From assembly GCA_963675595.2 (NCBI GenBank), contig CAXXLZ010000001.1, forward strand, positions 928,001-992,000: 64,000 nt of DNA, written 5' to 3'. Positions 1 through 64,000 of the stretch are shown here, piece by piece. The stretch is from Thermodesulfobacteriota bacterium. GTDB taxonomy: Bacteria; Desulfobacterota; Desulfarculia; JACQYL01. A program made the translations under genes and the position numbers. The notes under the pieces are model-generated. The model was not told the origin of the DNA, did not search any database, and was given only the letters and a program-made list of their open reading frames with translations. The number at the start of each line of letters is the position of its first letter. The first letter of the stretch is position 1.

Positions 1-280
1 GGTCCACTCCCATTTTGGTCAGAAACTGTTCCTTGGAAGGGAGGTTGACCACCAACTCGTCGATTCTTGGCAGGGCGATGAAATCGTAGGGATGCTCATT
101 GTCCAGGTTGGCCCAAACTACGTCTCCCTTGCTGACGATGGTGCTGTCTTCCAGAGCGACGAAGATTTCCTCAGGAAAATCTTCTCGCCGGTAAAACTGC
201 CTCACGATTAGCATCACCATGGCTTTCTCAACGGTGATCTCTTCGGGTCTTGTTTCGGTGAAATTTCCAAAAAAAGTCAA
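1..280 (-). CDS. Hypothetical protein, 5' part only (runs off window start)
   Basis: Manual translation from TTG at 280 after an AGGAG RBS: LTFFGNFTETRPEEITVEKAMVMLIVRQFYRREDFPEEIF..., open to position 1. Confidence 0.55.
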   Translation of the reverse strand, partial: MTFFGNFTETRPEEITVEKAMVMLIVRQFYRREDFPEEIFVALEDSTIVSKGDVVWANLDNEHPYDFIALPRIDELVVNLPSKEQFLTKMGVD

Positions 281-446
281 AAGCGATTCTCCTACCGTCG
301 GGTCGGAATAAAAGAGGAAGTCTTCATCTCAGCTTCGCGAAAATGGAGGCGGAAATGGCTCCCGTTTTTCTCAAAGCATCTGAAATAAAGACTCCCTTGG
401 AGTGTAGGCGGTTTAGGGATTCACCGAAGTGAATCCCCATTGCCGG

Positions 447-2498
447 TTATTTGAACAGATCGGATTTGGGTTCGTAACCGAATTCTTCTTCGGTCAGCGC
501 TTCCCAGCTGTCGTAAATGGGCATCGGCGGCAGCTTATCCAATTCGGGGAACCAGCGCTTCAGGGTGGAGCGTCTGGAGTGCTTGCCTCTCAAGGGCAGC
601 TCGTTCCAGGGCAGATGCGCGTACATGAGGGAGTAGACCGGTCCGATAACCGCTTTGTTGACCAAGTGCTGGTCCATGATGCAGTTCATGATGACCGGGC
701 CGCTCTTTTCCGCGATTCCGTAGGCGGTCTTCAGGTCTTCTTTGAACTTTTCGGAACGGTTGCACACCATGCCGGTGCCGCCGAACACGTCGCAGAGTTT
801 GTCGAAGCGGGTGTCGAGCGGACGTTCCTCACCCATCATGGTGACGCCCATCCAGTCGTTGCCGAAGACATCCTGGTCGCCCAGCATATCCCAGTTGGGA
901 CCGTACCAGGGGTACTTCATACCGGGCATCCAACCGCAGTTGTTGGTGACCAGGTAGACGATGGGGAGTTTGTACATAACGGCCACATGGATATCCAGTG
1001 CGCCGTTCATCATACCGGAGTCGCCCATGAGCGCCAGGAACGGAATCTTGGAACCGTTTTCCAGGTCGCCGATGGCCGCACCGATGGCTTGGCCGACGCC
1101 GTGACCCACACCGGCCTGGTCGTTGGCCGTGATGCAGGAACCGGGCCTGGTGAACTGCAGGTACGGCATAACAAAGTCACTCATGGTGTAACCATCAATG
1201 GCCACACGGACCGCACTGCCGTAAAGTTCCTCGTTCACTTCCCGGATGATCTGGGACATGTAACCGAAGTGCAGGATATCTTTGGATTTGTATCTCGGAT
1301 GATCCGGACCGTACTTGTAGGCCTTGGCCGTACGAGCGGAAGTCGCGTCGGCATTGGACTTCTTGCAGCGTGCCGCCCACTCTTCGCGTTCGGGGCTGAG
1401 CTTGTCGTAGCCGTTCTTCTTGATGCACTCGTTGAGCTGCTTCATGACGACTTTGGTGTTTCCGACAAGAGCGGCCTTGGTGTTCACGTAGGTCCAGACG
1501 TACTCGTTGCAGGGAGCGATCTGGATGGACTGCGGCCAACCGCCCGCATAGCCGTCAAAAAAGCCGACCTTGAGGCCGATGGGAATCATCAGGTCGAACT
1601 CGTTGCGGAATTTGGGGAAGCCGCGGTGGGCCATTTCGTGCTTTTCCGTGACCGCCGCGCGACCGATACGCCGAGTGTTGAAAGGAATCTTCGTCAGATT
1701 GACGAATTCCTCGATTTCCGGACCGGCCTGATCCCAAGTGGCATAGTCGCCCAGAATGATGAAGGGCTTCTTGCACTCGAAAATGGCCTTGGCCGCTTTC
1801 TCGATAGAGGCCGGGTCCGCGCCCATGGTGATGGGGGTCGTGGTTTCTTCCTGACGCCAATTGGGCACGTAGTCGGCATGCTGGGGAAAGAATCCGCCCC
1901 AGTAATGCTCGCGGGCCTCGTCCTTCATGAACAGACAGTCGATGCCCAGCTCGAAGGCCACCGGACCCATGGGGGCGGTGGTGGCGACGCGGAAGCCACG
2001 AGTCATGAACTGCTTGACGGACCAGGGATAGAAGCAGCGCTGGGCCCACTTGGTAATGTGGGTGAAGAACTCGGCGCAGATACTTTCCTGGATCGTGTTG
2101 TAGAGGTGGTCGTGTTCCTGCTCGATACCACCCGCCAGATAGATGATGGGGGAGTTGCTGAGAAAAGCCTGCTGCAAGGGGCTGAAAGCGTTGCCCGTGC
2201 CGGGGCCGACCGTACCAAAGGCCACCGCGGGTTTCTGGGTGACCTGAGTATAGGCTTCCGCAGCATAAACCGCGGTTTGCTCATGGCCGAAGATCACCAG
2301 TTTGATGCCGATACGGGAAATAGCATCCACGAAATGCCAAATGTGACCGCCGGGAACACCCCAGGCAACCGTTACGCCCTGCTCCCGAAGGATTTCGGCC
2401 ACGTACTTACCCACGGACGGGTAGAGCTCACGTTTTCCTAAAGGAACATCTAATTTTTTCTGCGCTTCTTCGTCGAATTCGATTCCAAGCTTCGGCAT
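447..2498 (-). CDS. Thiamine-diphosphate-dependent enzyme (acetolactate synthase / 2-hydroxyacyl-CoA lyase superfamily)
   Basis: N-terminal WGVPGG..HEQTA..AAEAY, TVGPG; C-terminal TPP-binding GDSG...NN motif. Confidence 0.9.
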   Translation of the reverse strand: MPKLGIEFDEEAQKKLDVPLGKRELYPSVGKYVAEILREQGVTVAWGVPGGHIWHFVDAISRIGIKLVIFGHEQTAVYAAEAYTQVTQKPAVAFGTVGPGTGNAFSPLQQAFLSNSPIIYLAGGIEQEHDHLYNTIQESICAEFFTHITKWAQRCFYPWSVKQFMTRGFRVATTAPMGPVAFELGIDCLFMKDEAREHYWGGFFPQHADYVPNWRQEETTTPITMGADPASIEKAAKAIFECKKPFIILGDYATWDQAGPEIEEFVNLTKIPFNTRRIGRAAVTEKHEMAHRGFPKFRNEFDLMIPIGLKVGFFDGYAGGWPQSIQIAPCNEYVWTYVNTKAALVGNTKVVMKQLNECIKKNGYDKLSPEREEWAARCKKSNADATSARTAKAYKYGPDHPRYKSKDILHFGYMSQIIREVNEELYGSAVRVAIDGYTMSDFVMPYLQFTRPGSCITANDQAGVGHGVGQAIGAAIGDLENGSKIPFLALMGDSGMMNGALDIHVAVMYKLPIVYLVTNNCGWMPGMKYPWYGPNWDMLGDQDVFGNDWMGVTMMGEERPLDTRFDKLCDVFGGTGMVCNRSEKFKEDLKTAYGIAEKSGPVIMNCIMDQHLVNKAVIGPVYSLMYAHLPWNELPLRGKHSRRSTLKRWFPELDKLPPMPIYDSWEALTEEEFGYEPKSDLFK

Positions 2499-2530
2499 TC
2501 TAGTTTACCTCTCTTTGTTTGATAGTTGTT

Positions 2531-2714
2531 CTCTTCTTGCGCAATGAGGACGAGATTGAGGTTCATGCCAATGATGCTGTTTGAGAATCGACAGTTCATC
2601 CCTATCAGCTTTTCTCTTGCTTGGACACCACCTCCCATTCCTTGCGGCCGTGCTCTTCTTGCGCAATGAGGACGAGATTGAGGTTCATGCCAATGATGCT
2701 ATTCAAGAATCGAC
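2531..2714. repeat. Tandem 62-bp direct repeat (2531-2592 and 2653-2714) in the upstream region of the TPP enzyme
   Basis: CTCTTCTTGCGCAATGAGGACGAGATTGAGGTTCATGCCAATGATGCT is identical in both copies; 3 mismatches in the next 14 nt; period 122 bp. Confidence 0.95.
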
Positions 2715-3452
2715 CCTTTGCCCCTATGCAGCGATTGCCGTTTCTTACTCACCACCTTTCCTCGCTCGATTGATGGTTCGTATCGGGTCAAGATGTATCT
2801 TTAGGATGAGGAGGGTTTCCACATGGTCGCACCCAACCTGATTCCCTGACGATGGGAGCGATCAACCATGCCGAATTTTCACCGAAATTAGGACAAAAGA
2901 ATTTTTGTGTCAAGAGGTTTTTTCCGAGTGCTGTCCCGATTTTTTTGGTCTTTCTTGAGCGTTGATAGACATGACGCCCCTTTTTTTGAATGCCGATACT
3001 AGGTTCGTGGTTTCAGAAATATGGGTATCGGATAAAAGGGAACAAAAAAGTGCTCGGCTTTGCCGTCACGACTCGGAAACAACGGAAGCCAATCGGAGTA
3101 AGGAATCCTTATCTATCGGTCGTAACATGCTGTTGTCAGAGGCAATCTTTCGCTTCCTCAATATGATGGCCCGCTTTGCTCTTGCACGGAATCGAGGATG
3201 GAAGCAAGACGGTCAACTCGGAAGATCAGGATGTACCCGCAGCGAACTCCGGCCCCTTTATGGGCCCGGCGATCTCATGCCGTGTCCTCTATTATGAGGC
3301 ATCTCCATGATGCCGTTCCAGTGAAAACTCGTTGAAACCGTCGTGATCCATGTTATTCTTTCTCCCAAAATCGATGCCGACCAAATGCCGTTGCGCCGCA
3401 ACGACTCAGCGAAAAGGCGGACTCCAACCCATTCGACAGGGGAGCGGATGAT

Positions 3453-4007
3453 ATGCGACACGATATGGCGGCCGTTCGGGAGCGCAGCCTCCTGCTTGTC
3501 GTCGATGTTCAGGAGGCGATGCGCAAAGCGATTTCGGGGTGGGAGGATACCTTGCACAGGATCAGGCAACTGGTTCGAGCCGCAAGTGTGTTGGACGTTC
3601 CCATTCTGGTGACGGAACATTACAAAAAAGGGCTCGGTGCAACCGTTGCCGAGCTTGCCGGTGAGCTGAAAGGTGTTGCGGTCTTTGAAAAGGAATACTT
3701 CAGCGCCTGTTTGGAGGATGGTTTTCTGGAACAAGTTCGCGGCTACGGGCGCGACCTCATCGTTTTGGCGGGTATGGAGACCCACGTCTGTGTCTTTCAG
3801 ACGGGGCTGGACTTGATTCGCTTCGGATATCGAGTCCATTTGGTGCGCAATGCCGTGGCTTCGCGGTTTGCCGAAGATCGTGAAACCGGAATAGAGGTTT
3901 TCCGGCAAGCCGGCGCGGTGATTTCCTCTGCCGAGACGGTCATCTTTCAATGGATCTGTCGATCCAATACTCCTGAATTCCGAGAAGTCTTACCCATTGT
4001 CAAATGA
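3453..4007 (+). CDS. Isochorismatase-family cysteine hydrolase
   Basis: LLVVDVQE, TEHY..GLG, EKEYFS, GMETHVCV motifs. Confidence 0.9.
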   Translation: MRHDMAAVRERSLLLVVDVQEAMRKAISGWEDTLHRIRQLVRAASVLDVPILVTEHYKKGLGATVAELAGELKGVAVFEKEYFSACLEDGFLEQVRGYGRDLIVLAGMETHVCVFQTGLDLIRFGYRVHLVRNAVASRFAEDRETGIEVFRQAGAVISSAETVIFQWICRSNTPEFREVLPIVK

Positions 4008-4115
4008 AGCCGGTAACCCAATTCGCCGTCTCTATGGCGGACCGGCCGTGCGGCGTCACGGGTCGAGCGGTCCGTTTCCGCTGAGAACGACGCAAAGAAC
4101 GGAAGGATACGGGAT

Positions 4116-5180
4116 ATGGACACGGATGTGTACCGCAGGTTGCAGAAGCACCTTGATCGCTTGCCCATGGGCTTCCCTCAGTCCGAGTCGGGTGTGGAAA
4201 TGGAGATCATCCGGAAACTCTTCAATCCGGAGGAAGCCGAAATCGCTTGCGCCATGGATGTCAGACCCGAATCCCCCATCGCCGTGGCCGAACGTCTCGG
4301 CCGCGATCCGGAAGAGACTCGGGAAAAACTGATGGAAATGTCGCGCAAGGGGCTCATTTTCAGGACCGAACGGGACGGTGAAACCCTCTTCTCCGGTGCG
4401 GCCTTCGTCGTGGGTATTTACGAGTATCAAGTGAAGCGTATGGATAAGGACTTGGCGGAGAAAAAGGACCGTTATCTCAAGGAGGCCTTTTTCAAAGAAT
4501 GGCATCCAAAAGTGGGCGCTTCTTCCTTTTCGCGTGTCATGCCGGTGGGAAAGAGCATCACGCCGGATCTCGGCATCAAGCCCTGGGAAGAAATCCGTTC
4601 CATTGTTGAGGCACAGGAGCGCATTGCGGTGACGGACTGCATTTGCCGGGTCAAAGCCGGGTTGCTGGGTCGTCCCTGTGAGAAACCCATGGAAACCTGT
4701 TTCGCCTTCGGTGCCGGCGCCCGGTTCTATATCGAAAACGGATGGGCTAGAGAAGTGAGCCGTGAGGAGGCCCTCGAGATTATCGACAAATGTGAGGGAG
4801 AAGGTATGGTGCTGAGCCCGTCCAATGCACAAGCACCGGTAGCCATGTGCATCTGCTGTCCCTGTTGTTGCGACGTGCTCCACAGCATCAAACGATTCCC
4901 CAAACCCGCCATGGTCCTGAATTCGGGCTTTTGCAGTGAAATCGATCCCGACAAATGTCTGGCCTGTGAAACCTGTATTGAGCGATGCCCCATGGAGGCG
5001 ATTCAACTTTCGGACGGATCGGCCGTCGTGGACGATGGGCGGTGCATAGGTTGCGGGGTTTGCGTGTCCGCTTGTCCCGAAGAAGCCGTTCAACTGATAA
5101 GGCGGGAAGCCGTTGTCGATCCTCCTCAACGCATCGGGCATTTATTCAAGCAAATGGCGGTGGAAAGAGGAAAAGCCTGA
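4116..5180 (+). CDS. 4Fe-4S dicluster-domain protein with N-terminal HTH-like region
   Basis: CLACETCIERCP and CIGCGVCVSACP ferredoxin motifs, plus CICR and CICCPCCC. Confidence 0.85.
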   Translation: MDTDVYRRLQKHLDRLPMGFPQSESGVEMEIIRKLFNPEEAEIACAMDVRPESPIAVAERLGRDPEETREKLMEMSRKGLIFRTERDGETLFSGAAFVVGIYEYQVKRMDKDLAEKKDRYLKEAFFKEWHPKVGASSFSRVMPVGKSITPDLGIKPWEEIRSIVEAQERIAVTDCICRVKAGLLGRPCEKPMETCFAFGAGARFYIENGWAREVSREEALEIIDKCEGEGMVLSPSNAQAPVAMCICCPCCCDVLHSIKRFPKPAMVLNSGFCSEIDPDKCLACETCIERCPMEAIQLSDGSAVVDDGRCIGCGVCVSACPEEAVQLIRREAVVDPPQRIGHLFKQMAVERGKA

Positions 5181-5392
5181 CGGAAGACGACGGGCGTGAT
5201 CCGGCGTTGAAGGCGGATCACGCTTTGTTTCGGTCTCCGAGGCGTGCAACTCATGACGACTCGGTCTTCAATATCAGCGTGCCCGGGCCTCATCCTAGTT
5301 GAGCCGCCCGGGCTTTTTTGAATGAGCCGGCGATTGCCGCAAAAGGCCGTTCCCGGGCCGTTGCCGCGGCGAAAGGGAGAGTGGGTGACGGA

Positions 5393-6133
5393 ATGCAGTC
5401 CGAAGGCATTGACAGAGAACGATTCATTCTTCGGAGCGACGGGCTTAATCTTCGGGTTTTCACCGCCAAGCCGGCCGACTTTTCCGGTCGTTTGCCTTCG
5501 GTTCAGATTCATCATGCCGGCGGCGGATACGAGCCGGTGTATGAACATATGGCCGAGCAATTAGCCGAGCTGGGGTTCGTGGGTATCTGCATGATTCACA
5601 GGGGATATCCGGGCTCGGAAGGAAACATGGAGTACGGAAAAGGCGAAGTCACGGATATCGGCCGACTTGCCGAAGAAATGGCCGAACGTACTTACATCGA
5701 TCCCGATGCCATGGGCGTGCTTGGATATTCACGGGGTGCGCACAACGTGCTGTTGGCCGTGGAGCGTTTCGACTATTTTCGTGCGGCGGCCCTTTGGAGC
5801 ACGCCCACGGACATGTTCGACCACGTGGCCGTGAATCCTTGGATATCCGAGATGTTTGGGGGACCTCCGGACGTGGTTCCCGAGGAATACCGATGTCGCT
5901 CGTCCATTTTGTTCGTCGACCGGGTGAATTGCCCCTTGTTGTTGCTGCACGGGGAGGACGACGGGGTCGTGCCCGTGCGCCACACCCTCCGGCTTGCAAA
6001 GGCACTGGACGAACTCGGGAAGCCCTATGAAATGAAGGTGTTTCCCGGGGAAGGGCACATCTGGTCCATGAAAGGCTTCTCGCTGAACTGGCGGTTGTCG
6101 GTGGAGTTCTTCAGACGTCTGTTGGCGAAATGA
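5393..6133 (+). CDS. S9 prolyl-oligopeptidase-like alpha/beta hydrolase
   Basis: GYSRGA nucleophile elbow, LLLHGEDDGVVP, EGH; start chosen after GGGAGA. Confidence 0.85.
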   Translation: MQSEGIDRERFILRSDGLNLRVFTAKPADFSGRLPSVQIHHAGGGYEPVYEHMAEQLAELGFVGICMIHRGYPGSEGNMEYGKGEVTDIGRLAEEMAERTYIDPDAMGVLGYSRGAHNVLLAVERFDYFRAAALWSTPTDMFDHVAVNPWISEMFGGPPDVVPEEYRCRSSILFVDRVNCPLLLLHGEDDGVVPVRHTLRLAKALDELGKPYEMKVFPGEGHIWSMKGFSLNWRLSVEFFRRLLAK

Positions 6134-6209
6134 CGTCCGGGAATCGGGAGACGGGGCGCGACCACTCTTTCCGTGAATCGACGCAGCCCCTTCCCGAACC
6201 GACCCGAAT

Positions 6210-7070
6210 CTAGGTTCGGTCGGCGACCTTTCTGGGACCGGGTCCCGAATAGGTCATCTCGCCGGCGATGGTTTCGGGGGGCATGGGCGCTTTCAACCGT
6301 TCTTTTCTCATAAGGGTTTCGTAGCCGTGCGCCATAAGTCCCAAGCCTCGGGACAGGCATACGAATCCCATGGCGGTTTCGGCGGGAATCCCGCATTCGC
6401 ACAGAATGGCGCCGCCGCCTCCATCCACATTCATTGGAATCGCTTCCTTGGCATAGACCGAAGGCAGCACCCTTTCAAAGGTTCTCGCCCACTGCACGAA
6501 TCGACCCGAGATGATTCCTTCCTCACGCGCCTCTTCCGCCAACTGGAACAACCGGACGACCCTGGGGTCTTCATCGTGTACGGGATGGCCGAATCCCGGC
6601 ACAAAGCCTTTCGCGGCCCGATATTCGTGACAAATTTCTCGGACGATGTCTTCCGGCTCTCGGCCGGTTTCCCGGCCGACTTGGTCGGCGCGGTAGAAAA
6701 GTCGGGTGGCCGCCTCGATGGGACCTCCATGAATCTCTCCGAGCAGATTGATTCCGGATGCGATGACACAGTTCAAAGGGATACCGCAGGTCGCGGCCAT
6801 GATGGAGGTGGCCACCGCGGGCGAATTGGCTCCGTGATCGCAGACGGCGACCAGCAGGGCTTCCAACAGAGTGCTGATCTTTCCGTGGGGAGCCAGTTCC
6901 CCCATGATCATGAGATACGCCATTTCTCCATAGGAGACTCGTCCCATCAAATCTTCGATGGCATAACCTTTAATAAGAAGCTCGTTTTTTCGCACTCGAA
7001 CGATGGACGTATCCCACCATCCCCGTTCCCCACCGGCGTCGTGAGGCATCCGTGAATTCCTTTCAACCAT
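6210..7070 (-). CDS. Citryl-CoA lyase / citrate-synthase-like protein
   Basis: DHG, HGG, PGFGHPVH..DPR, MNVDG motifs in a short (about 290 aa) protein. Confidence 0.85.
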   Translation of the reverse strand: MVERNSRMPHDAGGERGWWDTSIVRVRKNELLIKGYAIEDLMGRVSYGEMAYLMIMGELAPHGKISTLLEALLVAVCDHGANSPAVATSIMAATCGIPLNCVIASGINLLGEIHGGPIEAATRLFYRADQVGRETGREPEDIVREICHEYRAAKGFVPGFGHPVHDEDPRVVRLFQLAEEAREEGIISGRFVQWARTFERVLPSVYAKEAIPMNVDGGGGAILCECGIPAETAMGFVCLSRGLGLMAHGYETLMRKERLKAPMPPETIAGEMTYSGPGPRKVADRT

Positions 7071-7827
7071 CGAATTTCGCTTCTCGTTTCTCGACAAAAG
7101 CACGCGTTCCTTCCCGCATCTCACCTTTCGTCATGGTTTCGATCATGGGTCGGGCCGGCTCTTCGACGTTTCGAACGTAGGGGTCTCGGTCGCATTCCGT
7201 GAGAATCTTCTTGGACAGTCTCATGGCGAACGCGGCGTTGTGAGCGAGTTCTCTGCCCAGGGCATCCGCTCGTTCCCACAACTCTGCTTCCGGGTAAACC
7301 TTTTCCACGAGACCGAACTCGCGAGCCTCAAGCGCACCGACGCGTTCACCCGTGAGGACCAGGTACTTCGCCCGGGCGAGTCCCACGCTTCTCACCAACC
7401 GATCCAAATAGAGGTAGCTCTCCGCAACCCCGAGTTTCGAGGAAGGGATGCCCAGCGAAGCCTCCTCGGAAGCAATGCGGAAATCTGCGCAAAGAGCCAA
7501 CTCCAACCCCGTGCCCAAAGCATAGCCGTGAATCACGGCGACCAGCGGGCAGGGCAGGTCCTCCAACTTGGCGAACACCCGTTCCCGAAGGTCGTGAAAA
7601 CGTTTCAGTCCCGCCTCGTCGAAGGAACTCAGGTCGCGGATGTCCGCTCCCGCACAGAAACAGCCTCCTTCACCCTTCAGAATGACTGCTTTGGCCGAGT
7701 CCCGGCATCGATCGACGGCGGTCTCCAGTTCCCCGAGCAACTCACCGTTGACTGCGTTCTTTTTTTCGGGACGATTCAAAGACAGGAAAACGACGTTTGA
7801 ATCTTCTTGAAACAGCACCAAACTCAT
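7063..7827 (-). CDS. Enoyl-CoA hydratase/isomerase family protein
   Basis: LNRPEKKNA, FCAGADI, ALGTGLELALCADFRIA. Confidence 0.9.
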   Translation of the reverse strand: MSLVLFQEDSNVVFLSLNRPEKKNAVNGELLGELETAVDRCRDSAKAVILKGEGGCFCAGADIRDLSSFDEAGLKRFHDLRERVFAKLEDLPCPLVAVIHGYALGTGLELALCADFRIASEEASLGIPSSKLGVAESYLYLDRLVRSVGLARAKYLVLTGERVGALEAREFGLVEKVYPEAELWERADALGRELAHNAAFAMRLSKKILTECDRDPYVRNVEEPARPMIETMTKGEMREGTRAFVEKREAKFDG

Positions 7828-7857
7828 GGCGACTCCCCCCAATACGAGCCCTAATTC

Positions 7858-8430
7858 TCAGCGGCCTGCCGCAACGGCTTTCAATTTTTCGGCGCCGGGC
7901 GGCAGGTCGGTATTGTTGATTTCCTTCATGAAGGGCGCGTTTTCCGAGTAACGGATGCAACTATCCTTGATGTCCGGTCGGAACCAGAAGAATATGTGAA
8001 ACATCTGGGCTTCGGTAAGGCCGGGAAACATCTTCGTCAGGTCTTCCTTCCCGATGACGCTCTGGGCCTGCGTCAGATCGTAGCACGCGTCGTGGAAGAG
8101 ATCACGAAGGTGGGTGCACCCATTGGCGGCCCATTCTTTGTCCAGCCTCCGCATAAGACCCGGCACAATGCGTTCGCCGATAAGGAGGTCGAGCGATCGA
8201 TCGGCTTCCTGACAAATGGGGTCGGGAATCCGCACCATCTCGCATTTGATTTCCATGATCTTGAGAGAGGGTTGATTAACGAGCATGTGCAGTCTTAGGT
8301 GATGGGCAATGTCCTCCATTTCCGCGGCGACCCTTAGCTGCTTTCCAGGTGGAATTACAAAAATATCGACATTTTTCTTTCTGTTATAGACTAAGTGGTC
8401 TTCATTCTGAGCTTGTCTAAGTTTTTCCAC
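7858..8430 (-). CDS. DUF2889-like protein
   Basis: D..HHL, P..IC, GCTHL and C-terminal DSC pattern typical of DUF2889. Confidence 0.65.
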   Translation of the reverse strand: MEKLRQAQNEDHLVYNRKKNVDIFVIPPGKQLRVAAEMEDIAHHLRLHMLVNQPSLKIMEIKCEMVRIPDPICQEADRSLDLLIGERIVPGLMRRLDKEWAANGCTHLRDLFHDACYDLTQAQSVIGKEDLTKMFPGLTEAQMFHIFFWFRPDIKDSCIRYSENAPFMKEINNTDLPPGAEKLKAVAAGR

Positions 8431-8619
8431 CGTGAATCACCCTTTCGCATGTGTTGAACCGGTTGTTTTTAGAGTCCGTTTAAGGAAACCTGCTTCGCCT
8501 GAATAGTTGCCGGAGAGCATTCTTGTCAACCCCAAAGCCCTGATTCACAGTGGTCGGATGATCCGATTCGGAAACCCGACGGAGTCCGCACCGCCCGTGC
8601 GCCCCTCCCGGGGCCCTCT

Positions 8620-10485
8620 CTACCAATCTTCGGTTACCTCATAATCCCGGGCCGGGTTCAAGGCAAGACACAGATATCGGTCGCCTTCACGCAACAAGAT
8701 TCCGTCTTCCACCAAGTGGTCCAGACAAAGTCGGAATCGTTGGTCTCCGGAATAAGCTTTCCCCGTCTTGGCCTTGATCTCCCCGGCCAGAGAATCGAAA
8801 GGTCGGATACCGTCCGTGGCGAGGCAGGCGAGTGCAGGTTCTCCCTCGAGTTCTCGATCGGCGTTTCTCATGAACGGTCGGGTATCACGTAGAACAATCC
8901 GGTCTTGGGAGCGAACCTCGAAAGTGAGCTTTGGAGGATCCTGGGCGCTCCACGAACGCTTCCATGCATCCACCTGCTCGCGAAGCGGTTCTATGTAGGT
9001 GGGAATGTCTTCTTTGCCTCGGAAATCGGATTCGAAAAAGTAGGCCAACTGATCCAGGTCGGCTTGCCCGAACGGATACACGGAACGATAAGCCGGGTGC
9101 GCTCGTATGTTTTCGAGACCCCATTCCGCTCCTTGTTCGAACAGCGGGCTGAACCTCACGAGCAGCATGGGGCTGACTCCCATGGGTGGAAACAAATGAA
9201 GGATGGATGGAACCAATCGGGTCATGCGGTCATAGGCTTCCGGATCTTCGCCGGGAAAGCCGTAAAGCAGATTCCAAGTCGGATAAAGGGAATATTCACC
9301 GCACCATTTGAGGAAGCGGACATTTTGAAGAAGCGTTGTTCCTTTCCTCATATGGCTCAAGATTTCGGTGTCGAGACTTTCGATACCCGGCTGGAGCAGG
9401 GTCACACCCGCAGACTTCAGCAGCTTGATTTGGCTCTTGGTCAGGTTGGCTTTGGCTTCGAGATACAGCTCCTCAAGTCTGCCCCATTCGGCCAATGCGG
9501 GGAATAGGGTCTTGAAATAGCTCATGGTCACCACGGAATCCGTGAGTATGACTTTTCCCGTGCGGTATCGTTCCACGAGGGACTTTATTTCGTCCTCGGC
9601 GCGGCGGGCGCTTTTTGATCTGTAACGCAGCGATTGGCAGTTCAGACCGCAGAAGATGCATTGGGACTTCTTGCCCCACCAGCAACCTCGAGAAAATTCC
9701 AGAGAAATCGGGGCCTGTAGGACCTGATCGGGAGCCCATCGGTTGAGGGCCGCGAAGTAGTCGCTGAAGTCGGGGTAGGGCAGCCCGTCCATGTCCGGCG
9801 ATTCCCCCATCCCCTGGTCGACGATCCGGCCCTCTCTGCGGTGACGGACTCCGGGGATGCCCTCGGGGGATTCTCCTTTTTGCCACTTGGCCACTGCTTG
9901 AGGGAACGCCAGATCTCCTTCGCCGGTGAAGACCCAATCGACAAAAGGGAAGAGCCTCAGCAAGGCTTTTCCCATCTCCCCCTGACAGTTGGCTCCTCCG
10001 AAAGCAATGATCTTGTCCGGCCAACGTTCCTTGATTCGGCGGGCGAGCGCCAGGGATGCGATACTTTGGCTGAAAACCGAAGTGAAACCGATGATGCCGT
10101 AATCAGCCCAGGGAAGTCCTTCAAGGCATTGGTCGATAAAGGACCGGGCCAGAGGGCCGAGAGCTTCTATTCGATTCAGGAGGACTTCACCTTGCCGCCC
10201 CTCGGGAAGAAGAGGCGCTTGGATCCTGTGGAGATTCGCTCGTTCGGAACACGCCCACTCCTTTCCATACAGCATCTCGCCGAACACCCATTCGCCCGTG
10301 ACCAGCAGATCGGCAACGGCCTCATAGATATCCGGGCGGCCCATATGAGCCTGAAAGGCGACATTCAAGTAGCCGACGTCACAAGGCATGCCGGTGCTTT
10401 CCAGCGCCGGCTTCAACACGCTCAGAGCTGCGGAGGGATAGCGGGTGCTGGCGAAGGGCATATTCAGAAGGAACACTTTTTTCAT
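8620..10485 (-). CDS. RiPP-maturation radical SAM C-methyltransferase (B12-binding, rSAM_ocin_1-like)
   Basis: MPFAS..PSAALSVLK N-terminus, GFTSVFSQ, SRGCWWGKKSQCIFCGLN (CX7CX2C), QPGIES, WNLLYGFPGE, RFSP. Confidence 0.85.
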   Translation of the reverse strand: MKKVFLLNMPFASTRYPSAALSVLKPALESTGMPCDVGYLNVAFQAHMGRPDIYEAVADLLVTGEWVFGEMLYGKEWACSERANLHRIQAPLLPEGRQGEVLLNRIEALGPLARSFIDQCLEGLPWADYGIIGFTSVFSQSIASLALARRIKERWPDKIIAFGGANCQGEMGKALLRLFPFVDWVFTGEGDLAFPQAVAKWQKGESPEGIPGVRHRREGRIVDQGMGESPDMDGLPYPDFSDYFAALNRWAPDQVLQAPISLEFSRGCWWGKKSQCIFCGLNCQSLRYRSKSARRAEDEIKSLVERYRTGKVILTDSVVTMSYFKTLFPALAEWGRLEELYLEAKANLTKSQIKLLKSAGVTLLQPGIESLDTEILSHMRKGTTLLQNVRFLKWCGEYSLYPTWNLLYGFPGEDPEAYDRMTRLVPSILHLFPPMGVSPMLLVRFSPLFEQGAEWGLENIRAHPAYRSVYPFGQADLDQLAYFFESDFRGKEDIPTYIEPLREQVDAWKRSWSAQDPPKLTFEVRSQDRIVLRDTRPFMRNADRELEGEPALACLATDGIRPFDSLAGEIKAKTGKAYSGDQRFRLCLDHLVEDGILLREGDRYLCLALNPARDYEVTEDW

Positions 10486-10995
10486 TTGAAATCCTCGATC
10501 ATCGGTTGAGCTGGAGCGGGCACGACTTCCACGGGCTTTCCCATGTACAAGGGATCGGGGAGAATCCCCGCCTCCTTGACATTGCACGACATTTACCATA
10601 GTAGATGAGACGCATCCGGCAGAAGGACGAAAGCCGGTTCGCTCGAGCCGAGTGCTTGATATTGCGAAAGCTGATATTGAACGGCCGGAGATTTCGTTTC
10701 AGGCGATTCTCCATGATCCGGCGATACTCGCGGATGGAATCAGCGCGCTATGTCGTCTTGTATGGGCGGGCGAGTTGTGAATCTACGGAGAAACGCGACT
10801 CGATGTCAAGGATGAACAGCGCTGGGCGACAGGGCTTTTTGAGGGTCGCGCGACGACCGACCCGATGACTTCGACGCCGTGCGGATGATCCACATCCGTC
10901 TTGTTCCGTAATCTAGAAGGATGAGTTAGTTCTTCGGAAGTCTCTTACGACGTTCAATCCAGTGGCGGAGCGCTTACAAAACGAGGGAGAACAAT

Positions 10996-13113
10996 ATGGA
11001 AAAGGGTGAAGCGAGATCCATTTGTGAGGCTTATGCAGCCAAAGGAGCCACTGCCGTTCCTGAGCATGAATCCAAGAGAATCATCAAGGGCTACGGAGTT
11101 CGGGTGCCTGAAGGCACATTGGTGAAGGAAACGGAAGAGGCCGTGGCCTTTGCGGATGGTGTGGGTTACCCGGTGGTTCTGAAAGCGGTGTCTTCCGAGA
11201 TATTGCATAAGACGGAGCTAAAGGGCGTTGCCGTCGATTTGAAGGACGCCGACGCGTTGAGAGACGCCTGCCGGAGCATGCAGGAAGCTTTTTCCGGACG
11301 GGGAGCCGCTTTGGACGGCTTTTTGGTGGAAAAAATGGCGCCGGAAGGAATGGAACTCATCGTAGGCCTGCAAAACGATCCCAATTTCGGTCCCGTAATC
11401 ATGCTGGGAACCGGAGGGGTTTTCATCCATTTAATGAACGATGTAACTTTTCGAGTGCTGCCCGCTACGAACGAAGACTACCGGGAAATGATCGAAGAGA
11501 TCAAAGGCAAGATACTCATGCGCGGATTCCGGGGGAAGCCTCCCCTGAACGAGCAGGCTCTCGTGGAGGCGATGGCGGCTATCGGCCGTTTCAGCGTCGA
11601 CGCGGCGGGCCTCTACGAATCCGTGGATTTCAATCCGGTGATACTGTCGCAAAACGAAGCGGTTGCCGTGGACGCCAAAATCATTCTGAGCAAGCAACCT
11701 GCGGAAACATCCATCACCATGGTGGAACCGAACACCAAGAACATGGACAAGTTTTTCGAGCCGCGAAACGTGGCGCTCATCGGTGCTTCCACAACTCCCG
11801 GAAAGATTGGAAACGCGGTTGCAGACAGTCTGATCAACCACCATTTCGACGGAAACGTATTCCCCATCACCAAAGGGGGGAAGGAAGTTTTCGGCCTGAA
11901 AAGCTATGAGGGGCTGGCTGAAATTCCCGAACAGTTGGATCTGGTGGTGGTTTGCGTGGGATTGGGGCTGGTGCCCGGTATTCTGGACCAGTGCAGCGAG
12001 TTGAAGATTCCCGCGATATTAATCGTCTCCGGGGGGGGGAAGGAACTCGGGGAAGACGAGGCCGCCCTTGAATCTGAAATCCAGCGCAAGTCCAAAGAGT
12101 ACGGCATTCGGGTCATCGGACCCAACTGCATCGGCTGCTTCAACGCCAAGAATCGATTCGACGCTTTCTTCCAGGTACACGAGCGCATGGTTCGCCCAAA
12201 ACCCGGCAATATTTCGATGACCACGCAGAGTGGGACCTACGGAGCCAGCTTTCTTGAGGCTTGCGAGTTGATCGGGGCCTGCAAGATGATTTCCTATGGA
12301 AATCGGGTGGACGTGGATGAGGCGGATATGTTGGCGTACTTGGCGGAAGATCCCGACACCAAAGTGATCGGGGCCTATGTCGAGGGGCTGGGTGACGGCC
12401 GCAAATATCTGCAAACGGCCGAAAAGGTGATATCCAAACACAGGAAGCCCATTGTGGTGTACAAGTCCGGACGCACCCAAAGATCGGCGGTCGCCGCTCA
12501 GTCACATACCGGAGCCTATGGCGGCAGTTACGGGGTGTACGCCGGAGCCATGAAACAGGTGGGCATTCTTGCGGTGGATTCCTACGAAGAGCTGGTCGGG
12601 ATCACCAAAGCTCTGTCCATGCAGCCTGCGGCCCAAGGCCCCGGAATCGGTATGATCAGCAACGGGGCGGGTCCCATGGTGAACGCCATTGACCTGTTCG
12701 ATCGGCTGAACCTGGAGATCGCCCAAATCGAGGATGCCACCTACCGGGAAATGACGGATCATTATCCCGCCTTCTACATTGTCAAGAACCCGGTGGATGT
12801 TACGGGGTCGGCCACTTCGGACGACTATGATTTCGCCATGGAGTGCCTGGTAAAGGATCCCAAAGTACAAGTCATCATGAACTGGTTCGTGTTTCAGGAT
12901 ACCCCCTTGGATGAGGGCATTGTCGCGAGCCTGGACAAGATCAACAAGAAGTCCGATAAGCCCATTCTGTGCGGAGCCGCAGGCGGCCCGTATACGAAGA
13001 AGATGTCCCAAGCCATTGAGGAGGTGGGTATACCCGTGTTTGAATCCGCGCACATGTGGATTACGGCCGCCCATGCATTGGTCCGGTGGGGACAAGTTCT
13101 GAAGAGTCTGTAG
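10996..13113 (+). CDS. ADP-forming acyl-CoA synthetase (ATP-grasp + CoA-binding + ligase domains)
   Basis: GYPVVLK..HKTE, FGPVI, VALIGAS, GPNCIG, QSG, SHTG (phospho-His), NPVD. Confidence 0.9.
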   Translation: MEKGEARSICEAYAAKGATAVPEHESKRIIKGYGVRVPEGTLVKETEEAVAFADGVGYPVVLKAVSSEILHKTELKGVAVDLKDADALRDACRSMQEAFSGRGAALDGFLVEKMAPEGMELIVGLQNDPNFGPVIMLGTGGVFIHLMNDVTFRVLPATNEDYREMIEEIKGKILMRGFRGKPPLNEQALVEAMAAIGRFSVDAAGLYESVDFNPVILSQNEAVAVDAKIILSKQPAETSITMVEPNTKNMDKFFEPRNVALIGASTTPGKIGNAVADSLINHHFDGNVFPITKGGKEVFGLKSYEGLAEIPEQLDLVVVCVGLGLVPGILDQCSELKIPAILIVSGGGKELGEDEAALESEIQRKSKEYGIRVIGPNCIGCFNAKNRFDAFFQVHERMVRPKPGNISMTTQSGTYGASFLEACELIGACKMISYGNRVDVDEADMLAYLAEDPDTKVIGAYVEGLGDGRKYLQTAEKVISKHRKPIVVYKSGRTQRSAVAAQSHTGAYGGSYGVYAGAMKQVGILAVDSYEELVGITKALSMQPAAQGPGIGMISNGAGPMVNAIDLFDRLNLEIAQIEDATYREMTDHYPAFYIVKNPVDVTGSATSDDYDFAMECLVKDPKVQVIMNWFVFQDTPLDEGIVASLDKINKKSDKPILCGAAGGPYTKKMSQAIEEVGIPVFESAHMWITAAHALVRWGQVLKSL

Positions 13114-13136
13114 AACCTGCGTGCTCTCATCTGAAA

Positions 13137-13168
13137 GCCGCTTCCCCCTCGGGGAGCGGCTCTCTTCT
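13137..13168 (+). terminator. Probable intrinsic terminator
   Basis: GCCGCTTCCCC-CTC-GGGGAGCGGC hairpin followed by a pyrimidine-rich tract. Confidence 0.5.
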
Positions 13169-13194
13169 CGATTTTCGTGGAGGTCGTCCGCCTG

Positions 13195-14652
13195 ATGGAA
13201 ACGGGTCATGGTAGGCTTCAATCCGGTATCAGCCTCGGAAGTTGTCGCAAGAACCATACGGTGGAAATCGAAAAAGCCGTTTCTCCTCGCGATACCGTAC
13301 GGCACGTCATTGACACGCTTCGGAGCCTTGATCTTGAGCTGGTGAGAGAAATCACCCGCATCGACTCCGGAAGGCTGGGCATTCCGGTCTTCATCTGCAG
13401 TGCGGGTAAGGACTGCAATATTCCGACCCCCAAAACCATGGGAAAAGGGGCGACACCGGAACAAAGTGAGGCCAGCGCTCTCATGGAAATGGTAGAGCGC
13501 TTCAGCCACGCCAATTATCCCAGGGCGAACAACCACCGGAAAGCCACATTCAAGGAGGTGCGGGAAGAAACCCTGCCCCTGGAGGAACTGGTGCAGGTCC
13601 CGGGACGAGGAGCAACCGTAGCCGAAGGCGAGTTGGACGCTTTCGCGGATTTGCCCTTTGCCTGGGTCCCCGCCTACAGCCTGACGAAGAAGACGGATTT
13701 GCTGCTCCCGTACGAATGGTTTGCGGATGTCCAGGGCACCAACGGGTTGAGCGCCGGCAACACCATGGAAGAAACGGTCCTTCAAGGACTTTGCGAGGTG
13801 GTGGAACGTCACGTATGTGCGGTGATCAACGTTTCTCGGGAACCGGTTCCCACCATCGATCTGAACACCGTTAGGGACCCGGTTGCCGGGGAGCTGTTGG
13901 GCAAGTTTGCTCGAAACAATATTCAGGTCATGTGCAAGGACTTCAGCCTGAACACCGGGATTCCCACAGTGGCCGGAATCGCGTTCGATCCGGCGTCCTT
14001 TCCCAACAGTGAAATCGTTTTCTGTGCGGGCACTTCGACTCACCCCGAAAAAGCCTTGATCCGTACGTTGACGGAAATCCAACAAATGGCCGTGGATACG
14101 TTTCAGCAAGACTATTACGCGGGGGGCATTCTTCCCAAACTCAGAGACTGGCGCGAAAGCGGCTACCTGTTTACCAAGGATGATCCCGTTCCCATTCAGT
14201 CGCTCCCGGACGTTTCGTCCACGGACATGTTCGAAGAGCTCGAAAACTGCACGAACGCCCTCAAGAACATCGGTTTCGAGCCCATGGTGATCGACATCAC
14301 CCATCCCAAACTGGGCATCCCGTCGGTCTTTGTCATCATGCCCGGCGCCGAGTTGTACGATACCTCTTCCGGTCAACTGCACGCGGGCTACTACTTGGGT
14401 CGGCGCATGGAACATACCGGCCGGACGGACGAGGCGATCGGGCTTTTTCGAGAATCCATGCGCAAATATCCCAAGTCGGCCCTCCACGCGCATCTGGAAA
14501 TCGCCAATTGTCTGATGTACCAGAGCCGTTGGGCCGAAGCGATCAGCGCCTACATGGAGGCTTATCGCCATGGTCCGGACCGGGCCATGCAGATGCGCAT
14601 CATGCGGTGCCTCGGCATCTGTAACGACAAGCGGAAAGAAGCCGCATCGTAA
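13195..14652 (+). CDS. YcaO-like protein with C-terminal TPR repeats
   Basis: MGKGATPEQSEASALMEMVERFS, TNGLSAGNT.EE..LQGLCEVVER; TPR-like C-terminus. Confidence 0.88.
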   Translation: METGHGRLQSGISLGSCRKNHTVEIEKAVSPRDTVRHVIDTLRSLDLELVREITRIDSGRLGIPVFICSAGKDCNIPTPKTMGKGATPEQSEASALMEMVERFSHANYPRANNHRKATFKEVREETLPLEELVQVPGRGATVAEGELDAFADLPFAWVPAYSLTKKTDLLLPYEWFADVQGTNGLSAGNTMEETVLQGLCEVVERHVCAVINVSREPVPTIDLNTVRDPVAGELLGKFARNNIQVMCKDFSLNTGIPTVAGIAFDPASFPNSEIVFCAGTSTHPEKALIRTLTEIQQMAVDTFQQDYYAGGILPKLRDWRESGYLFTKDDPVPIQSLPDVSSTDMFEELENCTNALKNIGFEPMVIDITHPKLGIPSVFVIMPGAELYDTSSGQLHAGYYLGRRMEHTGRTDEAIGLFRESMRKYPKSALHAHLEIANCLMYQSRWAEAISAYMEAYRHGPDRAMQMRIMRCLGICNDKRKEAAS

Positions 14653-14789
14653 GCCAACACGACTTGATTTGGTTCCGAAACCTCTGGAAGCAACTATTCC
14701 ATTGATCCGTCCGGAGGGGGATAGGTGCAGGGAAACCACCGATCTCCTCGAAGGCCGGTAGTCAAAGAGGCCGCCTTCCCCGGCGGGAT

Positions 14790-15773
14790 ATGAAGGGGGT
14801 GGAGACCGTGAATTTCGCCGTGCTCTTCCACACCGGGGACAAGAGCTGTGTGCGCGTGGATCCTCAGGCCTTTTCCCCGGACGTTTTGACTCCTCAAGAT
14901 TTCGCTTGGTGCGATTTCGATTTCTCCTCAAAAGAAGAGGCCAGGTCCCTCCTCGCAGAATTCGGTTTCTCCCAACCTGAATTGGAAACGGCCCTGGAAG
15001 CGGAAGACCCGTTCTTTTTCAGCCATCGCCAGCGAAGAATCTTGGATCTATTTCACGTCTGCCATTGGGAAAGCGACGCTTTGGCGACTACTCCGCTGAT
15101 CGTGGCCATGACCGAGCGCATCATCGTAACCGTGCATCAGGGACCATCCATTTATGTGGACCGAGTGCTGGAAAGTTGCGAGGAATCTTTTCGATCCGTG
15201 GGGAAAAGCCCCGGATTTATCTATTTCCTGTTTTGGGATGCCATGGTGGACGCCTTCCTCCCGCACGTGTTCTTCATCGACAACCGGTTGGAGCAGCTTG
15301 AAGACGCCTACATGAACGGGAGCAGCGGCAAGGAGATACTGGACGCGATCCTCCGGGCCAAACACATGGTGCGCATGCTCAAACAAAGCCTCTCTCCCAT
15401 GCAGCGGTCCATGCGTCATCTTGTGGCCACCCGCCTGGAGATCATCAGGGACGAGGCCCGTGTCTATCTGAGCGGTATCTTCGAGCACGCGGATCGAATC
15501 GGCCAAACCGTGGACTCCCTTCAGGAACGGGTTCATGCCACCATGAGCGGATACGATTCCGTCCTCTCCCAGCAGATCAACAAGTCCATGAAAGTGCTGG
15601 CCATCATTGCCACCATCATGATGCCCTTGTCCCTACTTGCCGGCATCTATGGCACCAATTTCGAATACATCCCGGAGCTGCACTGGAGGTACAGCTACTT
15701 CGTATTTTTGGGGGTGATGCTCGGATCGGGTTTGGGATTGGTGGTACTGTTCAGAAGAAAGAAATGGTTGTGA
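14790..15773 (+). CDS. corA: CorA-family Mg/Co transporter
   Basis: MKVLAIIATIMMP...GIYGTNF..IPELHW (GxN signature), two C-terminal TM helices. Confidence 0.85.
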   Translation: MKGVETVNFAVLFHTGDKSCVRVDPQAFSPDVLTPQDFAWCDFDFSSKEEARSLLAEFGFSQPELETALEAEDPFFFSHRQRRILDLFHVCHWESDALATTPLIVAMTERIIVTVHQGPSIYVDRVLESCEESFRSVGKSPGFIYFLFWDAMVDAFLPHVFFIDNRLEQLEDAYMNGSSGKEILDAILRAKHMVRMLKQSLSPMQRSMRHLVATRLEIIRDEARVYLSGIFEHADRIGQTVDSLQERVHATMSGYDSVLSQQINKSMKVLAIIATIMMPLSLLAGIYGTNFEYIPELHWRYSYFVFLGVMLGSGLGLVVLFRRKKWL

Positions 15774-15994
15774 AAGGGTCCGGACCGCAACATCCATCCT
15801 CCGGGCGTCTTTGAGTCGGGCGTGGCGTATCGCCCGCGTTCAATTCGTCCGGAGGTTGCCCCATGGTGAGGCGGGTGCGAGAAAGGCCGCCGGGACCATC
15901 ATTATTTACAGGCCGGCAGGAAGAAATATCTTTTGCAGGCCTCCCCCCCGTGAATGATCGCCCCGGGCCGCGGACGGGCGGCCCCTCGCCCGGT

Positions 15995-17575
15995 TCAGCG
16001 GACCGTCAGGGATTGGCCCGCATAGGGGACCACCGTGGGCCAGCCTTTGGACTGAAGGAGCTTCTGGAGCGCCAGGCTCTGATCCTCTTCCCCGTGGACC
16101 AAGGCGATCTTCTTCACATTCAAATTGGATCTCTCCAGAAACTGAATCAGTTCTTTTTGGTCCGCATGCGCACTGAAACCGTCCAGGGCCACTACATGCG
16201 CCGCCAAAGGGTATATCTTGTTAAGAAACCGCATCTCCGGAGCGGCTCCTTTCCTGCCTTTGCGTTCGTATTCGGACCCTTCTTCAAGAATTCTCCTACC
16301 CAGGGTGTTTTCGGCCATGTACCCTACGATGAGAATCGTGTTCTTGGGGTTGTGAATCTTGTGCCTCAGGTGGTGGAGGATACGCCCTCCTTCACACATT
16401 CCCGATGAGGCGATGACGATATGGGGACTCTTTTCCCGCATCAACGCGATGGATTCATCCACGGAACCGACGAAACGGACCTGTTTGAAGACAAAGGGGT
16501 TCATCCCTTTTTCGAGAAATGAATTATGGGTCTGGTCGTCGTACAGCTCCGGATGTTCTCCGAAGACCCGGGTGATGCCTTTTCCAAGAGGGCTGTCCAC
16601 GAATATGGGGATACGGGGAACCTGACCTTCGATGTAGAGCTGATGCAGAAAATAGATCAACTCTTGGGTTCGGCCGTAGGCGAAAGAGGGGATCAGAACG
16701 GATCCGCCCCGATCGGCCGCATCCAGCAGAGCTTTCTTCAACTGAGGTTTGAGCTCTTCCACGGGTTCATGCACTCGGTTTCCGTAGGTGCTCTCCAGTA
16801 TCATCAGGTCCACGTCACGATACTCTTCAGGGAAATCCAACACCGGATCACGGATGATCGGTTTGTCGAACCTTCCGATGTCGCCGCTATAGAAAAGAGT
16901 CCGGGTTGCCCCATTTTCGCGGACCCTGACCAGGGAGAAAGCCGAACCCAGGATGTGACCGGCCTCGAAAAAGGTGCAGGTCGATTCTTGACCGATGGAA
17001 AAGGGTTCATTGAAGGGATAGTCCTCGAAATACTCCAAGGATTGTTCGGCCTCGGCTGAGGTATACAAGGGCTCAACGTGCTCGAGGTGGTGGCTTTGGA
17101 TGAGGTCGTTCACCACTTCCGTGCGCACTTTGTGGTCGCCTTCCTTAAGCACTTTCTTGGTGTTCCGGATTTGTCTCTGCGTGAGTTCCCTGCTCCCGGA
17201 ACCCGATTTGACCGCGTAAAGGAACGCCCTGGCGGTTTTATAGTTCAGGTAATCCGCGTCCAATTCCTGAATCTTGGCGCTGTCCATTAAGAGGTAATCG
17301 CACGCGTCGGCGGTGGCACGGGTGCACAAAACGCGGCCGTTGAAACCTTCGGAGGTCAACAAGGGAATTCGGCCGGAGTGATCGATGTGCGCATGGGACA
17401 GGATCAGGTTGGTGACCATTCTGGGGTCGAAGGGCAAAGTCCTGTTCTTCCGTTCCGCATCTTTCCTTCGTCCTTGAAACAACCCGCAATCCAAAAGGAT
17501 GTGATCCGTTTCGGAGGAAATCAAATGTAGAGAGCCGGTAACCTCTCTAGCAGCACCGTAAAACGTGACGTACAT
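15995..17575 (-). CDS. MBL-fold beta-CASP ribonuclease-like hydrolase
   Basis: GAAREVTGS, LSHAHIDHSG, AGHILGS, ESTYG, FSAHAD, LVHGE. Confidence 0.9.
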   Translation of the reverse strand: MYVTFYGAAREVTGSLHLISSETDHILLDCGLFQGRRKDAERKNRTLPFDPRMVTNLILSHAHIDHSGRIPLLTSEGFNGRVLCTRATADACDYLLMDSAKIQELDADYLNYKTARAFLYAVKSGSGSRELTQRQIRNTKKVLKEGDHKVRTEVVNDLIQSHHLEHVEPLYTSAEAEQSLEYFEDYPFNEPFSIGQESTCTFFEAGHILGSAFSLVRVRENGATRTLFYSGDIGRFDKPIIRDPVLDFPEEYRDVDLMILESTYGNRVHEPVEELKPQLKKALLDAADRGGSVLIPSFAYGRTQELIYFLHQLYIEGQVPRIPIFVDSPLGKGITRVFGEHPELYDDQTHNSFLEKGMNPFVFKQVRFVGSVDESIALMREKSPHIVIASSGMCEGGRILHHLRHKIHNPKNTILIVGYMAENTLGRRILEEGSEYERKGRKGAAPEMRFLNKIYPLAAHVVALDGFSAHADQKELIQFLERSNLNVKKIALVHGEEDQSLALQKLLQSKGWPTVVPYAGQSLTVR

Positions 17576-18073
17576 GTCGACTCCGGGTGTCCTGGTAGAT
17601 GTTGAAACAACACTGGATTCGGAAGGTTTCCGTGCCGGGTCCGTGAACCGGTCCATGATCAAAGGGAGAGTATCGGTTAAAAGAAATCACTTTCCGCCCT
17701 GGATGAAGTGTTGATTTCACAAGCCTGATTTTGCCCGTCCACGAAGGAACCAGCGACGGTGTTCAAATGTTTTTTCCCGGCCATTGAAAACGAATTCGCA
17801 CGGCATGAGAGGTAAGAAACAAAACGGTTTTCCACGGCGAGGGCTTCATCGTCTCACCGTAGACCTCGCCGGGAACGGACGTGCCTTCTCTCCACATGGG
17901 AATGACTTTTCGGTGAGTACATGCATCGCCGCGAAACGGCCGTCCACAAAGAGAGCCGACAGTCGATCCCGCCGATTCCGGGAAAAAGACCGCTTCGGCT
18001 TCCCGACTGGGGGAAACCGCCCGTCAACGTCCTATCCGGACACAACGAACGGGTGTCGGAGCTCCTTGTTGCG

Positions 18074-18313
18074 TCAGTCCTTCAAAGGCCACTGACCTTC
18101 GGCGACTTCCTCGACGAAGTAGCAGAATCGATCCCATTCCACTTCTCTGGCGGTCACCGGGCAGCGCAGTTTCAACTTGCGCTCGGTGACGCCGATGACT
18201 TCCCAGTCTCCCCGTCTAGGTCCGCTTCCGATTCTGATCTTCTGTCCGACCTCATGCGGGTAGGGGGTGAACAAAACGAAGCGTTCCGGTTTACTCGTCG
18301 CGTCCATGATCAT
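18074..18313 (-). CDS. Small hypothetical protein (79 aa)
   Basis: AAGGA RBS before ATG; protein-like composition (FTPYP..GQKIRI..GPRRGDWEV..LRCP). Confidence 0.6.
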   Translation of the reverse strand: MIMDATSKPERFVLFTPYPHEVGQKIRIGSGPRRGDWEVIGVTERKLKLRCPVTAREVEWDRFCYFVEEVAEGQWPLKD

Positions 18314-18488
18314 ATCCTTTCCGCCCGGCGGTCGATTCCCTCCGTCCGGCTGATGGAAGGGGAACCGAGTTTCCGGACAATCCGGGTCCGTATTATGGTG
18401 ACTTTGACGGGAAAAGCAAGGATCGTCTCTTGAAAAGGGATGCCGGTGGATATTGGGGCGCTCCCTTTGAGCGATGCCCCTGCGAGGT

Positions 18489-19046
18489 TCAAAATGAGGA
18501 ACTTGATCGAGGGGGCACGAGGACATATTCGGTAAGGAAGCGATCCCACCAGGTAATTTTTCGGATGAGATTGCAGAGGTAGGTGACGGCTTCCGGATTC
18601 TGCGCGTAAACATCCGTAGAATTCGACAAGCTGCCTCCCCCCAGGTCGGCCCGCTGGTACAGAAGGGCCGCGATTCCCACTACCGGAGGGAAGGAACGAG
18701 CCGCGGCCTCGTTGGCCGCTTTGATGTAGTTGTTCACCAGAAAGGCTGGGTTTTGGTTTCTCTCCTCGATTTCCGCGAGAAGATCCGTAGTGTGATTCAC
18801 CACGCGTTTCATCTGGTGATCCGGGAGAAGGGCGGGGAGGTGAGTCAGGTTGGCTGCGATGATTGCCCACGCCAGTTCGACGGCTGCATCGTCTTTGTGG
18901 AGTCGTGGTTGAATCGCTACTCCGGTTCGACCGATGTTTTCCAGGACCTGAGGCCAGAGAGAATCGACAATTTGAAAGACGTGCTTCAAAAAATAGGCAC
19001 AGGCCGATTTTTCGGCGATGCGCTTCTTCTGAATTTCTTGGGCCAT
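18489..19046 (-). CDS. Hypothetical protein
   Basis: 185-aa ORF co-oriented with neighbours; no recognisable motif. Confidence 0.55.
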   Translation of the reverse strand: MAQEIQKKRIAEKSACAYFLKHVFQIVDSLWPQVLENIGRTGVAIQPRLHKDDAAVELAWAIIAANLTHLPALLPDHQMKRVVNHTTDLLAEIEERNQNPAFLVNNYIKAANEAAARSFPPVVGIAALLYQRADLGGGSLSNSTDVYAQNPEAVTYLCNLIRKITWWDRFLTEYVLVPPRSSSSF

Positions 19047-19124
19047 GAATGATCGTTCTCACAAAGAAGTGTGGCGGATGGGACAATTCCCGGGAAAACC
19101 AGGGTTTGCTTTTCGACTCCCCGA

Positions 19125-20267
19125 TCAATCCTGCTTGTCGCCGGCGTCTTGGGCGTAGCTTACGGCGGACAGGATTCTCGCGTACAAATGGGCCGCTTGG
19201 CACACTTGGCTGAAGGACACGGATTCGTCTTCCACATGGGCCTTCTCCAATCGACCGGGTCCCAATAAAATCGGTTTCACGCCCGCCATCCAAAGCAGAT
19301 TGGCGTCGGAGTGACTTCTGAAGGATTCCGGACTCCACGGACCTTGGAGGTCGACCGAGATTGTTTTCAACAAGTCGACCATCGGACCGCGGTCCGGGAT
19401 CTCGTAACCTGAGTGAATTGTGGGAAAACGAATGTGGGCATCAAGGCCCGGCTCACGAGAGGTGCCGTTCAGAAGGGCTTCCTCCAACTCAAGCGTGATC
19501 TCTCCCATGGGGGCGGTGGGAGGCAGATGCAGGTCCAGCCAAGCCTCGCAATGATCCGGAACCACGAATCCGGCTTTCGAACTGCTGATGTCGCGAATGT
19601 TGTATACGGCCTCTTTTCTCTTACTCCCCAGGTACTTGAGAATTTCCAGGAGGACCCTCAGCATGGCTTCTACCGCGTTTTCTCCCGAACCGGCCAAAGA
19701 GGCGTGTTTCCTCTTTCCTTGGGTGACGATTTGGACTTCGAGGTATCCGTAATGATTGAGGCAGGGTTGCAGGTCCGTGGGCTCTCCGATGATGGCCCAG
19801 GGGAAGTCGTATTCACGTATGAGTTTCCGGGCGCCGTCTCCTTCCTCTTCTTCACCCACGACGAAACAAAGGGCGGTGGACGACAGGTTGCATCCCGCCT
19901 CCATGGCGGAGAGATAGGCTTCCACCATGGCGGCGCAACCCGATTTCATGTCCGCCGCTCCCAGACCGAACACCTCGTCGTCTTCTTCCTCGTAGCCGAA
20001 TTCTCCCAGCTCATAGGCCGGGACGGTATCCAAGTGTCCGATGAGGGCCAGCTCAATGTTTTGCGGGTCCGGAACCACGAGAATGTTGTCCCGGCTTTCG
20101 TCGACGCTCTGCCGAACCACGGGCAAGTCGTGCCTCTTCAGAAACGAATACAGGTAGTCGCCGATGTCTCCCTCTTTTCCCGAAGGGCTGTAGATGTCGA
20201 TCAACCGCTTCAGGAACCGGCGGAGTCGCTTGGTTTGTATGACCGGATTCGTTCGCGGATTTTTCAT
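19125..20267 (-). CDS. M20/M25/M40 metallopeptidase (acetylornithine deacetylase-like)
   Basis: GHLDTV, GLGAADMKSG, VGEE, IIGEPT, AHV.DE. Confidence 0.9.
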   Translation of the reverse strand: MKNPRTNPVIQTKRLRRFLKRLIDIYSPSGKEGDIGDYLYSFLKRHDLPVVRQSVDESRDNILVVPDPQNIELALIGHLDTVPAYELGEFGYEEEDDEVFGLGAADMKSGCAAMVEAYLSAMEAGCNLSSTALCFVVGEEEEGDGARKLIREYDFPWAIIGEPTDLQPCLNHYGYLEVQIVTQGKRKHASLAGSGENAVEAMLRVLLEILKYLGSKRKEAVYNIRDISSSKAGFVVPDHCEAWLDLHLPPTAPMGEITLELEEALLNGTSREPGLDAHIRFPTIHSGYEIPDRGPMVDLLKTISVDLQGPWSPESFRSHSDANLLWMAGVKPILLGPGRLEKAHVEDESVSFSQVCQAAHLYARILSAVSYAQDAGDKQD

Positions 20268-20821
20268 TCGTCGAGGTCTTCTCCCACTCTGATGCCGTTT
20301 TGGATGCGCGGTCTATTTTCTTTGCGTCTCGGCGCCATATTCAGGGTGAGATAAATGTGTTCTTCGGGGTGGCCGAATCCCATCTTACGGAAGAATTTCA
20401 GGGCCGGCAGGTTATCCGCCTGCGTATCCACCAACATGATGTTGACCTTGATCTCTTTCATTCGCTCTCTGAGGTGAACGAACAGTTTCTCCCCAATTCC
20501 CTGACCCTGGAACTCCGGATCGATCCCCAGCCAAACCAGATAACCGTACTTCCAGGCTGAGCGACTCTTGCTGATCGTGGTGGCCAATGCGAACCCGACG
20601 ACCCGCTCTTCGATCTCGGCGGTGAGACAGAGTTCCGGATCGCCCTGAAAGAAAGAGGTCAGCTCGAATTCGTCCCAGGTCCGGTACAAATTGGGGACGA
20701 CCTTCGCGGTGAACAGTCTTTCGCCCAAATGGAAGACCGTGGCCAGGTCGTCGATCTCCATTTGTCGCACGGTTACGTGGTGTCTCTTTTTATGTTTATT
20801 GGGCCCTTCCACTGAGTCCAT
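20264..20821 (-). CDS. GNAT N-acetyltransferase
   Basis: PEFQGQGIG acetyl-CoA motif, N.PAL.FF.KMGF; overlaps the M20 start (ATGA). Confidence 0.9.
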   Translation of the reverse strand: MDSVEGPNKHKKRHHVTVRQMEIDDLATVFHLGERLFTAKVVPNLYRTWDEFELTSFFQGDPELCLTAEIEERVVGFALATTISKSRSAWKYGYLVWLGIDPEFQGQGIGEKLFVHLRERMKEIKVNIMLVDTQADNLPALKFFRKMGFGHPEEHIYLTLNMAPRRKENRPRIQNGIRVGEDLDE

Positions 20822-21063
20822 CTTTCTCCGTTTCCAGGTTCGGTGAATTCCGACAAATTGTGACCTGCTTCTTTCTTTGCGTCAAGAGAAGGATGGGCAT
20901 GTTGACGTCATTCGGCGGATCGTTGCTACGGTGTGAAACGGCGGGATTGACAAAGTGCAAAGAATGCCGGCACCGGGGAGCACGGCGGAGGGGGGGCTCC
21001 AATACATGCAGCAAAATAATGCTGTTATATCAGCATGTTATTCTCTATGCGTGAGCCGGGTTT

Positions 21064-21078
21064 TGGCACGGCCTTTGC
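21064..21078 (+). promoter_or_regulatory. Sigma-54 (-24/-12) promoter
   Basis: TGGCACG-GCCT-TTGC matches the TGGCACG-N4-TTGC consensus, upstream of the small ORF/USP cluster. Confidence 0.8.
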
Positions 21079-21201
21079 CTATCTAGTTTGTCGATTCAAG
21101 AAGAGCATTGCTTTCAGAGGCTGAGGCCCAATGATTTTGGATATCGGCTTTTGGATTGAAATACAGAAGCTCCCGTTGTTACGCTTTCTTGAGGAGGGCC
21201 C

Positions 21202-21387
21202 ATGACCCGTGAAATACTCAAACGACAGATACAGGAATTGAATTCCACGATCGGTGAGCTCAGGGATGGGATCGCGGTGGAGACGAAGATCGGATTTCAG
21301 TGCGACACGTGCCAAACGCTCAGGTCCATGGTTGCTCTTCGAAGCAGGCTCCTCGAAGATTACCTACAAACGAGACGGGAGGCGTAA
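21202..21387 (+). CDS. Small coiled-coil protein with CxxC
   Basis: GAGGAGG RBS, 61 aa, CDTC; directly upstream of USP gene. Confidence 0.6.
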   Translation: MTREILKRQIQELNSTIGELRDGIAVETKIGFQCDTCQTLRSMVALRSRLLEDYLQTRREA

Positions 21388-21406
21388 TTCCTCCGGGAGG
21401 TGAACC

Positions 21407-22348
21407 ATGGACGGCGGGGAAAGCAGGAAGATTCTGGTCGCGTTGGACGGTTCGGCTCAGTCGATGGCCGCGGTGAAATACGTGGCTGCCACGGCCTTCG
21501 ATGGGGAAGCGAGGCTTGTCCTCACTCACGTTCTAAGCAGGGTCCCGGAAAGCTGTTACGATCTGGCCAAGTTCCCGGACCTCAAAGAGAAAGTGGCTGT
21601 TCTCCGGGAGTGGGATGCAAGCAATGAGAAGGCGGTTCGGGATTTTCTGAAAAAGTGCGAGGAAGTATGCTGGGCGGAAGGATTGGCGGAGAATCGTGTT
21701 CACGTGGCGGTCAAGGAATTGCAGCGGGGCGTTGCCCGCGACCTTCTGGATGAATCCCGTGACGGATATTCAGCCGTGGTCCTTGGAAGAGTGGGGAAAA
21801 GCAAAGTCAAAGATCTTGTGATGGGGAGCGTGGCCAACAAACTGATAGGGCGTCTGGGGCACGTTCCCGTTTGGGTAATCGGCGGCAACCCGAAACCGGG
21901 GCGTCTTCTCGTTGCAATGGACGGCTCGGAGACCTCGCTGAAAACGGTCCGATACGTGGCTTCAACGCTGGATATGCGCAGACAGGAAGTGTGCCTTTAC
22001 CACGTAAGTCGCGCTACGGAGAGTTCGGACCTGCACGGCGGCCCGGTGGACGCCGACTTGGATCTTTATATTCAAGGCTTGTACCGGGACCAAACGGACC
22101 GCGTGATGCGGGAAGCGAGGGACCTGCTGATTGCGGCGGGCGCGGAACCGCAACGGCTGAAATTGAAATATGAATCCGGCAAGGCCTCGCGGGCGGACGC
22201 CATCGTCCAGGAGGCCGATTGCGGGGGTTATGACACCATAGTGCTCGGTCGGAAGGGAGTCTCCAAGGTCGAGGAATTTCTGATAGGACGTGTGAGCGCC
22301 AAGGTGCTCCACAAAGCGAGAGAACAAGCGGTATGGGTGGTGGATTAG
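21407..22348 (+). CDS. Tandem-domain universal stress protein
   Basis: ILVALDGS and LLVAMDGS, two G.G...MGSV / IGRVS motifs. Confidence 0.9.
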   Translation: MDGGESRKILVALDGSAQSMAAVKYVAATAFDGEARLVLTHVLSRVPESCYDLAKFPDLKEKVAVLREWDASNEKAVRDFLKKCEEVCWAEGLAENRVHVAVKELQRGVARDLLDESRDGYSAVVLGRVGKSKVKDLVMGSVANKLIGRLGHVPVWVIGGNPKPGRLLVAMDGSETSLKTVRYVASTLDMRRQEVCLYHVSRATESSDLHGGPVDADLDLYIQGLYRDQTDRVMREARDLLIAAGAEPQRLKLKYESGKASRADAIVQEADCGGYDTIVLGRKGVSKVEEFLIGRVSAKVLHKAREQAVWVVD

Positions 22349-22484
22349 CGGCTTTCGACCACTAAGGGGAAGGATGCTCCGCCCGTGGAAAGCCGCTTGG
22401 AAGGCCGTTGCGCCCTTTTTGCAGCCCGTTGGAGACGGGGTGTAATCGGTTCTGAACATCCTGATAGTCGGAGGTAGTCGGGCA

Positions 22485-23426
22485 ATGGGGAATACCAAGA
22501 AGAGAATTTTGGCGGCTGTAGACGGTTCGGTGCATTCACTTGAAGCCGTGAAGTATGTAGGCACGCTGCTGCCGGCGGAAAAAGTGGAAGTGACCCTGTT
22601 CAACGTGAAGGACAAGATTCCGGAGTTGTACTACGATGTTGAAGTCAACCCGGAGTTTCACCCGACCCTCGGAGCTTTCAAGGAGTGGGCTTTGGAGGAG
22701 GAGAAAGCCGTCGATGAATTCATGAACAAATGTCGGGAGTCTTTGGTCGAAAACGGCGTTCCCGGTGACGCGGTAACCATTGCGGTGCGGGAAAGGCGGC
22801 AAGGAATCGCCCGTGACATAGCCGAGGAGTCCCGGAATGGATACGACGCGGTGGCCGTGGGAAAACGGGGTCGAAGTCCGTTAAAGGACCTGGTGCTTGG
22901 GAGCATCGCCACGAAGCTCATCGGCAAGTTGACTCATGTGCCGCTGTGGGTGGTTGGAGGAAGGCCCCGTGCCGGAAAGGTCCTGGTAGGCTTTGACGGT
23001 TCGGAAGGCGCCATGGCGGCGGTGGACTATGTCGGAAGCATGCTTGGGGGGTCCGATGCCGAAATTTGCCTGGTGCACGTGGGGCGAGTTCTGGACATCT
23101 ATCGGGAAACCTATGAAGTGATATTCAATTCCGAGGAAACTCAGAAGTGGCTTGATGAAGCCAAGGTTCAAATTTCATCGGCCATGGAAAAGGCGAAGGC
23201 GCGACTCATGGATGCGGGAATTCCGGAGAATCGCGTGAAAGCCAAGGTGATTACGGGAAAGAGCAGCAGGGCGGAGGCCATTGTGGACGAAGCCAAGGAA
23301 AACGACTATGGCACCATCGTGGTGGGGAGGCGAGGGATTTCCAAAGTCGAGGAGTTCCTGATCGGCCGGGTCGGCAACAAGGTCATTCACCTGTCAAGAG
23401 ACGCGGCGGTTTGGGTCGTCGGCTGA
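22485..23426 (+). CDS. Tandem-domain universal stress protein (paralog of the preceding gene)
   Basis: ILAAVDGS, VLVGFDGS, GRRGISKVEEFLIGRV. Confidence 0.9.
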   Translation: MGNTKKRILAAVDGSVHSLEAVKYVGTLLPAEKVEVTLFNVKDKIPELYYDVEVNPEFHPTLGAFKEWALEEEKAVDEFMNKCRESLVENGVPGDAVTIAVRERRQGIARDIAEESRNGYDAVAVGKRGRSPLKDLVLGSIATKLIGKLTHVPLWVVGGRPRAGKVLVGFDGSEGAMAAVDYVGSMLGGSDAEICLVHVGRVLDIYRETYEVIFNSEETQKWLDEAKVQISSAMEKAKARLMDAGIPENRVKAKVITGKSSRAEAIVDEAKENDYGTIVVGRRGISKVEEFLIGRVGNKVIHLSRDAAVWVVG

Positions 23427-23855
23427 TTCGCCGTACCTTCACCCGGGACCGAGAGGTGCGGAATCTCTTCGACCGATGGGGAGTAAATTCACGCTCGGCG
23501 GAATACCGGAACCACGATTCCGCGGGCGGTTCCTTTTGGGGAGCAGGGATACGAAACCTTGCTCCCCATGTCGCGTTCGGCACTGCGGGGAAAAAGCGGC
23601 GCAATCATTCACGGGGGGGCCTGTCTATTGTAGGGGCAGGCCATAGTGCCTGCCCAAGAGACGGCCGAAGGCCCACCTTTTCCGCTGTGCCCCCCGTGCC
23701 GGCGCCCCTCTGCGGCACACCCCGTGAATAGGTGCAAAGCGTAGCCCCGCCTGATCCGGATTTGAAGACGGTTCGGATGGGCGAAGGTGTTTTCCATCCT
23801 TGCGACGGCCCCGTGTGGGGCGACGCGAGTGAGAGACTTGGAAGGAGAACCGGCC

Positions 23856-24536
23856 ATGTTGGTCAAGAATTGGATGACACGGAACGTGATCACGGTAAAC
23901 GCCGATGACTCGATGCGACGGGCCGTAGAGCTGATCAAGGAAAACAAGATCAATCGGCTCCCCGTGCTCAAGAACGGCGAGTTGGTCGGGATCGTCACCG
24001 ACGGGGACATCAAACGTGCGTCCGCTTCGGACGCCACTTCACTCGAAATCCACGAGTTGCTCTACCTGATATCAAAGATCGCCGTCGCCGATATTATGAC
24101 GCCCGACCCCATAACGGTTCCCCCGGACTATACGGTGGAAGAAGTCGCCATGATGTTGCGGGAGAAGGGGATTTCCGGTGTTCCCGTGACGGAGAACGGA
24201 AGTCTGGTAGGCATCATCACTCAGAACGATCTGTTCGATGTCTTGATCTCCCTCACGGGCATGGGAAAGCGCGGGGTACAATTCGCCTTCGATCTGGAAG
24301 ATCGGCCGGGTTCCATCAAAGAGGTGACGGACGTGATCAGGGAGTACGGAGGAAGACTCGTAAGCATCCTCAGCACCTCGGATCGTGCTCCGGAAGGCCG
24401 CAGGCAAGTCTTCATCAGGGCTCACCATCTTGACCGGGAACGGTTGCGGGAACTGAAGGAGAGATTGGCGACCAAGGCGCCCCTCAAGTACTTCGTGGAT
24501 CACGCGAGCGGTGTACGGGAAATCTATTCGGAGTGA
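23856..24536 (+). CDS. CBS-pair + ACT domain protein (AcuB-like)
   Basis: MLVKNWMT, LPV..LVGIVTD, DRPGSI ACT motif. Confidence 0.88.
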   Translation: MLVKNWMTRNVITVNADDSMRRAVELIKENKINRLPVLKNGELVGIVTDGDIKRASASDATSLEIHELLYLISKIAVADIMTPDPITVPPDYTVEEVAMMLREKGISGVPVTENGSLVGIITQNDLFDVLISLTGMGKRGVQFAFDLEDRPGSIKEVTDVIREYGGRLVSILSTSDRAPEGRRQVFIRAHHLDRERLRELKERLATKAPLKYFVDHASGVREIYSE

Positions 24537-24596
24537 TGGAGGCTTGACGGATATTCACCCCGGTCAGGGCCGCCCAACCGCGGTATATGGACAAAC

Positions 24597-25394
24597 TTAA
24601 GCCCCTTTTTCCAGGGTCTTTTTGATCATCCGGCTCACCGCCTCCTTTGCTTCGCGGCCCGGCGGATAAGACATGTGCTTGATGGGTATCACTTGAATAG
24701 TCCGTCTGGAATCGGTTTGTGCGGTATAGACATTTCCCATCGCGTCATTCACGGATTTGGGCATGGGTTTCTTGAAGCGAAGAAGGGTCTGAAGCTGTTC
24801 CATGGCGTCATTGCCCATGGGGACGATGATTCGGAAAGGGCATTCCGAGAGCAGCCGGAGCGTAAATTCTCTCTGGTGGCCTGCCGTTCGCTCTCTTTCC
24901 ATCACCGAGTCACCAAGCCAACCCTTCTTGCTCTTGTAGCGGCAAGCCTGAATCAGGACGGCATGCTCTCCTAAGCGAAAATCCCCGTCGCTGACTTCGG
25001 CAAGATACTCCTTTCCAAATTTCTCAATGTTGTTCCAAAGTCTTGACAGCTTCCGCCCACCGTCGGTTTTTGTCACAAATATCCTGTTTTTTTCGTCTCG
25101 ATTCTCCCGGTTGTAACGAGAACGAAAGAACGCGTCGTATTTTTCGAAAGTCCACTTCGGATGAAGGGACGGAATATTTTCGTCTTCGGTGATGCTCGGG
25201 TTGAGGCCCATGAAGGCCATTCCCAGCTTGGACTGGTTCCCTGAAAAGGGTTCGGGCAGTTGAAAGGGCTCATAACCCTCTCTTTTTTGCCAATCCACAA
25301 AATGGCGACAAGGATGCTTTCGATCCTGCACCGCTGCGAGTGCGTCTTCGTAGACCGCTTTGCTGTAGCTCTTCGTGATTACAACCGGCTTCAT
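24597..25394 (-). CDS. Uracil-DNA-glycosylase-superfamily-like protein
   Basis: PEPFSG...FMGLNPS (motif A-like), IIVPMG, IPIKHMS (motif B-like). Confidence 0.55.
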   Translation of the reverse strand: MKPVVITKSYSKAVYEDALAAVQDRKHPCRHFVDWQKREGYEPFQLPEPFSGNQSKLGMAFMGLNPSITEDENIPSLHPKWTFEKYDAFFRSRYNRENRDEKNRIFVTKTDGGRKLSRLWNNIEKFGKEYLAEVSDGDFRLGEHAVLIQACRYKSKKGWLGDSVMERERTAGHQREFTLRLLSECPFRIIVPMGNDAMEQLQTLLRFKKPMPKSVNDAMGNVYTAQTDSRRTIQVIPIKHMSYPPGREAKEAVSRMIKKTLEKGA

Positions 25395-25528
25395 TGATTA
25401 TTCCTCCCAGCTCCGAGTACTTTAGGTTTTGCCGCCAAACGGATTTTGGTAGCATTCAGGTAAACCAATAACCCAAGGTGGATGGATTTCAGGTTGCCGT
25501 TACGGTACGGTGCCACAGCCTCTTTCCC

Positions 25529-26188
25529 TCAACCGCGCAGCACCCCTCGATAAACCCTCCTCAGCCCGGCAAGGCCTGCCAGGCCCGAACCCATCAGCAG
25601 GATCGAGGCAGGCACCGGCACGGGATCCAATCCCAGTGTTGCACCGACATTGCCGTCGTGAACAGCCCAGACCTGGGCGAGCGTGCCGATGTAGCTTCCG
25701 TCCTGGGCGCCGGTGAACCAGTTGAAGAGCCAAGCGCCGTTAGGGTCGCCGGCCAGGGGGGTGACCGACCACCATGAGGAATTGGTGTCGGTGTAGGCAT
25801 CTATGTGTTCGAAGGGGCCCGGATTGGAAAATCCGTAATAGCCCGCGGAGTTCCCCAGGAGGACATAGTACAGGTAGGCCATTTCACTGTCGGTTTGATT
25901 GAACTTGTCGCCGGGTGGGTCCGAAGGAACCGTGGCCGGCAATCGCCAGCCGGAGACGCCCATGTAGTTCAAGGTTTGCGCCCAGACGTTGGCCTGGGGC
26001 CACGTCATCAATCCATCGTCGTCGTAACCGGAGGTCAGGGAGTATTTCGCATCCTGCAACCAAGTGAGATTTTGATCCGTATCGTAAATCAGCCCGAAAC
26101 CGTAGTCCACGAGGGAGGCGTGTAAAAGGCAAGGAGTCACTGCGGACAGCGCAGCCAAACAGCACAACAGAATCGATAGTCTTCGCAT
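25529..26188 (-). CDS. Secreted PEP-CTERM/VPLPA-CTERM sorting-domain protein (DUF1566-like)
   Basis: Signal peptide; IYD...LTWLQDA, GWRLP; C-terminal VPVPASILLMGSGLAGLAGLRR. Confidence 0.85.
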   Translation of the reverse strand: MRRLSILLCCLAALSAVTPCLLHASLVDYGFGLIYDTDQNLTWLQDAKYSLTSGYDDDGLMTWPQANVWAQTLNYMGVSGWRLPATVPSDPPGDKFNQTDSEMAYLYYVLLGNSAGYYGFSNPGPFEHIDAYTDTNSSWWSVTPLAGDPNGAWLFNWFTGAQDGSYIGTLAQVWAVHDGNVGATLGLDPVPVPASILLMGSGLAGLAGLRRVYRGVLRG

Positions 26189-26510
26189 AGATATTCCTCC
26201 AGTAGTTAAGGTCATTCCTTTACTTCCATTCAATAAGAAAAGCATTCATGGCCTCACATCAGGTTCGGTTCGACCTTTTCATCATAAGGACGGGTTGATG
26301 CCCCCAGCAAAAGGAAATACAGCTTTGGACTAAGGCGATGGGCTGCGCGAATCAAAAGAAGTATCCCGACATATACATCCGAAACTTCGGGATGTCATAT
26401 TGGTTCCAACGAACGTTCACCAAAAGCTGTGATCCAGTTTCTTTCAGGCTAAATACATCGCAAGATGCCAGGCTTGATTTCAATCATAACCATATCATTT
26501 GCTATTTTCA

Positions 26511-26630
26511 TTATTTCCTAGAACGGATGTTTGAAGATCCAATAAACGTAAGAATAGCTCCAAAAATGATAAGGGGAAGGAAATTTATCAGCAGTAGAAT
26601 GATCATGGTCCATTTAATAAATCTGATCAT
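26511..26630 (-). CDS. Putative 39-aa single-TM peptide
   Basis: Manual translation MIRFIKWTMIILLLINFLPLIIFGAILTFIGSSNIRSRK*; weak RBS; AT-rich region. Confidence 0.3.
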   Translation of the reverse strand: MIRFIKWTMIILLLINFLPLIIFGAILTFIGSSNIRSRK

Positions 26631-26699
26631 GGTTGCTCTTGACCTAAGGGTTATATGTTTTTCAAGAGTTTTGTAGGTTCTATATGCAATATGTTATCC

Positions 26700-27495
26700 G
26701 CAACAATCCCTTCCTATTCAGGTCTGTTATTCCAATGGGGGCGTCAATTACCCATCAATTAAGCAGGGAGGACGTCTCAATCCCTTCTTATTCAGGTCTG
26801 TTATTCCAATCAACGGCAATGGTGACAACCCACAAGTGTGTTGTTGTTGGTCTCAATCCCTTCTTATTCAGGTCTGTTATTCCAATAAAAACGCCCCTGT
26901 GCAAGCCCTGTTGTTAAAGGGTGGGTCTCAATCCCTTCTTATTCAGGTCTGTTATTCCAATCACATGCCCGGACCATGGCAAGGGTGGCCGACTACACGT
27001 CTCAATCCCTTCTTATTCAGGTCTGTTATTCCAATACTGGTTAAGGACGGTGTTTACGCCGGTGACGCCCTTGGGTCTCAATCCCTTCTTATTCAGGTCT
27101 GTTATTCCAATGGAGAAGAAGGAGAAGGATCTCCTGGAACTGTTGAGGAAAGTCTCAATCCCTTCTTATTCAGGTCTGTTATTCCAATCATGTCACAAGG
27201 TCGGCTTTGGTCAATTTGTCCATTGGGCAGTCTCAATCCCTTCTTATTCAGGTCTGTTATTCCAATTATACCTATATATTGGACAGCACTCCTCCTTCGT
27301 GCCTGCGTCTCAATCCCTTCTTATTCAGGTCTGTTATTCCAATGGACAACATGGCAAAGCAAGCGGTAGTACAACAGCACAAGTCTCAATCCCTTCTTAT
27401 TCAGGTCTGTTATTCCAATCGACGACGGTACAGCAGCACAAGTGTGTAGTAATGGTAGGTCTCAATCCCTTCTTATTCAGGTCTGTTATTCCAAT
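26700..27495 (-). CRISPR. CRISPR array, 11 repeats (37 bp) and 10 spacers (37-41 bp)
   Basis: + strand repeat GTCTCAATCCCTTCTTATTCAGGTCTGTTATTCCAAT; degenerate terminal repeat at 26700; minus-strand repeat ends in ATTGAGAC (type III-like 5' tag); leader on the cas2 side. Confidence 0.98.
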
Positions 27496-27774
27496 CCTCC
27501 CTTCTCCAACCTCCGAATCTTCCAATAAAAACACGTCCGATTTCGCGCATCCCCCTCGTTTGAAAAAGTAAAAATAGTTTCCTTCATGTTGTCCCTCCAA
27601 TGATCCTGTAATTTCAATAAGTTATCGTTTCGCGCAACGTTTCAGTTCCTTCCAATGATTCCGGACACTTGCATCATATCCCGCCAAATCTAAATCATGC
27701 GCGGAAAACCTACGGAACTAGTTGAAATCATTTGTTATCCTCTTTGGGTCAGCAAATATCCCAAAGATGGCAAG
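27496..27774 (-). promoter_or_regulatory. CRISPR leader
   Basis: AT-rich non-coding stretch between cas2 and the first intact repeat, containing repeated TTTCGCGCA motifs. Confidence 0.75.
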
Positions 27775-28050
27775 CTACACCACGATCACCTCCTCGTCCT
27801 CGACGATCGCACCCACTCCCACGATCTCCACTCTGTCTTTGCAGCGTTCGCAAAGCAGGTAATATCTCACTCCGTCTTCTTCCTTATCCAACTCCCGCTC
27901 CACAAGCTCACGCATCTTCAAGAACCGCCGATCGTCCAACCTGCATTCGAACACGCTCTTCTGAACCCGCCGGCCGTAGCGCGTAAGCAGCTTGGCCACC
28001 CTGTTTCGCGTCCGATCATCCACAATATCATAGGAAACCACCACATGCAT
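27775..28050 (-). CDS. cas2: CRISPR-associated endonuclease Cas2
   Basis: VVSYDIVDD.R...VQKSVFEC. Confidence 0.96.
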   Translation of the reverse strand: MHVVVSYDIVDDRTRNRVAKLLTRYGRRVQKSVFECRLDDRRFLKMRELVERELDKEEDGVRYYLLCERCKDRVEIVGVGAIVEDEEVIVV

Positions 28051-28059
28051 ACGCGCCTC

Positions 28060-29109
28060 CTATTTCATGGGATACGGCACGTATTCCCCGTTCCCCTGAA
28101 TACAACGGGCGCACAACCGTACCTGTTCGAGGCAAACGTCCCGATACGTCAATCGCTTACCCGTGGGTACATACATGACCCGCCCGTTCAGCTTCCGTTC
28201 GAACCGTGTGATGAACTTGCGCATCCCTTGATGGGTCAACAGCACCGGGTACCCCTCCTTGGGCGTTTCTGCCTCGGCGAAATCGTACGCCGCGGGTTCC
28301 TTCTCTTCCGGGTAGTAGAAGTCGGTGAGCCGGATTTCCTTTCGATTGATCATGTGCATGACCAAGGAGTCCACCAGGACGGGACGGAACTCCTCCATCA
28401 AGTCCAGCGCCAAGGAAGGCCGGCCGTAATCCACCGCATGGAGGCATCCCAGGTACGGGTCCAATCCGACCACGTTCACCTGGGTTTGCACGGCGTTGGC
28501 CAGCAGCGTGTACCCCAGACTCAACAGGGCGTTGACCGGGTCGCGGGGAGGCCTTCGGTTCCTTCCTTCGAAAATGAAACCGTCGCCCGAGATCAACTGC
28601 CCCAATCCTTGAAAGTATTCCACCGCGGCGCGGCCTTCAACGCCCATCAGGGCCTCGATGCTCTCCATCTCCTCGATGCGCCCGGACAGCAGGCGAATGC
28701 GGTGAAGCTTCTCGATCACCGGTTCCAGGCCGGTCCGTTGGTTCAATCTCCTGAGGAGGGTCCGGCTGTTGGCCAGCTTGCCGGCCAAGATTCTCTTGGC
28801 CGTGTCGAGACGAAATTCCGCATCGTCCATCTTGCGAAACTGGGCCCGACGCAACTCGATGTTCTTGCCGAATTGGGAGATCAACCGACCCCTGTACTTT
28901 CCGTGCACAGACATGAACACCGTATCGATTCCTTCGGTCAACAGATAACCGATCATGACCGGAGACAGGCTTACGTTGCCCATGACCACCACCTGGTTCA
29001 CTTTGAAGGCGTGAACCCATTGGATGGTCTTGCCCATCTTGCGCACTTCGATCCGGTCTCCGCGTTTCACAAGGCTTGCTCCCTGATCCCCCACATACAA
29101 AATGGACAT
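28060..29109 (-). CDS. cas1: CRISPR-associated endonuclease Cas1 (no RT fusion)
   Basis: GVEGRAA.YF, RRPPRDPVNALLSLGY, LDPYLGCLH, LALDLMEEFRP. Confidence 0.97.
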   Translation of the reverse strand: MSILYVGDQGASLVKRGDRIEVRKMGKTIQWVHAFKVNQVVVMGNVSLSPVMIGYLLTEGIDTVFMSVHGKYRGRLISQFGKNIELRRAQFRKMDDAEFRLDTAKRILAGKLANSRTLLRRLNQRTGLEPVIEKLHRIRLLSGRIEEMESIEALMGVEGRAAVEYFQGLGQLISGDGFIFEGRNRRPPRDPVNALLSLGYTLLANAVQTQVNVVGLDPYLGCLHAVDYGRPSLALDLMEEFRPVLVDSLVMHMINRKEIRLTDFYYPEEKEPAAYDFAEAETPKEGYPVLLTHQGMRKFITRFERKLNGRVMYVPTGKRLTYRDVCLEQVRLCARCIQGNGEYVPYPMK

Positions 29110-29242
29110 GTCCCATTTACCCGGCCGTTCAGGAGGCGAACTCCTGAAATGAAGGAGTTACAAGCCTGTTCGTCCTCGATTCGGTGAAAAACATCGCAGA
29201 AAACCGAGTGCCGATCGTCTGAGGTTTCAATTGAGCGGCTAT

Positions 29243-31138
29243 TCAAATTTCCAAGGCGAAAACAGGCGGCGTGTTTTCCTTTTGTAAGCGTCTGAGTACG
29301 CCCAAGGCCGTGTGAATCTCTTCAACCCCGGCCGCCTCGAAGACTTCGTTCAATTGCTTTTCCAATCCGTCCATCTGCAGGCTGAGTTCCCGCAGTTGCC
29401 TGCGCGTTTTCAGGTAGGATTCCACCAGTTGATGAAAGCGTATGGAATCCAGGCCTCTTCCCGCTCCAGTCGAGGTCTTGACCGGCTCCAATTCGCGCAT
29501 ATGGTTCAAAGGGCTGGGGTAGAGGTTCAACAAGGGATCAAAGGAGCAATTGCAGGACGTTGCAGCGGTGATGTGCGGGATCCGCATCCGGATTTTGGGA
29601 CAACTGATGGGATTTCCTCTTAATCGGGACTTCATGAATAAGCTGGGATCACTCACGGCGCAACGCTCGAGAAGCCCGTTCACGGCTTCGGGCCCTTGCT
29701 CGAGGTGTCCCACGGAATGCATCAGCACCATGGCTTCGTCATGGGTGAGGGAGGCTTCCCGGTTCACCCTTTCGACAATGGTCTTGAGCACCGGGCACTT
29801 GAGCAGGAGAAACTGCAAGCGCGGATCACGGTCCGGATCGTAAGGCGGTTCCGCGACGGCCGGGGCTCTATAGCCGTCCGATTCTTCCCAGGGCGGCGGC
29901 TCTTCCCTTTCCGGAGGTGAAGGCGGGGCGGCCCTGACGGACGAAGCGTTCGCGCGCTGGATGAGGGCATATACGCAGCGTCGCTCCGTCTTCATGATGG
30001 TTTCCAGAAAGTCGAGCTGTTGGGTCTGCGGCGCACCGGAAGGCTCCAAGAAAATGCTTCTGCGTCCCGTCTTCTTGTGTATGCCCAAAGGCAGCTTGAT
30101 GAGGTTTCCGAGACCACCCGGTGCCACGCGGGATTGCTTGGGAAACACTTCCACCGTGACTTCGGGGGGCAGGGCGCCGGTTCTGGAAAGCAGCACATGG
30201 CCGCACTTTCTCGCCACTCCGGCCGGGATCGGCGTTTCGAGAAATATCCAGGCGTGACGACCCTTGAAGCCCGAGTCTTCGATGTACACCGGAAGGTCCT
30301 CTGAGGCGCCCGCATCCACGAGCTTGCAGGCGGTCTGATGCACCCGGCTCATGACACTGTCCCATGCCGATTTGCTGTTGATGGTCTTGCGCACGACAGG
30401 CTTGGCGATGTCCACATCAAAAGCGATGAAGTTTACCGTCTGATCCAGTCGCAAGGGGTAGGCGCCCGCCGTGAGGTTGCCCAAGACGTGTTGTTCGGCC
30501 ACTTTGAGGGTGAAAGGCTCGTGCACGGGAGTATACCCCGATTCGCCCGTGGGACTCGCCCACTGCCGAGCATAAACGCCCTCCCGGCCGGAAAAGAGGG
30601 CCAGGAATGTCACCAGGTGGTGGGAAGCCGGGACGAGGACTTCGGTTCCGTCGGCGCTCGCAGGTTCCTCGGTGTCCTTCGACAGGAAATCCAGTTCCTT
30701 GAGTAGGCTTTTTAGGCCTTCGTCTCCGGTTTGTTCGATGCCCCGCGTGTAGATTTCTCCCGCTTTTCCGTATTCACCGGTCTCTTCAAGCAGCTGCCCC
30801 AGAGCTTGATAAGCGTCGGCATCCTGTGGAAAAAGGTCCACCAGTTTTCCACGGTAATGGCAGGCTTTTTCCATTTGCCCCTGATCCAGGTGAATTTCAG
30901 CCAAGCGACCAATGATGTTCGCATCGTCGGGCTGATCACGCAACGCCAGGTTCAGCTCAAGGATCACCTGATCCATCAGACCCAGCTCTTCCAAAGCGTC
31001 GGCCCAACGGACGTGGACGGCAAAGTCCCGCATGTCCATGGTGTTGCGCGCATGGGCCGCGGCTTCGGCTTCCGCCGTCCTGCCTGAAGCCGCCAGACTC
31101 CGGATTTCGTCGATGTCGCGAATGATGGAATCCGTCAC
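29243..31138 (-). CDS. CRISPR-associated primase-polymerase (CAPP; TPR + AEP + Cys-rich C-terminal domain)
   Basis: N-terminal TPRs; FSGREGVYARQW, FDVD (motif I), SGFKGRHAW (motif II), GNLIKLPLG; C-terminal CPV...ISCPKI...CNC; adjacent to cas1. Confidence 0.88.
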   Translation of the reverse strand: MTDSIIRDIDEIRSLAASGRTAEAEAAAHARNTMDMRDFAVHVRWADALEELGLMDQVILELNLALRDQPDDANIIGRLAEIHLDQGQMEKACHYRGKLVDLFPQDADAYQALGQLLEETGEYGKAGEIYTRGIEQTGDEGLKSLLKELDFLSKDTEEPASADGTEVLVPASHHLVTFLALFSGREGVYARQWASPTGESGYTPVHEPFTLKVAEQHVLGNLTAGAYPLRLDQTVNFIAFDVDIAKPVVRKTINSKSAWDSVMSRVHQTACKLVDAGASEDLPVYIEDSGFKGRHAWIFLETPIPAGVARKCGHVLLSRTGALPPEVTVEVFPKQSRVAPGGLGNLIKLPLGIHKKTGRRSIFLEPSGAPQTQQLDFLETIMKTERRCVYALIQRANASSVRAAPPSPPEREEPPPWEESDGYRAPAVAEPPYDPDRDPRLQFLLLKCPVLKTIVERVNREASLTHDEAMVLMHSVGHLEQGPEAVNGLLERCAVSDPSLFMKSRLRGNPISCPKIRMRIPHITAATSCNCSFDPLLNLYPSPLNHMRELEPVKTSTGAGRGLDSIRFHQLVESYLKTRRQLRELSLQMDGLEKQLNEVFEAAGVEEIHTALGVLRRLQKENTPPVFALEI

Positions 31139-32370
31139 GGTAACCTCGGAAATTCTATCACCGGATGGATGCCGGTGAACTCGGTTACGGTGTCGAGGAA
31201 ACTTCTTGCCTGAGATTCCCCAATCGGCTGGATTCCGTGGGCCAGGAACGAATGGTTTCGAATGTCCGTCACGGCCCGCATCCTGTCCCGCATGGTCTCA
31301 AACCGCAGGCCGATGGGATTCCCGGTCTCGGCGAGAAAACGAAAGGTGGAAAACAAGGGGAGCTGAAGTTTGTTCTTGCCTGAATCGAAGTGCTTGCTCG
31401 AATATTCATCGCGAATGCTTTCCGGCACTTGCTCCAAAGGCACGTCCGAAGTGGTATGGCCGGTTTGCCCTAAAAAGGCGTCCTGTCCGTACATTTCCAG
31501 GGCTCTATAGATTCGGGCCGCGGCGTCTTCGAATTGCCGGTCCTCGATGCGCCTTTGGGCATTAGCCAACAGGTCCTCCACCAAAATGACGTGCACCTGA
31601 TTGAGGCCCCTGGTCCGGTTGAGGAGTTGACTCAGGAAATCCGCGTTGTGCTCCACCATGGCCTTCACCGCGTCGAGGTCTTCGTGATACTCCAGTTCAA
31701 GATGCTCTCGCAGCTTACGGGAACCCTCCTTGATGCATTCGGCGGCCTTCTTGTATTCGAATCGTTCCCATAGGGCGTATCCTTCGGACAACAGCGTCAA
31801 CCAGGAAAAGAAGGATCGAATTTTGTGCGGCATCTGATTGATGCGGTCGAAGGAACCGAGCAGTTCCTTCACCGCGGCGAATCGGCGTTCGTTGAACAAT
31901 ATGGCGGCGTTCCGACGTTCCTCTTCGGCAAAAGCGGCCCAGGGGCTGATGTTGGTCATCATGATTTCACTGCCCGATTGGACGATTCCAAGACCCTGCT
32001 TATCCCGCTGAGTACCTCCCACGTAATTGAAATGATATTTCCTTCCCACGGTGGCCAGGACGAGCGCGGCCACCATAGGCTTGGTGCCGCCCGTGTAGTC
32101 CACCATGACTTCCGACGCCGAGACCTGTTCCGCCTCCAATCGGCGCACACATCGGGAGGCGGCTTCGTAGCACGAAAGCAGCACGTCGCTGTTTTCAGTA
32201 ATCTCGAAGTAGGTGGTCGGCACAGGATCGATGCCCTGGAGAACTTCACATGCCTTAACCACTGATTGGTGGGACGCTAGAAATACCACCGTGGCGGGAC
32301 GATGTTCTTCGATGCTTTGTCTCAGGGGCTCGGGCGCCCCGCCCAGGGACATGATCATGGCACTGTACAT
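31135..32370 (-). CDS. CARF-HEPN effector (TIGR02710 / Csm6-like ribonuclease)
   Basis: SLGGAPEP, VDYTGGTKPM (CARF); ARIYRALE and RNHSFLAHG (HEPN R-X-H). Confidence 0.85.
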   Translation of the reverse strand: MYSAMIMSLGGAPEPLRQSIEEHRPATVVFLASHQSVVKACEVLQGIDPVPTTYFEITENSDVLLSCYEAASRCVRRLEAEQVSASEVMVDYTGGTKPMVAALVLATVGRKYHFNYVGGTQRDKQGLGIVQSGSEIMMTNISPWAAFAEEERRNAAILFNERRFAAVKELLGSFDRINQMPHKIRSFFSWLTLLSEGYALWERFEYKKAAECIKEGSRKLREHLELEYHEDLDAVKAMVEHNADFLSQLLNRTRGLNQVHVILVEDLLANAQRRIEDRQFEDAAARIYRALEMYGQDAFLGQTGHTTSDVPLEQVPESIRDEYSSKHFDSGKNKLQLPLFSTFRFLAETGNPIGLRFETMRDRMRAVTDIRNHSFLAHGIQPIGESQARSFLDTVTEFTGIHPVIEFPRLP

Positions 32371-32481
32371 TGACGATACCTCCAGCAATGGATGGTCCTC
32401 TCCTACGCTGCGGCCCGCCGAAAGGCGCGTGAGACGAAAGAACATGGAAAAAACAGTCTCTTCATTTTTTTTCCGCTCCTT

Positions 32482-33612
32482 TCAGAAAAGCCCCAACGAC
32501 GATCTTTGATTCAGGTCCGCCATGCACGCCAAGGTCTGATCGTCGGTGGAAGCCGAGGTGTGCACCACGAACTTGGCCAGGGCTCCTTTTTCGGTATACC
32601 AGCCTTCCACTTCCCCGATTCGAGTGCCCGCCGTGCGTTTGAACACCTTGGGTCGATCCAGGTCGGGATTGTAATACCAGGTCCGGATTCGCTGGACGTA
32701 GGGAACTCGCAGGATATTTTCGAGATAACGGCGCAGACCCGGCGGACGATCCCCCGTGCCGTGCTCCGTGAGAATTTTCTTGGCTGGAGGGTCGAGCGTT
32801 GAAGCCGGCGGCAGCATGGTCTCTTTGAGCCGCTCGAAACGGGACCTGAAGGATTCATGGAAGAGCTGGCCCGTGGGCGATAATTTGAGAAAAGCACGGC
32901 CGTCCAAATCAACGGTCTCCACCAGGGACTCCATGGCCGGATCGGGCAGGACTTGCTCATCGTCCACTTCCAAGCCTTCGTCCAGTTCGAAGAACAGCCC
33001 GCTTTGGTTGAGCCAAAGAGAAAGATCAAAGGCCACGGGCTGGGGCGGCAACTCGATGACCTTGTCGAACCGTTCGAACTGGTAGCAGGTGGAGATACCC
33101 AGGGCCTGACCGATCATTCCGGCAAAGGAAATCTGGGCCTTGTACCCCCCGGTGGCGTTGATGAGAACGTTTTGGGCGCCGTATTTCCGCACTGCTTGGG
33201 AGATTTCCCGCACCAGGTTCCTGAGTCCCTCCTTGCGGAAACGTTCCGGATCCTGGTCGGAAAGTCCCTCCAGAACCTTGACCGCAACCGATGCGAACGC
33301 AGCACCTTCCGGGCGTGCATCGAAATAGCGCTTCAGCAGGTTTCCGATGAGTCGGCCGTCTTCCGTGTCGGAAACCAGGAGAATCAGTGCGTCGGCCGAA
33401 GCGAGCTTCTGTGCAAGAATCCCGGTAATGGATTGGATTTCCGCTCCCAGGAGATGTTCCCCGGAAGGAAGCCCGCGCATTGCGGCCGCCAGGCCCACGG
33501 TGTTTCCGCTCTCCAGAAGAGACTTGAGTTCGCCTCGTTCGCTGTTGCGTATGTTTCCCATGAGGCTGGTGCCCACGGTGGCGATGATGATGCGGGGGAT
33601 GGATTGCTTCAT
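32482..33612 (-). CDS. CARF protein, APE2256/TIGR02619 family, with C-terminal effector domain (Cami1/RelE-like candidate)
   Basis: TVGTSL, AEIQS, SDT.DG, NATGGYKAQ, YQFE.F..VIELP; about 100-aa extra C-terminal domain. Confidence 0.8.
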   Translation of the reverse strand: MKQSIPRIIIATVGTSLMGNIRNSERGELKSLLESGNTVGLAAAMRGLPSGEHLLGAEIQSITGILAQKLASADALILLVSDTEDGRLIGNLLKRYFDARPEGAAFASVAVKVLEGLSDQDPERFRKEGLRNLVREISQAVRKYGAQNVLINATGGYKAQISFAGMIGQALGISTCYQFERFDKVIELPPQPVAFDLSLWLNQSGLFFELDEGLEVDDEQVLPDPAMESLVETVDLDGRAFLKLSPTGQLFHESFRSRFERLKETMLPPASTLDPPAKKILTEHGTGDRPPGLRRYLENILRVPYVQRIRTWYYNPDLDRPKVFKRTAGTRIGEVEGWYTEKGALAKFVVHTSASTDDQTLACMADLNQRSSLGLF

Positions 33613-35102
33613 GATTCTTCACCGATAATTTCTTTGATTTTGGCTACTTTTTCCCGCTGCTTTTTGGTAGAGCAGTCTTTCTTTTTCCACTTTCCGGTGC
33701 GCCGCCAATACTCTTTGAGGGCCAAAGCCAGCGGTTTGGGGTTGTCGAATTCGCTCAATTTCTGGTAGAAATCCACCACTTCGTTTTCGCTTACGTCGGG
33801 TTCACCGACCCTGAGGGCGGCTTTTTCCACAGGGGACAGTTGCTCCAATCGTTTTTTGCGTTCCTCTTCTTCCGCGGCTTTCAGGCGTTCTTCTTCCGCC
33901 TTACGGTTCGCTTCTTCCTCCGCGGCCGTGCGCTCCGCTTCCAGACGTTCGCGTTCAGCCAAGTCGGAGCGAATTTGCCCCTCCCGGATTTTGTTCCACT
34001 CGGAGTCCATTTCAAAGAATCGATCTTCCAATTCCGCGGTGATGGGGCATACTTCGCACCACCCGAAAGGAGCCGGAGTTTCGGGGTCGTCGACCCGTGG
34101 TTCCGGCGATGCGAACCATGTCGTAGTGGCTTGTCGCATGGTTTTGAACTGCGTCCTGCCCGCCTTCACCCGAATCTGTCTATGCCCCTCGATTGTGAGA
34201 CACTCCGCTCCGGAATGCCTTCCGATGCGGATGAGGGAACCGCCGTTTCGGCTCAGAACATTATCGGCCATCCCAAGGTGATTAAGGATTCCCTGCTCCA
34301 CCTTTTGCTGATGATCGCAGAAGGCCTCGGATTCCCCCAAGACCGATTCCGTGTCGACGCCTATGCGGATGCCGGCTTTTCGTTCCGGATGCTGGAACAG
34401 AATGCTGCCTTGAAACAACGATCCCGGTTCGATCACTTCGAGAATCTGGTAGGGTCCCCTTGCTTCCTTATCGCTCTTTTCCTTCTTGTGATTCACCGCG
34501 TAGACGATTTGGGTTTTTACGTAACCGACGGGAAGGAAATCCGACACTTTAACAAGCCGAAAGGGGTCCGTGTCGAATGAGCCACCGTCAAGAAGGTCCT
34601 TCTCGAGTTTCTTTGCTTCATTGGGCCTATAAGGGGGCAGCTTCTTGACCTTCTGCCTTGCATTGAGAAAAGCGGTTCTAAGGGAGCCTTTGATGGAAGA
34701 ACCCGGTAGGTAGGGTCGCCCGTCATTGAGGAAGGCGGTTCGCCCAATGGTGAATTGATTGAGTTGGTTGCGTATTTCTCGATCATTGCCCGACGGGAGG
34801 GAGAGTGTTTTGCGGTAATGATTCACGAAACCGCTCGTCAGCTTTACTTGTCTTCCCCGGGCTGATTTTCCCTGCAGGAATTTATAGATTTCCAGAATTG
34901 AACCGATCGTACCCTTCAGGCATATCTGTGAGAACCTGGTCTTTTCATCCGGAGACAATGAGGCGAGAAACGAGATCGGATCAAAGGGGATCAAGACTGC
35001 ATCCTTCTCATCCACTACAAATCCGGTGGGTTCGTACACTTCATCCGTGCCGACATGGATCGGTGACAATGTGCGGATATAGCAGCTGAAGAATTCGTTC
35101 AT
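33609..35102 (-). CDS. csm5: Type III-A RAMP Csm5
   Basis: LSPIHVG, PYLPGSSIKGSLRTA, DPFRLVKVSD, IRIGRHSG, PFGW. Confidence 0.92.
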   Translation of the reverse strand: MNEFFSCYIRTLSPIHVGTDEVYEPTGFVVDEKDAVLIPFDPISFLASLSPDEKTRFSQICLKGTIGSILEIYKFLQGKSARGRQVKLTSGFVNHYRKTLSLPSGNDREIRNQLNQFTIGRTAFLNDGRPYLPGSSIKGSLRTAFLNARQKVKKLPPYRPNEAKKLEKDLLDGGSFDTDPFRLVKVSDFLPVGYVKTQIVYAVNHKKEKSDKEARGPYQILEVIEPGSLFQGSILFQHPERKAGIRIGVDTESVLGESEAFCDHQQKVEQGILNHLGMADNVLSRNGGSLIRIGRHSGAECLTIEGHRQIRVKAGRTQFKTMRQATTTWFASPEPRVDDPETPAPFGWCEVCPITAELEDRFFEMDSEWNKIREGQIRSDLAERERLEAERTAAEEEANRKAEEERLKAAEEEERKKRLEQLSPVEKAALRVGEPDVSENEVVDFYQKLSEFDNPKPLALALKEYWRRTGKWKKKDCSTKKQREKVAKIKEIIGEES

Positions 35103-36136
35103 GGCGCAGCCTCCAACCGCAAGGGCAGGTAAAAGGAATACCCCTGCGCGATGGTGTCCGGTACGGACTTGGACAACCCTTGAATGCAAACTCCCAAATA
35201 AGGTTGATCAAAAACCTTGGGATCGCGGGTCCTCAGTACAGCCCCCTCATCCGCCATGATAATGGGATTTTTGAAAGGATTTGGGGATTTGGCCATGCCG
35301 TCGCCGTGCTTTCCAAACCGAACGAACGGCTTGAACCAGCAGAAATCAAAGGAATTCTCCTGGGGCACGCAGGGACTCAATGTGTAACAGGCGTTGGCGC
35401 CTTTCAGTCGGGGCACTGGCGCCTCCTCAGGATCTGCGACATCAAACCGGCCGTATCCGGTGGAGGCGTCCCGCCCGAATCCGGAATCACCGATACGTTG
35501 GAGCCCTGAGAACACCCGGTCGATGTCCGTGACGTTTTCGTCCAGTAGAACGAACACGACGAGTTCCGTTCCCGGGGCGTAAGAAAAGGCGTCCAAGGAG
35601 AAAGGTGCGAACTCGCCGGTTCCTGTGGTCTGCCTGAGCCTGTGAATGGTGTTGTGCGAGTGTACGGTTTGTAGCATAAATCCCGGACGTTCGACGGACG
35701 GCCATAGGTGGGAGGCCTGCTCGGTCGCTAAGCCGTTTATACTGTCAAGTACATCCTGATCGGACGCCAGCTTGGGTTGGGTGAGGTCAATGGAATCAAG
35801 ACTTTCGACGACCAACCATTTCTTTCCTTTCCGTTCTTTGCGCAGTTTTACCCTTTCCTTCCTGCTCTCACCATTGACTGGAAAAAGCATTGAATAAGGG
35901 AGTTCGGGTCGGGGTAAGTAATAAATTTGCTTGGAATCCCCCACAACCATGGGGAATGCGGAAGAGAATACGACAAAAGGGGCCTCCGCGTATCTTTTGA
36001 CGGCCTCATTCAGACCGCCTTTTACCAGGTCGTCGTCGTAGAAGACTTGCCAACAGAACTGCCCGAAGAGGGTATCTCCCTTGAGAGGTGTGCCGAAGGA
36101 AGACTTGGGCTTCAGAGTGATTTCATAGAGTTGCAT
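35099..36136 (-). CDS. csm4: Type III-A RAMP Csm4
   Basis: GDTLFG, FSSAFP, GFGRDASTGYGRF. Confidence 0.92.
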   Translation of the reverse strand: MQLYEITLKPKSSFGTPLKGDTLFGQFCWQVFYDDDLVKGGLNEAVKRYAEAPFVVFSSAFPMVVGDSKQIYYLPRPELPYSMLFPVNGESRKERVKLRKERKGKKWLVVESLDSIDLTQPKLASDQDVLDSINGLATEQASHLWPSVERPGFMLQTVHSHNTIHRLRQTTGTGEFAPFSLDAFSYAPGTELVVFVLLDENVTDIDRVFSGLQRIGDSGFGRDASTGYGRFDVADPEEAPVPRLKGANACYTLSPCVPQENSFDFCWFKPFVRFGKHGDGMAKSPNPFKNPIIMADEGAVLRTRDPKVFDQPYLGVCIQGLSKSVPDTIAQGYSFYLPLRLEAAP

Positions 36137-36148
36137 GTTGGCTCCCAT

Positions 36149-36847
36149 CTATCTGAGGGGCGTAACCCGGGCAAAATCCCTTTGCACGTCTTCCTCGTCA
36201 AACAAGAACGATACTCTCCCATAGCCCCTGCTTCCACTGCCTCCCAGTGCGTCCATCTCCAGTAATTTCAGGCCTTCCAGAAGAAGATCATACAGGCCTT
36301 GTTCTTCATCGAACCGCTTGAGCGTGACTGAAAATTCGAATTCAGTTTCGGCGGGCACTCGTTCGGTGAAACGCGGGTTTTCCGCCGTGCCTTTAATTCT
36401 GTTGATGGAATTCTCGGACTTGACTTCGAACAGGGGCAGTCGAGCGTCCAGGGCCTTTCTCTTGTATTCTTCATGCAGAGAACAGTCTGCGAATGACGCC
36501 CGTGTGGGTCCCAGGTCGGAAACATCTTCCAAGTCCGCCCCGCTTGAACCAAACAGCTTCAAGATAGCCTCACAGCGTAGCCGTTCCTCTCCGTCCAATC
36601 GCCTGAGGATTCCCGCCGAAAGCGGTTTGCCGTCTGTAAGAGCCATCAGCCCACTGCCCAGTTCGAGGAGTGCTCTCACCTTGCCCTTAATGGATGACCC
36701 TGGAATGTAAGGTTCCAAGGTGTGCGGATGCTTGACCACGGGATTATCCGTACCCCCGATCCGCATTTCGGTATCGCCGGCGCCGATGTGCAACCCGCTC
36801 TTCAAAATGAGCTTTCCTTTGATCTCTTGAATCGCAGTCAGTTTCAT
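36149..36847 (-). CDS. csm3: Type III-A RAMP Csm3
   Basis: GLHIGAG..IGGTDNPVVK (catalytic Asp), PYIPGSSIKGK, LGGSGSRGYG. Confidence 0.95.
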   Translation of the reverse strand: MKLTAIQEIKGKLILKSGLHIGAGDTEMRIGGTDNPVVKHPHTLEPYIPGSSIKGKVRALLELGSGLMALTDGKPLSAGILRRLDGEERLRCEAILKLFGSSGADLEDVSDLGPTRASFADCSLHEEYKRKALDARLPLFEVKSENSINRIKGTAENPRFTERVPAETEFEFSVTLKRFDEEQGLYDLLLEGLKLLEMDALGGSGSRGYGRVSFLFDEEDVQRDFARVTPLR

Positions 36848-36858
36848 CTTGTTTTCTC

Positions 36859-37263
36859 CTAATTTGTCGGCCCGTAGTGCCGGTAGAAACCCATGAACGC
36901 TTCAAAAAAGTTGGCGAAGACGTCCAAGTCCTCTTTCGTACTTACTTGATTTACCGAACGCTTCATCAAGTCATGAAACTCTTTGGAAACCAAGTTTCGA
37001 CCATAAGCGTAAGTGGCTTTCGCTACGAGCATATGTACATAGGGCAACAGGTGATCCCATTCTTCGTCTTTCCTTTGGGCTTTGGCTAGCCCGTTCAGTC
37101 TGGTCACTTCATCAAAGAACTTTCTGATCTGCGTCCTCTTATCCAACTTGGTTTGCTTGGCGTTGCTTCCTATGCCTTCGGCAAGCTTTTCAGCCTGTAC
37201 GGAAAAAAGGGTGGGATCAATGAGGCCTTTTCCTTTGTCCTTCCAGAATATGATCTCGTTCAT
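36859..37263 (-). CDS. csm2: Type III-A small subunit Csm2
   Basis: TQIRKFFDEV, AK..YAYGR, FFEAFMGFY. Confidence 0.93.
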   Translation of the reverse strand: MNEIIFWKDKGKGLIDPTLFSVQAEKLAEGIGSNAKQTKLDKRTQIRKFFDEVTRLNGLAKAQRKDEEWDHLLPYVHMLVAKATYAYGRNLVSKEFHDLMKRSVNQVSTKEDLDVFANFFEAFMGFYRHYGPTN

Positions 37264-37274
37264 GTGATTTCCTC

Positions 37275-39893
37275 CTATCTTGTTTCGTACATGAATTTCC
37301 AAAGGGGTATACGAAGGCCGCCGGGGTTCTTAGCCAACCATTGGGTGAAAATGCGGGCGGCATTTTGTATGGCGTTTTCACGCTCTTGCTTGCCGAGACC
37401 TTTGCCCACGTTTCTTTCGATGGCATAACAAAGAAACGCCCGCCATTTTGTGCATCCCATGTCTTCAATTCGTATGCTCTCCTGTTTGTTCAGCTTCTTT
37501 TCCCGTATGGCCATGGAAATGACTTCATTCATTCGATAGAGGAAGGACCGGGTCAGTACGCCCTGTTCCAACCATTCACGCATTTGGAGTTCCAAGTTCA
37601 GCAAATCGGAGAAATCCGACCAAGCCACGACTTCACCAAACAGGGTTATTCGATCACGTCCGGCATGCTTCGCCTGTTCGAGCGCCGCTTCGGAGGACTC
37701 GGCAAGCCGATCCGTTGGAAGGTTGGGTTTGGCGAGTTCGATACCCGCGGAAAAGTGGATTTCGGGATTGCCGCAGACGTATCTTTCAAAATCCTCTCTA
37801 AGCTGTAGAGCCAGGTCGATCACTCGGTTCCAAGGTCCGATGAGGAACAAATCGTCTCCACCCGCGAAGACCGTGTAGATGTCTTTGAAGTCCCCCCTGG
37901 TGCTCAGCAGATGAGGAAGATATAGGCAGAAGAAGAAATTCAGCTGGCGACTCAACGTGGAGAGTCGGGAGAGACTGAATCGTTCCTCGGGGAGTCCACA
38001 GGCAATAATGAGTCCGAGATTATCCACATCGGCTTTCAGGATTCCTAAGGCTTCGGTGCCGCGAGGTCCGCTTCCATCCTTTTCGGCATGCAACGACTTG
38101 ATCGCGATATGGCCCAAAGTCTTGGGGGCCTGCAACTCCATATCCATCATGAGTTCGGCCTTTCGGGATTCGTCTTTCCTGCTTCGAAAAAGCCTCTGGT
38201 CGTTTTGGTCTTCTTCATTGAAGACCGGTAGATAGCCGTTGATATATCTTTCCGCTATTTCTCCACGAGTTGCCGACTGTGGTTCATCACGCCACGCAGC
38301 CAGGTCCCAATACCGCAAGAGGTGACCTTGCTTGGCCATTTCATTCAGTGAACCGTTCAGGAATGCCAACTGATAGGACCCGAAAATCGGTTCCATCAAT
38401 TTCTTGTGGTCGCCCTTAATTTCCGCTTCAATAGCGGTGACGGCAATTCGATCGTTCTTGACCAGATTCGTGCCCAAGAAGATGTGATCACGGCAAACGG
38501 TGCAGGCCGATTGTGCTTCTCCCACAAGGGGGGTGTTCTCGGCACTGGGATGAGACGGCCTTTTCCCGCAGAAAGGGCAAAGGGGCCGGGTCAGGTCGTT
38601 GTTGAAAGCATCCAGGTATTCACTCACAACGCCCAAGTGCCGGGAAAAATCAAAACGAGCGTATTTCCGTCCTTCGGAGGCTGACAGCAGTCTTTCCCAG
38701 AGACTATGAAATCGGCCTTCCTTGGATACGAAATCAGCCGCCGCCGCCGGTACCTGTGAAAGGCCGAAAGAATTCTCCCCATAAGAGATACGGATGAGCC
38801 AGTCATTGATCCGCTCCTGCACGGTAGCCAAAGCCTTCTTTGTAGCCTCTGTATTCGGAGCGATCATCGTAAACTTGCCGGCGACGTTCAGCAGCGAGGA
38901 AGAAAAAGGCAGCCCGATCTCCCTACACAACATGTCGGATGCCAACTCAGAGAACAATGATACGGCAAATGAGCGTCCCCTTAGTATCTTGGATCTGTAC
39001 CTTCTCGTAGATCCGTACTTGCTGAAAATAAAGGACTGAATTCCGTGGAAATCCCCATTTATGATGAGAAATTTCTCGGGTTGGTAGTCCTTTATGCTTG
39101 ACTCGCTGAGATCGCCGATTTCCTTGTGGTACAAATAGAGTGCGGCTGAAATGGCGGCAACGCTTTTTGAATGATCGTAGAGCGAGATATCGGGTACGAC
39201 TTTCCCACTTCTGTCCGAGGGAACTGCCGAGGCAAACTTCATCATCAGGCTGTCGAAATTCTCAAACCAAAGGGCCAAGTTCACATCACGGTGAGAAAGC
39301 TTATGAAGTGCAGCCACAAAATCCGAGAAAAAGATTCTGTATTCTTGACGTGATTTGTCCTTTGATTGAGTTGAATGTGGTTTTTCCGGAAAAATAGTCA
39401 TTGGCCCCATAGGCTTTAGAGGGTATCGATATTGAACTTGCTTATGCGAACCGGAATTTCGGTCCAATTCGATTTGCTCGAAGATGGGCCAAAGACGGAC
39501 ATTCCGGTAATTATGCGTCGATGATCTATTTTCTTCAGCTTCGGTTGGATACGCGTCACGATCCCATCCACTGCTGATTCGGTCGGCGACCGTAATGATC
39601 CATTGAAGGGGAGTTTCCGGCTTGTGGTGCGAAGCGGCCAAATTGATGAATGAGTCGCCGTCACCCCAATCCGGACTGTTCAGTTCCCGTGGAAGAATAT
39701 GTTTCATGGTCTCGATGAAACATGCCGTATACAAAGCGTGAATATGCGAGTGCCATCCGTCTCTAAACGGTTGGTAGATGTCGGCGTTGTTTTGGATATA
39801 CTCCTCGGTGAGACCCAGTACCTCCGGATCCACCATTTTTCCCAAGTCGTGACAAAAGCCGGCCATCGAAACTTTCAATACATTTCTATCCAT
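37275..39893 (-). CDS. cas10: Cas10/Csm1 with HD nuclease and cyclase palm domains
   Basis: HDLGK, ASHH, ADRISSG, SLYDHSK, CPFC/CTVC, KADVDNLG, AGGDDL. Confidence 0.96.
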   Translation of the reverse strand: MDRNVLKVSMAGFCHDLGKMVDPEVLGLTEEYIQNNADIYQPFRDGWHSHIHALYTACFIETMKHILPRELNSPDWGDGDSFINLAASHHKPETPLQWIITVADRISSGWDRDAYPTEAEENRSSTHNYRNVRLWPIFEQIELDRNSGSHKQVQYRYPLKPMGPMTIFPEKPHSTQSKDKSRQEYRIFFSDFVAALHKLSHRDVNLALWFENFDSLMMKFASAVPSDRSGKVVPDISLYDHSKSVAAISAALYLYHKEIGDLSESSIKDYQPEKFLIINGDFHGIQSFIFSKYGSTRRYRSKILRGRSFAVSLFSELASDMLCREIGLPFSSSLLNVAGKFTMIAPNTEATKKALATVQERINDWLIRISYGENSFGLSQVPAAAADFVSKEGRFHSLWERLLSASEGRKYARFDFSRHLGVVSEYLDAFNNDLTRPLCPFCGKRPSHPSAENTPLVGEAQSACTVCRDHIFLGTNLVKNDRIAVTAIEAEIKGDHKKLMEPIFGSYQLAFLNGSLNEMAKQGHLLRYWDLAAWRDEPQSATRGEIAERYINGYLPVFNEEDQNDQRLFRSRKDESRKAELMMDMELQAPKTLGHIAIKSLHAEKDGSGPRGTEALGILKADVDNLGLIIACGLPEERFSLSRLSTLSRQLNFFFCLYLPHLLSTRGDFKDIYTVFAGGDDLFLIGPWNRVIDLALQLREDFERYVCGNPEIHFSAGIELAKPNLPTDRLAESSEAALEQAKHAGRDRITLFGEVVAWSDFSDLLNLELQMREWLEQGVLTRSFLYRMNEVISMAIREKKLNKQESIRIEDMGCTKWRAFLCYAIERNVGKGLGKQERENAIQNAARIFTQWLAKNPGGLRIPLWKFMYETR

Positions 39894-39924
39894 AACGCCT
39901 CCTCAGCTCACAAGGTGGATCGTC

Positions 39925-39970
39925 ATTGTAGCTCTTGTTCCGCGAAAATAAACCCCGGCAACGTTGCCGT
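39925..39970 (-). promoter_or_regulatory. Palindromic operator plus putative sigma-70 promoter of cas10
   Basis: CGGCAACGTTGCCG at 39956-39969; TACAAT (minus strand) at 39925-39930, 25 nt downstream. Confidence 0.65.
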
Positions 39971-39971
39971 A

Positions 39972-41096
39972 TCAGTAGATGACTTTGATCCGGTTTCGGT
40001 CCATTAGAATCCCATATCTCTTGCTGGGTGGAATCCCCGTTGATGCGATTTCCAGCTCTTTGACGGCGTAGGGGCCGTATCGGTCCAACAAGGCTTTTCT
40101 GATCTTGGACTTGTAGGAGTTGAAATTCTCAGAGCTGAGCGCCGTTATGCCTGTATCACTCATGCCGCCGATCACACGCCCTCTCGTAAGTTTGCGGTAC
40201 ATTTCGGTCACTCGTTGCTGCTGTTCGTGCACCTTTTCGATCTCCATGAAGCATTCGGAACAACCCTTACAATCCAAACGACTGCAATCGTATTCCTTTT
40301 TGTGTTGGACGAAGAACGCGTAAAGCGCGAGGTGGGCGGGCCTCATGTCCAGCTCCATGCCGCGATAGACTAGCGAATTCCGACTCAGGTCCAGCAGAAG
40401 CTGTTGCCTGGTTTCCCGCACAAGGGAAAGCATAAGCGTTCCCGGGTCCAAAGGTTCCTTGAGCAACTCATCCGACAACCGGTCCCGGACGCCGGGAAAG
40501 GGCAAATGCACCAGGTTGACTTGGGAGAACCGGGTGTCTTTGTAACAGGGTTCGCCCTTTTCATCCTTCAGGCAAATGATTCGGGGCTCCTTGGGAGGGT
40601 AGAAGAACGCCGGGTTGCTTTCGAATTCGGGTGAGACCAGCACGTGATAGACCCGATCTTGAGGCCGGGCATAGACCTGGGCCGCCAGGGCCAGGCAGGA
40701 ACTCATGGTCTTCCTTCCCCCGGCCAGGGAGAAATAGACCGTCGTGTCCGGAGAAGCCGTGAAGCGGAAGGCCAATCGGAGGCAGAGGCCCAGCAGCCGC
40801 TCATTGTCTTCCTCGGTCACGATGTCCCCCGTCTCGATACCGTGCTCGTCGGTCACCACGTGCACGTTCCTGTGAGTAAAATCCACGGAGTTCGCCGGTA
40901 ACCCTTGCTCCTCTAAATACTGATGAAAGATGCCCGATTCCGGAATGAGGAGCGTGGAAAAAATCCGTTCCTTGCCTTGACGGGTGGTAATCACATGTAC
41001 CGCATCAACGGTCTTGCCGTTCTGATGCAGCGCGTAAAGCGTCTCCGTAATCACCTGAGGCGCAAGGCCGCACACCGCCAACAGGACGGATTTCAT
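39972..41096 (-). CDS. CARF protein, NE0113 family (ring-nuclease-like), with C-terminal Cys4/winged-helix-like domain
   Basis: GLAPQVITETLYAL, SLAGGRKTM, HVLVSPEFE; C-terminal CSRLDCKGCSEC and NSYKSKIRKAL..YG (OmpR-type wHTH-like). Confidence 0.82.
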   Translation of the reverse strand: MKSVLLAVCGLAPQVITETLYALHQNGKTVDAVHVITTRQGKERIFSTLLIPESGIFHQYLEEQGLPANSVDFTHRNVHVVTDEHGIETGDIVTEEDNERLLGLCLRLAFRFTASPDTTVYFSLAGGRKTMSSCLALAAQVYARPQDRVYHVLVSPEFESNPAFFYPPKEPRIICLKDEKGEPCYKDTRFSQVNLVHLPFPGVRDRLSDELLKEPLDPGTLMLSLVRETRQQLLLDLSRNSLVYRGMELDMRPAHLALYAFFVQHKKEYDCSRLDCKGCSECFMEIEKVHEQQQRVTEMYRKLTRGRVIGGMSDTGITALSSENFNSYKSKIRKALLDRYGPYAVKELEIASTGIPPSKRYGILMDRNRIKVIY

Positions 41097-42046
41097 GCGT
41101 CATCCTCGGGCGTGACCGTGATCTTTCCCAGACCGAAACTGGTGGCCTTACCCAGATGCACGGTCTCACAGTATTTGAGGAGGGGCAGAAATTCTCCGAC
41201 GGCCCCCTCGTAAGTTATGGTTCCGATCATGCCTCCCATAAGCATGGCCTGTTCTTGGCGATTGGAATATCGTCGCCAATCGAACCATCGTAGCTGTTGT
41301 GAAGCCGGTCTCACTGCTTGCGCCCGTGCCACCAGGCCCCGGTAATCTATGTCGGGCTCCCCGTTTCCGAAATGCCGGTTGAGGGCGGCCAGCCGACGGA
41401 GGGCCGCACGAATCAGGACATGGAAAGGAAGCTCCGCCTGCAATCGGTTTTGGAACTTGAGTCTCAGCGGCGTATCCAAGGACAAGCGAACGCGATTTGG
41501 ACTTTTCAATTTCGTGGAAAAGTCGGCCAGGGCAATATCCGGTGGGGCTTGGGTTTCGAGCCGTCTTTCTTCTCCGTTGTAGGATGAACCATGATCCGAC
41601 GTCATGGAGTCGATGCGAAATGAGGCCCTTTTACCCTCATGCTTCTTTCCAATGCCCAGTGACCCCATTTGTTCCAGGGCGTAGACAAAGTAGGGGAGAG
41701 AATCGTTGGCGTATCCGAACAGGAGCAATCGAAAGTCGAAACTGCTTCCTTTCGGATGAACCGTCCGGGACGACAAGGGGGGTTCGATGACGAACGGGTG
41801 TGGAGGGGAAGGTGAAGCAGTAGTAGGCCGGTCCCCATGATTCCAGCCTGCGGAGTCTTCGAAGACTCTTGCATAGATGCATTGTTCGCGGAGAAGGCAG
41901 TCCGGACATTCCTGTCGTTTCAGCGCGCAGACCACCCGTTTCAGGGCGACTCCGAATACGCCTCGAAAAGTGGATCCTTTGAAAGGGGGTAGGTAGGCGT
42001 CATCCTCGAAAACCGAATGAAAATGATAACGGCCGAATCTCATCAT
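41093..42046 (-). CDS. cas6: Cas6 pre-crRNA endoribonuclease
   Basis: GSTFRGVFG, C..C..C..C insert, PHPFV, HLGKATSFGLG glycine loop. Confidence 0.92.
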   Translation of the reverse strand: MMRFGRYHFHSVFEDDAYLPPFKGSTFRGVFGVALKRVVCALKRQECPDCLLREQCIYARVFEDSAGWNHGDRPTTASPSPPHPFVIEPPLSSRTVHPKGSSFDFRLLLFGYANDSLPYFVYALEQMGSLGIGKKHEGKRASFRIDSMTSDHGSSYNGEERRLETQAPPDIALADFSTKLKSPNRVRLSLDTPLRLKFQNRLQAELPFHVLIRAALRRLAALNRHFGNGEPDIDYRGLVARAQAVRPASQQLRWFDWRRYSNRQEQAMLMGGMIGTITYEGAVGEFLPLLKYCETVHLGKATSFGLGKITVTPEDDA

Positions 42047-42082
42047 AGAGCTCCCTGCGTTGGATTACATTCCGGAATTCGG

Positions 42083-42129
42083 ATTAAATACCGCCGTGCT
42101 CCGGCAAACAAGCGCGGCAACGTTGCCGT
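42083..42129 (-). promoter_or_regulatory. Palindromic operator plus putative sigma-70 promoter of cas6
   Basis: CGGCAACGTTGCCG at 42115-42128, then on the minus strand TTGTTT-N17-TTTAAT. Confidence 0.65.
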
Positions 42130-42262
42130 GCGAATCGAATCGTGGTGCGGATGCGGAGCAGGGGCTATCGGTGCATTGTTTTCAGGAAGCGACAGCCTTT
42201 CATGAGCTTGATACGCGTACAGGAGCGAGGGGCGTTTTCATCCGAGACGACCCGCCCGAGTC

Positions 42263-42281
42263 AAGATTATTCAATAATCTT
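42263..42281. promoter_or_regulatory. Perfect 9-bp inverted repeat upstream of the cas operon
   Basis: AAGATTATT-C-AATAATCTT. Confidence 0.45.
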
Positions 42282-43060
42282 TATTTCTTAGGCTGTTTTC
42301 AGCGATGTGTCTATAGGGAGTTCCCGTCATTTTTGCAGATTAGCGGCCTGTGACGATCTTGGTTTGGTTCTTAAGCTTGACTTCAGGACAGGCAGTGGTA
42401 GGCTGAAATCGTTTAAAATCCGGCGAATCGGATGATCATCCGACCATGTTCCGAAAATTTCTTTCAATGTTCGAATCCGTCCAGACCCGAGGGGCCCCGA
42501 AGACCCAGGGCGGTTTTTTTCCGCCGCGGGCAATTGCGCGCGATTTTTTGATGGAAATCACCATGAGTAAGAAGGAGACTTTGAACGGAGAAACCATTAT
42601 CGGCGCCACCGCCGGCTTCGACTGCGACGAAGCGTCCTGAGAGTTCGAAGCCACAGGTGGCAGGGTCGAAATGGTGGAAACCGTCTTTGTCGAAGGCTTC
42701 GAAGAAGCCTGAAAGGCGGCCTTGCCGGGGTGGTCCCGGCCGGCTCTTCAAACAGATCGATTGTTAGCTCTCGGGGTATGAAAGCATGGCGCAACGCAAG
42801 AGGCGAAGGAACCGGCGCTTGATCAATGCGCAACAGAACCAGGAATAGAACCATTTGAATTATCAAGGAACATATCAATAACATCAAATTCGGTAAAATG
42901 GGGATGTTGGTGCCGTTGTGTGCACAATTACCGGGAATTACACAGAAAATTTGGTACAATAGAGCAGGGCGAGATATGGTTTCGAAAAACTTACTATTGG
43001 TCATGTTTAAGAAAGGAGCGAGCTTCGAAAAGGCCGTCACGTAATGCTTAAGAGGTCCGA

Positions 43061-43384
43061 GTGTGCCTCCCATGTGCCCACGGGAAAGGAGAACGATTGA
43101 ATGGGCGGTCTTTACAAACGTGGAAGCGTCTGGCGGCCAAATACAATCACAACGACAAACCGGAATCTCTGCCGGGGCGGGGTGAACGAACGATCGCAAT
43201 GGCCGTAACGGGGCACAAGACCCGGGCCGTTTTCGACCGATACAACATCGTCAGCGAGTCGGATTTGAGAATGGCGACGGAACGGCGGGCCGCATACCTG
43301 GAGGCACAGAGCGGGCGGTTGGGCGCAGTATCGGGCACAACGGCCTTGAAAAACAAAAGGGAAGCTGCGGAAGCGTCAAGATGA
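43061..43384 (+). pseudogene. C-terminal remnant of a tyrosine recombinase/integrase
   Basis: [19 protein letters not shown] carries the box II GH...Y catalytic segment; N-terminal part absent; abuts tRNA 3' end. Confidence 0.75.
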
Positions 43385-43407
43385 CTCCGCCAACTTCCCG
43401 AAATGAT

Positions 43408-43505
43408 TGGCGGAAGTGCATGGGAATCGAACCCACCGAGGACGCTGCTCACGCCCTCCACCGGATTTGAAGTCCGGGAGCCCCACCAGCGGGCTATCCA
43501 CTTCC
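43408..43505 (-). tRNA. selC: tRNA-Sec (UCA)
   Basis: GGAAGTGG...GGACTTCAAATCC (anticodon TCA), long variable arm, GGTTCGATTCCC, ends CACTTCCGCCA. Confidence 0.95.
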
Positions 43506-43643
43506 ATATTCAAGGCGGTTCGGACGCATCGGCATTGCCGATGCAATTCTTAAGTATAAACATCCAACAGTGAATGTGTCAAGCGCAAGGCGTCGGCTTT
43601 GCCGGAAGCCGGCATAGCCGATCCGTATTGCTTTCGTGCGGAA

Positions 43644-44834
43644 TTAGTAGAGAAACATGGGTTTCCCGCTCACATGTCGTACTTTGGGACGATACTGCTC
43701 AATGTCGTAGAGCTCCCTCACGTCCACCCGTTTCTGACCCGTGGTGATGGTGGTCATGGGGACGTCTCCGTACTGCCCGTTTCGCAGCACCACCAGTCTG
43801 CCGGTGGATTCCTTGCGAATCAGGTCCACGGCCATATTGGCGTAGTTCACCGCCACCATCATGTCCAAAGAATCGGGCGAGCCGCTTCTCATGAGGTAGA
43901 ACAGCGGCTGGAAAATGATGTCGACACCCGTGAGTTTTCGAATGGCTTCTCCGGTAACGGCCCCGATGCCCCCCAGCTTGCGATGCCCGTAAGGATCCTC
44001 CTCGCCTCTGAGGACCATGCTTCCGCCTTCCATTTTCGCGCCCTCGCTGATGGTCATCATGGCGTAGTTGCTGGGATTTCTGCTTCGGTCGTCCACAAGA
44101 AAGGCGGCGAGCTTCTCGATATCGAAAGGCACTTCCGAGATGACGGCACGGTCCACCCAGGCCAGATACGCAGTCACCAGGGAAGTCTCTCCGCAGTACC
44201 GTCCGAATAACTCGACCACCGCGATCCGTTCGTGGGAACCGGTGGAGGTGCGAAGTTGATGAATGAATTGGACACTTCGCGTGACCGCGGTGGAGAAACC
44301 GATACAATAGTCCGTACCGTAAACGTCGTTGTCCATGGTCTTGGGGATGGCGACCACGGGAAATCCCTCTCGGTGCAAACGCTCACCGAAGGAGAGCGTG
44401 TCGTCGCCTCCAATGGGAACAACCACGTCCACGCCCAGCTTCTCCAAATTGGACAAGACGTGTGCGGTGAAGTCCGTCTTCTCCTTGGTCATGTCTTGTT
44501 TGTCCCGCAGGAATTCCGGACAGTCCTTGGTGCGGACGCCGCTGGGATTGGTTCTCGAGGTGTGGAGAAAGGTGCCTCCCGTTCGGTCGATGGTCCTGAC
44601 GGTTGCCTTGTCCAACTCGATGACGTTTTGATCCCTGCTTTCCGGATCGTCCGGGTTGTACTCCAGCAGGCCCGCCCATCCCTTCTTGATGCCGATGACC
44701 CTCAGATCGTGATCCATGGCGCTGTAAACGAGGGCCTTGATGCATGGATTGAGCCCCGGGACGTCACCTCCGCCGGTGAGCACTGCAATGGTTTGCTTCT
44801 TCCGACTAGTCAAGGCGATTTCCTTTCCTGTCAA
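43644..44834 (-). CDS. 6-phosphofructokinase, probably PPi-dependent
   Basis: [24 protein letters not shown] (Asp variant), PKTMDND. Confidence 0.9.
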
Positions 44835-44966
44835 TAGGTCGATCCTGGCGGGGACGTCCGGCCGATGCGGCCGTTCGCGCCCGACGACACATCCACGGCA
44901 ACGCCGACTTGCAGACCCTATCGTGTCCGATTCATCGGTGGTCCGCAGCTTTCGGAACGGCGGAGG

Positions 44967-46160
44967 CTAGTTCTTGCTCATCAAGTGGGCCACCATCTTT
45001 TCCAGACCGTCCAGAGAGAGTTCGAACATGGGAATGAGCTCTCGGATGATGAGGATCGTCCGCGTATATTCCCACTGAGGTGCGGGCACGGGATTGAGCC
45101 AAACACAGCGGCCGAAGGTCGAGGTCAGGAACTTCAGCCGTTCGATGCTGGGTTGGGTGCTTCTTTCTTCCACGTGGATGGATCCGTCCGTGGCCATAAG
45201 CTCGTAAGGCGCCATGCTGGCGTCTCCGAGAATGATCATTCTTGAATCGGGGTCCTTGCCGCTGAATTCCTCCACACGGAAGGGTCTGATTCTCCGGGGA
45301 GGATCCTCCCACACGGCGTCGTAGATTGTGTTATGAAAATAATAAGTCTTGATGTCCTTGAATTGGGATCGGGCATAGTTGAACAGGGTTTGGACGATGT
45401 CCACGTAGGGATCCATGGACCATCCTCCATTGTCGATCAACAGGATGATCTTCAAGCGATCTCGGAGGCTCCGGTCGAAAACGATGTCGATTTCGCCTGC
45501 GTTTTTCATGGTGGATCGGATGGTCTCATCCAGGTTCAATCGATCCCTGGGGCCGACGGCCGTCATGTATCGGAGGCGTTTGAGGGCTTCGCCCATTTGA
45601 GATTGGGTGAGGGGACCGTCCTGGGAATAGTCGCGATACCGCCGGTCCATGGCCACTTTCACCGCGGATTTGTTGCGGGAGACGCCTCCGATGCGCATGC
45701 CTCCCGGGTTGTGACCCGAATGTCCCACGGGGGAAAATCCGCCCGTTCCGATCCAACGCCAGCCTCCGTGGTGGGCTCCGTCCTGATCCTTGAGCCGTTC
45801 CAGGAAGTACTCGATCAGCTCTTCCGGACTGAGCTGAAGGAGGTCGTTCTCGTCGACTCCGAGCAGATCGGCCAGTTCCTTGGGATCCTTGAGCCACTCA
45901 TCCAACAGCGCGCGTACGGTTTCTTCCAGCTCGACGGCGGTCAGGTCGGGCAGTTCCACGCCGTGAAAGTGGTGAGAAAAGATCCGGTCGTACAAATCGA
46001 AAAACCGTTCGCTCTTGATGAGTATGGAGCGGGCCCCGATGTACAGGTCTTCGAGACTCATGATGAGCCCGCCCCTCATGGCGCTCTGCAGGCGAAGAAA
46101 GGAGGTGGGCGAGACCGGGATGCCTCCCTCTTTCAGTAGGTAAAAGAATTCAACAAACAT
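44967..46160 (-). CDS. VWA-domain (CoxE-like) protein
   Basis: HHGGWRWIGTGG.SP.GH, IDNGGWSM MIDAS-like motif, WLNP. Confidence 0.85.
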   Translation of the reverse strand: MFVEFFYLLKEGGIPVSPTSFLRLQSAMRGGLIMSLEDLYIGARSILIKSERFFDLYDRIFSHHFHGVELPDLTAVELEETVRALLDEWLKDPKELADLLGVDENDLLQLSPEELIEYFLERLKDQDGAHHGGWRWIGTGGFSPVGHSGHNPGGMRIGGVSRNKSAVKVAMDRRYRDYSQDGPLTQSQMGEALKRLRYMTAVGPRDRLNLDETIRSTMKNAGEIDIVFDRSLRDRLKIILLIDNGGWSMDPYVDIVQTLFNYARSQFKDIKTYYFHNTIYDAVWEDPPRRIRPFRVEEFSGKDPDSRMIILGDASMAPYELMATDGSIHVEERSTQPSIERLKFLTSTFGRCVWLNPVPAPQWEYTRTILIIRELIPMFELSLDGLEKMVAHLMSKN

Positions 46161-46180
46161 GTCGTGTCGTCTCAGTCTTC

Positions 46181-47023
46181 CTACAAGCGAAACCTCTTGA
46201 GCTGCTTTTCCGCCTGCTGATAGTCGGGGCTTTTCTTGAACAATACGCCCAGGTATGGAATCTTCCCTCGGACCAACTCCTTGTGGTCGAAGTCCGGATC
46301 GGCCAACAACGCCCGTATCCAGTTGATCAGTTCGCGGGTGGCCGGCTTCTTCTCCACTCCGGGCATCTCCCTGAGGAGGTAGAAACACTGCACGCAGGCA
46401 TCCATCATGTCCTGCGCCAGGTTCGGGAAGTGCACGAGCACGATGCTCCGCATCATTTCCGGCTCGGGGAAGGCGATGTGGTGAAAGTTGCATCTTCCCA
46501 AGAACGGATCCGAGAGGTCCTTCTTCGCGTTGGAGGTAATGATCACCACCGGACGATTGATGGCCTTCAACGTACGGTCGATTTCAATGATATCGAAGGT
46601 CATCTGGTCCAAAACGTCCAGCATGTCGTCCTGGAAATCCGTGTCCGCCTTATCGATTTCGTCGATGAGCAGCACCACGCGCCGGTCGGCCGTGAATGCC
46701 TGTCCGATCTTTCCCATGCGGATATAGTCTTCGATGTTGCTCACGTTGCGTTCCGAGTCTCCGAAACGACTGTCGTTCAGGCGGGTGAGCGTGTCGTACT
46801 GGTACAGACAGTCCACCAATTTCATGCTGGATTTAACGTTCAGTACGATAAGCGGCATATTCAGGTTTTCGGCAATGGCATAAGCCAGCATGGTCTTCCC
46901 GGTTCCGGGCTCTCCCTTGAGAAGGAGAGGCATCTCGAGAGCCATGGAGATGTTGACGATCTTAGCCAACTCGTTGTCCAATACATACCGGCTCGCGCCG
47001 GTGAATCTAGCGTGGTCGTTCAT
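46181..47023 (-). CDS. MoxR-family AAA+ ATPase
   Basis: GEPGTGKT, LLIDEIDKA, ITSN. Confidence 0.92.
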   Translation of the reverse strand: MNDHARFTGASRYVLDNELAKIVNISMALEMPLLLKGEPGTGKTMLAYAIAENLNMPLIVLNVKSSMKLVDCLYQYDTLTRLNDSRFGDSERNVSNIEDYIRMGKIGQAFTADRRVVLLIDEIDKADTDFQDDMLDVLDQMTFDIIEIDRTLKAINRPVVIITSNAKKDLSDPFLGRCNFHHIAFPEPEMMRSIVLVHFPNLAQDMMDACVQCFYLLREMPGVEKKPATRELINWIRALLADPDFDHKELVRGKIPYLGVLFKKSPDYQQAEKQLKRFRL

Positions 47024-47265
47024 GAATTCCGCAACTCCTTGTGATCCTTGACTGGAAAAAGCGGCGCAGAGCCGATGGTATCGATATTCGGAACGGTTCG
47101 CCGAGCGGGTTACTCAAGGGACTATAACCCATTCTAAGAAGCCGGCTCAAGGGCTAGTCGGACGATCCATCCGAACGGAGCCATAATTTCACCTTCCCGG
47201 TTTGGTGAAGGAAGCGTGGGATCTTGAAGCCGGACCGCGTTTCACCCGTGTCGTGATTTCGCCAT

Positions 47266-49245
47266 CTAGTCCTCCATCTTCTTCTCCGCTTCCTCAAGGG
47301 CGGCCTGTTTCGTTTCCCAGCGCGCCATGAGGCGGGCGATATCCTCTTTGATCTCCCCGAATTCGGTCACCAGGGGCATGCTCACATCGGCTTGCTTGAA
47401 GACGTTTTCATCGCAGAGGAGTGTGGAAATCTCCTCCTGCCGTTTCTCGAGTGATTGGATACGGGCCTCCAATTTCTCAATCTCTTTGCGCATCGGTCCC
47501 AGGAGCTTGCTCTTCTTCTGTCTGAGCAGGGCTTCCTCTCGCTTTCTGGCCTGCCTGTCCTCCTTGGTTCCGCCGGATTTCTCCTTTTGCGTTCGGTCGA
47601 CTTCGGGCGTTTGGGAGTTCTCGCTTTCCCGTGCTTCCAGTTCGGCAAGGTGTTGGTAGTACTCCTCGAGGCTGCCCGGGTAGTCTTGGGCGCGGGTGCC
47701 GGAAAGGTCCAGAATCCGTGTTGCCAGACGGTTCACAAAAGACTGGTTGTGAGACACGAATACCAGGGTCCCTTCGAATTGTTCCAGGGCTTGAATGAGA
47801 GCCTCGGACGAGAACAGGTCCAGGTGATTGGTGGGCTCGTCCATAAGCATCACGTTGCCGGGGGATACGAGAAGCTTGGCGAGAGCGACCCTGGCACGTT
47901 CTCCTCCCGAGAGCACGCCCACCGGCTTGTCGACGGAGTCGTCCGAGAACAGGAAGGCTCCGCAGACCCCTCGGATGAAGGATTGAGACGCCATGGGCGC
48001 TTCGGTGTAGACTTCCTCGATCACGGTCCTCGAATCGCTCAACGTTTCCGACTGATGCTGAGCGTAGTACCTCAGGGTTACGTTATGCCCGAGGGTCACG
48101 GAACCGCTGTCCTGTTTGAGTTCTCGAGCCATGATCTTGAGGAGTGTGGTCTTGCCGCAGCCGTTGGGTCCGACCACCGCTACCCGGTCGCCTCGCAGGA
48201 CGCTCAGGTCCAGGTCTTCGAAGACCTGGTGGTTTCCGAAAGCCTTGCTCACTCCTTCGAGAGTCATGGCCACCCGGCCCGAAGGGTCCACCGCCGGAAA
48301 AGAGAACCTGACTTTCTTCTGCGGCTTGTAAGTGGCGACCAGCTCGAGTTTCTCGAGCATCTTGATCTTGCTTTGGGCTTGGCGGGCCTTGGTGCTTTTG
48401 TATTTGAACCGGTCGATGAATTTCTGAGCGTCTTTGACTTTCTGCTCCATGTTGCGGGCCCGGTTTTCGAGAACGCGCCGCTCGACCTCCCGCGCCTCCA
48501 GATAGGTATCATAATTACCTGAATAGGCCCGGAAGCCTTCGGGCTCGAAACTCATGACCCTCCGAACATGCCTGTTGAGGAAATGGCGGTCGTGACAGAT
48601 AAGGACCAGGGAGTGATGCCATTTTTCGAGAAACGTGCTGAGCCAGTGCACCGAGGGGAGGTCCAAATGGTTGGTGGGTTCATCCAGGAGGAGCAGGTCG
48701 GGTTTCTGGAACAACAGGCCGGCCAAAGCCACCCTCATCCGCCAACCACCGCTGAGTTGACTCACGGGTCGTTCCATGCCGGCGGCGTCGAAACCGAGCC
48801 CCCCAAGAATCTTGCGAGCCTCGTAAGGCGAATACTGGACCTCGAAGTTGGCCAGTTCTTCGTGGAGATCGGCGATGCGAACCGCCAGGTCACTTTGAAG
48901 CTTCGGGTCCGTGGAAGAGTCCAGGGACCTTTCCAAGTCGAAAAGCAGACCTTCCTTTTCCGCTTTTCCGGGTATGCTGCTCAACACGGAGTCGATCACC
49001 GTGTTTCCGTGCAATACCGAAACGTCCTGTGGGAGGTAGCCCACGCGCACTCCGCCGGTGACCTGCACTTCTCCCGAGTCGGGTCTGGTCTCCCCCGCGA
49101 GAATTCGCATCAACGTGGTCTTTCCGGCGCCGTTGGGACCGATGAGGCCCACGTTGTCTCGTTCCCCTATTTGAAGATTGAGCCCGTCCAGAATCGATCT
49201 CCCGCCGAAGGACAGGCTCAAATTTACAACCGTGATAAGGCTCAT
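47266..49245 (-). CDS. ABC-F family ATPase
   Basis: Two NBDs (GPNGAGKT, GPNGCGKT; LSGG; DEPTNHLD twice), no TM segments. Confidence 0.93.
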   Translation of the reverse strand: MSLITVVNLSLSFGGRSILDGLNLQIGERDNVGLIGPNGAGKTTLMRILAGETRPDSGEVQVTGGVRVGYLPQDVSVLHGNTVIDSVLSSIPGKAEKEGLLFDLERSLDSSTDPKLQSDLAVRIADLHEELANFEVQYSPYEARKILGGLGFDAAGMERPVSQLSGGWRMRVALAGLLFQKPDLLLLDEPTNHLDLPSVHWLSTFLEKWHHSLVLICHDRHFLNRHVRRVMSFEPEGFRAYSGNYDTYLEAREVERRVLENRARNMEQKVKDAQKFIDRFKYKSTKARQAQSKIKMLEKLELVATYKPQKKVRFSFPAVDPSGRVAMTLEGVSKAFGNHQVFEDLDLSVLRGDRVAVVGPNGCGKTTLLKIMARELKQDSGSVTLGHNVTLRYYAQHQSETLSDSRTVIEEVYTEAPMASQSFIRGVCGAFLFSDDSVDKPVGVLSGGERARVALAKLLVSPGNVMLMDEPTNHLDLFSSEALIQALEQFEGTLVFVSHNQSFVNRLATRILDLSGTRAQDYPGSLEEYYQHLAELEARESENSQTPEVDRTQKEKSGGTKEDRQARKREEALLRQKKSKLLGPMRKEIEKLEARIQSLEKRQEEISTLLCDENVFKQADVSMPLVTEFGEIKEDIARLMARWETKQAALEEAEKKMED

Positions 49246-49264
49246 GGCGAATACTTGTTTCCGT

Positions 49265-49510
49265 CTAACGATAGATAAAGGTGAGTATCAGTACCCAGGC
49301 CATGGCAATGCCGAGCAGCACGTTCAAAGCAAGGGCGGTCCAATGTTCCAGACTCATGTAATATCCAATAAACATGACATTTACCAGAAGGAGCTGGCCG
49401 TAGGTCCATCTTGAGATGTCCTTGGCGCTTTTCAATTGATAGATTCTGACGATTTGCGGGACCATGCTTGAGATCATAATGATCAGCCCCACGCCGGCCA
49501 GCCATTCCAT
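49265..49510 (-). CDS. SemiSWEET/PQ-loop transporter
   Basis: VPQIVRIY..KSAKDIS, three TM helices, 81 aa. Confidence 0.8.
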   Translation of the reverse strand: MEWLAGVGLIIMISSMVPQIVRIYQLKSAKDISRWTYGQLLLVNVMFIGYYMSLEHWTALALNVLLGIAMAWVLILTFIYR

Positions 49511-49612
49511 AACGGATCAACCTTTCTTCATCTGTTGGGTTCAAATACTCATGGTGGTGAAGCTGGAGACGCTCCCGCCCCAAAAAAACGGGGAGCCGGA
49601 GATTTCAATTAC

Positions 49613-49650
49613 AAAAGCCCGGCCCGGAACGGATTCCGTCCGGGCCGGGC
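49613..49650 (-). terminator. Intrinsic terminator of the acyl-CoA dehydrogenase operon
   Basis: GCCCGGCCCGGA...TCCGGGCCGGGC hairpin followed by TTTT on the minus strand. Confidence 0.7.
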
Positions 49651-49675
49651 ACGTTCGGATGAACCTCCGAAAGGC

Positions 49676-50833
49676 TTAGCGGTTCGCTTTGCGATAACCG
49701 AGTTGGTCCATGGCGATGATCATCTTCTGAACGTTGGCGGTCCCCTCAACGATCTGGTACAGCACCGCGTCCCTGAAACAACGAGCCACGGGATACTCGG
49801 TGGAGTAGCCGTAGGCACCCAGAATCTTCATGGCACGATGCGCGGATTTCGCCGCGGCTTCTCCGGCAAAATACTTGGCCATGGAAGTCTCGAGAGTATT
49901 CCCCAGGTTCCCCTCATCCTTCTGCACGGCGGCTTTGTAGGTCAACAGCCGAGCCGCTTCCACATCAACGGCCATTTGAGCGATCATGTCCTGGTTCATC
50001 TGGAATTCACCCACCTGCTGCCCGAACTGCTCCCTCTCCCTGCAATAGGCGGTAGCCGCGTCGAGTGCGGCCTGGGCCACGCCCACGCCTCCGGCGGCGC
50101 AGGAAAGTCGCGTCTGATTCAAACTGGAGAACACGATCTTGAGTCCTTCTCCTTCTTTACCCAACAGGTTGGCTTTGGGCACTTTCGCGTCCTCGAGAAA
50201 GACTTCGCCGGTGGGTGAAGACCGGGTCCCCATCTTGTCCAAAGGCCTTGTGGTAATCCCGTCAACCTTCAGGTCCACCACAAAGGCGCTGAGTCCCTTA
50301 CTGCCCAGTTCACGGTTGGTGTAGGCGTAAAGCACGCACGTATCGGCCACCTGGGCGTTGCTGATCCAGGTCTTGGACCCGTTGAGCAGGTAGTGATCAC
50401 CATTGTCCCGGGCGGTGGTTTTCATGGCCAGAATATCCGAACCGGCATTGGGTTCGGTGATGGCAAAGCAACCGATCAAATCGGCGTTCACCAGCCCTGG
50501 AATGTACTTCTCTTTCAGTTCTTCGGATCCGTATCTCAAAATAGAGAATGCGGTCCCTAAAGTCTGCATGTTGATCGCCACGCGGAGCGAACTGGAGCCT
50601 CGAGCGATTTCTTCCGTCAGGATGGTCTGCGCGAGGAATCCCATTTCGTTCCCGCCGTATTGCTCCGGGATTACGCATCCGAAAAAGCCCAATTCACCCA
50701 TCTTCTTGAGTACGTCGATCGGGTAATAATGCTCTTCGTCCCACTTGTCGGCATGGGGCATGATTTCCTTTTCGGTGAAGTCTCTCGCTGTTTCCTTCAA
50801 CATCTCAAGCTCTTCGGACAAACGGAAATGCAT
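49676..50833 (-). CDS. acd: Acyl-CoA dehydrogenase, non-decarboxylating glutaryl-CoA dehydrogenase-like
   Basis: ITEPNAGSD, FQMNQDMIAQMAV, YSTEYPVAR, C-terminal DQLGYRKANR resembling Desulfococcus Acd (recalled similarity). Confidence 0.8.
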   Translation of the reverse strand: MHFRLSEELEMLKETARDFTEKEIMPHADKWDEEHYYPIDVLKKMGELGFFGCVIPEQYGGNEMGFLAQTILTEEIARGSSSLRVAINMQTLGTAFSILRYGSEELKEKYIPGLVNADLIGCFAITEPNAGSDILAMKTTARDNGDHYLLNGSKTWISNAQVADTCVLYAYTNRELGSKGLSAFVVDLKVDGITTRPLDKMGTRSSPTGEVFLEDAKVPKANLLGKEGEGLKIVFSSLNQTRLSCAAGGVGVAQAALDAATAYCREREQFGQQVGEFQMNQDMIAQMAVDVEAARLLTYKAAVQKDEGNLGNTLETSMAKYFAGEAAAKSAHRAMKILGAYGYSTEYPVARCFRDAVLYQIVEGTANVQKMIIAMDQLGYRKANR

Positions 50834-50847
50834 AGTATCCCCCTGAT

Positions 50848-51996
50848 CTATCTTAATAGGTTTCTCGCAACGATCAGTCTCTGAACTTGGTTGGACCCAT
50901 CGAAAATCTGTATGGCCTTGGCGTCCCGCATCATCCGTTCGGCGGTGCACCCGCGGCGTACGCCTTCATTACCCAAAATCTGGACGGCGTTCGTGGTGAC
51001 CTGCATGGCCATGTCCGAAGCCAGATATTTGGACATGGAGACGTACGTTTCGATCTGTTTCTGCTCGGCCCGTTCACCCTCGACCATATCTGCGGTTCGA
51101 TATACCGTTGATCTTACCGCCTCGATTTGTGTCCACATATCGGCCAACATGAATTCCACGGCCTGAGATCGGCCCATGGGACGTCTTAACTCCTTTTCCC
51201 GACGGACATAGGCCAACGCCTCGTCAAAAGCGCCCTGGGCAATGCCCAGAGCCATGCTCGCAGCACCCCATACGCGCATAGGGTTGGCGTGCCGAGAGAG
51301 GACTTCCCAACCTCGTTCCGGACCCAGCAGCAGGTCGTCTTCCGACACAGCGACATTGTCGAGGAACATGGTCTGAGTAATGCTTGCGCCCAATCCCATC
51401 TTTCCCAATATGCCGCTGAAGGAAATCCCCGGAGACCTTCGATCCAGGATGAGCGCGCTGATTCCTTTGGGACCCACCGTCTTTGAGGTCCTTATGAACA
51501 CGAGATAATAGTCTGCGTATTCTCCCAAAGTGAGATAGGTCTTGCTGCCGTTCAGAACATATCGGTCGCCCTTCAGGACGCCCCGGGCTTGCAGAGACCC
51601 CGCGTCCGATCCGGAGCCGGGTTCCGTCAGGGCAAACCCGCACAGCTTGTCGCCTTGAGCGAACCCGGGCAGGAGCCGAGCTTTCTGGTTTGGATCGCCT
51701 ACTCTGCAAAGTATCCTTATGAGAGCGGAGGTCGGAAAAACGAGAAGGGCCGAGGACGGGGAGACGCGGGAAATTTCCTCGATCAATATACACAGGGTGA
51801 CGGCTTTGGCTCCCAAACCGCCGTGTTCTCGAGGTAGAGCCGCCTTCAGCAGTCCGGCGTCTCTGAATACCTCGTAGCTTAACCTTGGAAAATCTTCGCT
51901 TTCGTCCAGCCGGGCCGCGACGGGCCCGATGTTGTCTTCCACGAGGGTGCGGACGTGACGTCGAAACTCTTCCTGTCCCGCCGTGAGCGATGCCAT
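50848..51996 (-). CDS. Acyl-CoA dehydrogenase
   Basis: FALTEPGSGSD, LNGSK, ERMMRDAKAIQIFDGSNQVQR. Confidence 0.9.
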   Translation of the reverse strand: MASLTAGQEEFRRHVRTLVEDNIGPVAARLDESEDFPRLSYEVFRDAGLLKAALPREHGGLGAKAVTLCILIEEISRVSPSSALLVFPTSALIRILCRVGDPNQKARLLPGFAQGDKLCGFALTEPGSGSDAGSLQARGVLKGDRYVLNGSKTYLTLGEYADYYLVFIRTSKTVGPKGISALILDRRSPGISFSGILGKMGLGASITQTMFLDNVAVSEDDLLLGPERGWEVLSRHANPMRVWGAASMALGIAQGAFDEALAYVRREKELRRPMGRSQAVEFMLADMWTQIEAVRSTVYRTADMVEGERAEQKQIETYVSMSKYLASDMAMQVTTNAVQILGNEGVRRGCTAERMMRDAKAIQIFDGSNQVQRLIVARNLLR

Positions 51997-52039
51997 GATA
52001 TCCCGATTGGCCGAATACGAACGTGATTCGTACGTGTTC

Positions 52040-53218
52040 TCACATCCGTTCTACGACGAGGGCGATTCCCTGTCCGCCGCCGATACACATGGTGGCCAGT
52101 CCCGTGTTCAAGTCCCTCCGTTTCATTTCATAAAGGAGCTTGATGAGGATGACGCCTCCACTAGCGGAGACCGGATGCCCTAAAGCAATCGCGCCTCCGT
52201 TCACATTGACCTTCTCCAAGTCCATGCCCAGCTCACGGATGCAGACGAGTGATTGAGAGGCGAAGGCTTCGTTCAACTCCACCAAATCGATGTCGTCCAT
52301 GGTCATTCCGGCTTTTTCCAATGCCAAGCGGGTAGCGGGAATCGGGCCGATGCCCATTAAAGAGGGTTCCACGCCCACGGAGGCGAAGGAGACGATGCGT
52401 GCCTGGGACTCGATTCCCAAATCTTTCGCTTTGTCGCCGGACATGACCACCAAGGCGGCGGCTCCATCGTTCATACCGCTCGAATTGCCGGCGGTCACCG
52501 AGCCCCCGGACTTCTTGAAAGCCGGCTTGAGCTTGGTCAGGGCTTCCAGGGTGGTGCCGAATCTGGGGTGTTCATCCGTATCGAAAACGGAGGGTGCGCC
52601 TTTCTTGGCCGGAATCTCGACGGGGACGATCTGATCCCGAAAAAGTCCATTCTTGATGGCGGCCTCGGCCGATTGCTGGCTTCGAAGTGCGAATTCGTCC
52701 TGATCCTCTCTTGATACTCCGTACTTTTCCGCCACGTTTTCGGCGGTTTCACCCATGGTGTCGCCGCTGAGGGGGTCGAAAAGAATCAGCTGGTCCTGGA
52801 GCTGTCCGTGACCCAAACGGTATCCCCAGCGGGCTTGTTTGAGCAGATACGCGGCCCTGCTCATGGATTCCATACCTCCGGCCACGATGATTTTCGCGTC
52901 CCCGGCTTTGATGATCTGGGAGGCCAATGTGACGGCCTTTAGGCTGCCGCCGCAGGCTTTCGAAATGGTGAATTGGGGCCTCTCAATGGGGATACCGGCC
53001 TTGACGGCGACCACGCGGGCTGAGTTGATGGGGAGGTCCCCGGTTCGGTAGCCGGAGGCATAGATAGTCTCGTCGACCATGTCTCCGCTGATGTTCGCTC
53101 TGCTCATAGCCTCCGTTATGGGAATAGGGCCGAACTCGATATCGCTGAGTTCCTTGAGGGTCCCACCGAACTTGCCAATGGCGGTACGCGCTGCTCCGGC
53201 AATGACGATCTCCATCAC
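52040..53218 (-). CDS. Thiolase (acetyl-CoA C-acyltransferase)
   Basis: [27 protein letters not shown]. Confidence 0.94.
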
Positions 53219-53573
53219 GGACGCTCCTTTTTAGACTATTTACGATTGACGATGTTTACAAAGGATGATTCGAAGTTGTCAAACAGAAACCTTGCCGGAA
53301 GAGGGGGGATCTTGTTGGTGCAGGAAGAGCCTTGAGTTTCTTCGGGAAATGATGTCCAATATTTTGCAAACTATTTGACAGCGACGATCGTCCTCATTAT
53401 GAATTGCCGGGGTCTTCGATGGAAGCCTCCCACGTAGTCGCTCTCGTTTCCGCGTGGGGGGCCGGCGAATTGCCGGCGTGAGCTGGAACTCGACTCTAAA
53501 TTGTTCGTCCTGTCACTGGCAGATAACCGCCGGGTTAAACTTTCCTTTTCCAGAAGGCCTCTAAGATACAAAA

Positions 53574-54122
53574 ATGCGGGACGAAGACTTCCAACTGATT
53601 GATGATTTCCTGGAGGGCGATCAAGCTGCATTTGAGACGCTGGTCCGGAAATATCAAAAGGAAATCTACTACTTCGTGCTGCGTATCGTCGGTAACGAAG
53701 AGGAAGCCAAAGACATCGCCCAGATGGCGTTCGTCAATGTTTTCAGATCGTTGAAGCGTTTCAAGAAGGAGTCGAAATTTAAAACGTGGCTTTACAAGAT
53801 CGCACTGAATTTGTGTCGTAATCATTTGAAGAAGTCCCGCGTGACGCCGTCGGATGAATTGGATCCGAACTTGGCGGGCGATGACGATCCGGCCGACTCT
53901 CTCATCGAAAAGGAAAAACGGCGGGTGCTTCAGAGGGCCATCGAAGAGTTGCCGGAGAAGCAGCGTTTGACCGTGATATTGAGAACGTATAGAGATCTCA
54001 GTTATGCGGATGTGAGTAGTATCTTAGGGTGCAGTGAAGGGGCTGCGAAAGCGAACTTCCATTTCGCTCTTCAAAAACTGAAAAAAAAGTTGGGGAAGTT
54101 GTATGGACTGCAAAAAAGCTGA
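53574..54122 (+). CDS. ECF RNA polymerase sigma factor
   Basis: AFETLV, DIAQMAF, FKTWLYKIALN, region 4 LSYADVS. Confidence 0.92.
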   Translation: MRDEDFQLIDDFLEGDQAAFETLVRKYQKEIYYFVLRIVGNEEEAKDIAQMAFVNVFRSLKRFKKESKFKTWLYKIALNLCRNHLKKSRVTPSDELDPNLAGDDDPADSLIEKEKRRVLQRAIEELPEKQRLTVILRTYRDLSYADVSSILGCSEGAAKANFHFALQKLKKKLGKLYGLQKS

Positions 54123-54798
54123 AGCACTCATCACGCAGATGAACCGTTCCGATTTGGAGAGGGGTCTGGACGGCCCTCTCGCAGGCCATCTGGATGAATG
54201 CGTGGAATGCAGAACTTCGCTTGAGCTCGTCAAACTACTCCAAGATACGCTGACCGAGCCGCGCCCGAAACGAGAACCGGACTGGAATGATTTCACACGC
54301 CAAGTCGAACACCGTCTCATCGCGGACGCTTATTACGGCAATTGGAGAGGGCGGATTAACCTTGGCGGCATGATGAATCGGCTTTTCCGACCGGCTTTCG
54401 GCATGGGACTGGCCACGGCGGCCTTGATCCTCGCCTTTTTCGTGGCGGGACCGTCCCTGTACCGATCGGACTCGAAGATTCCGACCTCGGGGCCTGCCTC
54501 AACGAGCGTAAACACCGTGTCATTACCCGCCACTTTGATCTCATCGCCCATGGAAGATCGGGTTTCTCTCCACCTGGATCATCTGTCTCGAGAGGAACTG
54601 TCTTATGTGAACAGAGCACTGCTCCGGCGCGTAGCGGCTCAAGAACGTTTGGACGGTATCCGGGACGACATTCCTTCGTTGCCGGGCATTGCGCATCCCG
54701 ACGAGGATGTGGAGGAAGTGGATTACCGCTTGACCAACCTAGAGCCCGGAGAGCTTCAGCGGATCTCCCACGCACTTGAGCATATGATTCCCAACTAA
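54103..54798 (+). CDS. Anti-sigma factor (zf-HC2 + TM)
   Basis: HLDECVEC ZAS motif, one TM helix, overlaps the sigma gene. Confidence 0.85.
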   Translation: MDCKKAEALITQMNRSDLERGLDGPLAGHLDECVECRTSLELVKLLQDTLTEPRPKREPDWNDFTRQVEHRLIADAYYGNWRGRINLGGMMNRLFRPAFGMGLATAALILAFFVAGPSLYRSDSKIPTSGPASTSVNTVSLPATLISSPMEDRVSLHLDHLSREELSYVNRALLRRVAAQERLDGIRDDIPSLPGIAHPDEDVEEVDYRLTNLEPGELQRISHALEHMIPN

Positions 54799-54822
54799 GC
54801 ATGCTTGGATAGGCGAAGATCT

Positions 54823-55488
54823 ATGGCACTGCATCATACCAATCTGAGATTTCTTTTCGTGATGGGTCTCCTTATCGCGCCGGTGCTGATCTCCTCTCCT
54901 GCCCAGTGCGGACCGGATCCCCTGGAAAAGGACGAAGTTCCACCTGCGGTGGAGCGTCCCGCGGTTCCGTTTGTCCCGCCGTCGTCCTTCCCCGACAATG
55001 TTGAATCCGAACGCGAGCGGGTGAGAAGACGGATTGACATGCTTCGCATCTGGAGACTGACTTCGGAACTGAATCTGGACGAACCTACCGCCCGAAAGCT
55101 CTTCCCGGTGCTGCACGCGTTTCAGGTCAGAAGGAGTCAGCTTCGTTCCGAATGCAATAGGATTGAGAAGAAACTGGCTCTTGAACTGCGCAATGAACAG
55201 CGAAACGGTGAGAAGATTAAGTCTTTGATCGAGGCCTACAAGCAAAATGAGTTGAAAAAGTACGAGCTTTATCAGGAGGAAGCGCGTAAGCTCGAAGATG
55301 TGCTTACTCCGAGGCAGTACGCACAGTACATTTTGTTTGCGGAACGGTTTAACCTGGAATTGCAGTACATTTTTCGGGAAGCCTTAGGCAGAAACAAGCC
55401 GAGTGTTCCCTCCAATGTCCAAGAACCCTCCGAGAACGGCTCCGCGGAAACCGCTTCGCCTCCGAAGGATGATGGGGCGGATCGATAG
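54823..55488 (+). CDS. Periplasmic Spy/CpxP-like protein
   Basis: Signal peptide, helical, LNLDE and VLTPRQ motifs. Confidence 0.7.
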   Translation: MALHHTNLRFLFVMGLLIAPVLISSPAQCGPDPLEKDEVPPAVERPAVPFVPPSSFPDNVESERERVRRRIDMLRIWRLTSELNLDEPTARKLFPVLHAFQVRRSQLRSECNRIEKKLALELRNEQRNGEKIKSLIEAYKQNELKKYELYQEEARKLEDVLTPRQYAQYILFAERFNLELQYIFREALGRNKPSVPSNVQEPSENGSAETASPPKDDGADR

Positions 55489-55932
55489 CGGGAGGTTTCA
55501 CCCGAATACCGGTGAGCTGAATGAGTACGGGTTCCTTTTCTCCATCGGAACGTCGACGAGAGAATGAGAACGACGGGTTTTTTCATTCACGTCTGAAATT
55601 CACTGCGGCGATTCCGCTTTCAAGCAGAACCGAGCCCTCCTTTCCAAATCATGAATGACGGGGACCGCGTCCGGCGGTCGCACATTGCGCAGCAGGCCGA
55701 GTGGACACCTAATCGTCAATGTGATATTAATTACACGGAATTTTGAATATATTTCCGGAGATAGCGAGAATCGATTTCGGAGCGAGAGGCGAGTGCCAGG
55801 CCGATTCCGTTCCGATGAGGGAAGGTCGGGTTCATTCGTCGGAATCCAGCGGCCGCTGCGCTTCAATCCGGACTGAAGCCGCTTTGAACATGACCTGTTT
55901 AGGGCCTCTTTCATCTTTCCCGCGGAAGACCC

Positions 55933-57201
55933 ATGACCATGTCGGAGTCACAACCTGCATCTCTAAGCCCCAGCGAGTTGAACGCTCTTATCGCCAGAAG
56001 CAGAGACAAGTTCAGGTCACTCATCGACGCCGTTCCGGACCCCATGTTCACCATTGACCGGGACCTTAAACTCGTTTCGGTCAATCAGGCATACGCCCGT
56101 CTCACGGGGAAGCATCCCAAAGAAGTGGTGGGGGGGCGTTGCTATGAGTTTTTCTGCCCTTTGGACCTCAATGGCGAAGAGGCCTGCAGAGGCGGGAAAT
56201 GCCTTGCCTTCCGTTTCTTTCAAACCGGAGAAACGATCTGGGAGTTGCTCGAACAAAAAATGTCGGATAATCAGCGCCGATGGACGGAAGTCATGATTCA
56301 TCCGCTTGATGATCAGGCTTCCTCCGATCAGGCCGTGGTCATGTTTCGCGATGTGACCCGATTAAAGGAACTTGAGCAGCAGGCTGTAAAACATAATGAA
56401 ATACTGGAGGAAGAGGTCCGCAGGAGAACGCTTGAACTCAGAGAGGCACGCGACGAGCTCCTGATGGAAAAACAGCTTCTCGAAAATGCCAATCGGGAAC
56501 TCCTGCGGCTGGAAAGCCTCAAAAAGGATCTCATGCTCATGGTGGTCCACGACATGAAAGGGCCTATCGGAGAACTCATGGGCAATCTCGACTTGATCAA
56601 ACTGGAATCCCTTTCCACCGATCAAATCGAGTATGTGGAATTGGCCGAATCCGCATGCGACGACCTCCTTCGGATGATCATGAACTTGTTGGACATCAAT
56701 CGGGCCGAAGAGGGACGGCTGGTTCCGGAATTCAGGGCTCTCTCACCCTCACGGCTCATTGAAAATACTTTGTTCAAACTCCAGGCGCTGATTCGTCTCG
56801 CTGAGTTGGATGTTGAAATCCTCTGTGAAACCTCTCTTTTTGTACGCGGAGACTCCGGATTGCTGGAAAGGGTACTCCAAAACCTGCTTATCAACGCAGT
56901 GAACGCCACTCCCCCTGGAGGCAGGATCAGTTTGGGCGCTCGGTCGCATGATGGGGGTGACATGCTGGAATTTAGTGTGCGGGATACCGGCAAGGGTATT
57001 CCTGTGAGGTTCCGGAAGGCCATTTTCGAAAAATTCAAACGGGCTTCGGACGACGCGGAGAACCGCACGGGTACGGGCTTGGGACTCAGTTTCTGCAAAC
57101 TGGCGATTGAAGCCCACGGGGGATCAATCCGGCTGGAAAGCGAAGAAGGTCGGGGAACCACGTTTTTTTTCACGTTACCAGCTCTATCTTCCGAAATATA
57201 G
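55933..57201 (+). CDS. PAS sensor histidine kinase
   Basis: PAS, HDMKGP, NLLINA, DTGKGI, GTGLGL. Confidence 0.92.
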   Translation: MTMSESQPASLSPSELNALIARSRDKFRSLIDAVPDPMFTIDRDLKLVSVNQAYARLTGKHPKEVVGGRCYEFFCPLDLNGEEACRGGKCLAFRFFQTGETIWELLEQKMSDNQRRWTEVMIHPLDDQASSDQAVVMFRDVTRLKELEQQAVKHNEILEEEVRRRTLELREARDELLMEKQLLENANRELLRLESLKKDLMLMVVHDMKGPIGELMGNLDLIKLESLSTDQIEYVELAESACDDLLRMIMNLLDINRAEEGRLVPEFRALSPSRLIENTLFKLQALIRLAELDVEILCETSLFVRGDSGLLERVLQNLLINAVNATPPGGRISLGARSHDGGDMLEFSVRDTGKGIPVRFRKAIFEKFKRASDDAENRTGTGLGLSFCKLAIEAHGGSIRLESEEGRGTTFFFTLPALSSEI

Positions 57202-57284
57202 CAATTCCCTTCCCCATTGGCGCCCTCTTTTCGTGAGAGTGCGCGGATTCCTTACCGGATGGGGAAACGGTGCAGGGAGAAGTT

Positions 57285-58454
57285 ATGCTGTCTCCTGCGA
57301 AGCTCGGCAGCCTCAGGGTCTTGGTGGTGGACGATCAGGTGACCATGAGAAAGACGATCGTCAACATGCTTAAGACCAGTGGATTCAAAAAGATATCGGA
57401 AGCCCCCGACGGCGAGGAAGCGCTCATACGCATCGAGCTCGGCGGAGTGGACTTCGTAATCTCCGATTGGAATATGCCGCGGATGAAGGGGGTGGACCTG
57501 CTTGCCAGACTCCGAAGTCGAGATACGACCAAGAATATTCCCTTTCTTATGATTACGGCCGAGGTGGACGAGAAAACGGTGATACAAGCGCTCGAAAGCG
57601 ACGTGGACGCATACATCATCAAACCGTTTAAGGCGAAAACTCTTCTCGATCGTATCGAGCAGATATTGGATAAACGCGAAAAACCAAGCCCCATAGACGT
57701 CCACATCAAGACGGGCATGTATTATCTGGAGAATGGGAGCGTGCAGTTGGCCGTGGTCGAATTCAAGAAAGCGCTTCAAATAGACCCCGCCAGTCCAAGG
57801 AGCCACTTCCATTTAGGGCTCGCGCACGAGCAGGCCAAGGACTACGAAGGCGCCGTACGCTCCTTCAAGAAAGCGGTGGAGCTGTCTCCCCAATACGTCA
57901 AAGGCTTTGAGGCCCTGGCCAGGGTATTGAGTTCGGCGGGACGCAAGGAGGAGGCCTCCGAGACATTGCGGCGTGCTGTGGAAATCAGCCCGATGAACGT
58001 GGAACGCCAACTGGCGTTGGGTGCCGCCCTGCTGGGAGTGGGAAAAGTGGAAGAGGGCAAACGGGCGCTTGCCGAAGCGGGCAGAATCAAACCTGATAAT
58101 CCGGACATCGCGGAACGGGTTGGGGAGATTTTCATGGAGGCCGGTTTGGCGGAGGAGGCGGAAGACGCCTTTGGAACCGCTTTGAAGATCGACCCGTCCT
58201 TGAGACACGTCTATAACCGGCTGGGCATCGCTTATCGACAACAAGGGAAGATCAAACAAGCCATTGAGAACTACCGGAAAGCCATCAAGATTAGTCCTAA
58301 TGACGAAAACCTCTTCTATAACCTGGGAGTCGCCTACGTGGAGGGGAGGGATGCCGAAAGCGCGGTGAAGGCGCTTGCCAAGGCCGTCGAGATCAACCCC
58401 GGTTTCCATGAGGCCAACAACCTGCTCGAAAGACTCAGACAGGCGGGTTACTGA
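57285..58454 (+). CDS. Response regulator receiver + TPR protein
   Basis: LVVDD, SDWNMP, KPF; multiple TPRs. Confidence 0.9.
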   Translation: MLSPAKLGSLRVLVVDDQVTMRKTIVNMLKTSGFKKISEAPDGEEALIRIELGGVDFVISDWNMPRMKGVDLLARLRSRDTTKNIPFLMITAEVDEKTVIQALESDVDAYIIKPFKAKTLLDRIEQILDKREKPSPIDVHIKTGMYYLENGSVQLAVVEFKKALQIDPASPRSHFHLGLAHEQAKDYEGAVRSFKKAVELSPQYVKGFEALARVLSSAGRKEEASETLRRAVEISPMNVERQLALGAALLGVGKVEEGKRALAEAGRIKPDNPDIAERVGEIFMEAGLAEEAEDAFGTALKIDPSLRHVYNRLGIAYRQQGKIKQAIENYRKAIKISPNDENLFYNLGVAYVEGRDAESAVKALAKAVEINPGFHEANNLLERLRQAGY

Positions 58455-58604
58455 GCCCTCCGACCTCCCCCCGGAAGTACCTCTGAATCCACGCCCTCGT
58501 CCTACACGCCGAGCCGCCGGTTTGTCGTCAAATTCAAAGGGCCGTCGGGTTGCGTCACACCGTGCCGTGATTCATGGCGGGAAAGGCCGGAGTCGATAGA
58601 CGGA

Positions 58605-59252
58605 TCATAACCATTTTACCGGCGCTTCACTCTGACGATGTTCAAGCCAAACCAGTACCTTGGAGAACTCCTGCCCCAACTCGGCCAGGGCTTTTCCTCT
58701 ATGGCTTACAAGGTTTTTCTCTTCCGGAGTCAGCTCGGCGAACGTTCTTTCCAGCGGGGGGAAGAAGAACAACGGGTCGTATCCGAACCCCTGAACTCCT
58801 CGTGGTTGTTCCAGAATCAACCCCTCGCAGCGTCCCTCGTAAATCAGAGCGGGTCCCGTAGGAACCGCGATGGCCAGCACACACATGAACTCGGCTTTCC
58901 GATTTTCAACGCCGGTCATCTCCCGGATCAACTTCCGATTGTTTTCTTCATCGGATGCTTCCGGCCCCGCATACCGAGCTGAAAAAACCCCCGGTTTCCC
59001 CTGGAGGGCCTCGACAATAAGCCCCGAATCGTCAGCGATGGCCGGGGTGCCGAGCATCCTGGCTGTGGAAACGGCTTTCTTGACCGCGTTGTCTTCAAAT
59101 GTTTCCCCGTCTTCCTCAACAGGAGGCATAGGGCCGAAATCGTCCAGATTTCGGATGTTCACAGGGAACTTCTCCAGCACTTTTCGCATTTCCTCGGTCT
59201 TGCCCGAGTTTCTGGTGGCCAGAACGAGGGTGGTTTTCTTGAGTGTGTTCAT
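58605..59252 (-). CDS. rdgB: XTP/dITP diphosphatase (HAM1 family)
   Basis: ATRNSGK, ADDSGL, PGVFSARY, GFGYDP, SHRGKA. Confidence 0.93.
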   Translation of the reverse strand: MNTLKKTTLVLATRNSGKTEEMRKVLEKFPVNIRNLDDFGPMPPVEEDGETFEDNAVKKAVSTARMLGTPAIADDSGLIVEALQGKPGVFSARYAGPEASDEENNRKLIREMTGVENRKAEFMCVLAIAVPTGPALIYEGRCEGLILEQPRGVQGFGYDPLFFFPPLERTFAELTPEEKNLVSHRGKALAELGQEFSKVLVWLEHRQSEAPVKWL

Positions 59253-59420
59253 TTTATGGCTCCAAGGCAAGAATTCGCCAAAGTTGAAGTTGATCTTGAA
59301 CGGCTGGAGAGTGGGACGCGATTGTTCCGTTCATGCGAAGCGGCGTCCGAACCAGGGGTGTGGGCTTGTCCGACAAGACGGTCTAAGTGACCCCGCATTT
59401 TCGAAACGTGTTCCGGGTGC

Positions 59421-60548
59421 TCAATCGGCAATGGGGAGATACAGACATGCCGCGGCTCCTCCGGACTCACGGTTTCCGATCTCGACACGGCCGCCGTGCA
59501 GTTTGAGGATCTTTCGAACCAATGTTAATCCCAAACCGACCCCCACGGCCTCCGACAACGCCGGGTCTCGGGAATGGAAGAATTCGTCGAAAACGCGCGG
59601 TAGATCCTGCGCACCGATTCCCGGGCCTTCGTCGAGGACCTTGATCACTAGATTCTTCTCGGTCTGTTCGCACAGTAAGGACACCGTACCGCCCGGCGGT
59701 GAAAATCTCACGGCGTTGAGAATTACATGACGGAGGGCCGTTGAGAACAACTCCTGATCGCCGAGAAGTCTTGTTATCGTTAAATCTCCGTGGACTTTCA
59801 CCAGCACGTTCTTGGCTTGCGCCTCATCTCTTATCGTCTTCAGTACTTCCGGGAGGAGGGCGGCCGGCTCAATGACGCCTTCTCCCTTAGAGTAGTGCCC
59901 CGCAGAAAGTCTCACGCTCATGAGCCAGTCTCCCAGAGTATTCAACTGGGTCCGGATGCGTGCCAGTGATTTGTCTATCAATTCTTTGGGCTTATCGGGG
60001 AGTTGACCCAGGATGCCTTGAGACAGAATCTGCAAATACTGGTGCACCGCCACCAAGGGTGTCTTCAGCTCGTGTACCGTGAAAAGCAGCTCATCGAGGG
60101 ATGGAAGCCGGCCTTCCTTTGAAGGGGCGCCTCTGCGGAATTCGGATAGCAGCACTGTCAGCGCGTCAAAGAAAGCGATATCCGTTTCGGGAAACGAGTC
60201 GGCTTTTGATACGAGCATAAGCCCCCCGGCAGGGGGCTCCTCCCGGGGAAAGGGTAGGTACAACAGCGCGGGAAAATCCTTCAATGCCTCGACGGTTCTC
60301 GGCATGTATCGCCGAAACTGATCCCGCGTTGCGAGTCTTTCCGCGTTTTCAACGCAGGTTGAGACTTCGGCCTTGTCCAGGGCGCCCACTACCCACCCTT
60401 CCGCATGTGTCAATGCCGGTTCGGATGCGTGACCGATTTCGGAGGATTGGACCAGACAAGCCGCCTCAAGAGAGAAACGGTGCATGAAAGCATCAAGGAA
60501 ACGTTCGAGTTGCGACGGGATTCCTTCTTGGCTGGAAATTTTCGTCAT
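59421..60548 (-). CDS. Sensor histidine kinase
   Basis: HELKTPL, NAVRF, DEGPGI, GVGLGL. Confidence 0.88.
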   Translation of the reverse strand: MTKISSQEGIPSQLERFLDAFMHRFSLEAACLVQSSEIGHASEPALTHAEGWVVGALDKAEVSTCVENAERLATRDQFRRYMPRTVEALKDFPALLYLPFPREEPPAGGLMLVSKADSFPETDIAFFDALTVLLSEFRRGAPSKEGRLPSLDELLFTVHELKTPLVAVHQYLQILSQGILGQLPDKPKELIDKSLARIRTQLNTLGDWLMSVRLSAGHYSKGEGVIEPAALLPEVLKTIRDEAQAKNVLVKVHGDLTITRLLGDQELFSTALRHVILNAVRFSPPGGTVSLLCEQTEKNLVIKVLDEGPGIGAQDLPRVFDEFFHSRDPALSEAVGVGLGLTLVRKILKLHGGRVEIGNRESGGAAACLYLPIAD

Positions 60549-60642
60549 GTAACCGTTTTGACCTGGTGTTCCACACTCGCAGATTCATCGGACGAGTAGA
60601 GAACTACACGGTCCCCTTTTGTTCGTACAATCGCTAAGCGCG

Positions 60643-61029
60643 TTAGGTACCGGAGCAAAGAGAAACAATCATGTCCTTAAGGGCATGGAAATCCACCGGT
60701 TTTTCCATGAAAGCATCCGCCGGGGTCACGTGCTTGCCGACAAATTCTCTGGCTTCCCGGAGAGTCCCCATGGCGGTGAGCATGATGAATCGAACGCTAT
60801 CACAGCCGGGGAGGTCTCGGATGGAACGCGTCAGGAGGAAACCGTCCATATCCGGAAGCACCAAGTCCACCAGACACACGGCAGGAGGATCCTCCTTGGC
60901 GGATTGTATCCCGGATGCCCCCGTGGCGACGGAACGGACGTGGTAGCCCTGGGATTCAAGAAAAAGCCTCAAGGTTTCCCTCATATCCGGATCATCGTCC
61001 ACTATCAGAATTCGAGGTGGCGCCGCCAT
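60643..61029 (-). CDS. Single-domain response regulator
   Basis: ILIVDDD, DLVLP, KPV. Confidence 0.9.
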   Translation of the reverse strand: MAAPPRILIVDDDPDMRETLRLFLESQGYHVRSVATGASGIQSAKEDPPAVCLVDLVLPDMDGFLLTRSIRDLPGCDSVRFIMLTAMGTLREAREFVGKHVTPADAFMEKPVDFHALKDMIVSLCSGT

Positions 61030-61041
61030 GATAGGAGCAGT

Positions 61042-61533
61042 CTAAACGTCCGTGGTTTTTTCTCTGCTCGATTCTTCCCGGGATCTAAAGCGCACACAGA
61101 GCACGGAACAGGGCGATTTGCGGACCACCTTTTCCGCCGTGCTTCCAAAAAACACGTGTGCCAAACCCGTAAGCCCGTGGGACCCCATCACGATAAGGTC
61201 GATATTCTGCTTTTCGGCGAACTCGACGATTCGTGAAGGCGGATGGCCGTTAATTACTTTCGGCTCATAATTTGTGTACCCTTCGAGTCTATCTGCGTAG
61301 GTCTCGACAATTTTGTTTTCCGACGCGGCCATCACTTCTTCGGTGAGCTGAAGTGTCGCATAATTGGGCACGAATTCTTCAAAGGCCGGGGAGGGTGATA
61401 CGATCGGAGGAATGACGTGCACGAGAAATAGGCGGGCACCGTTGCTCTTGGCCAAGGATTGAGCCACGTCGAAGGCCCGATCGGCGCCTTCCGAGAAGTC
61501 CGTGCAGAATGCGATCTTACTGAAGAGTTCCAT
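61042..61533 (-). CDS. Universal stress protein
   Basis: TDFS, IVMGSHG...FGSTAEKVVR. Confidence 0.92.
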   Translation of the reverse strand: MELFSKIAFCTDFSEGADRAFDVAQSLAKSNGARLFLVHVIPPIVSPSPAFEEFVPNYATLQLTEEVMAASENKIVETYADRLEGYTNYEPKVINGHPPSRIVEFAEKQNIDLIVMGSHGLTGLAHVFFGSTAEKVVRKSPCSVLCVRFRSREESSREKTTDV

Positions 61534-61603
61534 ACCTTGCCCCTTTGTTTGCCTGGACGTGTTCCGTAAAGTCTAACGATTTTAGCGCCGGGTGCCGAAA
61601 GGG

Positions 61604-63118
61604 TCAACGAGAAACCTCAGAGGCCGGCGACGGGACCCCGGTAACGGAAATGGAAGGGAGCATGATTCGAAAAGTAGTTCCCCGGTCACAATCACTCTCC
61701 ACCTCAATGGTTCCGAGATGGGCCTCAACGATTCCTTTCACAATGGGAAGCCCCAAACCTGTTCCTCCGATTCTTCGGGTCCCATCGCTTCTCACACGGT
61801 AGAACCGATCGAATATCTTCGGAATTTCTTCCTTTGGAATTCCTATGCCGGTGTCGGAAACAGTGATCTCCAGATAATCCCCTTTGGGTCCGGCGGAAAC
61901 CTTGATGTTGCCGTTTTCTTTATTATAACGGATTGCATTGGAAATAAGGTTTGTGACCACTCCTTCCATGTGGAGGGGGTCTCCCAGAATCGTGGGCAAC
62001 CGCTCCGGCAGCTCCAGGACAAGGGTGAGGCTACACTCGTCGGCCTTGGCGCGCATGAGTTCCGCCACCCGTTGAATCACGGGTTTCATGTCCAGTTCTT
62101 CTTTGTTGAGGGCAAGATTGCCGGATTCTATTTTGCTCAGGTCCAACAAGTTATTGATTAGATTCAGAAGTCCCGAACTTCTTATGGAGACTCTTTCCAG
62201 GGCTTGTTTCTGCGCCGGCAGGATCGGTCCCAATGTCCCGGAGGAGAGGATATCCACGTTCTGAAGCACCGCTGCCAGAGGAGCTCTCAGCTCATGGGCC
62301 ACCATGGCCACGAAGTCGGATTTCATTTTCTCGAGCTGCTTCAGATGACCGATGTCCTGTAACACGGTGACCGTGCCCATGGGGGAACCCTCATCCGTTG
62401 TTACAAGACCCATGCTGGCTCGGACATATGCATTGTCGCCGATTTCTATTTCACGGGTGACGGATTTCACGTCGCCGCCTCCCGCGCCGATCATCTGGGA
62501 GGCCATGTCCGCCATTTCAGGATTCCGGATGGCTTCCTTCAGGTTTCGTCCTTGTAGAATTTCCGGTGGGAGGCCCACAAGCCGGGCTGCGGAAGCGTTG
62601 TTGAGCACCACGTTGCCCTCACTGTCGGTGATGATGACGCCGTCGGCCATGGCGAAGATAATGTTGGTGATCCTGCTTTTTTCCGTCGCTATGTCCCTAA
62701 GGCTGCGATCCCGTTCCTGCCTCAAAAACGCGGCTTCCCTTTCCAGGCTGACTTTTTCCCAGGCGCGGTTTACCAGCAGGCGCAGCTGGTCCGGCGTAAA
62801 AGGCTTGGTAATGAAGTCATACGCTCCTCTCTTCATGGATTGGACCGCGGTCTCTATGGTTCCATGGCCCGTGATGATCAGGACAAGAGTCTTGATCTTT
62901 TTTTCATCGATTTCTTCGAGGAGCGCCATGCCGTCCATAACCGGCATTTTCAGGTCCAGCAAAGTGATGTCGATACCTTCCTCGAGCAGGATATCCAATG
63001 CTTGACGTCCATTTTCCGCGGTGAAAACTTCATATGCGCTTTTGGACAAAGCACGCGCGCATCCTTGCCGGATTATCATCTCGTCATCGACGATCAAGAT
63101 TTTTGCTTTGTTTCCCAT
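61604..63118 (-). CDS. Hybrid receiver-PAS-histidine kinase
   Basis: ILIVDDE, DLKMP, PAS, HELRAPL, GGTGLGL. Confidence 0.92.
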   Translation of the reverse strand: MGNKAKILIVDDEMIIRQGCARALSKSAYEVFTAENGRQALDILLEEGIDITLLDLKMPVMDGMALLEEIDEKKIKTLVLIITGHGTIETAVQSMKRGAYDFITKPFTPDQLRLLVNRAWEKVSLEREAAFLRQERDRSLRDIATEKSRITNIIFAMADGVIITDSEGNVVLNNASAARLVGLPPEILQGRNLKEAIRNPEMADMASQMIGAGGGDVKSVTREIEIGDNAYVRASMGLVTTDEGSPMGTVTVLQDIGHLKQLEKMKSDFVAMVAHELRAPLAAVLQNVDILSSGTLGPILPAQKQALERVSIRSSGLLNLINNLLDLSKIESGNLALNKEELDMKPVIQRVAELMRAKADECSLTLVLELPERLPTILGDPLHMEGVVTNLISNAIRYNKENGNIKVSAGPKGDYLEITVSDTGIGIPKEEIPKIFDRFYRVRSDGTRRIGGTGLGLPIVKGIVEAHLGTIEVESDCDRGTTFRIMLPSISVTGVPSPASEVSR

Positions 63119-63138
63119 TTCCTATACTTGTTCCTCAA

Positions 63139-64000
63139 TCATGGGAGGGTTTCTTGGTCGGTCTCTTTAAAGGGGACCGGGAGTTCAAGGCGAAACACAC
63201 TGCCTTTCTTCTCTTCGCTGTGCACGGTCAGCCGTCCTCCGTGCTTCTGCACAATCCCATAAGCGGTGCTCAACCCGAGTCCCGTGCCTTGCCCCACCTT
63301 TTTTGTGGTGAAAAACGGATCGAAGATGCGTGATAGGTTCTGCTCGGGGATGCCGCATCCCGTATCTTCCACTTCAGCGATGATGAAGTCCCCGCCGTCG
63401 GCGATGCGAGTCCGTAGCGTGAGCACGCCGCAGCCGTCCATGGCGTCGGCGGCGTTGACGATGAGATTCGTAATCACCTGATCAATGAGTCCGGGGTCGC
63501 CTTCCGCCAGCGGCAAGTCGGAGTCCTGCTCCATTCTGATATCGATATGTTTGAACAGTGGTTGCTTTCCAAACAAAGTAACCACCTTGTGGAATCTTTC
63601 GTTGAGGCTGAATCTCGTCTTCTCTTTTCCGTACTGCCTGCTGAAGTCCAGAAGGTTTCGAACAATGTCTTTGCAGCGAAGTGTCTGCTCGACGATTTGC
63701 TCCAAATCGCCCCTTCGAGGATCATCTTTCTCCACCTCTTCGAGAAGCATATTCGCGAGCATGAGGATACCGCCCAACGGATTGTTGATTTCATGAGCGA
63801 CCCCGGCCGCCAGCTTGCCGAGAGAGGCCATCTTCTCCGATTGTACCAGCTGAAGGTGGGTTTCCTCCAGCTCCCTTTCCATTCTGATGCGTTCCCTTAA
63901 ATCAGAAAAGATACCCACTGTGGCGACCTCGTTCTCGTCTTCATAGATTGTGGCCGCCGAGAGATTGCAGGGAATAATCTCCCCCTGTTTGCTTTGCAGG
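63139..64000 (-). CDS. PAS sensor histidine kinase (NtrB-like), 5' end outside the window
   Basis: Frame open to the window end (PAC-like LQSKQGEIIPCNLSA); HEINNPL, FDPFFTTK, GTGLGL. Confidence 0.9.
   Translation of the reverse strand, partial: LQSKQGEIIPCNLSAATIYEDENEVATVGIFSDLRERIRMERELEETHLQLVQSEKMASLGKLAAGVAHEINNPLGGILMLANMLLEEVEKDDPRRGDLEQIVEQTLRCKDIVRNLLDFSRQYGKEKTRFSLNERFHKVVTLFGKQPLFKHIDIRMEQDSDLPLAEGDPGLIDQVITNLIVNAADAMDGCGVLTLRTRIADGGDFIIAEVEDTGCGIPEQNLSRIFDPFFTTKKVGQGTGLGLSTAYGIVQKHGGRLTVHSEEKKGSVFRLELPVPFKETDQETLP

What the first reader, a model, noticed from the sequence alone, without database searches (positions are those of the whole stretch)
39925..42129. Identical palindromic operator at both cas promoters, flanking a CARF-wHTH gene: candidate cOA-responsive transcription circuit
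Seen: the perfect 14-bp palindrome CGGCAACGTTGCCG (15 nt identical with the following T) occurs at 39956-39969, inside the 78-bp gap before cas10, and at 42115-42128, before cas6. In both places it sits about 3 nt upstream of a weak -35 box and 25-26 nt upstream of a -10-like hexamer (TACAAT; TTTAAT), and 63-69 nt from the start codon. A 10/14 copy (GCGCAACGTTTCAG) lies in the CRISPR leader at 27632-27645. Known: CARF domains bind cyclic oligoadenylates made by Cas10, and archaeal Csa3 CARF-HTH proteins regulate cas genes. Inference: the NE0113-family CARF gene between the two sites has a wHTH-like tail and may bind this site as a dimer. The geometry suits an activator, which would give cOA-driven feedback on bacterial type III-A expression.
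Basis: partly seen in the sequence, partly recalled or inferred. Interest (0 to 1): 0.85.

Follow-up and report, generated by a model that had tools for sequence, protein, structure and literature searches.

The report
Conserved operator for a CARF transcription factor
A short palindrome sitting just upstream of the promoters of the type III CRISPR genes travels through evolution together with a neighbouring signal-sensing protein that carries a DNA-binding tail, so it is very probably that protein's docking site and gives a testable model of how bacteria switch this immune system on or off.

Summary
CGGCAACGTTGCCG(T) occurs exactly twice in the 6.79-Mb genome, both times at the stated places. 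The core GCAA-NN-TTGC recurs in homologous loci. In 64 of 82 testable loci that encode the CARF homologue it lies before cas6 and/or before the first effector gene. It sits 5 nt upstream of a conserved TTG (-35-like box) and about 70 nt before the start codon. Among 401 genomes of the phylum, a strict form of the site is in 15 of 25 genomes with a close CARF homologue, against 24 of 342 without one. In five other genomes a third copy precedes cas1, and in a sixth a 170-aa ORF ahead of a Cas1-sized ORF. The CARF protein (NE0113/Csx14 family) has a Crn1-like sensor domain. Its C-terminal domain folds as an OmpR/PhoB-type winged helix. Best reading: an autoregulated, cOA-responsive transcription factor with its operator. 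Binding, ligand response and sign of regulation are untested; activation is somewhat more likely than repression. The CRISPR-leader "copy" has no statistical support. This is a new variant of the Csa3 kind.

The parts
42115..42128 (.). Operator O1: 14-bp perfect palindrome CGGCAACGTTGCCG upstream of the cas6-CARF operon
   Evidence: The core GCAANNTTGC lies 30-300 nt upstream of cas6 in 38 of 61 testable related loci.
42083..42111 (-). Inferred cas6 promoter: -35-like TTGTTT (42106-42111), 17-nt spacer, -10-like TTTAAT (42083-42088)
   Evidence: Read. The spacing matches the profile of 92 related sites, with TTG at +16..18 and T-A-A at +39..41. The strict sigma-70 scan did not call it, because the -35 box is weak.
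41093..42046 (-). cas6 (317 aa). Its stop overlaps the CARF start by 4 nt (ATGA)
   Evidence: PF10040 E 2e-16. The overlap is read. The cas6-CARF pair is conserved in the related loci.
39972..41096 (-). CARF-winged-helix protein (374 aa, NE0113/Csx14 family): CARF domain about residues 1-229, OmpR/PhoB-type winged helix about residues 231-374 with a conserved Cys cluster (C269, C276, C279, C282)
   Evidence: PF09623 E 1.9e-65; TIGR02584 E 3.1e-52; models with pLDDT 88; fold matches; conserved Cys residues.
39956..39969 (.). Operator O2: identical 14-bp palindrome between the CARF stop and cas10
   Evidence: In related loci the centre lies 70-74 nt before the cas10 start in 11 of 13 sites, whatever its distance from the CARF stop.
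39925..39952 (-). Inferred cas10 promoter: -35-like TTTATT (39947-39952), 16-nt spacer, -10 TACAAT (39925-39930)
   Evidence: Read; profile; not called by the strict scan.
37275..39893 (-). cas10/csm1 (872 aa) with an HD motif at residue 15 and GGDD at residue 678
   Evidence: Pfam hits; motifs.
33609..37302 (-). csm2, csm3, csm4, csm5: the rest of the effector operon downstream of O2
27632..27645 (.). Degenerate copy in the CRISPR leader (GAAACGTTGC on the minus strand); not supported as an operator
   Evidence: one mismatch in the 10-mer core, no TTG at +5, and chance expectation is met.

Best explanation
The two palindromes are operators of the protein encoded between them. That protein joins a Crn1-like CARF sensor domain to an OmpR/PhoB-type winged-helix DNA-binding domain. 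CARF domains pair with two-fold symmetry, which would place two winged helices on the two half-sites (Y-n-GCAA / TTGC-n-R). Each operator lies immediately upstream of a sigma-70-type promoter: its edge is 3 nt from the -35 box and its centre is at about -45 from the inferred transcription start. One promoter drives cas6 and the regulator's own gene. The other drives the cas10-csm effector operon. In five related genomes a third operator precedes cas1, and in a sixth it precedes a 170-aa ORF ahead of a Cas1-sized ORF. Cas10 here keeps its GGDD cyclase motif, so target RNA recognition should produce cyclic oligoadenylate. The CARF domain would bind it and so change operator occupancy or the contact with RNA polymerase, which couples infection sensing to cas gene expression. 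What is shown: the sites, their conservation, their fixed promoter geometry, their co-occurrence with the gene, and the fold of the two domains. What is inferred: that this protein binds the site (about 85% likely), that cOA modulates it (about 70%), and the sign. Activation (about 55-60%) is favoured over repression by the position upstream of -35, by the weak -35 boxes in this genome, and by a DNA-binding fold typical of activators.
For: 1. Uniqueness. There are 2 exact 14-mers in 6.79 Mb against 0.058 expected. The other 5 genomic copies of the 10-mer core all lie inside long open frames.
2. Conservation. GCAACGTTGC occurs 49 times in 538 kb of related loci against 0.5 expected. The canonical windows (93.4 kb) hold 86 GCAANNTTGC hits against 1.4 expected and 2 for a reversed control. 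64 of 82 testable loci have at least one hit, and 21 of 55 have one on both sides.
3. Geometry. The centre lies 70-74 nt before the cas10 start in 11 of 13 sites, while the distance to the CARF stop ranges from 4 to 982 nt. In 92 unique sites TTG follows at +16..18 in 78, 62 and 55 sites, and a T-A-A signal follows after a 17-nt spacer. The flanks are symmetric: Y at -1 and R at +12.
4. Targets. Where the next gene is not III-A cas10, it is a RAMP gene in 6 of 9 cases, cas10 in 1 and cas2 in 1. A site lies 67-93 nt before cas1 in 5 genomes.
5. Co-occurrence. Among 30 Cas10-matched loci, 9 have a close CARF and the motif, 20 have neither, 1 has the motif only and 0 have CARF only. The trait changes at least 5 times on the Cas10 tree. 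In 401 genomes the strict site GCAACGTTGC-N5-TTG is in 15 of 25 genomes with a close CARF, and in 14 of those it lies on the CARF contig within 13 kb. It is in 1 of 32 genomes with a distant CARF and in 24 of 342 without one. With the relaxed core, 21 of 25 close-CARF genomes have it in the locus.
6. Protein. The CARF domain matches Cad1 (Z 15.7), Sso2081 (Z 15.4) and Csa3 (Z 10.9). The C-terminal domain matches the DNA-binding domains of CadC (Z 9.1, rmsd 2.5, 98 of 107 residues), BaeR (9.0), GlnR (8.4) and AdeR (8.2). The top 14 rows are all of the OmpR/PhoB/ToxR family.
7. Signal source. Cas10 has GGDD and HD motifs.
8. Earlier prediction. The NE0113 family was predicted to regulate transcription directly (PMC4012209).
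Against: - There are no binding, expression or transcription-start data, and no RNA run is listed for this organism.
- The strict sigma-70 scan finds no promoter in 39700-42400. The promoters rest on comparative alignment only.
- 18 of 82 testable loci, and 4 of 25 genomes with a close CARF (G414, G099, G311, G091), show no motif. L082 keeps the same putative recognition helix but has no near match in 8.6 kb.
- The independent-contrast test is consistent but not significant: 3-4 contrasts go the same way and 0 the other way, p = 0.125.
- The conserved half-sites are only 6-7 bp apart centre to centre. By recalled knowledge, OmpR/PhoB domains usually bind direct repeats.
- Foldseek E-values for the C-terminal domain are weak (best 0.015), and Pfam sees no DNA-binding family there.
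- The -35 TTG is fairly well conserved across loci, which fits a repressor-controlled promoter as well as an activated one.
Confidence: 0.75

Rival explanations
1. Same protein and same operator, but the protein is a repressor. The apo dimer sits next to the -35 box and hinders RNA polymerase. cOA binding releases it (derepression) or tightens it (negative feedback). This is a variant of the best explanation that differs only in sign.
For: The operator edge is 3 nt from the -35 box, so a footprint would probably overlap it. TTG of the -35 box is kept in 55-78 of 92 sites, so many of these promoters may work unaided. For Csa3b, a passage of PMC8844856 read reports repression of cas genes and tighter binding with a cA4 analogue.
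Against: The site lies upstream of the core promoter elements and does not overlap them. The -35 boxes in this genome are weak (TTTATT, TTGTTT). By recalled knowledge, proteins with the OmpR/PhoB fold are mostly activators that bind just upstream of or over -35.
Confidence: 0.3
2. The palindrome is bound by some other host regulator that is not encoded in the locus. The sequence, with its central CG, recalls LacI/PurR-type operators (a recalled resemblance).
For: It is a compact palindrome with a central CG in 45 of 86 sites. No direct evidence shows which protein binds.
Against: The motif tracks the CARF gene across metagenomic loci and at least 8 genome families. It is missing from 20 of 21 Cas10-matched loci that lack a close CARF. 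Genome-wide its frequency in CARF-less genomes (24 of 342) is near that of the reversed control (16 of 401). The central dinucleotide varies (CG, TG/CA, GG/CC, GC, TA) and mostly agrees between the two sites of one locus. No other regulator gene was seen in the window's locus.
Confidence: 0.07
3. The palindrome acts in RNA: a weak intrinsic terminator or attenuator after the CARF gene, or a hairpin for RNA processing or Cas6 binding.
For: The terminator-like scan flags both copies on the minus strand: a 5-bp stem, a 4-nt loop and a T-rich tail.
Against: The scan finds 5 such sites against 3.3 +/- 1.7 in shuffles. The RNA folds are no more stable than shuffles: z = -0.09, +0.23, +0.13, -1.24, -0.21 and -0.99 for six sites. 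The T-rich tail is the -35 box. In most loci only the 10-mer is palindromic, which leaves a 3-4-bp stem. It is the sequence that is conserved, not only the pairing. The site keeps its distance to the next start codon, not to the preceding stop. It does not resemble the CRISPR repeat.
Confidence: 0.04
4. The two copies are a chance match or a recombination scar bounding a mobile cas6-CARF cassette.
For: The two identical 15-mers flank exactly the cas6-CARF pair, and that pair occurs next to different effector operons.
Against: The statistics exclude chance. The downstream copy stays about 70 nt from the effector gene even when it is up to 982 nt from the CARF stop. Further copies precede cas1, 7-12 kb away. 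The fixed spacing to TTG points to a promoter element.
Confidence: 0.02

Closest known systems
Csa3 (Csa3a/Csa3b) CARF-wHTH transcription factors of archaeal type I-A/III systems
   Same: An N-terminal CARF domain followed by a C-terminal winged helix with no enzymatic effector domain. The CARF fold match is Z 10.9 to 6wxq. Both regulate cas promoters, including adaptation genes. Csa3 binds cA4 (PMC8284326, PMC8844856, PMC8699464; passages and abstracts seen).
   Different: It belongs to a different sequence family: it scores for NE0113/TIGR02584, and no Csa3 model was listed. The DNA-binding domain is of a different class, OmpR/PhoB-type with an N-terminal beta-sheet and a Cys cluster. It is bacterial, and it controls the type III effector operon and cas6 as well as its own gene. 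Most members keep the GxS/T ring-nuclease motif, whereas Csa3Sso lacks ring-nuclease activity.
Crn1 ring nucleases (Sso2081, Sis0455; the long forms Sso1393/Sis0811 carry an HTH)
   Same: This is the closest CARF fold: Sso2081 Z 15.4, rmsd 2.1 and Foldseek E 1.7e-7 to Sis0455. Motif I G-x-S/T-P and motif II GGRK align. Csx14 was predicted to be a ring nuclease of the Crn1 type (PMC8284326, PMC12409355).
   Different: It is 374 aa long with a 145-residue DNA-binding domain. The ring-nuclease survey used a 250-aa cut-off (PMC12409355). The window's protein has Ala where Sso2081 has S11. The NCBIfam Crn1 model scores 16 bits against a cut-off of 125. No passage read here names an operator or DNA target for the HTH of the long Crn1 forms.
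OmpR/PhoB-family winged-helix output domains (CadC, ToxR, PhoB, OmpR, BaeR)
   Same: The fold matches over nearly the whole domain, with Z 7-9.1 and rmsd 2.5-3 over 90-100 residues. The binding site lies immediately upstream of -35, as for the promoter-proximal sites of this family (recalled).
   Different: There is no receiver or membrane domain; the input is a CARF domain. There is no Pfam Trans_reg_C hit. The site is an inverted repeat rather than a direct repeat. A Cys-rich loop is inserted between helices 1 and 2.

Membership tests
NE0113 / Csx14 CARF family (PF09623, TIGR02584) | Score above the curated cut-off of the family models | tested here: met
   PF09623: 221 bits against a cut-off of 23. 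TIGR02584: 177.6 bits against a cut-off of 80.65.
Csa3-type CARF-wHTH transcription factors | CARF domain followed by a winged-helix domain, with no enzymatic effector | tested here: met
   CARF residues 1-229. Winged helix residues 231-374. No other domain was found.
Csa3-type CARF-wHTH transcription factors | Sequence or structural membership of the Csa3 family itself | tested here: inconclusive
   No Csa3 model appears among the Pfam or NCBIfam hits. The CARF domain matches Csa3 at Z 10.9, below Crn1 and Cad1 at Z 15. The winged-helix hits are OmpR/PhoB-type and no Csa3 chain is listed among them.
Csa3-type CARF-wHTH transcription factors | Binds palindromic sites in cas promoters and responds to cA4 | not testable with these tools
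   Only comparative evidence for the site is available. Binding and ligand assays are needed.
Crn1 ring nucleases | Catalytic Ser/Thr of motif I (GxS/T; S11 of Sso2081) | tested here: not met
   The window protein reads G-L-A-P at the aligned position. Homologues have S or T in 41 of 53 unique sequences, N in 8, and A only in the window. The role of this motif is taken from PMC8844856.
Crn1 ring nucleases | CARF fold with motif II (GGRK...S) and the curated family score | tested here: inconclusive
   The fold matches at Z 15.4 and GGRKTMS is invariant. The NCBIfam Crn1 model scores 16.1 bits against a cut-off of 125.
OmpR/PhoB winged-helix DNA-binding domains (Trans_reg_C) | Fold: beta-sheet, three helices and a C-terminal beta-hairpin wing | tested here: met
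   Secondary-structure order E-E-E-H-H-H-H-E-E-E. Z 9.1 to CadC and 9.0 to BaeR; the top 14 rows are all from this family.
OmpR/PhoB winged-helix DNA-binding domains (Trans_reg_C) | Sequence match to the family model | tested here: not met
   No Pfam hit on the C-terminal 159 residues even at E up to 10. Foldseek best E is 0.015.
Intrinsic terminator | Stable GC-rich hairpin followed by a U tract, conserved as a structure | tested here: not met
   The stem is 5 bp only. The folds are not better than shuffles. The number of scan hits is not above shuffles. The stem is not kept in other loci.

The most novel reading that the evidence does not exclude
The family is a bifunctional 'timer' regulator. 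A Crn1-type ring-nuclease CARF domain is fused to an OmpR-type winged helix. While it holds cA4 it switches on the cas6, type III effector and cas1 promoters. It then resets itself by cleaving the signal. In this way one protein would link infection sensing to crRNA processing, interference and spacer acquisition in bacteria. The window's own protein has Ala in place of the catalytic Ser, so it would be a natural non-cleaving (latching) variant.
Probability: 0.25. Interest if true: 0.85.

Novelty: new variant of a known kind. Interest (0 to 1): 0.72.

Why it matters
Little is known about how bacterial type III CRISPR systems set their own expression level. The only characterised cOA-sensing transcription factor is the archaeal Csa3.

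This finding supplies a second, unrelated CARF regulator family with four concrete features:
- a defined operator (Y-n-GCAA-NN-TTGC-n-R);
- a defined promoter geometry;
- a defined regulon (cas6 plus the regulator itself, the effector operon, and in some genomes cas1);
- hundreds of natural variants.

That makes cOA-dependent transcriptional feedback directly testable with gel shifts, reporters and ring-nuclease assays. The regulator and operator could also serve as a cOA-responsive genetic switch. Finally, it suggests that proteins now annotated as 'ring nuclease Csm6/Csx14' include transcription factors.

Tried and rejected
- Homodimer prediction (complex prediction) gave no verdict, so it counts neither for nor against.
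- Public RNA runs: no RNA holder is listed, so no transcription-start mapping was possible and read laying was not used.
- Earlier findings of the scan: nothing by place, sequence or words.
- The first genome-contig scan with the single protein gave only 4 loci. The 60 nearest relatives held 1 further homologue.
- Sequence searches on the C-terminal domain found no meaningful Pfam family: two unrelated hits below their cut-offs, E 0.028 and 0.15. Searches of solved structures hit only the CARF part. Foldseek gave no E <= 0.001 for the C-terminal domain.
- Leader copy: only 3 of the fetched loci contain a CRISPR array and none has a motif within 400 nt of it, so the idea could not be tested comparatively.
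- Covariation of recognition helix and motif. Homologues with the motif share S-Y/F-x-S/T-K. Distant homologues without it have Q-H/N/I-I-S-K or other sequences. This is suggestive only, and L082 is an exception.
- CARF-less genomes with the strict site were inspected. In G202 and G438 the site lies inside an orthologous 562-aa ORF. G356 has three places that match the same 18-nt pattern; the one copy fetched lies between ORFs. In G410 and G292 the sites are intergenic palindromes counted on both strands. All were treated as background.
Its tables, and those of PMC12409355 and PMC12669027, may already list the long NE0113 architecture with an HTH.
Full report
**Observation.**
- The sequence cggcaacgttgccg followed by t stands at 39956-39970 and at 42115-42129.
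- These are the only exact copies in the window and in the whole 6,794,304-base genome. A first-order Markov model expects 0.058 copies.
- The 10-mer core GCAACGTTGC occurs 7 times in the genome against 6.8 expected, so it is not a common genomic word. The five other copies all lie inside long open reading frames.

**Locus.** All genes are on the minus strand:
- O1;
- cas6 (41093-42046);
- the CARF gene (39972-41096), whose start overlaps the cas6 stop by 4 nt;
- O2;
- cas10 (37275-39893), csm2, csm3, csm4 and csm5;
- an APE2256-family CARF protein;
- a TIGR02710 Csm6;
- a TOTE-type AEP/TPR protein;
- cas1 (28060-29109) and a 91-aa ORF;
- the leader and a CRISPR array of 11 repeats (26700-27496). 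Its degenerate repeat is at the low-coordinate end, so the array is read on the minus strand too.

Cas10 keeps its HD motif (residue 15) and its GGDD motif (residue 678).

**Conservation.**
- The CARF protein has more than 2,500 relatives of about 374 aa.
- I fetched 80 metagenomic loci, 4 loci from genome records and 1 from a relative's genome. Nearly all have cas6 directly upstream of the CARF gene.
- GCAACGTTGC occurs 49 times in 538 kb of these loci, against 0.5 expected.
- Loci without the exact word mostly have GCAA-NN-TTGC at the same places, with another central dinucleotide.
- I dropped 2 duplicate loci, which left 84 including the window. The counts are:
  - 38 of 61 testable loci have the core 30-300 nt upstream of cas6, and 47 of 76 have it within 1.2 kb after the CARF stop;
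  - 64 of 82 have at least one hit, and 21 of 55 have one on both sides;
  - the canonical windows (93.4 kb) hold 86 hits, against 1.4 expected and 2 for a reversed control word.

**Geometry.**
- The palindrome centre lies 70-74 nt before the cas10 start in 11 of 13 sites. One site is at 80 nt. One is at 215 nt, where an ORF-based start gives 65.
- The distance to the CARF stop, by contrast, ranges from 4 to 982 nt. The site therefore belongs to the downstream gene, not to the 3' end of the CARF gene.
- A profile of 92 unique sites shows:
  - symmetric flanks, C/T at -1 and G/A at +12;
  - TTG at +16..18 in 78, 62 and 55 sites;
  - a T-A-A signal at +39..41, that is, a -35/-10 pair with a 17-nt spacer;
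  - an A-rich stretch where transcription would start.
- This puts the operator centre at about -45.
- The strict consensus scan calls no promoter in 39700-42400, because the -35 boxes of this genome (TTTATT, TTGTTT) match only 3 of 6 positions.

**Targets.** Where the next gene is not a III-A cas10, it is a RAMP gene in 6 of 9 cases. It is a Cas10 gene in 1, cas2 in 1 and an unclear gene in 1.

**Co-occurrence.** I first took the 29 genomes of the same phylum with the closest Cas10 (40-53% identity) and searched each for the CARF family.
- Using a consistent definition and including the window, 9 loci have a close CARF and the motif within 400 nt upstream of cas10, 20 have neither, 1 has the motif only, and none has a close CARF without the motif.
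- The motif-only case is L108: GCAATATTGC at -271, with a distant CARF homologue.
- On a Cas10 tree the trait needs at least 5 changes.
- Of 4-5 independent contrasts, 3-4 go the same way and none goes the other way. That gives p = 0.125, which is too few contrasts for significance.

A second test was not conditioned on Cas10 and used 401 genomes.
- The CARF profile hits 59 genomes: 25 close (E <= 1e-120), 2 cut by contig ends and 32 distant.
- The strict site GCAACGTTGC-N5-TTG is in 41 genomes. A reversed control is in 16.
- The site is in 15 of 25 genomes with a close CARF, and in 14 of those it lies on the CARF contig within 13 kb.
- It is in 1 of 32 genomes with a distant CARF and in 24 of 342 with none.
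- I fetched the locus of the 10 close-CARF genomes without the strict site and of G099, whose only strict hit lies on another contig. Seven of these 11 have the relaxed core at the canonical places, which makes 21 of 25. None was found in G414, G099, G311 or G091.
- Five CARF-less genomes with the strict site were inspected: two lie inside an orthologous ORF, one is intergenic in a genome with three matches to the same 18-nt pattern (only that copy was fetched), and two are intergenic palindromes counted on both strands.

**A third operator.**
- In G387, G363, G129, G347 and G372 a further copy with the same +5 TTG lies 7-12 kb downstream of the CARF gene and 67-93 nt before cas1. Pfam identifies Cas1 in 4 of 4 tested. 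The G363 ORF is identified by its similar N-terminus only.
- In G274 the copy lies before a 170-aa ORF that is followed by a Cas1-sized ORF. CRISPR arrays follow in three of the six genomes.
- The window has no such copy before cas1.
- Its leader copy (GAAACGTTGC on the minus strand) has one mismatch at an otherwise fixed core position and no TTG at +5. As many near matches are expected by chance: 4 in the window against 2.2 expected for the 10-mer, and 52 places for the 14-mer with 4 or fewer mismatches.

**The protein.**
- It scores for Pfam Cas_NE0113 (E 1.9e-65) and TIGR02584 (E 3.1e-52).
- The full-length model has pLDDT 88.
- Residues 1-229 form a CARF domain closest to Cad1 CARF (Z 15.7), the ring nuclease Sso2081 (Z 15.4, rmsd 2.1) and, further off, Csa3 (Z 10.9).
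- Residues 228-374 were folded alone (pLDDT 88.6, pTM 0.86). They match OmpR/PhoB-type DNA-binding domains: CadC (Z 9.1, rmsd 2.5, 98 of 107 residues), BaeR (9.0), GlnR (8.4), AdeR (8.2) and DrrD (8.1). The top 14 rows are all from that family.
- Foldseek lists the same family, but weakly (best E 0.015). Pfam sees nothing there.
- A conserved Cys cluster (C269, C276, C279, C282) sits between the first two helices.
- At the position aligned with Sso2081 S11 (motif I, G-x-S/T), homologues have S or T in 41 of 53 unique sequences, N in 8, H in 1, Y in 1 and 1 unassigned. The window's protein alone has Ala. PMC8844856 (passage) names this motif as catalytic in CARF ring nucleases.

**Rival readings.**
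- *RNA hairpin or terminator.* The scan flags both copies, but at a rate no higher than shuffles (5 against 3.3 +/- 1.7). The folds are not more stable than shuffles. The stem is not kept in other loci. The position follows the next gene.
- *Another host regulator.* The co-occurrence data argue against it. So does the central dinucleotide, which differs between lineages but mostly agrees between the two sites of one locus.
- *Chance or a cassette scar.* The statistics and the cas1 copies exclude this.

**Mechanism and sign.**
- *Shown:* the site, the promoter linkage, the linkage to the gene, and the two folds.
- *Inferred:* a two-fold symmetric CARF dimer places two winged helices on the inverted half-sites, and cOA made by Cas10 changes binding or the contact with RNA polymerase.
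- *For activation (about 55-60%):* the site lies upstream of -35, the -35 boxes here are weak, and the DNA-binding fold is that of a family made up mostly of activators (recalled).
- *For repression:* the operator edge is close to -35, TTG is fairly well conserved across loci, and there is the Csa3b precedent.

**Literature.**
- The 2014 CARF paper already predicted that the Csa3 and NE0113 families regulate transcription directly (PMC4012209, passage).
- Later reviews treat Csx14 as a predicted Crn1-type ring nuclease (PMC8284326 and PMC12409355, passages). The ring-nuclease survey excluded proteins over 250 aa.
- The 2025 classification lists transcriptional regulators among cOA effectors without detail in the passages read (PMC12669027).
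- Six searches found no paper that describes an operator or an OmpR-type domain for this family. For the hits I saw listings and abstract starts only.
- Makarova et al. 2020 and all supplements could not be read.

**Verdict.** The pairing of operator and regulator is strongly supported by comparative evidence but has not been tested biochemically. It works like Csa3, but it is a different family with a different DNA-binding domain, and it sits in bacterial type III loci.

Noticed in passing
L135-L140 (G387, G274, G363, G129, G347, G372): A third copy of the operator with the same +5 TTG lies 67-93 nt upstream of cas1 in five genomes, 7-12 kb downstream of the CARF gene. In the sixth genome, G274, it lies before a 170-aa ORF. 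CRISPR arrays follow in three of the six. The window itself has no such copy before cas1.
   Followed up: yes
window 41061-41063 (codon 12 of the CARF gene): The window's CARF protein has Ala at the position aligned with the catalytic Ser (S11) of the ring nuclease Sso2081. 41 of 53 unique homologues have Ser or Thr, and no other has Ala. It may sense cOA without cleaving it.
   Followed up: partly
window 40251-40292 (residues 269-282 of the CARF protein): A conserved cluster of four cysteines (C-x6-C-x2-C-x2-C) is inserted between the first two helices of the winged-helix domain. It could be a zinc or redox site. It is missing in L084 and in the distant homologues L007 and L008.
   Followed up: no
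window 29243-31138 (-): A 631-aa protein with TPR repeats, a TOTE-type archaeo-eukaryotic primase domain and a Mu Gam/Gp157-like domain lies between csm6 and cas1. A primase-like protein next to the adaptation genes is unusual.
   Followed up: no
window 31135-33612 (-): Two further CARF proteins follow csm5: an APE2256-family protein (376 aa) and a TIGR02710 Csm6 with 6H and HEPN domains (436 aa). The locus therefore holds three CARF sensors.
   Followed up: no
window 41093-41096: The cas6 stop and the CARF start overlap by 4 nt (ATGA), which suggests translational coupling of Cas6 and the regulator.
   Followed up: no
L041:5365-5380: This locus lacks the GCAA..TTGC core before cas10. At about the same distance upstream it carries a different palindrome, TGTAATATTACA. 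This may be a changed operator.
   Followed up: no
L082 (whole locus, 8626 nt): The CARF homologue keeps the same putative recognition helix (ENFNSYKSKI), but no site within 2 mismatches of the 10-mer exists anywhere in the locus.
   Followed up: partly
G356:C1:110772, C1:183201, C9:8: Three places match the same 18-nt pattern (GCAACGTTGCAGTTTTTG) in a genome without the CARF gene. The one copy fetched lies between ORFs. They may belong to a repeated element unrelated to CRISPR.
   Followed up: partly
window 42597-43199 (-) and 27697-29187 (+): Two sizeable ORFs (200 aa and 496 aa) have no Pfam family. The second overlaps cas1 on the opposite strand and is probably not a gene.
   Followed up: no
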